Positions 1 to 64,000 of a stretch of DNA of 64,000 bases are shown here, piece after piece. A program made the position numbers and the translations under genes. The stretch is taken from the NCBI GenBank assembly GCA_017499595.2, contig CM039004.1, positions 2,294,001-2,358,000 of the forward strand, given 5' to 3'. Under the pieces are notes generated by a model, which saw only the letters and a program-made list of their open reading frames with translations, did not search any database and was not told where the DNA came from. The number at the start of each line of letters is the position of its first letter. The first letter of the stretch is position 1. The DNA comes from Psilocybe cubensis (lineage: Eukaryota).

Positions 1-63
1 CTCTTGATTCTAATGCCCTATCGGCTTCAAAAATCAATAATGACAATCGCGGTAAGCTTGCTG

Positions 64-110
64 GCACCGCCACTGCATGCACTCCACCAGGGCTGCAATC
101 CCGACGCGTC
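64..110 (+). promoter_or_regulatory. Upstream motifs shared with dynein IC copy 2 (GCACYGCCACTGCA and CGCGTC)
   Basis: gcaccgccactgca at 64-77 and acgcgtc at 104-110. On the minus strand upstream of copy 2 there is gcactgccactgca (16432-16419) and cgcgtc (16399-16394), at a similar distance from the ATG. Confidence 0.5.
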
Positions 111-183
111 GATCAAGCCTTCTACCGAGTTTATGATCCATCTATCGTCTTTTTCCTAATCAATCACATATACAACTACTACC

Positions 184-2689
184 ATGGATAAGAGGAGGCA
201 AGAAATTGAAGCAAAGAGGGCAAAGCTCGCAGAACTACGGAAAGCAAGAGCCGATCGTCAGCGTGGGGAGGTTGAAAGAAGAAACGAGCTAGTATGTAAT
301 CGCAATTCAAGCTTTCACGACTTTTCTTCAATTTAATGTCATTCCGCTCAGGCAGCCGGTCCTTCTGCTTCGAAGAAAGATGTAGACGACCTCGTAAATG
401 CTCTCGTGGGCGGTCGCAGTGGCTTAGACAGCGGCGAACTGACACCCTCGTCTTCGATGCCCGGGACACCTTCTGTAGGGCGCCATATTAGCCTACCTGG
501 CATTGTAAGCGGGATTTCTCCACGATCAGGATCGGGAAGGGCAAGCAGGCAAAGTGACTTTGCAGAGAGGCTGAGCGCAGAAGGGAGCGTAGCGGTGCCT
601 GGATCAAGTAATGCGGCTACGGACAATGTCATTGAGCGGTAGGTCTGTCTGTTCCTTTGTGAGTATATTTACGATCCTTATGTCCATTCCTTGTGTACAG
701 CTCTATGACACCTAGAACTCTCCCTGTTCTAGTGGATATTGAGCAAGAACTGTTCGAGTACCCCCAGAAAGTCTGCACCCTTCCTTGCACATTTGAGACA
801 TCCATCTTATCTTACTGTAATCTTAGGAACGCGTCATATATAACAAAGAAGTACAGACGACTTCTGTGGAAACAGAACCTTCAGCAGACTATGAAGCTGA
901 AATTCGTCAGCGCATTGCTAAAGAAAAGGAAATCGAATTGGAGCGGGTTGCGCGCGAGAAGGAACTTGACGAAGAAAGTGTAAAGCTTGACCAAGAAATT
1001 GAGCAAGAGATTCGCGGTATGTCTCATAACTAAATATAAGATCGCCTTGATTGACGTGCTTTCGTATTGTTAGAATTATCGGAAGAAGAAAGGGCTAGCA
1101 TCCTTGCTGCCCCTGAGTTTCTTGAATTCGTAGAACAGTCCTCAAAGATCGTTCAAAGAGCTCTTAATGATGGTTATGATTATATTCGTGATTACACCGT
1201 GGACGCTGAGTCTGGGGGGTGGGTATTGGTTCTATAATAAATTAAACTTGACTGATAGAACTATAGAGATGACTCGGAGGGAAAGCGCGTCAAGCGTGTC
1301 TGCGAGTTCTGGGACGAGCGCTATGGAAAAAATCGGTCCATAACGGACATCGATTGGTCTCCAAAAGTGAGATTTATGACTTGCTGCTTGTGGCATTTCT
1401 GACGCATGATCCCAGTATCCCGAACTAAGCGTGGCGTCCTATAATAAAAATTCTGCAGCGTTGAACGAACCAGATGGCATAGTAGCAGTTTGGAATCTGC
1501 ACATGTTGGAACGACCTGAATTCATCTTCCATTCGCAGGTACGAATTGGTTTGATAGACCTTTGACCGAAACATTAACAATTTTTTTCCCTGTAGTCGGA
1601 TGTACTCTCCGTCACATTCTCACCTTTCCATGCCAATTTAATATTTGGTGGTACCTACTCAGGTCAAATCCTTTTATGGGACACGCGATCCAAACACCTT
1701 CCCGTGCTGAAAACACCTCTCTCCGCTTCGGGGCACACGCATCCAGTATATGCTATGCAAATGGTTGGCACCCAAAACGCGCACAATCTAATTACAAGTA
1801 GTACAGACGGGACTGTATGCAGTTGGCTGGTCGACATGTTGGCTCAGCCACAGGTGCGTTTTTCCTTCTTCAACTCTTTGGCCCCGAGCAAACATTCTAT
1901 ACCTAGGAAACCCTTGAACTCGTTCACGCAGGGCACAACAAAACCGCTGAGGTGTCAATAACGACGCTCGATTTCCCTGACAATGAAACGACTACCTTCT
2001 GGGTCGGCACTGAAGAGGGTAACGTCTATCAGGCGAACCGATACGACCGCGCGGGCGCCAAAGCCGGGCTAAACCAGTACGACGTGTACAAAGGCCACGC
2101 CGGGCCAGTTATGGGCATGCACTTCCACCCCCTCGTTGGACCTGTAGACTTCTCCGATCTATTTTTGACCAGCTCGGTCGATTGGACGGTCAAGCTATGG
2201 CGTGCAAAGTCGCTCCAGAAGCCGTCAACGACGCCGCATACGATCTCACCCGTTTATTCGTTTGATGAAGCGGATGATTATGTGTATGATGTAAAATGGC
2301 ATCCTGCACATCCTGCAATGTTCGGTACCGTTGATGGATCTGGCAAGTTCGATCTGTGGAATCTGAACACTGATACAGAGGTACAAATGTCTATCAATTT
2401 ATTGGAATGTTAGGCGTTTAAACGGTATTCCTCATAGGTCCCAGTGGTTTCAACAACGGTGGGTACTGGACGCGCCATCAACAAGCTGCAATGGGACAGA
2501 AAGGAAGGTCGCAGAGCAGCTCTGGGAGGCAGCGATGGCCGTTTGTACATCTATGATATCGGAGACATGGCCTTACCTCGCGAATCCGAGTGGACTGACA
2601 TGCAAAAGACGATCGCTTCGATCGCTGGTAGTGGACAGGCAAATGGTTCTGCTGAGAGTGATGCCACTCGGATTGTCGCTGGACGATGA
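184..2689 (+). CDS. Cytoplasmic dynein intermediate chain (WD40), copy 1; multi-exon
   Basis: ATG 184 gives MDKRRQEIEAKRAKLAELRKAR (N-terminal coiled coil); first intron 292-351 is GT..AG. Later exons encode YNKEVQT (light-chain-binding-type motif) and WD40 segments ([43 protein letters not shown]). Stop TGA 2687-2689. Confidence 0.93.
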
Positions 2690-3307
2690 ACGACACACAT
2701 ACTCATTTTGTTATATATTCCCCTAGTCATATCTTTTTACTTGGATTTTATATCTTTATATATCTACTTTACGCGTAATCTTCATATTTATATTCTTCTG
2801 GTCGTTCTATTTTGCATTCATCGAAAAAGGAGAAAAATAAAAAGAGATTTGGAGGTTGGTTTTCTCCTACGTCCTCTGGTCGTTTTGTATTGACCGTACC
2901 GCTAATTGTGGACAAGGAAGAGTTATTCTCGTTCCTTTAGTTCAAGCTATACTATAATTAGCTACGTTCAGGTTGTGCTCGAGTCGAACGTCCATAGTCA
3001 TTCAAGCTGCGAGAGTCACTGGTTGCTAATGCCATAATCTTTGAGCCGACTTGTTGCATCTGCAGTAAGAATTAATAAACCTTGGGTGGAATCCTTTGAT
3101 GGAGGTAAGAAGCAAGCCATCCATGTTTTGCTATTCAACACTGCGCTCTGGATTCCACAAAAAAAGATACACCATTCTTCTTTTGCATTTTCAAAGCTTG
3201 CATCATCATTTTACTGCAGAGTTGTCTGTCCATGAATTTTCCATACATGCATTGACATTTTTATTGATCCAAGAAAATACAAATCTATAAATCTGAATAG
3301 AATGTTA

Positions 3308-3450
3308 TACAGAAATGTAATAGAGAGGGATAATGAATAGAAATGTACTAGATATGTCATGGAGATGAAGAAATAGAAATGCAATAGAAATGTCATGAAG
3401 ATGAATAGAAAATAGAAATGTAGTACAAATGTCATAGAAATGAAAAATAC
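3308..3450. repeat. Degenerate ~36-39-bp minisatellite (atagaaatg...tgtcat...atgaa), 3-4 copies
   Basis: Units atagaaatgtactagatatgtcatggagatgaagaa / atagaaatgcaatagaaatgtcatgaagatgaatagaaa / atagaaatgtagtacaaatgtcatagaaatgaaaa. Confidence 0.7.
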
Positions 3451-3891
3451 ATGTGATAGAGAATGAATAATACATAGCATACAAATGATGAAGAAGCGAA
3501 CACATGGAAGGCGACCTTCTAAGCTGAGGAGTAAAGTTGAACAAACACAGGCCCAGGTTGGCAAAGGGCGACGACAACGCAAAGCACGAGAACGAGAAGC
3601 TCCGGGTCCGAGTGCGGGTCCGAAAAATGAAGAATAAACAATTTTTTTTTCATCCGAAGTATGTTCCGGGGGGTTCGAAAAGATTTTTTGATGTGAAAAG
3701 GGCGTCGAGGGTCCAATTGTTGATGGTGTCGAGTGGAGTAAGACCCAAGGCGCGTGAGAAAGAGAAAATCCATAGAAAAGGAGGCCGCCAACAAAGATAG
3801 AAAGATAGGATGAAGATGTTGCCAGATGAAGAAAAATACAAATCGAGGATGCCGGTGCCAGTATTGTCCAAATTGAGATAGTAGGACACAA

Positions 3892-3970
3892 CGAGAGAAA
3901 GAGACAGAAAGAAACAGAGAGAGAAGAGAGAGAGAGAAGAGAGAGAGAAGAAGAAAAGAGAGAGAGAAGA
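3892..3970. repeat. GA-rich purine microsatellite
   Basis: (GA)n/(GAA) runs read directly; lies downstream of the 4247-7350 gene. Confidence 0.8.
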
Positions 3971-4246
3971 CTCAACCGAGACTGTAGTGCAGGTGACAAA
4001 AGGCCTTTGAGAGATGCAGTAGCGAGCCAGCCAGAGAGAACAACCCGGGAACAGAAGACTAGGTTTTAAGAAAAGAAAAACCCGCCAAAGGCGGAGAGGC
4101 GAAGACTTGCCTCTAAAACATTTTTTGTGTCAACCGTGGTGACGTCAACGAGAGCCTAAAAGAGCGTTGACGAGAGGCCCAAGTCACAAAGACGTCACCA
4201 GGGGGGTTTTGAAAAAATTTTCGAGAAAAAAGTCAAAGAAAAAAAC

Positions 4247-7200
4247 CTAGAAGGGAACAATGTTCCGGGGGGAGTCCTCGGGAGAGACAGTGCCAGGAGG
4301 ATGTGTCACAGTCCTGTTGCCGTTATCGTCGAAATCTCGCAGTGCCACCCGCATGGGAAGCATCAAAGGTCTGATGCCGGTGATGGCCCGTGGTTTGTAA
4401 CCCATGCTTCCTCGGCGCTTAGGCGTTGCACCCTGGGAATCGCGCTTAGGAGAACCTGGGCTTTGAACCTGAGGTGTGCTGGGAGCAGACATGCTCGCAC
4501 GGTTGCTGGCATTGGCGATGATGATCTCCTCGACCTTGTTCATCTGCGAACGAAGGCTGGCCATGTTGAGAGGGCCACCGTAGATACCAACAGGGCGTGA
4601 ACGGACCTGAGTTTCGCCAGATGAAGCCTCCACAGCCTTGTTGCCAGTGGATTCAAAAGTGTGAGTGTCAGGTGCGGGCGTGGAAGGAGCAGAAACGAAG
4701 CCGGAGACAGATACGCCGTCGTCCTCAGCGGAAACGCGGGCAATGACGTCGGTAACACACAGAGAGGCGGTCAAGGGGTCGGTGGTGGCAGTCCCAGCAT
4801 CGATGATAGAAACACGTCCACGATTGGACGAGAAGGAGCCAAGAGAAGAGTCTGGCAGCAAGTTTGCCACCAACATGTTCTCTCCAACATCAGGATCTGT
4901 GGGATAGAAGCAGTTAGCAAAGGAAGTTTGACATAAAGAGGGAGTTGAATCAAATACTTACTAGACTTCCTACGCTCTTCCTCTGACACAACTGTCATGC
5001 TGAAGGAATCATTTGCATCCACTGAAGAGTCAATAGAGAATGACGTCCATACGGTAGAGGAAACACCAGACACCTCACGGGATGAGGGAACGGTATCCTC
5101 GTCGTCGCTGTCGTCAAAGCTAGACCCCGCAGCAACGAGCTGGAGGTCAGGCGCCGAAGCCACCTTGCGAAGCCTGGAGATTCGGCGCTTAGGAGGAGTT
5201 ACCGAGTATACTCGGCGCCTTTGCATGGGAGTAGGCGTCCATGCGACATTTAGAAGTTCCGGGGCCGGAACAGTCTCTTCTTCCATGACGGGATCGAGGG
5301 CGAGGTCGGTCTCCGTTGGGAGCGTAAATATGAGTTGAGGGACGTTCTCAACGCTGTGGGTTGGCGATGTCTGTTGGGAATAAACAGAGGGCAAGGAGTC
5401 CATGGAGCCAACAGTTTGGCCCATGCCCTCCCCCTCCAGGTCCGCTAAAGAATACGTTAAAAAAAGATTCCAAAAATAAAGAGGTATTCGAACCTGTGAT
5501 GTTCACGAAAGAAGTGGTGTTAACTAGATAAACAAACCAGGAGTTAGTAAAATGAAAACGAATGAAATATGTTTAACGCACCTATTTCGTTGGTGTCTGC
5601 GTCCACCTCCACCAGTCGTGTTAAAGCTGGGTAAGAGGACATGAAACCGGTCGCCTCCGGATGAATAACTAGCCAATCCATAATTGTTTGCGCGTCCCTT
5701 TCTTCATGGTCCGTTACGACTTTGTTAAGCTGAAAAAGGGACATCTCCTCCACCGCTGGCTCTTTCTTAGAAACCTTCAATCCAAACGCCGATAAGAACT
5801 CTTCCAAATCATTGATGGGAACAGACGATGCATCTTCCTCGGCATTATCCCTCATTGCGGCAAGGATATCGGCCCAAGACATCCTGGTCGGGGCGGGGGG
5901 CTCTTCGTCAGAGGACGTGTTGGTGGCGTGGTCAGACTGGCGATCCGCAGGTACTTCAGTGGTGATTGTGTTACCGCTTGAGGGTTCTATTTGAACAGGT
6001 TCGCTGTCGGCGTCCTCCACAATGGCGTGGATCGATCTCCTCCCTGCCGACAATGATGAACTGGGCGAGGGTACGATGTTCCTGGGAGAGGCGCCTGCCT
6101 CCAATACTGGCGTTTCTATCTCCATGAAGGAGGGCCAGCGATGTCCTGCCCTGGAAGACCCCGGCATAAGATTGAACTCGGGCGAGAACTGGGGTAGCAA
6201 GGACTCCCTGGCGGATATGCTGAAAGATCCTCGAGTGGGGATCGAATCCGTCGAAAACTTATTGCGGGACAGGGCTACCTCGCTCTGCGATGGGGGGGAA
6301 GAACTGACACTTTTCACTTCTTGGCTGCAGATAACACTGGGCTCCTCCACCACGCTTTTTGCTGAAGTGCATGGGACCGCTTTAGAGAGAAACTTCATAA
6401 CTGGTAAAGGTATTAAATATCAACGACCTAATTGACTTGAGCTAGTTTGATATACTCACATCCATTTCGTCCTTTTTTGGCCGGGAGTGGCAAGGGGAGT
6501 GACTCCTTAGAAAGGTCTTGGGCTACTGAGAAAAAATCAATTATAAATTCTTGTATTGGAGGCTGTATATACTCACCTTTTCGAGTTTGCTTCGTCATTG
6601 TAGGAGATGTTCTTTGTTCTTGGGCAATATCTTGATTGGCTGAGTACAAATCATATAAACAATTGTCAGTCATATAACCCTCATATACACTTACATCCCT
6701 TTCGACCTCGCTTGACGGATGATGGCGAGGATATTCTGTCTTGGGAGATATCTTGGACAGCTGAACGATATATCAGTACATGTAAAGGCGTAGACTCCGT
6801 GTACACTTACGACCTTTGTGACCACGCTTGACTGATGTAGGAAGGGGTGTAGTATTGTGATCGATAGTATGAACAGCTGAAGCTACCACATGTCAACATA
6901 TACAACAACAGATAACACAGCAATGTACACTTACATCCTTTGCGACCTCGATTAACTGATGATGTAGAGGGTGATTTATCATAGGCGTTATCTTGAACAT
7001 CTGGGCGTATGACATATCAACACAGAGGCCTCCTGTACTGACTATATATTAACTCACATTCCCTTCGTCCTCGCCTGTTGGACGGGTGAGGGAGTGTATA
7101 ATCCTGGGCGGGGTCCTGGATAGCTGTATACAATTTTTAAAAAAAGCGAGGACAGAGCCAGTAAGAATATACACGCACACCCATGTCTGCTTCTATGTAA

Positions 7201-7350
7201 CGAAGGCGGGGGGAGTTGGTCCCGGGCGATGTCCTGCAGGTACCTGGAGGAGGGAGGGTCAGGCATGTTAAACTTCATGCTAGGAGACTGTTTGAAAGGG
7301 CGAGATATTAATCTCGGATATTGAGGTACCGGCTCAGATGATAGGTGCAT
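4247..7350 (-). CDS. Uncharacterised Ser/Pro-rich, likely disordered protein (~848 aa, 11 exons) with an N-terminal exon-encoded repeat array
   Basis: Hand-spliced exons 7350-7179, 7123-7058, 7000-6935, 6876-6811, 6760-6695, 6639-6577, 6525-6460, 6400-5582, 5523-5494, 5444-4962 and 4896-4247. All introns are GT..AG, 49-65 nt. The CDS totals 2547 nt and joins ORF-track fragments 5544-6398, 4771-5424 and 4247-4876 in one frame. TATAAAT at 7422-7416. The start codon choice is inferred. Confidence 0.8.
6460..7244 (-). repeat. Tandem array of duplicated exon+intron units (six 63-66-nt exons plus one repeat at the end of exon 1)
   Basis: Repeats YLQDIARDQLPPPSLHRSRHG / SIQDPAQDYTLPHPSNRRGRRE / YVQDNAYDKSPSTSSVNRGRKG / SVHTIDHNTTPLPTSVKRGHKG / PVQDISQDRISSPSSVKRGRKG / SNQDIAQEQRTSPTMTKQTRK / VAQDLSKESLPLPLPAKKGRNG. 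DNA similarity is visible, e.g. tacacttacatcc(c/t)tt(t/g)cgacctcg near 6686 and 6926. Confidence 0.85.
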
Positions 7351-8782
7351 ATTGGGTGTTGTATGATTTGATGTTTTGTTAAGGAAGAAAGACAGGATTG
7401 ACCAGTAGGCAGGATATTTATACCGGCGGGGTGATCGAGCATTATTTATATATTTGTCTGTAAAGCTTTTTGTCACATGCTGCACGACAATTTATGCTGA
7501 AGATAATGTGCTTTGAAAGACCATAAATGAGTTGAATGAAACATAGGACCTCGTTCATCGATAAGTCCGGCGACTTTCCTGAAGGGAGTCCTGATCCAGT
7601 ACAATTGCATTGACGTTCCTATGATTTGGGACTATGCCAATCAAAGATATCAAATAAATCTATGGAAGATTATTCAGTGGAATAGAATATTTACTTGAGA
7701 GATTCAGACCTGTGATGAAAAAAAAATCCGCGTAAGGCCTTTCTAAGCCCCTTATGGGCGTCTAATTTGAAGCCTGTGGAATCCTTGGATTGTCGCAAGA
7801 GGCAGGAGTGATAAGTATGTAATCCATGTGTGGAATAGACGCACTTACAATGACTCGCAATTCATCGTCTACGATGGAACATTTCAAGAAATAGTACAGC
7901 GCCGCAAACATCAGTCTCACCAGCAATGATGACCACGTCGACACGTTAATCGTGGTTGAGGTGATCGAATGATCAAATTACAGGCAAAATTCTGCATTTT
8001 ATACCCAGATTCGATACAGAGTTCAGCACATAGACCGCGTTTTCATCTCGTCGAAAGTGGTGTAGAGCAAGGGATGTTGTCAGTTGAATTTGAGTTTGTG
8101 GTTTGGTTTAAACTCGGCGGCAGTTGCGTTTTGTAATTTGGCATTTAGACTCCGACGCTCCGCCAAATTGGAACTCCGTTGATCGCCGTCGCTTCTATAA
8201 GTTCTATTCACAGAACTTATTGTGCTGGTTTGGCCCACTGTTCAACCAACCTTCAGCGCTTCAGCGCTCAGCACTATGGAAGTTTTCAAGTACTTGTTAA
8301 TTCAGCTACTTAACAACGTTTAATTACCAGTCTCTATGTTGACCGGAGGAGATCCACATCATACAGGAAGTTTGCGTCGCTATTTTCTCGTGCAATATAA
8401 TTTTTGACAAACGCTCAACGTGTTGTACACATCAGCTCAGGACATCGATTGTGCCAATCTTACTACCGAAGCCTAAACGGGGAAAGAAATTTCCCTAATT
8501 AGGCACACTATTATCAAGATCTAATCATTCTAACCATGACCAGTACATTCAATACCTTTGGACCGGAAAACATGCAGAACGCCTCGACAGGTTTTGTGCT
8601 GTTTCGTTCCTTTCCAGAACTCACCGATTGCCCGCATCTCCGGAATTCTCACTAAACGTTTCACGTGTAATCACCTATTGTATTAAGTCACAGGCCGTAT
8701 CACCGTGCAACCCACAACAACCCCAAGAGCATTTTATCTCATCCTTCATCACCTCCACTCTCAACTCTCTTATAACAGAATC

Positions 8783-9708
8783 ATGTCCAACGAAAATGTC
8801 ATTGTTTATCGGTCTGTTATTATATCCTTGTTACTAGCAACCCTCATTGTCGCTCATTTCACCCTCTATCATCTAGCTACGACACTTCACCTTATTCTCA
8901 AAAGATTGACCATGTCCTAGCCTTGAAGAACATTCCTCACGAGCATGTAGATGTAATCGAGTCAATTCTCAGTTGATGTTACATCCTTTGCTCATTCATA
9001 TCTTCGACGTTGTTCTTCAGGTCTCAATGATGCTTCCTCGCCCTGAAATTGCCGACCAGTTGGGAATAAACTACCGCCGCATACCCATACTCGCCATTGG
9101 AAATGATGTTTATTGCGACACTGGGCACGTATTACTTCATCAAAGTTCACTTGACACTCTAATACTAAACATTATTACACTCTTATAGCGCCTACACTGG
9201 AAAGGCGCTTCCCCCCGTCAGCCACACAAGGCACAATTTATCCTGGCCCCAAACATAGCGAGGGTAAAGAAGGTGCAACTAAAGGAGCCTGGAGGACTCG
9301 TCACGGCGTTCTCAAAATTTTACACCGACAATGTGTTGTTTCCGCTGATAGTGAGCGTATTGCCTTGGGAGGCCTCCCCTCCAGCGTTCATCGAAGATCG
9401 CGCCAAGGTTCATCCGCCCCCAGCTCACCTTACATCCGTAAATAACTGAATATATTTTTTCAATTTATCTAGCTCCTCGGTGGACCCATAAATTTAGAAC
9501 AATTTGCAGAAGGCAGACCAAGCTCGATTTCCCTATTTTCCTCGCATTTGGTAAGGCTCATAATAACTTTGTCGCCCATCATCCTTTGCCATTCTCATCC
9601 GACCAACCCCATAATCATCGTCAGCTTCTCCCGGAAGAGCAGCTAAGCGACTCCCGCGAATGGCTTTCGGACACCAAGGCTTTAAGCCTCACCGATATAT
9701 CCGTACAT
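8783..9708 (+). pseudogene. Glutathione S-transferase (thioredoxin-fold N-domain) pseudogene, 3'-truncated
   Basis: Exons give MSNENVIVYR-YDTSPYSQKIDHVLALKNIPH, MLPRPEIADQLGINYRRIPILAIGNDVYCDT, LIAPTLERRFP, GLVTAFSKFYTDNVLFP and EEQLSDSREWLSDT..SLTDISVH. Intron 3 has gcacgt/cac in place of canonical GT/AG, a frame change occurs between ~9260 and 9294, and homology stops at ~9708 just before a tandem repeat. Confidence 0.75.
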
Positions 9709-9751
9709 GTGTGCTAGAACTGCTTGCTCACTGTCTTAGAGCGAAGTGTAT

Positions 9752-9890
9752 TGGACTTGTATGCCATTGGTATTATGGACTTGTATGCCACTGGTGTTGT
9801 GGACTTTCCAGCCACTGGTCTGTGGGCTTACGGCGCTAGTCTGGTGAAGAAGGGACTTCGGTACGCCATTGGTTACGATGGACATACGCC
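9752..9890. repeat. ~24-bp tandem repeat (tggacttgtatgccaYtggtRttR), 3 clear plus 2-3 degenerate copies; possible TE subterminal repeat
   Basis: Units at 9752-9775, 9776-9799 and 9800-9822, then degenerate copies. It begins where the GST pseudogene breaks off. Confidence 0.7.
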
Positions 9891-10495
9891 CAGGGTTTTT
9901 CAGTAGGTAACTATGCCAGGACCTGGTTCTGGTCCTCTCTCAACGGAGACACACTTGAGAATATGCAGCCAGCCAGGACCAAACCTGTAACCTTTTGGTG
10001 TGTGCTGGGGACTTTGCCTTTTCAACAAGTGGGGTTGTACCAACTGGGCGTTCAGTGGGGGTGAAAGAATACTCTTTGATGGGAAAGTGCCGTCCTTTGT
10101 GTTTCCTTGGTTTAATTGCATTAAATGTTTTGCGCAGATTATCCTATCAGAACTGCAGAGCCACCTAATAGTATTGGTGGTTTCCCTGAAGCAAGTCCGA
10201 TTCTCAAATATTTTCGCCTATCGAGTTGCAAAAATAGATCAGGCGCTTAATTCAACATAATGTGGCATTCGACAATCGGCGATCACAACTTGGGACCTCT
10301 GCCCTTCATGCTAGCTTGGTCATGATAGACGGAAAGTCGTCTGGCCTATCTCGCTAAACAATATGTGGTATAAAGCAGGAATACATCGGCATGCAGTACA
10401 AGTTTAGCGGTATCCAGCTTCGATCACCATCATGGTATATGCTTTCCATTGAATGCCCCCGCGTATGCAGTGCCTGTCAAATGGTATACTAATCT

Positions 10496-12160
10496 CTACT
10501 TGTCCGACTTCTTGATTCCCTTCTCTTCATAAATTTCGTCTAAGGATTCACTGAGAGCTTTGACGACAGTCTCCACATCTCCACGGTCCTGGTTGACTAC
10601 AGACACTCCCATGTGTCCTATTCTGAAGTAAGTATCTGCAAATCTTGTCTCAGTACTGCCCAAAAACTAAGTTTGAAATTGTTTACCTTTGATGCTGGCC
10701 AGTAAGCCACCTGCAACAATAATCCCCTTTTTTCCAAGTCTAGGCAACAAATCGGATGCTTGCACGCCAGTGGGGAAGTAGAGAGCAGTCATTCCATTCG
10801 CAGCCTCCTTATCCTGCAGAGGAACCTGTTTAAAACCCAACGAAGTGGCAGCTGACTTTATCCGCTGAGATGCAGCGCGATGCAAGGCGAAACGCTCAGT
10901 TAATGAAGGAACTAGACACAACTTGCAATTAAAGACCTGATGAATCGAAATATGCAACATACGTACGTGGTGTACCATCTGCTGACTTTGCTTTGGCAGT
11001 AATTAGGGACAACGACGCGTGGAACGCGTAAATTAGATTGACGGGAGGTGTTGCAAAGTAAGCTGGTGATCCGGATTCATATGCTTTCATGATAGGAAGC
11101 CATCTGTTGAATATACGGTTAATTTAGTTTCGAAGCGAGTATGAAGTACGCGCTCACTTTCCCCAGCTTGCATAGTAGCTTCCTTCTCTTACGCCTTTCT
11201 TTTTCCTGTCCACCCATGAGGCAATTGCTCGCTCGCTGGCAACGAGTACGCTCAGTCCAGGAGGGGTTCCCAGTCCCTTCTGACTTGCGGTCAGAACGAC
11301 ATCCAGGCCCCATTCATCGAATTTGATTTCCTCAGACGCAACACTACACACTGCGTCCATGACAATAAGAGTGCTCGGGGAAACACGTCGCACGGTCTCG
11401 GCAATGCGGGCAGCATCTGATAAAACACCGGTTGAAGTATCGACGTGGGTAAATGTGAGCAGTTTGTACGATTTAGCTTTCAGCGCGGATTCGAGTGAAT
11501 CGAAGGGTACGGTGCCCCCGATAGGGGCTTTTAATTGCGTGACATTGGCACCGTATGTCTCGAGGCTGATAAGATGGGGTTAAAGGATAAACTGATTATC
11601 TCAAAAATCCCGACGCACCAGTCTGTGAAGCTATCGCCAAAATAGCCAGTGTTGAGAACGAGAGCATCTTCCCCAGGTTCGATGACGTTGGCTGCAACCT
11701 GTCTCACATTAGATGATGATACTGATATAACTACCCTATACTTACTTGGTCCCATCCAAGTGTACCACTTCCACTGATGAGGAATGGCTGGGCGTTTTGG
11801 GTGAAGAGAACCTCTCTAATCATGCGGATGCAATCTCCAAAGACAGGAATGAAATCTGGGGAGACATGAGACATAGAAGGATGAGCATTGGCGTATAGAA
11901 CGTCATCCGCCACTTCGATAGGGCCAGGGATGCTGTAAAAAATAAGTGTGGGCACGCATGAATATAGGAACGCGACTTACACCAGGAGTCTGAAAGAGAT
12001 AAAATGGGTTATGAATGAGATATGTAAAATGCAAGAGGCGAGACACTGACTTGTGAGGGGCCTGTTTGAAAGTTCCTTGAGCGGACATTTTTCTCGAGAT
12101 GAGAGAGAATGAAGGAGAGAGACGACGGACGAGAAGGGATGGTGATAATATAGAGATCAT
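10496..12160 (-). CDS. Alanine-glyoxylate/serine-pyruvate aminotransferase-like (class V PLP), paralog 1
   Basis: KLLVIPGP (assembled through a 9-nt microexon 11989-11981), SGSGTLGWD, THVDTSTG, DAVCS, TASQKGLG (PLP lysine), YFATPPVNL, FRIGHMG. Ends KGIKKSDK-TAG (10498-10496). Two in-frame ATGs, at 12160 and 12088. Confidence 0.92.
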
Positions 12161-13334
12161 AACACGGCACAACAGGAGACAAAGTGCGCTGGTGACCGTC
12201 TACGGAGCACCGGAACGATTCCTCTCTAAGTCCGGTCTGCCCATTGCCGGCATGATGACTTGCTCAGCCGTCGGAGAACGGTCTTCCGTCGACACAACGG
12301 ATCACTCAGATACACAATGCCGCTCCTATTCCTGACATCATGCCTCAAACTTCAACAACGGGTGACGAGGACAGGGTGCCGAAAATACTTCAAATTTTTG
12401 AGGAAGGCCGTAGATTTTTCAGTTTTCTCACCTCTAATTGAGGGCGCCTCGAGGCATCTAAAAATTCCATGATGTTTTCGACGGGTTGGTCGATTATAAA
12501 TTATGCTTTATTGGAAGGAATATAGCAAAGAAAAACTGGTTAGTCAACAAGAGTATCTTCAATCCAAAAAGTCCGAGCAATTTGCTATTTATATGTGGAT
12601 GCTAGACATACAGTTCTTACCAACACGCACACCTTCAACAAGTTATTTGAAGTAAAGTTTTATGCATTAAACTAGATTAAACTGCAGATTCAAATGGCTT
12701 TGGATTTCGTCACGGCTATGAATTTACAGGCACACGAGGGATAATATTGCTCTGTCCTGATGATCAAATAGACACGCGGAACTATTCTTTGCGATAAACA
12801 TCATTGGTCATGAGCTTGGAATATTTAAGTCTTCATACTCAGGAATGTAGCAACCAAAAAGCAACCATCAACAAAGAGTTCTAGTAGAGTTCTTGACTAT
12901 TTGTTTTTGGGGCCAAGTAGAGCTTGGGTCATGCATGACCTGGCCAGAACTTGCCACATGGTATGAGATGGTAAGAGGCATATCTGAGACCTGGCAATCA
13001 AGCAGGATCAACCATGAATCCTATCCAAAATCACCCAATATTCATTGAATCCTCGACTTAATAGATACCGATCATGGCCGTTCAGTCCACTTGTAAAATT
13101 AGCGCCCTTCGGGGTTATTTATACACTTCGCAAAACGGAGTAAGAATAAGTGAAATTGCTCATGAAGTGTTCGTAAAAAATATTTATTTTAGTCTGTATA
13201 TTTGGTCACATCTGATGAAAGCCGAAGAAAATCTTTTCGCCTTCACTTGATTCTTAGGACCGTCTCTTCAAAACTGACTTCAAGGCTTCAGAAAGAAAGG
13301 TATATATTACAAATAACATAATATACTTCTGCCC

Positions 13335-13421
13335 TCTCAGAAAGCCCAGTTGGTATGATGCCCGTTGTCGAAATGCATTGACAGGTATGCGAGGTCGAAG
13401 GTTCGAACCCGCCTGGTGCAA
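13335..13421 (+). other. tRNA-like relic (A-box/B-box-like motifs, poor stems)
   Basis: agcccagttggta at 13343-13355 and GGTTCGAACCC at 13400-13410, but the acceptor and T stems pair poorly. Confidence 0.2.
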
Positions 13422-13791
13422 TTAATCGAATGGCACCCAACGAGAGTGGTAGGCTAAGTGAGCCTTCAGGCATGCGGGGCCCATAACCCACGTTCGGTCA
13501 GAGTAACGACCAGGAAAGTCCACAAGAGATTAGTGGCAAGAGATGTCCAGAAGAGATATACTGGCAGAGATAAGGATGTAGGAGAACAAAAACTCCGAAC
13601 CTTTTTGGCCGGCTGATCAACAATTTTGGATTCCTCCGAGGTAAATCTTTTGCTACCATTCCCATCCATCCCAAGGCTGTTCTCTAGTGGATTTTGCTTA
13701 CTGTTTGTTATACTACGTTCATACAGTATTGATTTTGAAACTACCATTATAGCCTTGCAAAACAGGGACCCTGAGGCGAAGAACTTTATTG

Positions 13792-16321
13792 TTAACGCCC
13801 TGCCACTATACGCCCCGGGTCATTTTGAGCAATACTGCTCATGTGGGTACTACCAGCGATTAGTGAGATAGCCTTCTGCATCTCAGTCCACTCTGAATCC
13901 CGAGGAAACGCCATATCACCAATGTCATACACATATAAGCGCCCGTCACTCCCTCCCAATCCAACCCTCCGACCTTCTTTCCTGTCCCACTTGAGCTTGT
14001 TGATAGCCCGACCGGATCCCACAATTGTGGATACGATGGGGACCTAGAGCAATAGTCATGAGCCTATTGGTTCGCATGGGGATCAGGTTAAAAATATGTA
14101 CCTCAGTGTCTACATTCAGATTCCACAAATCAAACTTGCCAGATCCATCAACTGAACCGAACATTGCTGGATGTGCAGGATGCCATTTGACATCATACAC
14201 ATAATCGTTGGCCTCTTCGAAAGAATGTAATGGGTTTATGACCTGAGGCGTTGTCGATGGCTTCGTCAGCGACTTCGAGCGCCACAGCTTGATCGTCCAA
14301 TCGACTGAGCTGGTTAAAAACAAGTCCGAAAAGTCAACGGGCCCGGCAAGAGGATGAAAGTGCAGTGCCATAATAGGACCTCCGTGGCCCCTATACACAT
14401 CGAATTGGTTGAGCCCGGCTTTGGCTCCTGCGCGATCGTATCGGTTCGCTTGGTAGATGTTACCCTCCTCTGTGCCCACCATGAAGGCTGTAGTTTCGCT
14501 GTGCCTGAAGTCGAGTGATGTGATAGCGACATCTGCTGTTTTGTTGTGTCCAGAATGTACCAAAGAAAGTGTTTCCTGAGATGTAAACGGATCAGCGCTT
14601 TCCCTTATATTCTAGGTTGAGAAGCATACCTGAGGCTGAGCTAGCATATCGACTAGCCAACTGCACACAGTGCCATCTGTGCTGCTGGTTATTAAGTTGT
14701 GGGCATTTTGGGTGCCCACCATTTGCATTGCATATACAGGATGAGTATGCCCTGTCGAAGACAGTGGCGTTTTCAGAACAGGAAGCTGTTTCGACCGCGT
14801 ATCCCATAAAAGAATCTGCCCCGCATATGTCCCTCCAAAAATTAGATTGGGGTGGAATGGTGAGAACAACACTGAAAGGACGTCCGACTATATCGAGTAA
14901 ATATAGCTTATAAAGAAAACAGAAGTAAGAGACCCACAGGGGAATGGAAGATAAACTCTGGGCGCTCCATCAAATGCATATTCCAGATGGCTACAATGCC
15001 ATCTGGCTCATCTAGAGCGGCCGGGTTCTTATTATAGGAGGCCACACTCAGTTCTGGGTACTTTATGAAGCGTTTGTCAGATACAGTTCATAAAACGATG
15101 AGAAAAAGACTGGTATAATCACCTTCGGTGACCAATCTATATCTGTAATGGAGCGATTCTTTCCGTGACGTTCATCCCAGAATTCGCACACAAGTTTGAC
15201 ACGTCTTCCTTCATAGTTCTCCCTATATAGTCATCAAAATTGTGCATGTAGGTCAATTATTATGGCTTACCCTCCTTCACTAGCTTCATTATAATCACGA
15301 GCATAGTCATAGTCATTGAGCACTCTCTGAACAAATTTGGACGACTGCTCTACGAATTCAAGGAATTCAGGAGCATTGAGTATACTGGCCCTCTCTTCTT
15401 CGGAAAGCTCTGTAAAGGGACGTTTAGTGCTCGAACTATAATACAGATTGGCCTTCCATTGACTACTAACCGCGAATTTCGTTTTCAATCTCTCTGTCGA
15501 GTTTAGCATTCTCTTCCTCTAGCTCCAGTGCTTCTTGTGCTTTGATATCGTCCTCAATGCCCAGGGTCTTGATAATAGATTTTGGGATATCAACAACCTC
15601 GTCAGGTAGTGGGGTCACGGTAACCTCAACGAATGCTGTCTGGACTTCTTTACTATACATGACGCGCTCCTAGCATAACAGTGTTGAACTTTGCGCACAT
15701 GCAGGAACCCGGTTAACTTGGCCTACAAACCTTTTGAGGATACTCGTACAACTCTTGTTCGATATCGATCAGGCTCGTGAACCTTTTAGGTATGAGGATT
15801 CTGTTCAAGAAAAGGTGAAATTTGGTGCCATGATCACATTATAAGTAAGAGAGAAAGAAATTACCTCTCCACATTGTTATCTGTCGACGCATCGCTCATC
15901 ATTGGGAAAGTTCCTCCGTTGTTAGGCCTGATATCTGGGAAATCACTTTGCCTACTCTCTCTTCCCGAACCAGAACTCGACAGTCCGCTGGTATCGCCAG
16001 GGATGGTTATATGCCGTCCAACAGCCGGGGTTTCTGGTCTTGACACTGAAGGAGATGGTACTTTGTCGACCTCTGTCCCGTCTCCTCCACTGGGACCAAG
16101 AACAATATCGACTATCCTGCGCACCTCCGCATCTGATACAGATGGACGCGATGGCTAATACGAAGGTGAAAAACAACGGTCACGATTAGGTTACAAGTGT
16201 CTGAGCGTACTGAGCTTGGGCCTCGCGACTCTAAAAGTCCGCGCTGGCGGTCCTCTCTTGCTTTTCGCAGTGCAGCAAGCTTCGCCTTTTTCTCTTCCAT
16301 CTCCTGGCGTAATTTACTCAT
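13792..16321 (-). CDS. Cytoplasmic dynein intermediate chain (WD40), copy 2; multi-exon
   Basis: [62 protein letters not shown]; ends RIVAGR-TAA like copy 1. Intron positions parallel copy 1. Confidence 0.92.
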
Positions 16322-17296
16322 GTTGAAAGTGCGAGGCCCACGGGTGGCAGCAGTTTGATATGATGACCGCGTATATCGTCCTTTGAATAGTCTGACGCGC
16401 CGGAGTTGAACATTGAACTGCAGTGGCAGTGCTTAATTAAGCTTCGTTTGACATCAAGGCCGTGCGACAGAGCTCGGACTTCGGAGAGTTACGCCTGATC
16501 CGCACATGCTCCCAATTATCTCAATACACATTGCTGCTGTCAAGACTACCTATACCAATGACAAAACAAAGTAAATACTCTTTTGAAGTACATGAGTATT
16601 CTTCACCAATCAGCTTACATCTTTGAACTAATCTATATATAGATCATATATCGCCGTCGCTGAAACTGAGAGAGAAGGAGAAAATCTACTCATAGCTATT
16701 CTCTAGTTGTACAAGTATGTCTACGGATATTTTCGCATGATATTAATTGTAATACATAATAGTACTTGCAAACTTCCCTTTCACTTTCTCAAACAGGCTC
16801 CTACGCTCCATCAAGCCCGACTCGGAGCAGGCAGATCTCCAACTCTTGCTGGTCATACCAAAAATTGTATCTATGTTGCTCAATATAATGGGATATATAA
16901 TGTATTCACTTGGGTCATCACTAAAGTCTGTTGTGGCGAGTTTATTCTGAAAATATACTAGAAGAAGCTGTGCACCTGGCAGACCCGGGGAAAGTAATTG
17001 GGGCAACTGATGAAGAGGTAAAACGCATTAGAGAGTTAAGCTTCACAGTAAATACACTCTCTTGCCCATATATTGATTCTATCCACTGCCTGACGCAGCT
17101 GCCCATCCTTTGCCCATTAGACAAATCAACTTGACCATAAAAGGTGCTTTATTATCCGAAACGGGATGCCAAGTGATTAGTGAAGATATCACGTGCATAA
17201 GTGTTTAGCTTCCGAACAACACAGAGCAAAACAAACGCCTCTATTGCAACTGGGAAGCAACCATTGGCTAAGTTCAACGCGGTTGCGTCAGACAAA

Positions 17297-18656
17297 ATGT
17301 CGAGTTTTGGTGCGCTTCATGTTTTGCATAGCTGGCCAGTACTAATTGGCGAAATCTTCGCAGATGAACTGAGCTACACTACTCCTCCATCGCCACCATT
17401 CGACAGCATCTCTTCCATACGATACTCACCCACAAATCCTGACCAATTGTTGGTCTCTTCGTGGGATGCGGTGCGTGTTATCTCTTCCATGATCTACGTG
17501 TTGCATACTTATGTATAAGCTTAGACAGTTCGGTTCTATGAAATTGGAGAAAGTGGCGTAAAACAAAGCGAGGCAAAGGCCAAATTTGACCATCGAGCAG
17601 CGGTCCTTGCATGCTCGTTCTCTTCAGATGCAGCGCGCGGCTACAGCGGTGGCCTAGATACGGCTGTTCGAGAGTTAGTTATACGCATATCAGTTATCCT
17701 CAAGGACTTTGCTCACTGTCTGCTTATAACCGATCAGACTCGACCTGTCTACCGAGAAAATAACCAACCTCGGCACACACAATGATTCGATTTCTTCAAT
17801 GACCTTTACGAACACAAATAGTGCGTTCTTCTTTCTGTGTTTTTTCATGTTTCATATACATTATTTTCCTCCAGATGCGCTTATCACCGGTTCGTGGGAT
17901 CGTTCAATTCGTTTTTGGGACCCTCGCGCAGCAACTCCCCAACAAAGCATGCATTCCACTCCTGAACGAATATACGCCATCGACCACGTCAATAGCACCC
18001 TAGTTGTAGCAATGGCTAGTCGATTATTTCACATATATGATATCAGAAAAATGGATAAACCGGCGCAGGAAAGGGAGAGCAGCTTGAAATACATGACAAG
18101 GTCTTTGGCATGCATGCCTGATGGCCAAGGTCAGTTCTCGGTGATTGTTGTTGATTACATACTGAAGATTATCAATTTATATGTAGGTTACGCGACGGCC
18201 TCCGTTGAGGGACGCATAGCTGTAGAATACTTTGATCCATCCCCAGCATCCCAAGAGAAGAAATATGCTTTCAAGTGCCACCGACAAACTATCAATGACG
18301 TCGATCACGTCTGGCCCGTGAACTCCTTGGCCTTCCACCCCGTATATAATACTTTTGCATCAGCTGGTTCCGATGGTACGGTGTCAATTTGGGACCACAA
18401 GGTCAAAAAGCGTCTGAGGCAGTATCCCAAATATCCCGGGCCTGTGTCAGCTGTTGCATTTAACTGTGACGGTTCCAAGATAGCGGTTGGGGTCAGTTAT
18501 ACGTGGGATGAAGGTGAGGCCGGACAAAAGGCAAATGCAATTACGCCATGGATCGGAGTGAGGAAGATCGGAGACGAAGTAAAGGTGTGTACAAATCTTC
18601 ATATTTCCATACTATATGTCTAATATCTTGTCTAGCCAAAATCTTGGGCTGGCTAA
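17297..18656 (+). CDS. BUB3: Spindle checkpoint WD40 protein Bub3
   Basis: DSISSIRYSP, LLVSSWD, RESSLKYMTR, SVEGRIAVEYFDPS, KKYAFKCHR, VNSLAFHP, TFASAGSDG, WDHKVKKRLRQY; last exon PKSWAG-TAA. The KYAFKCHR and EGRIAVEY motifs fit Bub3 better than Rae1/Gle2. Confidence 0.88.
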
Positions 18657-20269
18657 ATTAGTGTGCCTTTTACTCATTGATGTCCAATTCTCTATTTTAT
18701 AAATTTTATGACGTAGTTACAGCTTTCGCGACGCATCTAAAAAGGTGGTACGCATATTATGCCATGTGTCTCTATTTTGCTCAGAGACAATGTACCTATA
18801 GGACACCCAAGGCTTCGCTTGAATTCGTGTTGTAATGCTTGCTCGGTGAATGCGCAGTTCCTAATCTGAACCCAACATTTTCAATGCCCTCAGGGCATCA
18901 ATACAAATCCCGAGAACGTCATGTTCAGCACTTTTCTAGTGGCTGAAACTTGAAATATTGGATTGAATATAGGTTGATCAAAAGTGAGTGACGCAGTGCG
19001 TTATTTTCGAGCTCTGGCGGGGACTATCTCCTTTACGTATGACTTTACAAAATTTTGCGAAGTGTCAGCAAAACAGTGGCTTAGTGCCAATTCAGCATTC
19101 TTCATTGTTCCAAATCTTGCTCAATCCTGTCCGATGTTAGGAAGCATCAACGTTATATCACTACCCCTTACTTCTCCTCGTGGTCCCCTGCGCATATACA
19201 AAAGTCTTTCTCATGAAATGACGCAAGTGATTAATCAGTTTTAATTTTCGTTCCGGTGACGGTACCAATAACTTCAGGTATTGTTCTTTTAATTTTGTAG
19301 CATAATGGAATATGGTCCTCATTTATTAACAGCATATGCTCCTGTTATTTCGAAAGGTTAATTCAAAAAGAATTGGATTTCAGAGCTCCGTCACCTTCGG
19401 GGTATGCTCTATGTCCTGCAGTTCTATCTATTCCCTAATTTTAGGACAGATGTGTATGTTTTACTTTACGACAGTCGACACAAGAATCCCTGCCAAGCTT
19501 GTGTGGAGTATCACAACTGATATGCACCGCTGTGTGAACTCTGGCTCTCCACAAAACGTCTGAATGTAATCTATCAGACATACAGTTGATCTGCAATTTC
19601 CTAACAACTGTCAATGACTGCGTGGGAAATCACACACCGGTAACAAGATCCTGAAGCGTTAAATCCTTTACTTACGTCTGACGAAAATCTAGATCAAGGG
19701 ATGGCTTACTCAACGCAATTTCATGTTACTTAACTCCTTCCATGCGAGCTGTAAAGTGATATCAACTTCTAACGTCCGAACTATCTCGGTGGTGGTAGAC
19801 TCAACCTGCTCAATATGTTGATTGTCTTTCAACCAGACGAACAAAACGAACTGGGATACGATTCATTCCTTTTTCTTGAACCGAAATGGTGAAGTCGCTG
19901 GCAACTTATGCCAATGAGGAACGTCAATTTGAATCGACCGCCACGAAATGTCATAATTCCAAGATTGTGAGAGCACGGTGGTATGTCATCACTACTTCGT
20001 GCAAAGACCCTAAAGTGTCTAACGGTACCTTATTCTACTCAAATACTAGGACATCTTCCGCCAATATCTGGTAGGCAGCCTTCAGATTATCACATTATTT
20101 CCTTTTGTCAAAATTAGTACGGCTTGACCGCTGAAACGATTTTTCCTTTTAACTTTCCGGAGAAAACTTTTAGTCACATTCCATCGAGCACCGAAGCGAA
20201 GCGAGGAGGAGGGCATATAAAGGAGAGTTAAGGAATCAGTACTGCAGTAATCCTCCTCTTTTTATCGCA

Positions 20270-22315
20270 ATGTTCTCCAGCATGAGGATAGTTGCCTTTT
20301 TGTCTGCGACTATTCCCTTTGCTGTAGGCGCCGTACCAGGCGCCCCTCTGCTTGAACATAGAACCCTCTTGCCTGATCCTGTCTGTCTGCAGATTGCTGG
20401 AGCTATATCACCTGCTAGTGATGTATATTATGTTGGTGAGATGAGAGTGTGCATCTGCCAGGATGAAATCTGACTCCATCCCGTAAAAGGCCATCCGTTA
20501 TACGCCAAGGGTATATACCACTGGGCTAGTTCTAGCACTCAAGTGGCAAAGTGCGTGGTTGAACCGGGAACAGCTGCTGACGTTGCTATCACTGTTCGTG
20601 TCTTGAAATTGTGTGCATTATGCTGATGTCACTGACTTCTGTATGTCTTGAAGCTCGGGATATTAGGCAGCACAAGTACCCCATTTGCAGTAAATCTCCT
20701 CCGGTTCCTAATTGGTAGTCGAGTCGCTTAAATTTTTCTAGGTGAAAGGGGGAGGCCATGCATCAAATCCAGGTTATTCTTCGACCGAAGGTGTCATGAT
20801 TGCCATGTTTCGCTTCTCTGAGGTTACGTACGATGCGGCATCACAAACTGCTGTAATTGGCGCTGGACTAATTTGGGACGACGTGTATGCGGCACTGGAA
20901 CCTTTCAATGTCAACGTTGTTGGGGGCCGCGTCACAGGTGTTGGTGTAGCTGGTTTCATTCTAGGAGGAGGTATGTTTCGCCCTTAAAGTGATGCGGCAT
21001 AGGCAAATGACGCAACTGTTACTTACAGGCTACTCCTGGAAAACAAATCAATACGGATTGACTATCGATACTGTCACTGCATTTGAACTGGTGAAGCCTA
21101 ATGGAAACATCGTCACTGTAACACAGACATCCGATCCAAACCTTTTCTTTGGGCTGAAAGTAAGTCATTGGAAATATTTATGTTTGCCTTAAATTCATAG
21201 ACAATATCCAGGGAGGGTTCAATAACTTCGTAAGTCAATAACTCAATAAATTTTGCATCCCTTTCTCACAGTTGGTTTTAAAAGGGAATTGTAACTCGCT
21301 TTACTCTACAGACCTTCCCTCAAACCCAAGTTTGGGTACGTGCTTCGATGGACTCTTGCATTGCTGATATCTTCTAATACCAAACCATGTAAACTTTAGG
21401 GCGGATTGATTACAATTACCGCACCTTTTATTCCTCAAGTGGCTGCGGCAACTGCTGCTTTTGGTTCCTCTGTCACTGATCCAAAGGCTGGAATTATCAC
21501 GACCTATAACTTCTTGGCCGGTTCAGTGAGTCGTTTCAGAAAGTAAGTTGAGATGTACGTATCTGACGTACATCTTGCGGGATGTAGCCTGGAATCTCCC
21601 AACTTCTCTTCTATGATGGGCCAAACCCTCCGCCTGGAATCTTCGACGACTTCCTCTCTATCCCTTTCTTAACTAAAGATGTGAAAACGAGGAGTTTCAA
21701 GTCTCTTGTTCAGTCATCCCCAGCTAATGCTACGGCTGGTACTCGGTGTGTATTATTAGCCCTTTTGGCTGGCAGTATTCCAACAACAATTTTAGGGCTA
21801 TTTTTAACACAGTGTCTGTTCTCTCCTTTACACCAACACTCCTTGACGTTATTTTGAATGAAACAGTGGTCGGTACTTTATCACTTCTGTCTAATCGTTG
21901 ATTGAAAGTTTTGCAGTTCTGGGGGACCACCCTGTCCTTGAAGAGCGGTGTTTTCATCTCATATGACGTCGAACCATTCCTTCCTTCCATCTATAGTCAT
22001 AACTTGCAACCCACCGCATTCCCACCAGTTCGCTCGTTAGGCCTTTTACCATTCAACATCTATTACGCTTGGGTGTCATCGATCTTTGATGATGATTTCC
22101 ATGATGCTGCTAGGCAGAGTGCTGCCACCGTGTACAATGCTGCAATATCTGAGGGGCAATCCAGTCTTCAAGGTGCTCCTGTCTATCCAAACTATGCTAT
22201 TTTCGATACCCCACTTTCGGACATCTACGGCAACAATCTTCCTGCCCTTCAAAGCTTGAAAGCCTCAGTTGACCCAAATAATGTTATGGGGCTTGCAGGA
22301 GGTTGGAAACTATGA
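20270..22315 (+). CDS. Secreted FAD-linked oxidoreductase (FAD_binding_4 / berberine-bridge-like, AA7-like)
   Basis: Signal-peptide-like start MFSSMRIVAFLSATIPFAVGA; KGGGH FAD-attachment His motif; GVGVAGFILGGGYSW; LFFGLKGGFNNFGIVT; C-terminal YPNYA...LKASVDPNNV. TATAAAA near 20216. Many short introns. Confidence 0.88.
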
Positions 22316-22890
22316 GGATGATATAACTTAATAGTTTTAGAATTGTTTTTATACCCATGGTTTATATATTGATGGTTAAATTTTTGGTGCTAAATAGCAT
22401 AAACCAAAACACATTGACCATGCTGCATGCATGACTTTTCAACTAAAAATAGACGAGCGCCTAACCCTCAAACCGCAAAGAAAGAAGAACACATGCATCA
22501 ACCGGGTTAGACAGCACAGCAGGAATATATACGGTATAAAAAAGAGCTGCCTATTGGTTGGATGATTTTACCTAGATTTCTTGTGGTTGACGGTCTCTTG
22601 AAAGCTGTAATTCATGGTCAATGTCGTCGAGCAATGTCCGTGAGAGAAACAGAGTGAGATGTTCATGAGTGCTATATCATCTTTCGAATTTGGCATCCCA
22701 AAGGACGAGCATTAACGATTGATTTTGATATAACCATCAAGTTACTTATCTTTGCATGGACTCATACCAACAATATATGTACTTACAGCTGTCCCAGACA
22801 TTTATTTGTTCAGAAGCCTCGTAGCTTTTTATACAACTGTAATAACAGTAATACACAATATTGATACAGTATCATTAGTCTGTCTGGTCT

Positions 22891-24352
22891 TCACAGACGT
22901 GCTGATACGGTCGAAGTTTTCTTCCTGCTGATTTCGATTGCCTCTTTCACGGCCTCTTCCAATACTTTCACGACAAACTGCACGTCCTTACCATTGCCAC
23001 CCACCACACTCCAACCCATATGGCCGATCCTAATATATTTCTCTTTGACCTCCGCCACGAGCCCCCCTGCCATAACCACGCCGCGCTTCCCAACACATGC
23101 CAAAATGTCCGCGGCTGTAAGTGAAAGACCTTTGATGTTTGGAACGTAGAGGGCGGTCATGCCGTGAGCCCGACCATTGGGTTCGTGGGCAACTTGGATC
23201 ATACCCAAGGCTTCCCCAGCTTTTTTGACTAAGTCGCTGGCAGCTCTGTGTAAAGCGAGACGCTGAGGTAATGTGATTGGTCCATCTGTAATTTCGAGAA
23301 GGGACGCATGATAGGCGCGGACTAGATTAACAGCAGGAGTGCCGAAATAGGCGGGCTTGTTTTGATCATAAGCACGCATGATTGGAAGCCATCTACGAAG
23401 AAAGGTTAGAGCGTCATTTTATTGTGTAAAGGATGATAAAAAGATAAACACTGACTTTTGCCAACTCGAATAGTAAGAACCAGACTTTACACCACGTTTG
23501 ATCCTATCTTCAAAACCAGAAACCGTACGTTGACTGGCAACAAGAATGCTGAGCCCAGGGGGAGCACCCAAACCTTTCTGGCTGGCAGAAAGAACAACAT
23601 CCAGTCCCCAAGCATCCATTTGTACATCTTCCGAAGCAAGCGAGCACACCGCATCCAAAACGACCAAAGTACTGGGACTGATACGCCTTACAGAAGCTGC
23701 AATAGAGCGTGCATCTGAAAGAACACCAGTTGACGTGTCGACATGTGTAATGGTGACCAATTTGTACGGCTGAGACCCTGCTGTGCGGAGTGCTTTCTCG
23801 ATCTCATTTATGGGTACTGTGCCGCCCAGTACGGACTTCACGACGTCCACTTTCGCGCCATATGTCTCCAAGCTGAAGTGTTCGAAATATTTTGCTCGCT
23901 GTCAATAACACATTCTTGAGTAGTGAAGCACATACCAGTCTTTGAACCCTTCACCAAAATAACCAGTATGGATGACCAGCACCCTATCACCTGTTTCTAT
24001 CAGATTGGCACCGACTTGATCCCACCCAAATGTGCCACTACCGGCTAGAATGAAAGCCGTTGAAGAGGAGTTCGTATGCACAACTTTTCTAATAGCGGAG
24101 TCAACATGGTGATCGGGAGGAAACTGTCAAAAGATGTTAAATCGAACCTTGTCATATGCAAAGATTCCTGAAAAATTTTCACGAATTCAGGCGAAACATG
24201 CGAGAGTGGGGCCAGTGCCAAAGAACGCTGCACCGATGGGGAGAGAGGTACAGGGCCAGGGATTCTGTAAAAGATTATTCATTGGACACATATGGATAGA
24301 ATGAAAAGAGAAGAGTATACGCCAAGAGTTTCTGCGCCGAAGTAGAGGTCAT
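22891..24352 (-). CDS. Alanine-glyoxylate/serine-pyruvate aminotransferase-like (class V PLP), paralog 2, with C-terminal PTS1 (-ARL)
   Basis: MTSTSAQKLLAIPGP, GSGTFGWD, THVDTSTG, DAVCS, SASQKGLG, YFGTPAVNL, IRIGHMG; ends STVSARL-TGA. Confidence 0.92.
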
Positions 24353-26077
24353 TATTCGCCACGTACAGTTAAAGAGAGAGCGGTCTTAAGAGTCAATGGA
24401 TGTAGAATGTGGAAGAGTGGATGCAGTCGCGTTCGCCAGGCAAGCAAGATCTCTCTCGGACAATTGCCCCCGGACTGACTCGCTGGCTTGGACCTTGGTG
24501 AGCCATGGTGCCGAGGTCAATAATAATAGTCTTCTCGGTACGTACTTACTGAGCAACCCCTTTTCAATTTTAAACCGTGTGACTCCGACGTCCGTTGAGT
24601 CCGTCGGCATGCTTTCGAACGAATACTTGATGTTTTGGCAAGGCCATGCACATAATATTAAGACCGTGAGTTTGTGCCATGAATCTACATTTCCGTCTGT
24701 TTTTCTCTCTGACTAGAACACGGTGAGCTCTATGTCTTCCAGGGACCAGGTGATGAGGGTACTAATTAATAGTCTTATGGGAACCAAATGGGAACAGGTC
24801 ATCTCTTTTTGATGTACCTCGGCATGATTATGATCCGCATGCACTCACATGGCATGGTAAGGAAGAAGTATACGTTCTTGACCATTTATTGCCACAAAGG
24901 CTGAAGCAATGTACGAAGGGCTGTCGCAGAGTAGGACCAGAAAATAACGTAGAAGGCTGGGACAGTGAAGGATAGTGACCAAAATGCCATTGGTCCGGTG
25001 TTTGCCTGTCTCATACAAACCTTTGCCAAGTGAAGCGACTTTCAAGATAATAATTTATTACGCCTTGGCGCAGAACATAGTAAAGATCTGGCAGCGAAAT
25101 GTTTCTCTTTATTTCTCCTACAGAGCTGTATATGTATTTCCACCCCAACCTAATTATCACTGAATACCGCGTGAGGGTGTGACAATGTCAAGAAAATCCG
25201 GAGTCTATCATGTTTTCCACTGTGTTATTAATAAACAATTAAACTTCAAGTTCTTCAATGCAACATCAATGCCTTCTCTCAACTGCAGGCTTTTCGAACA
25301 TGCAGAATCCAAATTAATATATCCAATTTGATGTTTCTCATTTGGCTAGCTGGAAAAGAAAAACAATCTGAAAGTTATGATATCGATATGGTAAAAGGCT
25401 GATCGACACGAGACTGACACTGGCAGCTTCAAAATAATACAAGCTTCAAGTGTTCTGATTGCCCGTGGCTAATTGCCCGACACAGTGCCAATTTCCGTGA
25501 AGTCCACGTTCCCCTCTTAGCTCAACACATTGACCATTGAACTTCAGGAAGTTGATCAAAAATATCAGGTGTTAAGAAAATAAAACGATCAACTAAAACC
25601 CTGGTAATTCACGGCACTACGGTCACAATCATAAGTAGTAGTAATTGTAATTATTTTTCAACAATGAAAGGCTGTACGGTGTCATGTTAATTATCGCCGC
25701 AATCAGAAGAAGAAGCTATATAGCCAAGCAATAAAGCGCATTCGTCTGGAGTGGGAATGCCAGGGAATAAAGTCCAGGAACCAATGGTCCAAAATTTGCA
25801 TTATCACAGCCTCTGGCATCACGGTCTTCCGACCTATGTAAATGGATTCACAGATATGGATACCATGAATATACTTTGCTTCAATAATAGAATAAACAAT
25901 GGTCACATTTATCCATTTATGCACGTCGTTTCTGAGGAACAACATCAAAAACCACACCATTCACCAGATCATTAATTTAGAATCTCAGTTGAGTCATGCT
26001 GTTTCGTTAAATGCTAACGTATACTTATGAGTTAGAAAGCAACTTGATCATATACAAAGAACAACCCATGCAAGATA

Positions 26078-26669
26078 AGATTGGGCTCATCAGGAACCAG
26101 CACCCCCTTAGGTAAGCAAAAGTTGGCTTACCTCCGAACCTTTTCAACCCTTCTGCACTCACACTATTCTACATTTTTGAACCACAGATATGTAGGTTAT
26201 GCTTCTTTGAACACATCTGTGGTTTTTTTTTTCAAAAAAATTTTGATCTCAAGAAGTTATAAAGATTTTAATTTTTTTCCTTTTTTTTTAGTCTAACACG
26301 TCAGAAATGGTGTTTTCTCGAGTTTGGGAGATTTTCGAAAATTTGACAATGTTCTTTTGGCCGCTTATATAATGGTACACGTGACCACACGTGACAATAA
26401 GTCACGCCTAAGTAATACCTCTCAGACTCATTATGGACTTCCAGAGACTACAATTTGACCTCTGAGGTGTAATTCTATTATTGTGGGCATAAAGGCTAGT
26501 AGTAAGGATTGTATATGCACATTTATGAATTTTTTTTTTTTAAACTTTTTGTCTGAAACCATTTTCCGTCAACATAACTTTTGATTTTTTTTTCGAGCTG
26601 GATTTTGGCCGCTCTTGGCGCCAAGCCCATTGATTACGTAAGGGTGCTGGTTTCTGATGAGCCCAATCT
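26078..26669. mobile_element. Non-autonomous DNA transposon (MITE), ~592 bp, ~30-40-bp TIRs, TA target-site duplication
   Basis: Left end agattgggctcatcaggaaccagcacccccttaggtaagcaa versus reverse complement of the right end agattgggctcatcagaaaccagcacccttacgtaatcaa. Flanked by TA at 26076-77 and 26670-71. AT-rich, non-coding interior. Confidence 0.88.
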
Positions 26670-26778
26670 TAGTAGTAAGTTGTAACAGACGTTAGTTTGA
26701 ACCCGTAGTAGTGAAAGCTAGCGCACAGTCCATATATCTATGAGTAGATTCGTATAAAGATGACCCGTCGAACTGATA

Positions 26779-28206
26779 TTAGTCTTTGCCGTAAGGGAAT
26801 ACTTGAGTGCATCCGGAACCTGCGACACCCTGGAATAGGAAGTTCAAGTTCGTATTCAAAGCTTGGCGCAATACTCCAGTTGGATTAGGGTATAAGCCTT
26901 TGATAGTCTGATTGACGAAGTTGACGTAAAGCAGACAGAAGTGGTTGAAATCGGCGGAAGTTGGGTCGGGAGTGTATGTATTGACACCGTTTACATTTGC
27001 TCCAGGTGCGATGGGAGAGGCAAGGAAAACCTGATCAATTCCATCAGCGCCCACACTTCCGTTGTGTCGGAAGAACCCATCTGGCATCTGGGAGTTCTGG
27101 AAGAAACCACGCGCCGTGGTCATATCCAGTTGGCCGTCATTTCGTCGGCCGTCAACGAAGAAGTTAACGGGGAAGGTTGATTCCGCGAAAGCCGTAAAGA
27201 AACGAGGGGAAACGAAGGAAAATGTGGGATTGGTTTCAATAGATTGCTGGATGCGCTGAGCTCTGAGCTTTCCAGCTACCGTCAAATTGTAATTTCCAGC
27301 ACCGAAACGGTTGCTGAAATCGACAAACTAAAGGGAGTATAGATTTCAGAATCGAAGATCGTCGAAAAAGTCGAACACATTTCGTACCTGGTCAAACAGG
27401 GTTTCGTTGAAGTCATGGTTGTCCCCAAAGAAGAAATCAGCTAAAGCGTTCAATTTTTATTTTTATAGACACTAAATCAATCTGAACACAAATATACACA
27501 CCACGAGTCATGCTGGCATCACCTGAAAATGGTTCCTATCAAGTTACTAAGATATCCACGCCTTATTTTAATTCGTCCTCACCTTCAAAAACAGCATGTG
27601 TGTTAAGTCCACCCACGGTGGCGGGGGCTGGTGGGTTCGGGCCAGTGAAAGAGGTTTTTCCTCCTATGCTCAGGAGATTTGTTACGACATTTCCATCGAC
27701 GAGGAAAGCAGCATAGGTGACGAGTATGGCAATGCTGTTCTCCATATTAAATCCTGTATAAAACAGTTATCAGCTCGGTCGAGGCGAGTAAAGGTGTAAA
27801 ACCATGGCTGACCTTCTTGAACAGCATTTATAATTTGAGCAGGTGTCGCAATCCCATTTCTGGGAAGCCACTGTTTGATGTCAGAGTCATTTACTCGAGA
27901 CATGAACAACATAAAAACGCATTAAAGACTCACTCCATGCGATGCGAGAGTGTTGAGACCTGGACAAGGGCCCCGAATATCTGCTGGTGCTAGTGGTTGC
28001 CAGGGATGGGCAGCATCATTAACTAGTTTGGCAGATGTATCTTCCAATGGGCCAGGAGGGTTTTCTGGCTGTTGGTAAGTAAGAGTAGGGACGATGGTAT
28101 CCAGTTGTTCTCTAGTAAGCCCAGCAAGAGATCCATATGCTGGGAACGCGCCAACAGTATACGCATTCAGTATCAAGGCAACAGAAATCAAACCGCGACT
28201 GAGCAT
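26779..28206 (-). CDS. Unspecific peroxygenase (heme-thiolate peroxidase), long/group II type
   Basis: Signal plus propeptide AFPAYGSLAGLTREQLD; RGPCPGLNTLASHG (proximal Cys); FEGDASMTR (EGD motif split by introns); RFFTAFAES (Arg/Glu acid-base pair); two C-terminal Cys (FCLLY, GCTQVFPYGKD) as in Agrocybe aegerita UPO. Confidence 0.95.
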
Positions 28207-28822
28207 GCTAGGATCGAGGGAGGAAACAATTTACAATGAAGGACGTGAATCAGTCTTTTTATACGTTCCACTCCAACCTTAGTAGGGGAGCAGGTGCGGC
28301 GAACCACTTATACGCAATAACGATCGGCAGACTGGTAGCTTGATTAGGATCTGGCCGGCCAGTGCGCAGGCTGTCGTCGCACAGATATATGTCTACATCA
28401 GTCAGACTTCGCAGTAAGGCAACGTAGTAGAGATCTCGGCCAAAAATGCAAGTCAAAGGGGAAACATAGCTGATAGGTACCATATTAGACTTTATCCATC
28501 AAGAGAAGCGCAGGGTCAATGGCCAGGGTGAGAACTGAACGCGTCGTATCCGATCGACAAAAGGTTGATCTAGTGGAATTGGCCGGGGAGTGCTGTGCAA
28601 TAATAGCTTGAAGATAATATCCAATCGTTTCCTTCATATTTAAATGGTTCTTTGTCCCGATGACAAACACAAAAATCGTAAAGCAAGTAATTATCTAACA
28701 TGTAATGTGAATGTATGCTCTAAATTAAAGTGGAGTAAAAATCACAGGCTTATCGTGGTGCTCTTTGGTACCTCGTGCTAATTCGCTGGTGTTCCATGTA
28801 CTTGTCCCAGAAGGTGTAATGT

Positions 28823-31063
28823 TTACTTTTTTTCTTCTTTCACCCCCTTTACACCACGCAAACCCATCTTGCCAAGAGTGCGAGGGTCGATTCCAGGAGG
28901 TCCATCACGTGCCGGCCACCCTAAAGAATTGAAGGCGTAGTGATTTGCCCACTGCACCAAAGCTTCCTTAGACATCCGCAGACTCTTGGTATAAGAGTTG
29001 TAGAAGCCGAGGAATGCGCGATAGGCCTGGGACTTGATTTCCGGAGAAATTTGAGCCAATGCATGAGAAATGGAAGTGCGACTTGGAGGAGGCGTGGAAG
29101 GCTTGAGACCCAGCTCGGCGACTTCGGCCTTACTCAAAAATGACTGTTCTTCAGATGAGAGGATCAAGATACCACGGCCCGATGCACCTGCACGAGCTGT
29201 GCGTCCTAGTCGATGGACGTACTGTTCAGCACTGCTTGGTAAACCAACCTGAAGGACAAGAGTGACCCTGGTCAATTTGATGTGTTCAGTCGAAAATCAA
29301 TTAACATGAATGATGAACAAACCCTGGGAAGTCGACGCCCCGTGCAGCGACATCGCTGCTCAGTAATATAGCGCTTGGGGCTTTTTTGAAATCTTCTGCT
29401 GCTCTGATACGTGCAGGCTGGGATTTTCTGGAATGAATTTCCAAAACTGGTGGAAGACCCTCTATGTGTTTGAAGACTTCAGCGGCGAAGGAGACGTGTC
29501 GGGCGGTGGGGAAGAAGACCATGCACTTTGAAGTCGACATCGTCGCCGAAAGATGGGCCATCAGATCCTGTTTCAGAATATCAATAGCAGTCCCCAGGAA
29601 CTTTTCTTGAGGAGTTATCATGTAAGTCTGTTCAACTAGAAAGATGTTCGTTGGGCTAGAAATACGAATAGTTCGAGGAGCAAAAGCACACCATGTTCAT
29701 GAGTGTTGACTTCATCCTCTAATAAAGTTGAAATGAATTTATATCCAGGGCGAAGAGCACCTGCTGCAATCTAAAGCAAATTGGTTGATAAACTTAATGG
29801 TTAAGCAACATTGACCGGACTGACCTGTTTGATCTCATTGCTGACAGTAGCTGAAAATAGTAATGCCTGTCGCGTTTGTCTGGGAGGCAAGAACTTTGCT
29901 ATCGTTTCAAGATCAGGGCGGAAGCCTTGGTCAAGTAAACGATCAGCTTCGTCGTATACCATGATCTTCAAACCAGTGAGCTTCTCTTTGAGTGTCGTGC
30001 TACGGAGGTGATCTATGAGCCTTCCTGGAGTAGCAATTAAAATATCGCAAGGTCGGTTGAGGATTCGGGCAGCCTCCGTTGTTGGACTACAATTCGAGAA
30101 GTGAATAAAACATTAGATATGGAAAGATTGACCAGTACTTTGTGCCTCCGATTGCGTGACCCACTGTTAGATGGTGTTGAGCTAGAAGTACTTTGGCTTC
30201 CTCCTCAATCTTATAGAAACGGGGAAAATCAATAGGCAATAGGCGAAGTATAATAGACAATCGAGACTAACTTGAAGAGCAAGCTCACGAGTAGGTGCCA
30301 ACACCAACATGGATATTTTATCTGTTTTTGGCATTTTGATGAGACGTTCAATGGATGGAAGCAAAAAAGCAACAGTTTTTCCTATATCACAAGCAATAAG
30401 TACACCGCGCGTCCAATAATAAATATCACTATACCGGTCCCTGTCCTGGCCTGAACTAGTAAATCATGTCCCTCCATAGCAACATCAAGGGTGGCAGCTA
30501 TTTAAAAAGTTTAGAGCAGGTCCACAGAAGAGAGGCAGGGATTCAACCTTGTACATCAGACATGAACCTGTAAGTTAAAATTAAGTCCAGGTGAACTATC
30601 AAATTGCACAAAAATGATAAACGCACTCGTGTTTTATGCCAGCTTTAGATGCGCTTGAGATTGGAGCATCTGCAAACCGTCTTTCAGAGAAATGCCGGTT
30701 ATTTGTTGTCGGGGTCGCCGACCTTGCTTCTACTGGAGGTTTTGTTGTTTTGGCCGCCACTGACCTGACGGCAGCGGCGGCGGCAGCAGTGACAGTGGCA
30801 GTTGTTGTGAAACCCCTCTTTCCTCCAGCAAAAGTGGCAGAATGCCCATCCCCAACCTCCTCGCTCACGCTCGGATAATGCCTAGCTTGACCTCGGCCCC
30901 TTGCGTGACCACTACCTCCCCTCCTGGGACGATACGAACGACCGCGTGTATTAGAATTTGATGTTTCTGTGTTCAATGACATGGTATATAGTGCGCGGTT
31001 TCTTATCGAAGAAAGGGTATTTTGGGTAGTGGACGCGAGAGATTGTAGTGTAGCGCGTTGCAT
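28823..31063 (-). CDS. DEAD-box RNA helicase, Mss116/CYT-19-like
   Basis: ARTGTGKT (split by an intron), APTRELALQ, TPGRL, DEAD, FSAT, SDVAARGVDFP, YVHRLGRTARAG; C-terminal AYRAFLGFYNS...GKMGL extension typical of the Mss116 group; presequence-like N-terminus. Confidence 0.85.
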
Positions 31064-31398
31064 TATGGTCAATTTCAGTTTGTTCATTTACTTTGAAGCA
31101 AATTTTGGAAAGTAATGGCCGTGGGAATTTTTTACCCAACCACACTCAGCATTTTTTTTTCAAGTTTGACAATGCGGCGAATTGTATATGGGAGGAGCAA
31201 ACGCTTCTAAGCTAGAAATACTAAGGACAGTCCGATAGATGATTCCAGAACAATTACAGAATTACATATGTACAGATACTACAATTCAATATTTTTATTG
31301 TGGTATAGACGGACTCTCCCAAGGTGAATCCATAACCCAGGGAAAGAGGACGGGACAACCCCACGATGGAGGACGAAAATAAACGAAAGTGTCCTGAT

Positions 31399-34300
31399 CT
31401 ACGCAGCAGCAACAACCACTGTGGCACCTTCTCTGTTAAGGCCTTCACCGCCCGCATTTTCATACCAGAGGCGACCCTCCGTTGTCGGCGCTATGTACCC
31501 AGCACGGATAGTGAAATCACCAAATCGTTCCCCATCCAGTCGTTCAAGTGCGTAGCGTTTGATCATCGGTCTCAAGATAGCCAAAATCTCGGGCTCCGTT
31601 ACAGATTCTGTAATATTACGATTAACCTTTGAATAGTAATCCAAAGCAGTTACGAACCTCGGTAGATTTTATTCAGGCGTTGGCCATAATAGCCCCCACC
31701 AAGCAACATAGCGTAGTTTCCAGGTGCTTTGCCGACAAAGGCGATTTCTAAAACATTTTTTAGTTAATGAATGACTACGAGTACACAAAACTTACCAGCT
31801 AGGTAGGGACGAGCGCATCCGTTGGGACAACCAGTCATTCTCATAACGATAGAGTCGTTTCTGAGGCCATTTTCTTCGCAGATTTTTTCGACCTTGTCGA
31901 TCAGGACAGGAAGGTACTACAAATGAATAAAAAACCATTTTGTTAGGCATCGAGGTACATCGGAAAAAAAATATGCGCACCCTCTCTGACTCAGCCATGG
32001 CCAATCCACATGTGGGGAACGCTACGCAGGCGGAACTCGACAAGCGCAGTCCGGAGAAATCAAGATTATCCAACTTGTACTTCCTCAGGAGCTCTTTGAT
32101 CTGTTCCAAATCCTCGTCGGCGACGTCGGACACTAGTAGATGCTGATTAGCTGTCAGCCTGAAGGTGCCCTTGTGCACTTTTGCGATTTCACGAAGACCG
32201 GTCTTGAAGTCACGTCCAGGTTCGTCCTGAATTCGGCCGTTTTCAATAAAGACAGTGAAGTGGTGCTTTCCGTCTGAGCCAGTGTGCCAACCGAAATCAT
32301 CGACGTTACGGTCGAATGTATATGGTCGCTCAGGCTGGAGATTATATCCAAGAAGTTTCTCTACTTCAGCTTTGTACACATCGAGACCCATACGGTCAAT
32401 TGTGTATTTCAAGCGAGCATTCTGGGAAAGTTATGTCAGTACTCAAAAGCCTTTTTATCTCGTAAAAAGGTAGTTCAGTACCTTGCGACTGCGAATGAAA
32501 GAAAATAAATTAGATTGATATAACATCACAAAGTAAATCGCTTGCCAACGTACTCAGTGCGGTTTCCGTTATCTCTTTGAACGAGCATGACCTTCTCTGC
32601 GACATATTTCCCCTGTTCAGGTGTGCAGAAACCAATGATACTACCGGCACGGGGGTACGTTTTCTTATTTCCGTGAGTGACACCCATTCCGCCGCCAATA
32701 GAAACATTGAAGCCTTGCAACTCGCCGTCATCGCCGACAATAGCAATGAATCCAAGATCGTTTGCAAAGACATCTACATCGTTGGTAGGCGGTACAGCAA
32801 CAGCGATTTTAAACTAAAAGAGCATGATTGTTAAACGATTTGGAAATGGTATAAGCGTTAATAATACATACCTTGCGGGGCAGGTAGAATTCCCCATACA
32901 GAGGTTCGAAGTCTTTCAAAGCCTCACCAGCCACAAGCTTCTTATCCAACCAGATCTCGTGGTAAGCAGTCGTTCTAGGGATGAGGTGCTCGCTGACTTC
33001 TTTAGAAAACTCGTAGACCTGTGCATGTAATTTCGACATGGTGGGGATGGATGAACAGATGACATTTCTATGGCATACATCAGAAAAAAAAGGAATGTCA
33101 AAGTGCACAGAGCGCTCACCTGTTGACGTCACCACATGCTGCGAGAGTGTCCAAGAGGACGCGATTGATGTCCTGGATGGCAGGCTTCAAGTGCCGCTTG
33201 ATGACACCGTGGAATTGGAAGGTCGAGCGGGTAGTGATCTTGAATGTACCACAGCCATGCTCATCTGCTATCTGGTCCATTTGTAACCATTGGTGAGGCT
33301 TGCAGACTCCTCCGGGCATTCTGACGCGGATCATAAAGCTGTATGCGGGCTCAACACCTTGCGCCTCGCGCTCTTCGCGGATATCCCTGTCATCTTGTTG
33401 ATAGATACCATGGAACTTGGTAAGCTGACCATCACTGGGGGCCAATGCGCCGGTGCTGAAGTCCTCCAGTCCCTCTGCGATGGTGCCACGGAGGTACCCA
33501 GAAGCAGCCTTGATGTGCTCATTGGTGATAGGTTCTGGCTCCGCTTCGGTAACCTCGATAGAATCGACGCCCAATGCCTTCCAGAGAAGAGGTTCCCAGA
33601 CCTTGTATCCCGTCTCAGACCCGTCCGCATCCTGGTCGTCCCCAAGACCAATATTGACAATACGCTCGGCACCAAGCTTCTCGAGACGCGAGTCTAAATC
33701 CTTGCCCGGCTTGTTGTAGTAGTGGGCGTCCTCGGGACGAGGCCAGTAATGGCTGTCGCCCATAGCAAATACGGAATAGCGAACCTTGCTCAGAAGCTGA
33801 CTGCCAGCAAGAGCAGCGGCGTTCAAAGCCTTGAAGAATGTTCGTCCGTTCTGCGGAGGCTCTCCTTGTCCAGCAGTCGAAGTAACAAAGACGACGTGTT
33901 CTTCTTCTGCGAGGGTGTCCAGGGTGTACGTATCCAGGGTGGCAATGGTCGTCGACAATCCACGGGCTTTGGCTCTGTTGGCAAGTCGCTTGGCCTTTTT
34001 CTCAGCCGCACCACCATCAGAGGCGTAGAGGATGAGAAGGGGAGGAGAGTCGAGGGCGTTGAGAAGAGTGTTGTAGGCCTCCTCAGCGCGCTTCTTGCGT
34101 GCCTCCCTGACAGTCTCGCCAAGACTGCTAACAATGTCAGCAGCCATCTGAGGTGTCGAACGAACGAGCTGGGAAAGGTGATTCTGACGGTCAAGGAATG
34201 CTTTGAGGTCGTTCTTGATGGCGTCAGAATCCAGAGAGAAAGGCTCCTTTCCAGCTTGCTCCTTGCTGGGATCCCATCTATACAACGGCCAGTATCCGGT

Positions 34301-36154
34301 GTCGACAGCCAGCTTAGTTTCCTTCAGGATCTCGAGAGCAGACACGTCCTCGGACTGATAAGGTAGGTATGCAAGAACAACGCTAGGTCCGTTGAATCGA
34401 TCTGCCTCAGCAAAGGCTTGAAGTACCTGTGCGTAGGAAGAAAAGACAGCGACACTCGCAACGAAGACATCACCATGGTTCATAGCATACAGGCCAACAT
34501 CATGTTTGCGACGGTGAGGATCGAGATTGTTTCGTGAGGAATAAGGGAGGGTGTCGAGTATCAAAATGTTGACATTGAGACCAGAAGCAATAGCGTGGTG
34601 TAGACCTGAAGAACCTAAATCGTAAGACCAAGCATCTGAACCGATGATCCACCTTGAACGAGATGGAAGGAACTCTCGAAGAGCCAGAATGCGGTTAGCC
34701 GCAGGATGGTCCAGAGGTTTTGACTCGAGGCTGTCAATAATCTCCTTACCCAAGGACCTGCTCTTGATAGCGTCGTCCTTGGACAAGGCCCACTTGCTCA
34801 GTAACGAATGAAGGTCTTCATCTAACCCCCCCTCTTGAAGCAATTCCTGGACACTATCGAAAAGAGCTGACCTTGAATCCAATTGTCCCCTGACGCGTCC
34901 CAACGCGTACTCAGGGGTAGTAGCAATCTCACCCTGGGATGCCACGAGGTGCGGTGAGTTGGCGATTTCTAAACGTTCGTTGAACAGATGCGCAAGAATT
35001 TTGGTGTAGGCAGCCTCGTGTTTGGGGACATGTGGAAGGGTATCTGTGATGGAAATAATCTTCGGAATGGGACCAAGTGCTAATGGCGAAGACGGCAAGT
35101 CGTTGCAAGACCGAATGAACTTGATGACGTCCGGTGTTTGAATCTGAGAAGAATCACCGAGAATGGCGCTTTGAACTGCAACATCTTGCCTTTCCTGGAG
35201 CGCAGTGACGACGTCGAGATACAATGGTGTCCATTTACTGTGCCATCTGTATACTTGCTCCAGAACAACGACACGGGTCACCGACGGGGGAATATCATGC
35301 AGAAGGCGAGAATATGGGATGGGGTTGACAAGAGACAAAGAAATAAAGGATACACCTTCGATGTCGGAGGGCAAATCCGCCTTTCCGAGGATGAGGAAGA
35401 TGGTGTCAGGTTCTGACGATCCTCGAATAGTCCAAGGTCGCAGAGGGCGTCTAACCAAAGATAGTGTCTCTAAGGCAGCAGATTCGTAGTGCTTGAAAAG
35501 TTCGGTAGCTTCAGAGGAGGCATGCACCTGTATGTGCCCGTTCGTAGAATGACCATTCGTGTAATGACCATTGGCTTGTCCGTGAGGAGGCGTCACATGT
35601 CCGTTCGCGGCTCGGGGAGTGGTCGGACGTTTTCCCGCAACGAGAAAAGAGTAGATTTTTTCCTCCGGAACCTCGTCAGGAGTCTCCAGAGGCACATAAT
35701 TGTAGAAAGCATGGACTACGGCCTTCCTTTCAAGCCGGGCGAGTCGAGCGGCAAGCAAGGCATTGTCGTGGGCTTGCTGTGCGGTGGTGGAAAGAAGGAA
35801 GAACGGGACGGCGGACCGGAGTAGCAGCACGTCCGAAAGATCATCCTGAACGGCAAGGTGTAGAGCGATTGGTAATGTGGAAATTTCCCCAAGCTGCAGA
35901 ACCAGACGTGTCAACACCTGGGAGGTAGCAGATGCGGTGAAAGAAGTGAGGTTGGCAGTATAGCGAAGCAGCGTGGAGGCTGAGTCGGCACCAAAGGGGG
36001 AAGAGATGACCCTAGCTTTATGTGTTGAGGACCTTGACAAGGTGTTATACTTTTGTGCGAATTGGGAAATTACGGGAGGAGGCGGGAGAGAGTCTACGAC
36101 GACATCTGAGGTTAGATAGGCAATGCGAGCCACCACTGGCACAGTAGAGTCCAT
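31399..36154 (-). CDS. MET5: Assimilatory sulfite reductase beta (hemoprotein) subunit, Met5/Ecm17/Sir1-like
   Basis: PFOR-like N-terminal region ([18 protein letters not shown]); flavodoxin ([23 protein letters not shown]); [37 protein letters not shown] and MTGCPNGC siroheme/4Fe-4S ligands. The first exon is ~3 kb. Confidence 0.95.
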
Positions 36155-36346
36155 GACTGGAAAAAGACGAAGAATAGTCAGAGACAAGAACCCAGAAAGT
36201 CGGTAGAACTTGCTTTACTTTGTGATGCCCTGTGTCGTTACAGACAAGATCGCCTGTAGTCTCAAATACATTGGGAAATTTCTCGATGAGCAAGTTATTT
36301 GCAGGAAGCACATCATTCCTTTGCAAATGTTTGCAAGTGTCTAATC

Positions 36347-36357
36347 TTATCAGATAA
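36347..36357. promoter_or_regulatory. Paired GATA site TTATCAGATAA (ATCWGATAA-type) upstream of sulfite reductase
   Basis: Exact ATCAGATAA ~190 bp upstream of the ATG; a near-copy ttatcagatat at ~36847-36857. Confidence 0.35.
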
Positions 36358-37739
36358 ACAATTCAACATCTTGACATCGATTCAGGTCCAACTCTACGCG
36401 TCCATCCACGCTCACTCCCGCTCTCTTCTGCCTTTGGTCAAGACTATGTATGCGAACATTTTCAACTAAATTACTGACCTCGAAGCTAACTGCCTTTTCA
36501 CAGCAATGCCACATAGGAGAGAGATGGATTCACCCGGCAATACTCCTGAATATGATCCACAACCTTAGACTGGTCTAGCCTTTGGTTCAAAATGCATTAA
36601 TCGCCCACAAAAACGTTTCGAAAGCTCTTTCACTCCAGTTTAGGAGGTCAAAATGGTCATCCTTGTCTATTTAAATGGACCTCAAATTCAATTCTTTCTT
36701 TGCCGACTGAAATATCCGAGATGGTTATTGTCGAGAACAGATGAGCCTCCTATCTTAGGACAACTTGGACAGAGATTAGTCGACTCATGTTTCTGGACTT
36801 CCCTTAAGCATGTGTGTATACCTCCAATGCTTATTTTCTTCTGTACTTATCAGATATTCCAGAGGTATTGAACGATACATCTACCAGCCGATGACATTCG
36901 TAGCACTCTTGTCTACAGTTGTCTACGCGAGTTGAACTTAAAAACCTTGCTACTTGCCCTGTAGATTACCATCCTTTTAAGGAGTGATGGTGTTTCTCAG
37001 CTTTTCCATTTTTCTTCTCTTATGCCAAATACTTCGATGGTTTTGAGAGGCACCAACTTCAAAAAGAATGTTTCAATGGACAGCTCTTGGCTTTGACTAT
37101 TATATCGGTCCTCTTCAGTCCGGGGGACGATGAAACTATACCGAGAAGCAGATATATGCGCGTTATGGATACATTTACGAGGTGAGTATATGCGTTTGAA
37201 CTGGGTTGACTCGATTTGAACGTTCTGCATGCTGAATTTGACAATACATCCACATTTCTTCGACAAGCAATTACTTGTAATGCTTAGATTGATTGTTATC
37301 AAATGACAACGTCCGGGTCTTCGTCGGGGAAAAAAATTCGGTTTTAACTTGGTCGCTAGACTGACTATGCTGGCCGGAGGATCCTGCAGCTCGGAAGGCC
37401 TTTTTTCTTCGAATGAGTTACTTCCAGACCCTTTGCATGGGCCAACACAACCTATCTTCAAAGGATATTAATTATCTCAACATTATCCCAAAGACGTTCC
37501 AAGATGTTTCGCATATAATCAACTTTCGACAAAACCCCGTTTCCGTTTTTCAGTCAGGAGTTGTGGGCCTCTCATCAAGCAGGCATATAATAACTCGTTT
37601 GGGACGGAGGGGGGAACAATCTAGGAGAGGAAGCATCTGAGAACTCACTGCTCGGATACCTGGAGAACCGAAAACCATTTTGCCCGCATCGTTTACTCAG
37701 CTATACCTCTTTCCCAGTCTTCGTCACCTTCTCCCGTCC

Positions 37740-38400
37740 TCTATTCCCCGCCATCGGGGGCCTTTTGCCACGAAGATGTGGATGATCCTAAAGGTCGATA
37801 TTGGTACCAATGCGTCCGCATCTCTTATCGGCCAGATGGGAGTATTCAGATGGGGGGAACATACCCTTATGTCCCACCAACCCACCAGCACATGAATTCG
37901 ATTGCTTTTCAGTCTTCACACCTTTTTGCCACCACTCATCTATTGCCCAATACCCCTTGAGTGAAGCCACACCATCGATTGGTCAACATGCTCACGAGTC
38001 ACCCCAATGTTTCCACATTCTGAGCACAATTTTGTACCATCAAGAGGACGCCACAACGCCTTTTGTTCTAGATGTAAACAGTCAGACACCGACTGAACGC
38101 ACGCTCATTCGGCCTGACCAATCCTTGATTCTATCTTTTAAGTGTTTCTCCATTGTCCAAACTCCAACGTCAGTAGCAACAGTAAGTATCATGTTAATGA
38201 CGAACATCAAACGCCACGTTGAGCCACGTTTTCGACAAGAAGATTGGATCAGAATCTCGCTGCTTTTTGCTCATTAACTTTGGAATTATGGAAGACCTGG
38301 ATCTCTTAGAATCTCTTAGAATCCGAACGGCGGGACCTTTCGGTCATTTTGTCCGCCTTGATCATCCCGGTTATGATCCTTCAGAGTCCTCCAGGTGTGC
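37740..38400 (+). pseudogene. Possible decayed gene or TE fragment with a degenerate GRF-zinc-finger-like motif
   Basis: FCHEDVDDPKGRYWYQC is followed in another frame by GVFRW. Downstream protein-like segments are broken by stops and frame changes. Confidence 0.2.
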
Positions 38401-40013
38401 TGTATGTTCTTTTCGACCCTTCTGCATGCGGGCTCCCCGGGGCTCAGCCCATCTTCTCTTCTCCCCTCTTCTCTTCACTCTTCTCTCGGTCACGGAGATT
38501 TCGTCTCCTATTTCCGAGGTTCGGTGCCAAAGCTAGATGTCCTATCATGCTTTACAATCTTTTCAGAGATTCAGACCGGAACCGTCATGCTGAAGAGATC
38601 GTAACGCCGCAGGCAGGCTGCAAAGTCAGCACAACCAATACGTTGGTAACTATTGGCTTCTGGACTCTAGAGGCCTTTGGTCACCATTTTTTTGCAGCAC
38701 TCGTATGGCCGCATGTGCAGGTGATATTTTGACGTCGCTCTTTATCTGAATTCATCATCTTTTACCGCGTTGCATCATTCATGTTAGACCCTCATGTACC
38801 AACCATATAATCCCACACCGAACTAGAATATTTGGTTGCATCTATTACGCATCCACGGTCGCTCGCGCGATGCGTGCCAGCGTGTCTGTTACTCTGTTCT
38901 TCACTGCATTTGTACTCCTTGCCTCATCCTCATGGGCCCAAATACGAGATCACACATAATTAACCCAAAACGCTCAAAGTTGCAACAATATTTTGATCCA
39001 TTTTTTTATCTCTATTGAGTTTGGCTGGCACTGCTGATTCTCAACATTTTACTTCATCTTCACCATTTCACGAAATTTCCACTGTTTCACGCCTGAATGT
39101 TTCTGAGGGTACAAACCTTTTTGTCATATCACTGTGAGATCGATTCCCCGTCAGTGCTCTGTTATCTTCTGCACCCGTATTATTCTTAGCCATCACTTAT
39201 GATGATGTGATTTTAGCAGCCTGCACGATGACTCTTTAACCTTCAATCACATTCACGGTCATGTTCTCATATGGGTATAAGTGCCCAGAAACTTGAATAG
39301 GGCGTGTTGCCCTCCTTCTGAGCTCTATCCAATCAGTGTCCACTTGCTGATACTACTGACCATCGTCGCCTTCAGCCTCCAGCACCGAAATCATTCATCC
39401 ACTATCGATGCGGCGATCACTACAAACAGCTAAAACCTCGGGCAGCAGATTTCAGATTTCATAACAGGATGCGGGGAAGTGAAAGTCGTTTCTAAAATAA
39501 ATGACATATATATTTTTGTTCGGCACGCGACAACAGATGGTGCTGTCCGCGAAAGTTTGCTCTCTTCATAAAAGGAAAACATGGTCCCAAGCAGCGGTTT
39601 TGCTTTCAAAAATTCCCTCAAAGAAAAAGACGAGTAAAAATTCCATGATGCACGGGGCTCTCATTACAAGTACATTAATATCATTCGTGGAGTGGGAAGA
39701 GGTATCGGCGCGACTTGGAATTAACTAAATAACTCTTGTCGTATGGGTATATGTTGGAGTGGAGCGGGTAACGTTGAAAGTGGATCCATGGATTGCTTGG
39801 TTGTTTTAGATATATACAGTGATCGTCGACAATGGGTTGGCATAAGAGTATTGCACCGGTATTTGTCCGTGGTACTTTTCTCACTTCCGCTTGTGGAGTG
39901 GAAGCTGGGCATGTAAGAAGGGCGAATATAGAAAGAGAGGGGTCTAGACTTGAAATTCGTGCGAGCAGATGAACAACGAATTGTGCAGAGTAGATTGAAG
40001 TGGACGCGAAGGT

Positions 40014-40412
40014 TCAGTGCTTCCGTGATATCGGAATGGGTTTCGCTGGATTCCCGGCAGTACTAGATGGCGATGTTGGCTTTTTAAGAACGTCACCAAG
40101 CTCTGGAATAGAAGCGTCTATTCTGTATGGCTCAAATATTCCCGCGGATCGCGAAGGATATCCGTAGGGTAAAGTAGGAGACCGTGAGGAGGAATTGGGA
40201 GGATAGTTCGTCGTCTGTGGCTGCTGTACGCTTCTGTAATCGATGTTGGAGGGATAGGCATGGCCGTATGGTGAACTTTTGGGTCCATTGCTCTGGTTAA
40301 CTTGCGAGCAATTGGTAAACGGATGGATTGCAAACGGATCAAATTGGGTTAATGTTGAAGAAGGGCTCGGGGGCGACCCTGACTCGGTAGAGGACGATGA
40401 TGAGGACGACAT
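40014..40412 (-). CDS. Small Ser/Pro-rich hypothetical protein (132 aa, single exon)
   Basis: ATG 40412 with TATAAA ~50 nt upstream (40465-40460); motif-like islands FDPFAIHPFT and GIFEPYR..SIPELGDVLKK within low-complexity sequence. Confidence 0.65.
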   Translation of the reverse strand: MSSSSSSSTESGSPPSPSSTLTQFDPFAIHPFTNCSQVNQSNGPKSSPYGHAYPSNIDYRSVQQPQTTNYPPNSSSRSPTLPYGYPSRSAGIFEPYRIDASIPELGDVLKKPTSPSSTAGNPAKPIPISRKH

Positions 40413-43400
40413 TTTATGCAGAGAGCGAGTCAAGAGTGGTTGGTGAAGTGAGGGATGTTTTTATAACAGGAAAGGTATGACCAGTTGTGGGTGGTTTTTG
40501 GTTAGAAGTCCTGTTGGGTCAAACCGACTAGATCTTTGGGTTTATATAGGTCCCATATAAAGCATTTTATTGCGTGTTCCACAGATCTCGGATCCTAAGT
40601 ACCTCCCAGTATCAACGAGGTATTACCCCATGTCTTGCGATTTGTGGCAGACTTCTATATGTCGGGCCGAGCAAAGCAACATCTAAATGTTATGTCACTT
40701 GTGGAAGTTTGGCAGAATGTTCGTAGTGCCTTCTGGATTGGAACAACGGCCACAAGTGTGTTTGAAAGACGCCGGATAAGTATGCGGCGATGGAAGAATT
40801 AGCAAGAACTCTCGCCTATCGCGATCAAATTTGAGCGCGCCTTGGAAAGAAACTGAGAATGAGCATTGGTCAGGTGTTTTTCTGGTGTGTTTGTGGCATC
40901 CCCCGTGGGGGTTTCCCCCGAATGCTTGCGGGGTCAAAGCGTGCCTGGGACTACGTATGAAACGTTATCATGTCGAACTCGGGTAGGCATGCTGAAATTC
41001 GACTGCATGTCGCGGGCAAGTGTTTGTTAGTTCAGGGAATATGCAAGGTCCGAACGTAGGCAGGGTCTAATTTAGATTCAGTGGCCAACTTTACAAACCT
41101 GCGCATGTTCTGGTTTCACAAACAATCATGATTGCGGGAGAATACGATAGTTTGAGCAGTAGAAAGTTGATTTCACTTACAATAATAGCGTAAACAGTGA
41201 TGCCCGTCCGCAAGCCGTTGACCCATCGGTGAAGATTCAGTCACGCGACTATCTCAGAACACAGGCCTTTCACAGTTGTCACCAAGATTTATCTTTCCTA
41301 GACTTCGGTTCTCTGCAATAAGACGTGAACGCTAAATTTTTTGATACAATCAAGCCTCGGGCCGTTGTGTCTGAGAAGCGGATGCTGCACGGTTTGTTGA
41401 ACTTTGTTCAAGTTGATCACTTCAAAAAAAGCAGAATCTCTGCCACCCGGAAAGGTTGAGCAGAAGACTCCAATATCGTGCCTTGCACATCTAGTCTAAC
41501 CAAACTGGTATGGTATGATGAAGAACATCGGAAAATTTATGAAATATGTATGTTTCATGAACTTGTAGTCTGGACAATCAGTAGCTCGACATTTGGTCGG
41601 CATCGTTAGATTCGACGCGGAAATCAGTCGGTCGAAACGTTCGAGCAAATAGGGGCCAATAAAAGCCAGAGAAAGACCGGAAATGGATGTACAAGTGTTG
41701 CATGCCCGAGTCGGAACATATTAGGTTACTCGGTGGAGGTTTTGCAATGCGTATACTGCGATTTGGTTCTTCAGAATGCATGGTACGTTGTAGCAGCAAA
41801 TCAAAGGCTTTCTTTAGAACGGAGATAACGACCGATTGCGTCTACTTTCGACGTGGAAGCTATGATTTGTCGATCAAGAGCACATTAGGTGCAGCAGATA
41901 TTGAAATGTCTGTTATCCTTCGAAGCTTTTGGGTGTATATATTGAGAGAGATAGGCTCTATGACTGTGTGGAGATTGATACTTGAATAGCCTATCATAAG
42001 CAAATGCTATTAGGAGAATAAAGCCTGAACGCAAAATACCCTTACCAGTTATTGAAGAGTACACCAAGTTACTATCGCATTAAATTTTCTCCTTCCCGAT
42101 CCACCATCAAAAATTTCCCTTTGTCAAATAGAAGGTTCCTCGAGGAAAGCATATCACATAGATTCGGAGGCTCTTTGACATTTGGCAAACATTTCCGGAC
42201 CGCCAACAAGGAGCGAATGCATTGTCTACCCCTATGTCTTGAACGTACAGTAAAATTTGGTCTGCTGTTGGGTCGGCTGACACGAGCATTTCGGTTCCAG
42301 GAGAGATAGGCAATCCTCGAGCGCTAAAATAGCTTGCTTTGGAGCCGGAGCCGGCCAATAAAAACGGGCGCTCCAAGTCCAACAGGCGAAACATACCCAT
42401 GGATGGAAGGACACGTGCGAAGCTTGTGGTGGCGAGTGGGGAGTTTGCACCACAGAGTCTAGACTAAGAATGTCCTGAGGTACCACAGCTGAAGAGCTCC
42501 AATTCGTTTTGGCGTAGAAATAAGCCAGAAGCTAGAATGTGGTGCGTCTGCAAATTGGACAGTTCCCGGCGGCAGTTCCCGGCGGCAGCCATACAGATGT
42601 CTGGCACTGTAGAAGTGTTCCAGTCACAGGCACCTCCTGCAAAGCTTACTGATGATACGATGGACGTATTTCAGGACGGACTTCCGAGGATTGAGAAATT
42701 GGGTGGCACGGACACCAGAACAAAGACCCACGGCCGCGAATGTCAATTATTCCCCACGTCGTCTCGTTTCGCCATTGACATATCAGACCACATTTACAAG
42801 CCTCGGAGAAATATGCTGCGCATAAAGCCCTTTCGTGTTCGTCATAGGCAGACTCATCCCACAGTTTCCCGATCGTCTGGGACCCATCGCCCTGCTTATG
42901 GGGCGCCAAAAAGCCATTGTGCGTAGGGTCCAAAGGTCAAGTGGACAAAAGCAAAAGCATATTGAGCAAAAAAAGGTTCGCCCAGACAAAGCCAGCGGAA
43001 CGTTATACTGAGCAAGCATCCATCGTGAGTTGTAATCGGTATCGTCTGACAGCTCAGGAATTGCTGGTGTCGCGGAGGCCGAGTGTGGGTTCACGATTGA
43101 GTGTATAGAAATACCCTTTTCGTTATCATGCTCTGACTGACACGAGACTTTATCTTATGTATACAATGGAAAAAACGGTGAACAACATAATGCCAGATTC
43201 GAAAGTCGACATTTGAAGGTTGGAGCAGATGAAGGTTCAAAGGAGAGGTGTAACGGCAACTACCGGCTCTTCGTCCGCATTCATCCTCTACACAATTTGC
43301 TGTCCAAAAACATAGCTTTACGGAAAAACAGAATTAGATACATTAATTTTTCCTTCAACACACGCTACAGGTGCTACACACAAGAAATAAAAAGGAAAAC

Positions 43401-45198
43401 AGGCAAGGTAAATTTAAGGGAGGAGGAGAGGGAGAGAAGGGCGCATATCCTTTGTGTAAAAAAAACAAGAAACTCTGATATGTAGCCACTTTCATTTCAT
43501 TTCAAGAATTCGTTTATTCGTTCGTTGTTGGTTGGAGAGATATATAACAAAAAAAACAGAGGTCGTCAAGGTTTTTATGAAAACACTGGTTCTGGGTTCT
43601 GGGATGGGGATGGGGATGGGATGGAATAATTGAGATGGGATGGGAATGTTGCAATTGGATATTGGAATAGTGGTTACGAAAAAAAAGAAAAAAAGAAAAA
43701 CACACGAGAAACCCATGATGATTTATAGAAACAGAGGAAAAAAAAATAAGGAAACAATGGGATTGGGGGAAAGGAATTTCTGCAATTGATTGGAGGGGGA
43801 ATGATGATGGATGGATGGATGGATTGATGATAAATGACGATGCTGTTAACAATGACTGGGAAACACTGGGAACACAAGCAATACGGTGGGAACAGGCAGA
43901 CCGGAGCAGGCAGGCAGGCAGGCAGGCGAAGCAGACAGACAGGGCAGGCAAGGGAAGTGTCGTATACAAATGGTTACATTTCATTTTGAGGGGAACAAAA
44001 AAAAAGGGGGGGCAGGAGAGGAACACAAATACAGTGATGATTTTTTTTCGTCGGTCGGCAGGCAGCAGAGAATAATGTGCGATTCAACTTGTGATTTTAT
44101 CTCAATCGATGTTTTTGGATGAAGCTCTTCGCACAATTTTTTTGATGAGAGGGCGTGTGTATGGTGCGTATTCCGACTTTTTGCTGTTACGGATAAACCA
44201 CAGAATAGATTTTTCGACGGTTTCGTTTGGATAGTTAATTGGTTCGTAAACGACCCGTCGCATAAATCTTTGGATTGGCGGTGATGGCAGGTGTGTGTGT
44301 GGTTTTCGATTTCGATTTCGGTTTTTGTTTGTTTCGATGCGCAAAAATGGCATCGATGCCGATGATGAAAATGGTCGACCTCGACCGCGAAAAAAAGAAT
44401 GATGATAATCCAGTCTTTCATCGGCAATCAGTGGTGAGTGGTGTTGTAGTGGTAGTGGTAGTGGTAGTGGTAGTGCGGGCAAGAGTAGAGATGCAGGTTA
44501 AGGATAGCGAGATGATGGAGTCGTGTATTTAGGAGGGAGAAATGTCTAATCCAGAGAGCGATGTCCTGCAAGAGCAGACATTCGCCGAAGCTTTTGTTTC
44601 CCTCTCTAGCCCAAAAAGAGAAGAGAAGAAAAGACCATCAAAACGGGAAATCATAGAGAGGATGAGAACGAAAGAGAGAGAGAGAGGACAAAAAAAAGAC
44701 CAGCAAAAAAGGCAAAAGGGAAGTTGATTTTGTATAAACACAAGTGGAGTCGAAAAAACTTGAGAGTCGGGAACGAAAATGACATAAAAACAAGAACAAA
44801 TTGTGATGATGGCAACAACAAGAAAGAAAGAAAGAACGAAAAGAACGAAAAGAAAAAAAAAACATAATTGACATAATTAAGAGAAATTGGTTGGATGATG
44901 AAATGAGCAGAGGGGCTTGTGGTAACAATGACCTTGAAGATGCTGACAAGGAAGGAAGAAGGAAGAATGCCGCTGCCTTGTGTCGAGAATCGGATTGCAT
45001 GGTATGATTGATGCTTGTTCCAAAGTGAGACCCCATACAAGAAAAAAAATATTCAAGATGCAATGCACACAGGAAGACCAAGAAGAAACCAAAAAACACA
45101 ACCAAAACAAGACCGGTCGCAGTTCGATGCACGGAAGCGGGGGCGGGTAGCATAGTAGCACGTCGGATGCCATTCATAGCTGTCCACCAACAAAGAGC

Positions 45199-48100
45199 CT
45201 ACAAATTCAAAGGCGGTACACCCGTCGCATAGAAATTGCCCCTCTGCGTACCACTCGTGCTTCTAGCTTTCGCATTCGGATGGTGATGATGATGCACATG
45301 ATGATGGAACGCCTGTCCATGGTGCGGCGTGTGCCCGCCCCCATACGGCGCCGACGCATACCCACCATGCAAACCGCTGCTCTTGCGCTTCATCAACTTG
45401 CGCTCCCGACGCTGCTCTTTGCGGCTCTTCTGGTTTTGCTGCTGTTGCTGAGCCTGAGTCTGTGCTTGCTGCTGCTGATACTGTGCACTAAACCCCAATC
45501 CCGAGCTAGCAGACGACGGCGAGCCAGGCATCGACACACTCGCGCCAACACCCGCGCTGCCCAACGGCAAAATCAAAGGCGACGACATCGTCGATCCACC
45601 GCCCATCGTGATCCTCCTCCGTTTCGCGAGCTTGTCACTGCCCCGCGTCCTCGTCGAACCGGCACTCCCACTCCCACCAGCACCACTCCCCGCCGCCAAC
45701 GCGCCAAAGCCCAGTCCAAGGCCCAACCGCCCAGAGCTAAACGGACTGCTCTTTATCACATTGCCATAATCCGCACTCGAATGCGGGGTATGCATGCCGC
45801 CCATACCCATACCCATACCCATCCCAAACCCACCCCATCCGCTCTCCCTCGTCTGGCGGAACGCGCCGACAGAGATCATATCCCAGCGCGCGAGATTCTT
45901 GTGCACATGGACATTCTCTTCCTGGTGTTGCTGGTGCTGGCCAGAAGACTGATGATCCTGTCCATCTTGTTGCTGATGCTCTTGACCACCAGGCGATGAT
46001 GCCTCGCCGTTAGCACCCGAATCATTTTCGACATTGCTCGCACCAGCATCAGCCGCCGACTTGCGCGTGTCCTCGGGGTCGTCCAGGAAGCTCGCGTCAA
46101 GCACATCGTCCAGCTGAATGGGCTTCGCAACGTCCTGCTCCTGGACTGCGTCACCAACAACACCCGCGTCGCCCGCACCAATGACTGCCTGGTCATCCTG
46201 CATATCAGAATTAGCAGCAGCGACGGCCGCAACGGACGAAAGCAGCAGCTCAAGCGGCGATCGCTCGTCGGTCGTGGCAGCAGGCGACGAAGGGTCATGC
46301 GGATCGTTTGCTAACACACCAACACCACCAGCCGCAGGGGTCGAGGCGGACGATACAGAAGGTGGCGGGGCATCGGCGATGCTGCCAGTGCTGGAGATGG
46401 ACGCGCTGAGGGTGTGCAGGTGCCTGCGCAGAAGGTGCTCGACCTGGAAGGGAAAAGGAAACCCACGCGTAAGTTTGTTTGGTTCCTTTTCGCGTGCGCG
46501 TGCGCGTGATGATAGATAGATAGAATAGAAGCGAGCAAAGACGGTAGATAATGAACGAAGAAGAGATAATGACGATGATGGTGATGGACAATTGCACAAG
46601 CGGATAGATAAATGAAAAAAGGAAAGAAGGGACAAAGCGCGAATAAAAGCAGGCAGGCAGGCAGGCACAAAAAAAAGAACCGAAAAAAGGTACTCACAGC
46701 ACTACCCATGCCGATATCCCCCACAGCAGGCGTCCTCGGCGCCCTCCTTCTGCCCATAAACCGCGGGTGTGGGCTGGGCACATCGGCGCCCTTGACATCA
46801 TCTCCAATCACCGCCTGGCGCGTCTCCCTGCTCGGCGAGAACACGCCCTGCCTGGGACCCGTCGGCGTCTTCTTCCTCTTCTTCTTATTTTTCTTCTCCT
46901 TGTTCTTCATCTTCTTCACCACGCTCCTGACACTCTCCACACTATGCATCGTCGCGCTCTCAGCACCAGCGGCCTTGTCAACGCCCTTCGCCTTCCTCCT
47001 TTTCGCCGACCCATTCGTGTTCTTCGCCGCCGCCGCCGCCAGCGCCATCTTCCTCGCCATCGCATTATGCTTATTGATGACATGTATATTCTTCCCTCCA
47101 CCGCCCGGCGTGCCCACGCCCATACCTTCGTCCACCACACCCGCACCAGCGAGATTCTCGTCCCACCCAGCCGTAACACTGGCGCTCGCACCGACGTTCG
47201 CGCTGTCCTTGCGCTTTTTCATCATCCGCCGGCTCAGCTTGTTCGTCATGGCCTTGATCATCCGCTCGTCGCACTCGTACCCATACGCGCCACCATCATA
47301 CTCGTACTCCTCAAGCTCCGACGGCGACATCGCCTCGAGCTCGCTGGCACTGCTGCTGAACCCAAGAGCGATCATATCCTCATCCTCCTCTTCCTCGCTG
47401 CCCATCTCCTCATCACTATCCCCTTCCTCATCGTCATCCGAATCCTCTTCAGAAGACGATTCCTCCGACGACTCGTCGAAAATCGCTTCATCAGAATCAT
47501 AAAACACGACTCTTCCCTGCAAAATATCCAAAGCGCTTGGTCCAGCACCCGCCCCCCACATACCCACCAACCCCCTCTTCCTCTTCTCCTTCCTGCCTCT
47601 GCCCCTTCCTTCCACACCACCCCTTCCCAAGCCTCTACCCAGACCAGGACTGATACCCGGACTACTAACCGTGCTAAGCGGGTTAATCGCCGACACGGAC
47701 AACGGCAAACTGAACAGCCGCATCGCGCGCTCATTCGGGAGATCATCCTCGCCCACAAGCTCCTCATCCGTCGTATCACCCGATCCCTCAAGCTCGCCAT
47801 CCTCCTCCTCATACCCTCCCTCCGAGTGCGTGAACATCTCCACATCGCTGTCTCCTTGCTGCTGCATATCAGCATATGGCGCAAAGTACGCGTGCTGAGA
47901 AAGCGAGTCGTCGCCATACACACTGTTCGTCGCGCTGCTCGACGCGAAGCGGCTCGCGTCCGCCTCAAAGTCAAAGTCGACCATCGACAACGTCGAGTTT
48001 TGCGTCTCGCCTGTTCCGTTTGTGAACACGATCTGGCCGTCCCAGCCTTGTGTCACCTCGAAAGGCAGAGCCTCGAAGGGCTTGAGTCTTTTCAATGCGT

Positions 48101-49706
48101 TGTCGCCGCCGGCTGCGCCGAACCCGCGCTCTGTGAAATCTGATGCCGCGCACGAGATGTCGCTCTGGTCGCCCTCTTCACCCATCGATGACGCAAATGG
48201 TGAATGCGCATGACTGAAGCCGTTGCGTGGCGCGCTGTTGAACCCAGCGGTCCCCGACGAACTCTTGCTGGAGATCGAGTCGGTGTCTGACAGATTGGCA
48301 AAGAACAAGTCGGCGTCAAAGCTGGACTCATCCTCCTCCTCTGACCAGCCAGTTGCGAGACCAACATAGCGGTGGCGATGATCGTCGGTGCTCTCTCCTT
48401 CTTCTTCATCCTGCATCATCTGCATTTGCATCTGCGCGAGTTGCATCTGCGCAGCAGACGATCCCAGTGTGACATCCTCCTCCGTCTCCTCATCCTCATC
48501 CTCACCCTCCGCATCCGCCTCGTCGTTATCCGCATCTGCCTCGTCTTCATCTTCATCTTCGTCGTCGTCTTCCTCGGTCGCATCGCTATCCACGTCCATC
48601 TCAACGTCGCTCGGGCCAACGCTCTTCTTGCGAGGGCGGATCACCCAGTCGTTGTTCCGCCCTCCATTCCGCTTCTCGCCACCGCCCAAAAGCTCGCGCT
48701 TAACGCGCGCCTTGTCATGCACGTCCGCGAGAATAAAGCTCTCCTCCTCTGCCTCGATGTCCGAGTCCGAGTCAAACTCTGACAGCGACGACGAGGACGA
48801 GGATGAATTAGTCGACGAGAGGGAGGAGGAGAGGGCCGAGGCAGATACAAAGGTCGGGAGGTCGGCGACGGCCATGACCGTAGGAGCGGCACCCGCGTTT
48901 ACATTTTTGCGGTGCAGCACATGGGGGCCCGCCAAGGCCATGGCGACGTCAGAGTCGGACGAGAGAGACGAGGTCTCGTCGTCGCTCTGGAGCACGCGCT
49001 TCTTCTTGACAGGCTTCTTGCGCGCGTGTGGGTGAGAGAGGGCGCCTGGACGGGGCTTGATGTGGTTGTTGTGAGTCTGGCTCGGGCGGGCCTTGATTGA
49101 CTTTGGATGTTTGCCCGGGGCGGCTGTTTTGGGGTTGAGAGGCTTGTACGGGGGCGAGCGGGCGGAGGCATAGAGGGTGGATGTATGCTGCTGATTCTGG
49201 CGGGCGAGAGACTTTGGGGGGCGACCGCGCTTTTTGGGGGCGGGGGCCGTGCTTACTGGGGCCGAGGATGCAGGGGGGTCTGAGGCGCTGGTGTATCCGG
49301 CGTTTGCGTAGTCGGACGTCGTCTCTGCGTGATTCTTGTACGATTTTGCTGCATGGGGCGGTTGGGACTGACGGCGCTTTGCCAGGAGACTGGGTGGGAC
49401 TGTGAGTTTTATCTTGAGCGATGGCTTCGATGTGGATGTGGACGAGCTTGTGCTGGGTGTGGATGTGGGTGCCGATGAGGATGGGTAGGGTGGGCCAGAG
49501 GAAGAAGAGCTGCGGGACGAGGAGCCCGCTGCATACATGAGACTGAGCTCTGCCATGGAGAGGGGGACGCCGGGCTTGGGAGTGGGTGGGGGTGGGCGGG
49601 GAGCAGCATGGGTTGGGGGATGGCAGGTGCACTCGCCGTCGCAGACAGGACAGATGTCGCTGTCGTCGCCGTCGTCGTCTATCGTATAGGAATGTGGAGG
49701 CGACAT
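45199..49706 (-). CDS. Large acidic, low-complexity nuclear protein (~1417 aa) with Cys motif and AT-hook; possibly Ifh1/Crf1-like coactivator
   Basis: Two exons, 49706-46698 and 46443-45199 (intron GTGAGT..CAG, 254 nt, phase 0). CPVCDGECTC; KKRGRPPK AT-hook; D/E tracts; FDADLFFANL; GDTTDEE..EDDLP; LARWDMISVGAFR; basic NLS-like runs. Confidence 0.8.
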
Positions 49707-52624
49707 GGGAGGGGCTGTTTGTGTTGGATGGACTGTGGGGTGGTGGTGGTGGTGAGTGTCAGAAAGAGAGGAAAAGAAAGAGACATACAGAAAGAGTTTT
49801 TGTGCATGTTGGTGGATGTATATTGAACATGAGGATGGGACTTGATCCAGATTGAAGCGCTTTGAAATGGACTCGCAGAGAGCGTTGCTGCCCTAGCAAT
49901 GGATGCTCGGCAGGCGGAAGACAAGAACAGAGATCAAAAAAATTCGCTTTTTTCTTCCAAATTGACCGCCAATATTTATCCCCATTTGGTGATCAGATAT
50001 CTGTCTTGTGACCTCTTTCTCCTAGACATGTGTGATCGTAGCGCCTCGAGGCGACACCAACGCCATTTGTGCGAGGTCTCTCCCAACACTCGGTTCCCTG
50101 CAAATTCCACAACTCTCTGCTTCTAACCTGCTTCACCTGGACCGAGTCCGAGTCCCGACGCAGCAACCTCGACTCGCTTCGGGAATAGTCCCCGTTCAAC
50201 CAGAGTCGCTTATTGCTTAGCTTCGTCTAAAGCTTCCTCTACAATTGCCTCCTCATTCAACAAACATCGTCCACGTATCCTCCCAATCTTCAACTCACTT
50301 TCTAATTCTAAATATACCAAACGTCGAGTAATTAGCTTCAACTCGGCTAGATGCCTTATGTCCGTCTTCCCATGTGAACTCACTCAGGTTCATTACTTCT
50401 GCGAGCCTTGTCCCTGTCCTCCTCCATCCTATTTCAATTTACAAAGAACCCTGATCACGATCACGAACCGCGATAGCCATTATATCACACCTTATATCTA
50501 CCTGATCATCGCTTGATCATCATATTATCTTCATCATCAGAATTCACTCCAGAGATAACTTTTGCGTTCTGGGGTTCTGGGCTTGGGGTTTTAAAGCCCT
50601 GCCTGTCTTCCAATGCCAATGTAAACGTCACCGCGCGTGTGCCAACTTGATACTAGCTTAATCTTGCAATCACCTGCGCGCTGAAAGCTGTAGCATGTCC
50701 ACGAGCTGATCATCTCTGACCCTGAAGTCTGACAGCATTCGCAAACAACATACATAAATCCTCAAACACTTTTTCGCCCCCTCCACAAACTATAAATAAC
50801 CACAGTCTACCCCCACACACCCTCCACCAACTCCCAAAAAAAGAAACATTACACACGCCCACGCGCGTTGGATAATATTGGCACGTACCCGCCACAATAA
50901 AGTTCACAAGTCCAACTTGTCAACTCGACACTGGATCCGACCACGTCCAGCGCGCTCCTAGCGGCCAAGAATCAGACAGAAGCAAGCACGCGACAATACA
51001 TTCTGCCCGTTCAGAACGACATAAACAATGAACATTGAACATTGAATAGCTATAAAGCTCCCTGACTGAGCTCGGAGGCAGACAAGCTCTGAAATGGCCC
51101 ACAAGCTTAAGAACCTTCCAAGCGAGCTCGACGTCCACGTCGAATAACGCCATGTCTTCTATTTACCTCTATCTCTCTCTTCTGAATCCAAGACTCAATC
51201 GTACTGAAGGCTACCAATGAACGACAACGACCGCCCCTAACTACTCACTCACTTAGCCTGACAGCATCACCTTCCTCAAACTTTCCACACCTACCGACCC
51301 GAACAGGCTAACAGGCTACACATCCATCTCCATCTAACCGGCACAAACGAGCAACCCGCAACCCGCAACCCGCAACAGGCAAGAATCAACAAATCGCAAG
51401 CCAGAACCAGAACATAACAAGCAACCGCGGCCGCGGCCGCGACTGACAGCACGCGAGAAACATGGAGAAATACACGGGCGTACCTTTTTGCTTTTACGCT
51501 CTTACCCTTTTTCGTTTTTCGCTTTTCGCTTTTTTTGATTAGTCGTGCGCGTGAGGTTTAGCGGCGCTGCTTTTCGGGTGTTCCCAGAATCCCAGTCCCA
51601 CATTGTTGAATCGCTGATCATGATTCATGATATTCCCACTCCCAGTTAAGTTCAGTTGCTGATCATATTTCAAAACCAAATACCAGCGAGTGATGAGGAA
51701 GTATCAGGTATCAAGTGCACTATAGCTATCAAGTATAAAGTTAGGGGTCGTAAGTCTATCAGCGCATCACTGAAAATATATTATTTCTCCTCAGACCACC
51801 TACGTTCATTCAAACTCCAAAGCTCATATACATAGTCCAAGCTCCAAGCTCCATACTCCAACCTCATCCTCACCCAAAACCAAAACCACCAAGTCCGTCA
51901 TACGCCACACCGTCTATTTTTGGATATGGTCACTTTTTCACTTTTTCACTTTTGACTCTTTTGGCTCTTTTTCGCTACAAAAAAAATGCTTTGTGATCAT
52001 TTCCACCAAATTTTCATCAATTTTCATCAGTATATGGATTTGTCGATCCGCACACGTGGGCGGGACGGAACCATACGACCACACGACACGGCACGACGCG
52101 TAATTTGTGTAATTTCCAAAGATGATTTTCCAAGGCTTTGATTGATTGATGTTTTATTGCTGTGCGGCTCATTTATCTTATCTTAATGCTGGATTATCAA
52201 GTTATAGTGAGATGGAAGTGGAGGTGGAAAGGGACTCGTACTTGTGGAGGGCACACTTACTAGAGTAAAATAGATGATATACACTGACAGGCGTAGTGGG
52301 CCCTCAGGCCTCAGGCCTCAGGGAGGAGTCAGACTCCATTCTATAGCAATTAGCACGCGTGGGTGGGGTGATATCTTAAAAAATCACAATCACACCACCA
52401 CCACTGGCAGGCTGGCACGCCGCCCACACCCACACCACGCCCTCCCTCCAAAAAATCTCACCATACTTACCCATCCATCAACCCATAACTTAATACACAT
52501 CCAGCAAATGATCATGCAGGAACGCAATACTACTAACTGATTACCTCTAATTACGCATGCAAGTTATAACCTGTTATAACGCGCGCTTCCAAGGCAAAAT
52601 ACAAATTTCACCTTGATCACGACC

Positions 52625-52866
52625 AAAAAGCCCGCTTTTTCAAATTCGACGATACATTCGGACCTGGTCGCCGTCTGCCGCATCTGCCGCGTCTGCCGTC
52701 TGCCGTCGCCGTCACCATCTCCCGTTGCCCATCCCCGTTTCGCCGTCTCGCGACTGGTGTTGTCCAAAGCCATGCTATGTGTACAACGGGTGTCTCTGAC
52801 CCCCTCTAAATTCGGGCCTGGTCGCTGTCTCCCGTCTCCCGTCCGCCATCACCATCATCTCCCGTC
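52625..52866. repeat. Dispersed repeat R1 (CCGTC-rich), with an internal partial duplicate at ~52810-52866
   Basis: aaaaagcccgcttttttcaaattcgacgatacattcggacctgg...ccgtctgccgtcgcc..accatctcccgtt matches 55733-55832. Confidence 0.7.
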
Positions 52867-53175
52867 AAAACGTATCGCGATTTTGGAAGAGAATCACTCA
52901 TGTATAAAACGGAAATTTATTGTATTGGGAGGTGATGCAAAACTAATTAAATCTGGGTTTTAGAACGTATGTAGGCGCGTTTTCCAAAGTTACAAAATGA
53001 GAAAGCGTTGAAGAAAAAAATGTTGTTACAGAATAGCTAGCGCGATCACTTGAACCACGGTGGTCCAAACCGACTCAGTGAAGTCGTTCAGATGTTAGTA
53101 CGTTCCCGTCTCGATTCATTCTCAATTGTCCTGGATATTCGTGTAGATCACAGGCAATGAGATGTTTACTGATAT

Positions 53176-54120
53176 TTAGTCTTGAGAGACAGTGTGGCGA
53201 AGGTCCCAAGTCGTCACGCCATAGTACCTTCCTTCCGTTTTAACCTCCACGCCCGTTTCCTTGGATTTACTGTAAACGGTTATAGGGATATCCAGGTCAG
53301 ATCGCGTAACACTCGAGATAGCTCTGACGACAGTGTGTGCAGGGGCAGTAACAGGGAACCTGGCCGTGTACGCTTTGGACGTAGTCGTCGAAGAGCCCCA
53401 AGTAAACGTCGACGTGCTCGTTATCTCCGTCGAAATCTTGCCCTCCGCAATGAACGGCACACCCGTCGTGAACGTCGCCCCAACCTTGATGGAGAACCCC
53501 TGCGCAAATTGGAACGTCGACGTTTCTTGCGTAGATACGTTGATCGACGCCTCCGAGGTCTGGGACGTGTCAGTGTCGTTTTTCAACGATTGAGTGGCGA
53601 TGACGATGGGCGTGGAGCTCAAGATCTTGCCTTGATCGACGTGATATTCGACGTGGTCGATGATAGTATCTTCGAATATGAAAGAGAAGTACTGGTCTGC
53701 ATACTTTTCGCCCGTGCTATTGTAGTTGGCTACTTGTGGGTCCCTAGTCGTACGCGAGACCCAGGCAAGGGAGTTGCTGGGGCAGACTATGCGGAAGAAA
53801 GTCGAAAATGTCCCGCTTCCGACTTCGAATTTAAACCAGTTGTCGCGGTACTTGCCATCTCCTTCGATATGCCCGATAGTAGGATTTGGCGATGGCCTCG
53901 AAAAAAGTACTTTTCCGGTTTTCTTGCTTTTGATGGCGTATTGGCCGGCATATTCTCCAGTACCGTGGATAAGCTGGAAGAGCTGATCATCATATTCCGG
54001 CCCCATGTGGTAGTGCCACACATAGGGCTCGAATGTGTCCCTCGAGAAAAGAACAAGATTGCTACTGTAGCCAAGAAGTCGAAAATAAAATTTTTCGGGG
54101 GGAATGTACAAGTCTGGCAT
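53176..54120 (-). CDS. LSL-type hemolytic lectin: beta-trefoil lectin plus aerolysin/ETX-MTX2-like pore-forming module (314 aa)
   Basis: MPDLYIPPEKFYFRLLGY..LIHGTGEYAGQYAIKSKKTGKVLFSR..DNWFK..DQYFSFIFED..GKILSSTP..GFSIKVGATFTTGVPF..WDLRHT closely follows Laetiporus sulphureus LSL as recalled. Intronless CDS, no signal peptide. Confidence 0.92.
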   Translation of the reverse strand: MPDLYIPPEKFYFRLLGYSSNLVLFSRDTFEPYVWHYHMGPEYDDQLFQLIHGTGEYAGQYAIKSKKTGKVLFSRPSPNPTIGHIEGDGKYRDNWFKFEVGSGTFSTFFRIVCPSNSLAWVSRTTRDPQVANYNSTGEKYADQYFSFIFEDTIIDHVEYHVDQGKILSSTPIVIATQSLKNDTDTSQTSEASINVSTQETSTFQFAQGFSIKVGATFTTGVPFIAEGKISTEITSTSTFTWGSSTTTSKAYTARFPVTAPAHTVVRAISSVTRSDLDIPITVYSKSKETGVEVKTEGRYYGVTTWDLRHTVSQD

Positions 54121-55236
54121 CGTAACAGTGATATTTCTGTAGTTCAATTAGCATATTTTCTCTGATCGTCTAAAAAAACGAAACTGACAGTTTGAGAGTG
54201 TAAATCCAAAGTGATATGTGTCGTAAAGCGGGTCAAAGAATCAATCTATATAAAATTGATATTGATTCAGACGTAAGCCATGAACGAATTATCAGAAAAC
54301 ACTTACTGTGGCACAGTTGCTAGCGTCGTCCTTTGTAAAAAGACACGGCGGAAACTTGTGCTATGTGATATCTTGGTTTGGTGTCGTCCTTTTATATGTA
54401 TACCTCTCGGCCTCGTAATTTCAACGAGATAAAAAGAAGCGCTTAACTCCACTACACCTCGCAGGGTCCTCAACATTCCGGGGTTTTGACGACCCTCTTA
54501 ATTAATTTTGACATACCGTCACGTACACGAGGTCTATAAAATGAATCTTTTCTATTAAACCAAGTTCGCATCCATCTGAATGACCTGAGAATGGATTTCA
54601 GCGCGTCAATGTCAATCAACTTGTTATCTAATCCTTATTTACTTTGTGTTCTTTCCGAATTGTTGGTTACTCGGAACATCAATAAAACTAGTCATGTCAG
54701 AATGTACAGTAGGGCGTCGAACATAAAGCCTGACCTTAATGGACATAAATTGGAATTAAAACAAAAAAGAGCAGTCTGACAGTAACACATGGCAGCTAAA
54801 ATCACAGCATGTTCGGAGAATAACATCGACCGAAGCTTTAAAAACCTTGTAATTAGTACTGAGCTCTTTAAAACAAAGACAATGCCAAGGTGTTTTTGGT
54901 ATCAGTGGCCCTAAACAACTATATTTAGGCTGTTTTTATATTATGTGTCCAACTTTCTCTTATCATTGAAGTTCGCTGGACCAGAAGGACAGCTCTAGAA
55001 GCAGGGACATTGACCGTCAGATGCCAACTTTTGCTTCCGGCATCAAAACCGTGACAGTGGACATGTCCATTGCCGGACTCCCGGTATATAATAAACTTTT
55101 ACAAAGGCCTCGTAATGTTGTGTTTGTGATCAGGATGAGTTCTGAGAAGGAAGGAAGCATACAAGGATGGATAGCTCCTCCGATGAATGATAGAGATAGT
55201 ATAACAAATTGGAAATGACCTTTGCACCCGGCCTTT

Positions 55237-55621
55237 GGTATTGATGGGCGCTTAGTAGGAATGCTGGGCGCCTATTAATCGATCGCGGATTGCATGTACA
55301 TTACATTGATTATCTCTAGTGATAGGTGTTAGCACATTTTGATACAGTGGTAAGTGCATGCCGAGACCCTCTTTTTCTGTGCGGCACAATCTCCGAGTCT
55401 AAACTCTGGTAATATATTTTCCAGAGTTGAGGTAAAATCTCCATCAATTAAATTCTGAAAGTTGACGGGTGTGTAAGTCATATATATGTTTATTCAAAAG
55501 TACACGTACATGTAGGCTACCTTTAAGGTGCAGAGCATCTCAAAGGGATTCGTACTAGGGTTGCTTCGCTACCTTTCAGTACGCCTAATTGGCGCGACGC
55601 GACGCTTTTAATCACGTGGTG
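55237..55621. repeat. Dispersed repeat R2, copy a (~385 bp)
   Basis: Colinear with 57431-57824 from ggtattgatgggcgcttag through tgaggtaaaatctc to ctaattggcgcgacgcgacgc..taatcacgtggtg. Confidence 0.85.
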
Positions 55622-55732
55622 CTATATATGAGTCATGACATAACAGACAAATTTAGGGGTGAAAAGGTGAAAAACACCTTTCCTCCCCGAAATCAGCGGC
55701 AAAACCTGTTCAAACGATTAATACCGAAGTCG

Positions 55733-55832
55733 AAAAAACCCGTATTTTTTTCAAATTAGACGGTACATTCGGGCCTGCGTCTGCCGTCGCCTTGACCATC
55801 TCCCGTTTCGCCATCGTCCCCCGTCCCCCGTC
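55733..55832. repeat. Dispersed repeat R1, second copy
   Basis: aaaaaacccgtatttttttcaaattagacggtacattcgggcctg..cgtctgccgtcgcc..accatctcccgttt; a direct repeat of 52625-52748. Confidence 0.7.
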
Positions 55833-57430
55833 TACAGCTCACCACAACGTTGGCTCTGGCCATATCCTGGATCGAAGCTGACGCGCACAAGTTCGCGTCC
55901 GTCCCTGCACCTGTGGGCGTAAAGTTATTTAAAACATAATTATCCTCATTGCTCAGACAGCGTCTCGCACATCGCGCACTGGCAGCAGGGGCAGTGGGCA
56001 CTTTGCCAATCGCACCACCCACGGGCCACCGTAGCCCACAGCCCACACCACACACATGCACCGCGCGTATCCATACATTGCGTAAATTGTAATAGCCCGC
56101 GCTACATTTTGATTTATTGCGTTTTATCGCGTATGTAGACAAATTTCGGAGCTGCGCTATTGATTAGCCTTTACTGTATTATATATAATATTAATAGCCG
56201 CGCGGAGCCGCACGTACTGATTATTATTATTGCTTCAAGTTTATTGTCTGGGTTGAGTCAACGCGTGTCAATCCCTGTCAATGGCAGAGATGGAATGACT
56301 TGGGTTATATCCTTGTAATTCCCTAAATTCTAGTCATGCAATACGCACGAAAATCCAAAGTTCAGAATATGTACATTTAAAAGGTCGCGTAATAGCACGT
56401 TCCATGACGCAACAGGGGTGTTGGTTATAGCCACAATTGGGCAATCTCCTATAACTAACCATTCTCTCCGTCTCTCCGGGAAAAGGAAATGTAGAAGTTC
56501 ACCTCGCACATGCAACGCAATCGTATATCTCATCCTCATCCTCGAGTTTTGTTCGTCGGACTCGAGATATCGACGGCACTATCTCTACCATCATATGAAC
56601 ACCGCAAGCACACCGACAACATGTCGTACTTCGTCGAACACAGACACGGAAAGTGCTGGAATCAAATGCAAATGAATCCAGCCTCCTAACACGACAACAA
56701 CTCCTAGCTCAAGAGCGTTAGATCTATTCAGCCTGGTGTATATGATATACGCACATCGTCCGACGCATAACCCCTGTATTAGGAGTCATAACAGTGCGAA
56801 TCGCAGCGGGAACGGTTGTGCGGTATCGGAATAGTGCAGCTAACACGTCTTATAATGATAAAGAGCTGACCGGAAATCAGTGTTCCAAAACCGCGAATAA
56901 TGGGAAATTTTCACTCATCTGATGCAAAAATGTGTTGATCATTGTTGCTCTATCGTGCTAATTAAACGCATTGTGTCACTATTACTAAACCACATTATTT
57001 AATTCCAGCGTTATGATTAGCTGTAACTTGACCACTCATCAATCGGTGTTAGGATAACCTGGGCTTTTTCGAAAGGATATCCAATGATATGACGATTTGG
57101 TCGATCATGATCTAAACCTTATAACCTAAACCCGACCTATCAGATCAAAAGAGGACCCTAGCTGCAACCACGTTGCGTGCTTACCCTGCAGCTCAACATA
57201 CCCCAAGGGCCTGGATTAAATTTTAGAACGTTCTCATCATAAAAATGAAGATATCATCAACCCGGGTTAGTCGGGTTCGCTCATGCTTTCACTGCCAAAA
57301 TATCTTGACCGACCGTGATCAGCGTGAGTTTTGAGCAAGCTGAAAATATGCAGATTCAAACGTATCTTTTGGATGGATGATGGAGATAGTGGGATAGAGT
57401 GGTGACGTTTTTTATTTGCATCGTTTCGTG

Positions 57431-57824
57431 GGTATTGATGGGCGCTTAGACGTTTTGGGCGTTTATTAATCAATCGCGGATTGCAATTCATTATACCTCC
57501 TCTATCTAATAATAGGTATTAGTGTATATTATTACAGGTAAGTTCGGGGAGTAGCCTCTTCATTTTGCGACACATAAGCTTTAAACTCTGCTTCGTAACG
57601 CATTGTCCACAGTAGTACCAATTTAATTTCTAGAAGGGTGAGGTAAAATCTCTATCAATTAATTTCCGAAATACAACGGGTATATAAACTATATTTAAGT
57701 TTATTTAAAAGGTACAAGCATGTACATTTCCATGTTAGGTGCAGAGTATTTCAAATCACGGTTTCTTCGATACGCCCTAATTGGCGCGACGCGACGCGAT
57801 TTGTATTATTATAATCACGTGGTG
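57431..57824. repeat. Dispersed repeat R2, copy b; forms the upstream region of the Hsk3-like gene (CGCG/MCB-like and CACGTG motifs)
   Basis: Direct repeat of 55237-55621. ggcgcgacgcgacgcga and cacgtg lie ~230-265 nt upstream of ATG 58048. Confidence 0.85.
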
Positions 57825-58047
57825 GTGTATGTGGGATGTCTCGTGATCTGTCAGCGAAGAGTTGAACGGGACGCGCTTCTGACTCTCAGTCTCGACCACC
57901 ATTACTCGCACACGACACAACCACATACCTCGCTTCCTCTCTACCCGAGACCTTCCTCAAGTCCCCATATAGATACCTGTATCCCCAATCACTCTCACAA
58001 TCACCCATCCCTCCAATCCCCAAGAATCTGAATCCACTAGCAGAGCA

Positions 58048-58464
58048 ATGAGCAACGCCAACAACGCCGCTCCCACAAACGCCACGCAGATGAAGGAGAG
58101 GCTGTACGCGCAGTTGGCCGCCAGCCTGGGAAGAACCTCGCGCGCGATCAGCCAGACGGCCGATCTGTGTGAGCAGCTCCAGGTGGATCTGCACGCGATG
58201 AGAATATTCGCGGGCCTGGACGCCGCGAAGTGAGTGTTTCGATGTTGGTTCTGCTTTTCGTCCCATAAATCCATTTGTCCTTGCATCGTTTTTCTTGTCT
58301 TGTCTTTTGTCTTTTTCAAAATCGCGGATTTGTTTACTTAATGTGGTTTTTGTTCTAGGTTTATGACGGTCGCTGCTCAGCTTAATCCTTCTGACCAAGA
58401 AGAAGATGGAAATCAAAGTGATATCATTCAAGATTCAAAGAAAGCAAATGCTCAAAAGGACTAA
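58048..58464 (+). CDS. HSK3: DASH/Dam1 complex subunit Hsk3-like (95 aa)
   Basis: Exons 58048-58229 and 58359-58464 (GTGAGT..TAG). KERLYAQLAASLGRTSRAISQTADLCEQLQVDLHAMRIFAGLDAAKFMT is a short coiled coil ending in the MR...FM pattern recalled for Hsk3. Confidence 0.65.
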
Positions 58465-59098
58465 ACATGATTCTTATGCAACTCCAAACCCAAGCTCTCA
58501 GGCTCAATCTTCATCCCCAAAGACCAAAGAACCATTCGTAACGTTATTCCATCGATATTCCCAAAGACAAGCCGCACTGCTGCAACTTTAGCGTCGGCTA
58601 ATCGCCTCGAGGACAAACACAATGCACGAATGCACATTGTGCAATAAATACAAGGCATGGCGAAAGTGCCACACTACTGAAGAATGTCGAACGACTCAAA
58701 AATGGGATTAAGCGGCAACTGATTTCGCCGATTTTTTTGTTCCCTCCGTCGACATTTCTCGGATCCTTTCAGATTGATGCTCATTGCGTGGGATCGCAGC
58801 TTTATGCACCTAGTGAATCGGCTACTGCTGGTATATCCTTCCTCGACTTCGACTTCGACATCCACGCCACCGTCCACTACTATTCCATGCTTTCGAATGA
58901 TTCATATTTGATTGTGTATCTTCGGCCCAACTGACCGGTGTTATGTACAAGAATGACAAGAATGCTATGTGTATAATACAGGGCAGTTGATGTGTGTAGT
59001 CCAATGGGTAATAAAGGCTCGCCAGATAGAATACATTAGGAATAACTGTTACCAATATGTTGAGAAAAGAAAGAAGTAGATCAGTAGGGGGATGAAAA

Positions 59099-62000
59099 TC
59101 AAGGAGACCAAGTCTTGGTCCAGAAATGCATGCACTGCATCTCGCACAGTTCACGGTTTTCCTTGAGGATAGCGATGACCTCAAAACAGAGCTTCCTATA
59201 CTCCGCGCGTTGTTCAGTACCCTCGGCAAGTTTCTACAATGACAAAAGACGTTAACGACGCTAAAGGAGAAATGCTGAACAAAGACGTACTGTGAGATTG
59301 TTTCGCATCGCAGAGAGCATATTGCGACACAAATCTACGTAGGTTTGAACTTCAAGAGGAACCTCAGGCCTTCCAATACGGTCTTGTCGTATCCGCTCGT
59401 TCAAGTTTCTGAAAATGCCTTCAAACGAAATGTTGATTGACGTTACACACTGCTGAGAAAAAAGTAAAATACCTTGCAGTAAGGGCAATCGCAAATCCAG
59501 GAACTGTTCTCTTGTCAAGTCGTAATCACCAGAAGATTCGTCTTTCGGTGGCAACGGTGCTGCATTAAGGAGAAGAGGGTGTCGGCCATCAATAGAGAGC
59601 ACAAGAGACACATATGCTCGTTCGACAGTAGGATCATTTGCCTTTGCTGCTGTGTGTAGAACCGTAGAATCAGAAATCAAGGCGTTAAGGAACACGCCGA
59701 AAGCACGGTTCATGAAGTCCTATTTCGTCCTCATCAAGTCAGAGTGATGGAAAAACGAAAGCAAAAGAAGACAAACCATATATTGCATTGGGTCAAGTCG
59801 GAGGGTTTGATACATGATGCTTAGCTGTACCCTACGGGTCCAATGTTCGTCATGGCATTTGGCCAGTTCTTCATCGATCCGCTTGAACGTTTCTTCCCAC
59901 TAATAATCTCAATGAGCAGGAAATAGTTAGGTTACGAATTCAAAACCTACAGCAGTTTTCGTTGCCTCGATAGCAGAAAGCCCCAGCCGTGCACGTAGCC
60001 ATAGATCGCACAAGTAGTTGTCTCCTTTGCGTGACTGAACGAGAAAAGGTTCCAATCCTGCAAATGTTGCGAATTTGAGTTTATTCAGATTTTTCAACAC
60101 CTGACACATTCTCATTTAGTGGCTGAAAGGTCATAAGCAAACACAAGACTCACTTTGCGGAAATTCTCATCGTTTTCATTACTGGCAACGGAAGATACAG
60201 CAAGAGCCTCGGGAAGGTTGACGTCTGTCCAGTCGAAATCATCCTCAAACCCATAATCCTGGCTCTCTTGACTATCCTCGTCGATAGCTGACTGTGAAGG
60301 TGCTGGCAAAGAGGGTCGAGTCGGGGGTGGCAATGCTTTCGACCGCGCATTCAAGTACGCATCCATAAGACGAACGAACTGTTTGCTTATTGGGTTCTTA
60401 TGCGCCTTGAAATTCGTCACCTTCTGGTTAGTATAAACCTCTTGCAAGCTTTCTATGGGATAAATCAGACCTAATTCGAAAATTGGTTAGATGAGACTTA
60501 CCAAGGAATGTCGGCTCCGGATAGAAACTATACTCAGCACACGATTCTATAATGCTGCGTACGGCTACAAAGAGAGAATACATCAACTTTTCCAGCGACG
60601 ATTTGTCCGCCGTTCTAGTATTTTGGGAAGAAGAGACCTCGAGCGAAGTGCAAGTCTTGAATTCTTCAATCAGCGTATGTGCCATATCCTCAATCCAACT
60701 AGCAAAAGCAGCAACACTCATTTTTCGCTGTACCAATAGGCATCCCCAATTTGCCATTCCCCTAATGATAGCCAATCGAGATTGGGTGTTGACTTTAGAA
60801 AAGTCGAGATAACTGCGAGCTTTATCGACTCGACTTTTCAAAGAGCTCCTATCCAAGTCGCTTGCAATAGCTAAAGCAGCCATGCGATTGTAGAACATCG
60901 TCATCTCTTGACCGCGAGGTTCCGTAAACGAGAGATCTCCCATAGGGATCAACAGTCGCATGAGTTTACCGAACTTGACAGACGTTGGACCAGTCGCAGA
61001 AAGTTTCCCATCCTGAATGGCTTGAATGATAAGCTTCATGAATAATGTATAAGCGGTCTCGTTGTAATTGAGCGATAGACGGCTCCAGTCAGCGTCTCTG
61101 AAAAAAGCAGGGTATTCATCTTTCTCATGCAAGAGATTGGCGTGTTTTCTGCTGGTAAATATTGGCAACAGCTCGTTGAACATCAACATGGCCGTAGAAT
61201 CCCCAAGATTCCACTTATACCTGTCCCACAAGTGGAAGCATCGATTGAGGATCAGTGCAACATATTTATCATACTTTCGTCGTGAATCTTCTGGGATTTG
61301 CTCCAAATTGGGGTTGAGGTTGATTCTTCGGAGAGCGAATATCACGATGTCCCAATAAGTCGGAAGATGTGACTGACCAACTGTCATCCCATGAACAGAG
61401 AATTGCGATAATGCGCAGACACTATAGATGGTCAGCCACGCGTCTTCACTGGCTTCGTAAGGCGTCCGCGTATTTTTTTCTTCGGCGCGAGCAACCAAAA
61501 TTTCCTTTAGCTGTGTCCAGAATCGGTGACTTTGGGGGGTGGCAGTTTCGTATAGTTTTGAGCCGAGAAGGTGGATGAGCCGGACCCATAGCTCTGCAGT
61601 ATAATGAGCAAGTGACGTATCATTTAAGTCGACTTCATCAAGGAATGGTTGCATGGTCTGATTGAGACCATACTGCAGTAATAGACGCATGAGCAAAGAG
61701 GGAGAATCTTCGGAAAGTTTTTTCAACTCCTTTCCAGAGGAAGAGTCTGAGGTCGATCTGCCTCGTGTGGATATCTCAACCACAAACCAAACAACATACA
61801 GAACAGGCGCTTCAACAAACGAAATGGAGGCCTTTTCTATTCGGGCGATCAATTGAGTAAATTGGGTTTGAATAGTGTCAACCAGAGCCACCGAATCTTC
61901 CGCCGTAGCATCCTTAAGGTACCAAGAGGTAAGCTGACAGACCATCCTCATCGCTGACGCCCATTGAATGATAGTAACATCAATATCTGGGTCGGGAAGA

Positions 62001-64000
62001 CCAGTTGCGAAGTCAAAAAGTTCTTCAGCGAATTTTGGAAGTATCGAGCAAAGTTCATTAACCCCCATCGTGATATCAAAGTGGAAATCAAGGATATTCG
62101 TGTCCACGATCATTGGTGCGGTTTGCATACTTTGATTGACGTTCATCAGTTCGTATAGCCAACCGTTCTTGATATATGTTGAAGGAGCGAAACTTTTTCC
62201 AGGATGGAAGACAGGTATTCCCAAATCGCTAGCATTTTCGGCCTTTGGTGTTTTCTGCGATGACGATGCTTCAGGAAACGCCCCATTTGCGAGAAGCTTT
62301 GGTTTCTTTATAACGAGAGGAGGTTGATAGTGTCTTGACCAATCTATCGTTGGGGCTGGACCAAAAACCTTCGGTTGGAGAGTACGATGAAATCCGACGT
62401 CTTCCAAATCAACGGTGATATACACTGGTCCAGGTCGCCTTCCCGAGGTAATACCTTGCACGTCAGAGCGGAATGTATAGACTCCTAGTTCTTTAACCCT
62501 TTTTTCCTTCATCTTTTTCCTTTGTCTACGAGTCATTTTCTCTACGGGAATGACACGGTTTTCTTGATCAGACTGGTTTTCAAATTCGCCGGACGGACCT
62601 TCATCCAGAGGGCTATGTCTTGAAACGTTTGCCTTGGTCTGTTGGTTTGACGATGATTTTGCAGTTTTGAGATGTTTTTTATTATCGACAGGAAAGGATA
62701 AGAGCGTCTGTCTCTCGCGACCATATTTGCGAGCGCCTGCAGTGATGATGTCGTGTTTGAACTTTGACGGTTTGCGATGTGACTTGCTCGTCAAACCCCG
62801 AGAATTACTCCCTTGACGCACTGAATTGCCAGACCTAGCGAGCATATAATCGATTGCACTTGGATCCCGCAAGCGTTCTGCACCCCCGTGCCTCCGAGGT
62901 TTATATCGGCGGCCATTCCCTCCCACTGGTCGAGCTCCATCATCATCAGAGAGGTTGCCATGTGTGAGATCTATGACCGGTGGTGTTTTAGGCCGTTGGT
63001 ATACGAACAAGATGTCGTTGGCGTCAGAGTCTGGCCCTTCCTCAACCTCCGTATCTTTAGTGTCGACGGGAGATTCAGATGAACTGTCAGAATCACTGCT
63101 GATATCGACCTCAACCTCGCTCTCAGAGTCCCCTTTAATTTCACGAATTGGTTTAGGGTTGCTTGTTATCTGCACTCGGGTTTGACCAGGAAGAAGGCTA
63201 TCGGGGTCCACACTACTCCGTCTGTTTTCCTGCTGCCGATTTGCCCGCTTTTGTTTTTGAGGTGCAGTACTTTCTTGGGCCAATTTGTTGATCATAAAAG
63301 CTGGCATCATCTTATGCAGTATGTTTTTCTTCTTCGGCTCAAGATCCAATACGATGTCTGAGCCAGGTAAAGCAGAACGAGATCGCGACCTTGCGTGGCC
63401 TAGCTCAGCAGTAGGGAGCATTGACATGTCTTCTTCCGCGCCAGAGTCGACTGGAGTAACATCTCCGTACGAGTTTCTGCGAATGCTAGCTGGTGGGGGT
63501 GAAGAGAAATGCTGGGGCTCGTGGAAAGCATTGTTATCATCACCTTCAGGCTCTAGATCTGACATATCATAATCGTCTTGAAAGTAGTCATGCAAGGCAG
63601 CTGCATGATGCGGAACAGCAGAACTCTGGCGGTTAGTCGGAAGATTCTATAGGGAATGAACATAAAAAATGCAATGTATATAAGTTATAACCTACCTCCT
63701 TCTCACTTTGTGAGATCGAAGAAGATTTCTTATGCTTGTGTACAAAATTGGTCTTGTTAAGAGGGAATGGTTTGGCCTTTTTTGATTCTTCCAGACGTTT
63801 CCTTTCGCGTTCCTCTCGTTCCCGAGCTTTTTGTTCCTTCTCCATACGTTTCTTATGTCTTCGAGCTTCTCGAGCGGTCTCCAGTATCCCTTCATCTTCC
63901 TCTTCGTCAGAAAGGCCTTGCAGAATCGGTGGATAATGTTTTTGTTGTTCGCTTGTAGATGCTTCTTGGGAGAGTCCCCTCCGGCGTTTGCGTCTATGCA
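59099..64000 (-). CDS. Mus7/MMS22-family DNA repair protein (5'-partial; start lies beyond the window)
   Basis: A >3-kb exon with a disordered N-terminal part followed by a helical region (YEASEDAWLTIYSVCALSQFSVHG, KYDKYVALILNRC, FTSRKHANL..E, FYNRMAAL). Further exons lead to ...EYRKLCFEVIAILKEN..WSP-TGA at 59101-59099. The family call is from motif recall. Confidence 0.7.

What the first reader, a model, noticed from the sequence alone, without database searches (positions are those of the whole stretch)
6460..7350. Hidden gene built from a tandem array of symmetric 63-66-nt cassette exons, one basic repeat per exon
Seen: six consecutive exons of 66, 66, 66, 66, 63 and 66 nt (7123-7058, 7000-6935, 6876-6811, 6760-6695, 6639-6577, 6525-6460). 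They are separated by 50-59-nt canonical introns and each is phase 1-1. Each encodes a ~22-aa unit x-x-Q-D-(S/P/T-rich linker)-[KRN][RK]GRKG, with a seventh unit ending exon 1, and they splice in frame into the 819-nt exon starting FMKFLSKAVPC. The ORF track shows none of this. Inference: the array arose by repeated exon+intron duplication. Any subset of cassettes can be skipped without frameshift, which would tune the number of basic motifs (AT-hook-like RGR cores, NLSs, or membrane/microtubule-binding patches next to SP/TP phosphosites). I do not recognise this architecture as a described family.
Basis: partly seen in the sequence, partly recalled or inferred. Interest (0 to 1): 0.8.

Follow-up and report, generated by a model that had tools for sequence, protein, structure and literature searches.

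The report
Repeat exons in a Psilocybe gene
A mushroom (Psilocybe cubensis) gene of unknown function has grown a run of six near-identical mini-exons by copying one exon-plus-intron unit again and again, which is a tidy but ordinary way for a floppy protein to gain repeats.

Summary
Six minus-strand exons (66, 66, 66, 66, 63, 66 nt) have GT..AG introns of 50-59 nt, all in phase 1. Each encodes one ~21-aa unit, and a seventh unit ends exon 1.

The gene is real and expressed. Spliced contigs of run X1 confirm intron 1 and intron 8 exactly. The five junctions between exons 2 and 7, and the exon 7/8 junction, have no RNA cover.

The gene is not hidden. It is Psilocybe cubensis JR316_0008259, a 'hypothetical protein'. 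That model equals the window's translation once intron 6 is retained and the exon 4 acceptor sits 6 nt upstream.

The family appears only in Psilocybe-named records and a few unnamed fragments, with no Pfam or PDB match, and is predicted disordered.

Three near-identical P. cubensis loci each carry 7 units. The P. cyanescens orthologue carries about 2. This points to lineage-specific tandem exon+intron duplication.

All 64 skipping combinations stay in frame, but nothing shows skipping, and coding exon skipping is rare in a related mushroom. The units lack the AT-hook GRP core.

Function is inferred only: a basic multivalent arm (+13) on an acidic protein. Interest is low to moderate.

The parts
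7179..7350 (-). Exon 1 (172 nt), ATG at 7350. Its last 60 coding nt (7239-7180) encode repeat unit 0.
   Evidence: The start matches P0008. An RNA contig of X1 covers 7522-7179 and splices to 7123.
7124..7178 (-). Intron 1, 55 nt, GTGCGT..CAG, phase 1
   Evidence: X1 joint 7123/7179 skips 55 nt. Ends are CT..AC on the + strand, which is GT..AG on the - strand. DNA runs X2 and X3 read through it (records 16 and 24).
7058..7123 (-). Exon 2, 66 nt, unit 1
   Evidence: 66 nt of the X1 contig lie on it.
6935..7000 (-). Exon 3, 66 nt, unit 2
   Evidence: Present in P0008. No RNA cover.
6811..6876 (-). Exon 4, 66 nt, unit 3 (QD replaced by HT). The database model uses an acceptor 6 nt upstream, giving exon 6882-6811 (72 nt).
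   Evidence: Which acceptor is used was not resolved.
6695..6760 (-). Exon 5, 66 nt, unit 4 (closest to unit 2: 75% DNA identity)
6577..6639 (-). Exon 6, 63 nt, unit 5 (most degenerate basic block)
6526..6576 (-). Intron 6, 51 nt, GTGAGT..CAG. It is the only intron whose retention stays open, and the database model treats it as coding.
   Evidence: No RNA cover, so spliced versus retained is unresolved.
6460..6525 (-). Exon 7, 66 nt, unit 6
5582..6400 (-). Exon 8, 819 nt, starts FMKFLSKAVPC. Ser/Pro-rich, with a conserved stretch near its end.
   Evidence: X1 contigs cover 5582-5753 and 5890-6243.
5524..5581 (-). Intron 8, 58 nt, phase 1
   Evidence: The X1 loose end at 5582 (16 letters) is the reverse complement of 5523-5508 (one search read).
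5494..5523 (-). Exon 9, 30 nt
   Evidence: This is the only GT/AG pair that gives an open frame. Matches P0008.
4962..5444 (-). Exon 10, 483 nt
4247..4896 (-). Exon 11 with stop TAG at 4249-4247. Holds the most conserved C-terminal motifs.
   Evidence: Two versions of X1 contigs cover 4598-4871.

Best explanation
This is an expressed 11-exon gene of Psilocybe cubensis (locus JR316_0008259), on the minus strand from 7350 to 4247. It encodes an ~848-867-aa, almost wholly disordered Ser/Pro-rich protein. Relatives turned up only in Psilocybe-named records and three unnamed fragments.

The six 63-66-nt exons arose by repeated tandem duplication of a ~121-nt module, made of the last ~66 coding nt of exon 1 plus intron 1. 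The intron is phase 1 and the coding part is a multiple of three, so every new copy became an in-frame exon automatically.

The expansion is lineage-specific: about 2 units in P. cyanescens and 7 in P. cubensis. It predates the split of the three near-identical P. cubensis loci, which all keep 7 units.

Each unit is a short linear motif: hydrophobic residue, QD, a second acidic residue, a Ser/Thr/Pro linker, then a basic block of the KRGRKG type.

Inferred, not shown:
- The exons are spliced constitutively.
- Together they form a multivalent basic arm (net +13 over 152 aa) on an otherwise acidic protein (-33 over 660 aa).
- That arm raises avidity for an acidic partner, such as importin, nucleic acid, or the protein's own acidic body.
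For: Shown:
- Exon and intron anatomy.
- Letter-identity of the window's translation to P0008 under the database splice choices.
- Introns 1 and 8 spliced in X1 while DNA runs X2 and X3 read through them.
- Unit similarity z = 25.7. Array introns are more alike than they are to non-array introns (0.594 against 0.538, shuffles 0.50).
- A unit HMM finds 7 units in each of P0008, P0001 and P0007. The model was built from P0008's own units, so those hits are by construction, and P0001/P0007 are 96% identical. In P. cyanescens P0002 it finds 1 significant unit (iE 1.8e-4) plus 1 weak unit (iE 2.1).
- Exhaustive phmmer of 1.84 billion representatives gives 5 hits at E <= 0.001, query included. Three word-based searches add only P0002.
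- No Pfam family and no PDB sequence match.
- AlphaFold2 mean pLDDT is 32, with 833 of 867 residues below 50. The Atlas model has pLDDT 0.36.
- Charge split of +13 against -33.
- Among the three P. cubensis loci, 10 sites vary in residues 37-207: nine in exons and one in the intron-6 segment. None of the nine falls in the QD pair or the six-residue basic block, which make up 8 of 21 unit positions. My rough arithmetic gives (13/21)^9, about 0.013, which hints at constraint on the motif.
- All donors in the array are GTAAGT, GTGAGT or GTGCGT, and all acceptors are CAG.

Established knowledge: coding exon skipping is rare in an Agaricales model (1% of coding events, PMC5034255). Symmetric exons that encode disorder often arise by internal tandem duplication (PMC3632108, abstract).
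Against: - No RNA contig covers exons 3-7, so five cassette junctions and the exon 7/8 junction rest on sequence signals and on the database model alone.
- The database model differs from this one at two places: intron 6 kept as coding, and the exon 4 acceptor 6 nt upstream. I could not decide either.
- Between units, exons are no better conserved than introns (0.578 against 0.594). Most of each unit is therefore weakly constrained, and the array could be nearly neutral.
- The unit count for P. cyanescens rests on one annotated protein.
- Only 2 of 7 units match a strict K[KR]x[KR] pattern, so the nuclear-import reading is weak.
- The three P. cubensis loci could be uncollapsed haplotypes rather than paralogues.
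Confidence: 0.7

Rival explanations
1. Regulated cassette system. The symmetric exons are skipped in varying subsets, tuning the number of basic motifs per protein.
For: All 64 subsets of the six cassettes keep the frame and create no stop, giving proteins of 717-848 aa. The X1 contig that carries exons 1 and 2 ends 2 letters past exon 2, which could mark a branch in the assembly graph. That is a very weak hint.
Against: No skipping joint was reported in any run, though exons 3-7 had no RNA cover. Splice sites are strong and uniform and the introns are 50-59 nt. Exon skipping made up 1% of coding-region events in Schizophyllum commune, where intron retention dominates (PMC5034255). All three P. 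cubensis database models include every unit.
Confidence: 0.08
2. The database gene model is the true main isoform. Intron 6 (51 nt) is coding and exon 4 starts at 6882, so the array is four small exons plus one 180-nt exon, with a hydrophobic 17-aa insert between units 5 and 6.
For: The window translated that way is identical to P0008. The same choice appears in P0001, P0007 and P0009. Intron 6 is the only one of ten introns whose retention stays open.
Against: The 51 nt have a GTGAGT donor and a CAG acceptor like their sister introns, and they align with those introns as the homologous part of the duplicated unit. The same pipeline may have made all the database models, so their agreement is not independent evidence. 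No RNA evidence either way.
Confidence: 0.3
3. The array is a set of AT-hook-like DNA minor-groove binders, which would make this a chromatin protein.
For: 3 of 7 units contain an RGR tripeptide flanked by basic residues. RGR is the part of the HMGA hook that enters the groove (PMC11354804). The protein is disordered like HMGA.
Against: 0 of 7 units have the GRP core. No Pfam family, AT_hook included, matched at E <= 10, though HMMER filters can drop very short matches. No other DNA-binding domain is present.
Confidence: 0.12
4. A precursor of repeated peptides released by dibasic (Kex2-type) cleavage, like fungal pheromone or repeat-peptide precursors.
For: KR or RR pairs precede the end of several units.
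Against: The first ~40 residues are polar and charged with no hydrophobic signal-peptide core. This was read directly; no predictor was run. An 660-aa conserved acidic tail follows, which is unlike such precursors.
Confidence: 0.03

Closest known systems
Psilocybe cubensis hypothetical proteins JR316_0008259, JR316_0005158 and JR316_0005213, and P. cyanescens CVT25_000055
   Same: JR316_0008259 (P0008) is this very gene: the translation is letter-identical under the database splice choices. The other two P. cubensis loci are 96% identical with the same 7 units. CVT25_000055 is 51% identical over the whole length.
   Different: The P. cyanescens protein has about 2 units, not 7. None of these proteins has a described function, and no paper in the searched library mentions the locus tags.
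Tandem duplication of symmetric (phase 1-1) exons encoding disordered modules (Schad, Kalmar and Tompa 2013, PMC3632108, abstract seen)
   Same: The exons are adjacent, of equal length, frame-neutral and phase 1-1. They encode a disordered repeat and arose by internal tandem duplication.
   Different: That work describes the human genome, where such exons are often alternatively spliced. Here the host is a mushroom with 50-59-nt introns, where exon skipping is rare. The units are very small (21-22 aa).
AT-hook arrays of HMGA-type proteins
   Same: Several short basic Gly/Arg motifs in a disordered protein, with an RGR tripeptide in 3 of 7 units.
   Different: No GRP core in any unit, no flanking prolines next to the RGR, and no Pfam match.
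Classical monopartite nuclear localisation signals, K-K/R-x-K/R (pattern recalled, from no call)
   Same: Two units (KRGR, KKGR) fit the strict pattern, and others are close.
   Different: Five of 7 units do not fit. No localisation predictor or experiment was available.
Earlier scan finding e1-2578574: rotifer CLIP-type gene with 13 phase 1/1 exon-per-repeat cassettes
   Same: One repeat per symmetric exon and lineage-specific block duplication. The follow-up agent judged it an ordinary repeat expansion.
   Different: That case is an animal gene with ~82-residue helical repeats in a known family. This one is a fungal gene with 21-aa disordered units in a family with no name. The earlier finding was not checked here.

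Membership tests
Tandemly duplicated exons | Adjacent exons of the same or nearly the same length and the same phase | tested here: met
   Lengths are 66, 66, 66, 66, 63 and 66 nt, all phase 1-1.
Tandemly duplicated exons | Sequence similarity between the exons beyond chance | tested here: met
   Peptide z = 25.7 against 500 shuffles. Exon DNA identity is 0.578 against 0.487 for shuffles.
Tandemly duplicated exons | Flanking introns duplicated with the exon | tested here: met
   Array introns are 0.594 alike, against 0.538 to the gene's 3 other introns and 0.499 for shuffles. The margin is modest.
Alternatively spliced cassette exons | Skipping keeps the reading frame | tested here: met
   64 of 64 subsets stay open.
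Alternatively spliced cassette exons | Transcripts with and without the exon exist | tested here: inconclusive
   No skipping joint was listed, but no RNA contig covers exons 3-7.
AT-hook (Pfam PF02178; GRP core flanked by K/R, per PMC11354804) | GRP core | tested here: not met
   0 of 7 units. The Gly-Arg is followed by K, R or N, or is missing altogether.
AT-hook (Pfam PF02178; GRP core flanked by K/R, per PMC11354804) | Match to the family profile | tested here: not met
   No Pfam family for P0008 at E <= 10. Filters may drop very short matches.
AT-hook (Pfam PF02178; GRP core flanked by K/R, per PMC11354804) | [quoted passage not shown] | not testable with these tools
   Needs a binding assay.
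Kex2-processed repeat precursors | N-terminal signal peptide | tested here: not met
   No hydrophobic core in the first ~40 residues, read by eye. No predictor was run.
Psilocybe JR316_0008259 / CVT25_000055 protein family (unnamed) | Full-length sequence similarity, including the conserved C-terminal motifs | tested here: met
   Identical to P0008. 96% identity to P0001 and P0007, 51% to P0002.

The most novel reading that the evidence does not exclude
A genus-restricted mushroom gene uses a recently expanded array of frame-neutral mini-exons as a valency dial. Stage- or tissue-specific skipping, or in-frame retention of intron 6, would change the number of basic KRGRKG motifs and so the protein's localisation or condensation. 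That would be a rare case of functional multi-cassette exon skipping in a fungus with intron-defined splicing.
Probability: 0.07. Interest if true: 0.55.

Novelty: new member of a known kind. Interest (0 to 1): 0.25.

Why it matters
The locus is a clean fungal example of how a phase-1 intron lets a ~121-nt tandem duplication add in-frame repeats to a disordered protein. It also shows a taxonomically restricted gene changing quickly, from about 2 to 7 units between two Psilocybe species.

It has practical value as an annotation test. Three database models of the same species treat the array differently: intron 6 read as coding, a shifted acceptor, and one model that starts inside intron 4.

It does not open a new kind of mechanism. 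The gene is already in the databases, and the attractive part of the idea, a regulated cassette system, has no support so far.

Tried and rejected
- Tandem Repeats Finder on 6000-7800: 0 rows. The units are too diverged.
- Whole genome of the window: not held.
- RNA holders: 'no RNA holder listed' on record. X1 proved to be spliced RNA when laid. X5 laid nothing. No X1 contig lies over 6244-7057, and parts without cover are not evidence.
- Pfam on single exons gave only sub-threshold noise: Phage-Gp8 at 12 bits and GluR_Homer-bdg at 18 bits, both under their cut-offs. Pfam on P0008, P0002 and P0006 gave 0 families.
- AlphaFold2 with a 9-row alignment gave mean pLDDT 32, so no fold search was run, since it would be meaningless.
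- ESM Atlas: best feature score 0.87, under the 0.9 bar, for unnamed fungal proteins; one row with TCO89 on 40% of its members scored 0.85. Structure TM scores were <= 0.21. Treated as no lead.
- PDB sequence search: 0 hits at E <= 1.
- Metagenome scan with alignment A3: 460 pattern matches, none confirmed. The first attempt with A2 had no conserved stretch.
- Protein search with the array (residues 25-215) among shorter proteins: 163 candidates, none at E <= 0.01. Cross-species unit counts therefore could not be extended.
- Earlier-findings look-ups by place and by sequence: nothing for this genome.
- Paper search for the four locus tags: 0 papers. A paper search on Psilocybe cubensis, transcriptome and alternative splicing gave 2 papers, neither on this gene judging by title and abstract.
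- Transposon cargo as the cause of the three copies: rejected for this locus. The neighbouring large ORFs are ordinary genes (sulfite-reductase-like, Mus7/MMS22, WD40).
- Supplementary files of the papers cited were not seen.
Full report
**1. Observation**

All six exons lie exactly where stated: 7123-7058, 7000-6935, 6876-6811, 6760-6695, 6639-6577 and 6525-6460. Their lengths are 66, 66, 66, 66, 63 and 66 nt.

The introns around them are 55, 57, 58, 50, 55, 51 and 59 nt. Each begins GTAAGT, GTGAGT or GTGCGT and ends CAG.

With the ATG at 7350 and exon 1 ending at 7179, every junction falls after the first base of a codon (phase 1). The frame runs open into the 819-nt exon 6400-5582.

Each small exon encodes one unit of about 21 residues:
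- a hydrophobic residue, then QD (HT in unit 3);
- a second acidic residue a few positions on;
- a Ser/Thr/Pro linker;
- a basic block of the KRGRKG type.

The last 20 residues of exon 1 form a seventh unit. The units resemble each other far more than shuffled versions do (mean BLOSUM62 score 30.1 against -7.2 +/- 1.45, z = 25.7). Tandem Repeats Finder sees nothing, because at DNA level the units are only about 58-59% identical.

**2. The whole gene**

Downstream I found three more phase-1 introns: 5581-5524, 5493-5445 and 4961-4897. They give exons 9 (30 nt), 10 (483 nt) and 11, with the stop at 4249-4247. That makes 11 exons and 848 codons, and all ten introns are phase 1.

**3. Identity**

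A protein search with exon 8 returned Psilocybe cubensis hypothetical protein JR316_0005158 (97% identity) and P. cyanescens CVT25_000055 (53% identity over half the query).

The 90% cluster of the former also holds JR316_0005213, JR316_0008259 and a 752-aa UniRef model. I translated the window with two changes: the exon 4 acceptor 6 nt upstream (6882) and intron 6 kept. The result is letter-identical to JR316_0008259, 867 aa.

So the window is P. cubensis, and the gene with all six mini-exons is already in GenBank and RefSeq as a hypothetical protein. The 752-aa model starts inside intron 4 and misses four units, so automatic annotation does stumble on this array.

No paper in the searched library mentions any of the four locus tags.

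**4. Expression**

No run is on record as RNA. When laid, however, X1's contigs are spliced:
- One 412-nt contig runs from 7522 to 7179, jumps 55 nt to 7123 and covers the 66 nt of exon 2. The skipped ends are CT..AC on the plus strand, which is GT..AG on the minus strand.
- A second contig ends at 5582 with 16 loose letters. These are the reverse complement of 5523-5508, the start of exon 9.

DNA runs X2 and X3 read straight through these introns. Introns 1 and 8 are thus confirmed to the base, and transcription starts upstream of the array.

X1 contigs also cover parts of exon 8 and, in two versions (6 and 23 differences), part of exon 11. That fits more than one copy being expressed.

No X1 contig lies between 6244 and 7057. 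The junctions of exons 2/3 through 7/8 are therefore untested by RNA.

**5. Origin of the array**

The seven [coding + intron] units align over their whole length. Similarities among units are as follows:

| Comparison | Identity |
|---|---|
| Array introns to each other | 0.594 |
| Array introns to the gene's three other introns | 0.538 |
| Shuffled introns | 0.499 |
| Array exons to each other | 0.578 |
| Shuffled exons | 0.487 |

Units 2, 3 and 4 are the closest (exons 0.63-0.75, introns 0.64-0.67).

A profile of the seven units finds 7 units in each of the three P. cubensis proteins. It was trained on P0008, and P0001 and P0007 are 96% identical to it. In the P. cyanescens orthologue it finds one significant unit (iE 1.8e-4) and one weak unit at the exon-1 position (iE 2.1). 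A doubtful third hit (iE 1.2) lies further downstream.

The simplest history is a tandem duplication of the end of exon 1 plus intron 1. It was already present once in the common ancestor and was repeated five more times on the P. cubensis side. The array was complete before the three P. cubensis loci separated.

One caveat: the P. cyanescens count rests on one annotated protein. I could not obtain its DNA.

**6. What kind of protein**

- An exhaustive HMMER search of 1.84 billion representatives gave 5 hits at E <= 0.001, including the query.
- Named hits are all Psilocybe. Three are unnamed fragments.
- There is no Pfam family and no PDB relative.
- AlphaFold2 gave mean pLDDT 32, with 833 of 867 residues under 50. 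The Atlas model has pLDDT 0.36.

The protein is best described as an intrinsically disordered, taxonomically restricted protein with islands of conservation.

The array carries net charge +13 over 152 residues. The rest carries -33 over 660 residues.

Among the three P. cubensis loci the array diverges about as fast as the rest: 8/171 and 7/171 differences, against 23/660 and 26/660. Yet none of the nine variable exonic sites touches QD or the basic block. My rough estimate of that happening by chance is about 0.013. This suggests selection on the motif and little on the linker.

**7. Mechanism**

Shown:
- The array exists.
- It is transcribed at least through exon 2.
- It is frame-neutral.
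- It expanded by duplication.

Inferred:
- The exons are constitutive.
- The seven basic blocks act together as a multivalent, positively charged arm. It could serve nuclear import, nucleic-acid binding, or contact with the protein's own acidic body.

I put about 0.7 on the structural and evolutionary reading with constitutive splicing. I put no more than about 0.3 on any one molecular function.

**8.

*Cassette skipping.* Every one of the 64 subsets keeps the frame and creates no stop, so skipping is formally possible. But the splice sites are strong and the introns tiny. In Schizophyllum commune, exon skipping made up 1% of coding-region splicing events, against 43-44% for intron retention (PMC5034255, passages). 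I give regulated skipping about 0.08.

*In-frame variation.* Only intron 6 can be retained in frame, and the database model does retain it. This, together with the 6-nt acceptor choice at exon 4, is the more likely source of isoforms or of annotation error.

*AT-hook.* Most AT-hooks have a GRP core flanked by K/R, with RGR entering the groove (PMC11354804, passages). Here 0 of 7 units have GRP and 3 of 7 have RGR. It may behave somewhat like a basic DNA-binding peptide, but it is not a member of that family.

*Nuclear localisation signal.* A strict K[KR]x[KR] pattern (recalled) fits 2 of 7 units.

*Peptide precursor.* This reading fails for lack of a signal peptide, judged by eye.

**9. Comparison and verdict**

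The architecture is a textbook outcome of tandem duplication of a symmetric exon encoding disorder (PMC3632108, abstract).

What is unusual is the host, a mushroom with intron-defined splicing, along with the very small unit and the speed of expansion in a genus-restricted gene.

The novelty is a new member of a known kind, and the interest is low to moderate.

Noticed in passing
window 7308-7522 (minus strand): The spliced X1 contig reaches 172 nt upstream of the ATG at 7350. That leader holds an ATG-TGA mini-ORF near 7478. It also holds a 44-codon upstream ORF (ATG 7442, stop 7310-7308) that overlaps the main start in another frame. TATA-like runs lie at about 7452-7442 and 7423-7411, so the main transcription start may lie downstream of these ATGs.
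   Followed up: no
P0001, P0007, P0008 (P. cubensis loci JR316_0005158, _0005213, _0008259): One assembly holds three 96-97% identical copies of this gene, two of them on the same 4.15-Mb contig. DNA runs X2 and X3 also show two versions over 6758-6958, with 3 and 11 differences. Whether these are paralogues or uncollapsed haplotypes is open.
   Followed up: partly
P0005 (P. cyanescens CVT25_000054, next locus tag to the orthologue CVT25_000055): A 224-aa degenerate relative sits beside the P. cyanescens orthologue. It keeps the N-terminal motif, one unit and part of the conserved middle stretch. It looks like a decayed tandem gene copy.
   Followed up: partly
window 3900-3967: A CT-rich simple repeat lies downstream of the gene's stop, and read laying skipped it as a repeat. 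X1 contigs cover 3968-4143, which is possibly the 3' UTR.
   Followed up: no
window 45199-49892 (minus strand): Two long open frames of 1193 and 500 aa have no Pfam match.
   Followed up: no
window 33116-36214, 60428-63646, 13946-18623: The neighbouring genes look ordinary. There is a flavodoxin plus sulfite/nitrite-reductase ferredoxin-like ORF, a Mus7/MMS22-family ORF, and WD40 ORFs.
   Followed up: partly
window 4247-7350, all ten introns: Every intron of the gene is phase 1, including the three outside the array.
   Followed up: no
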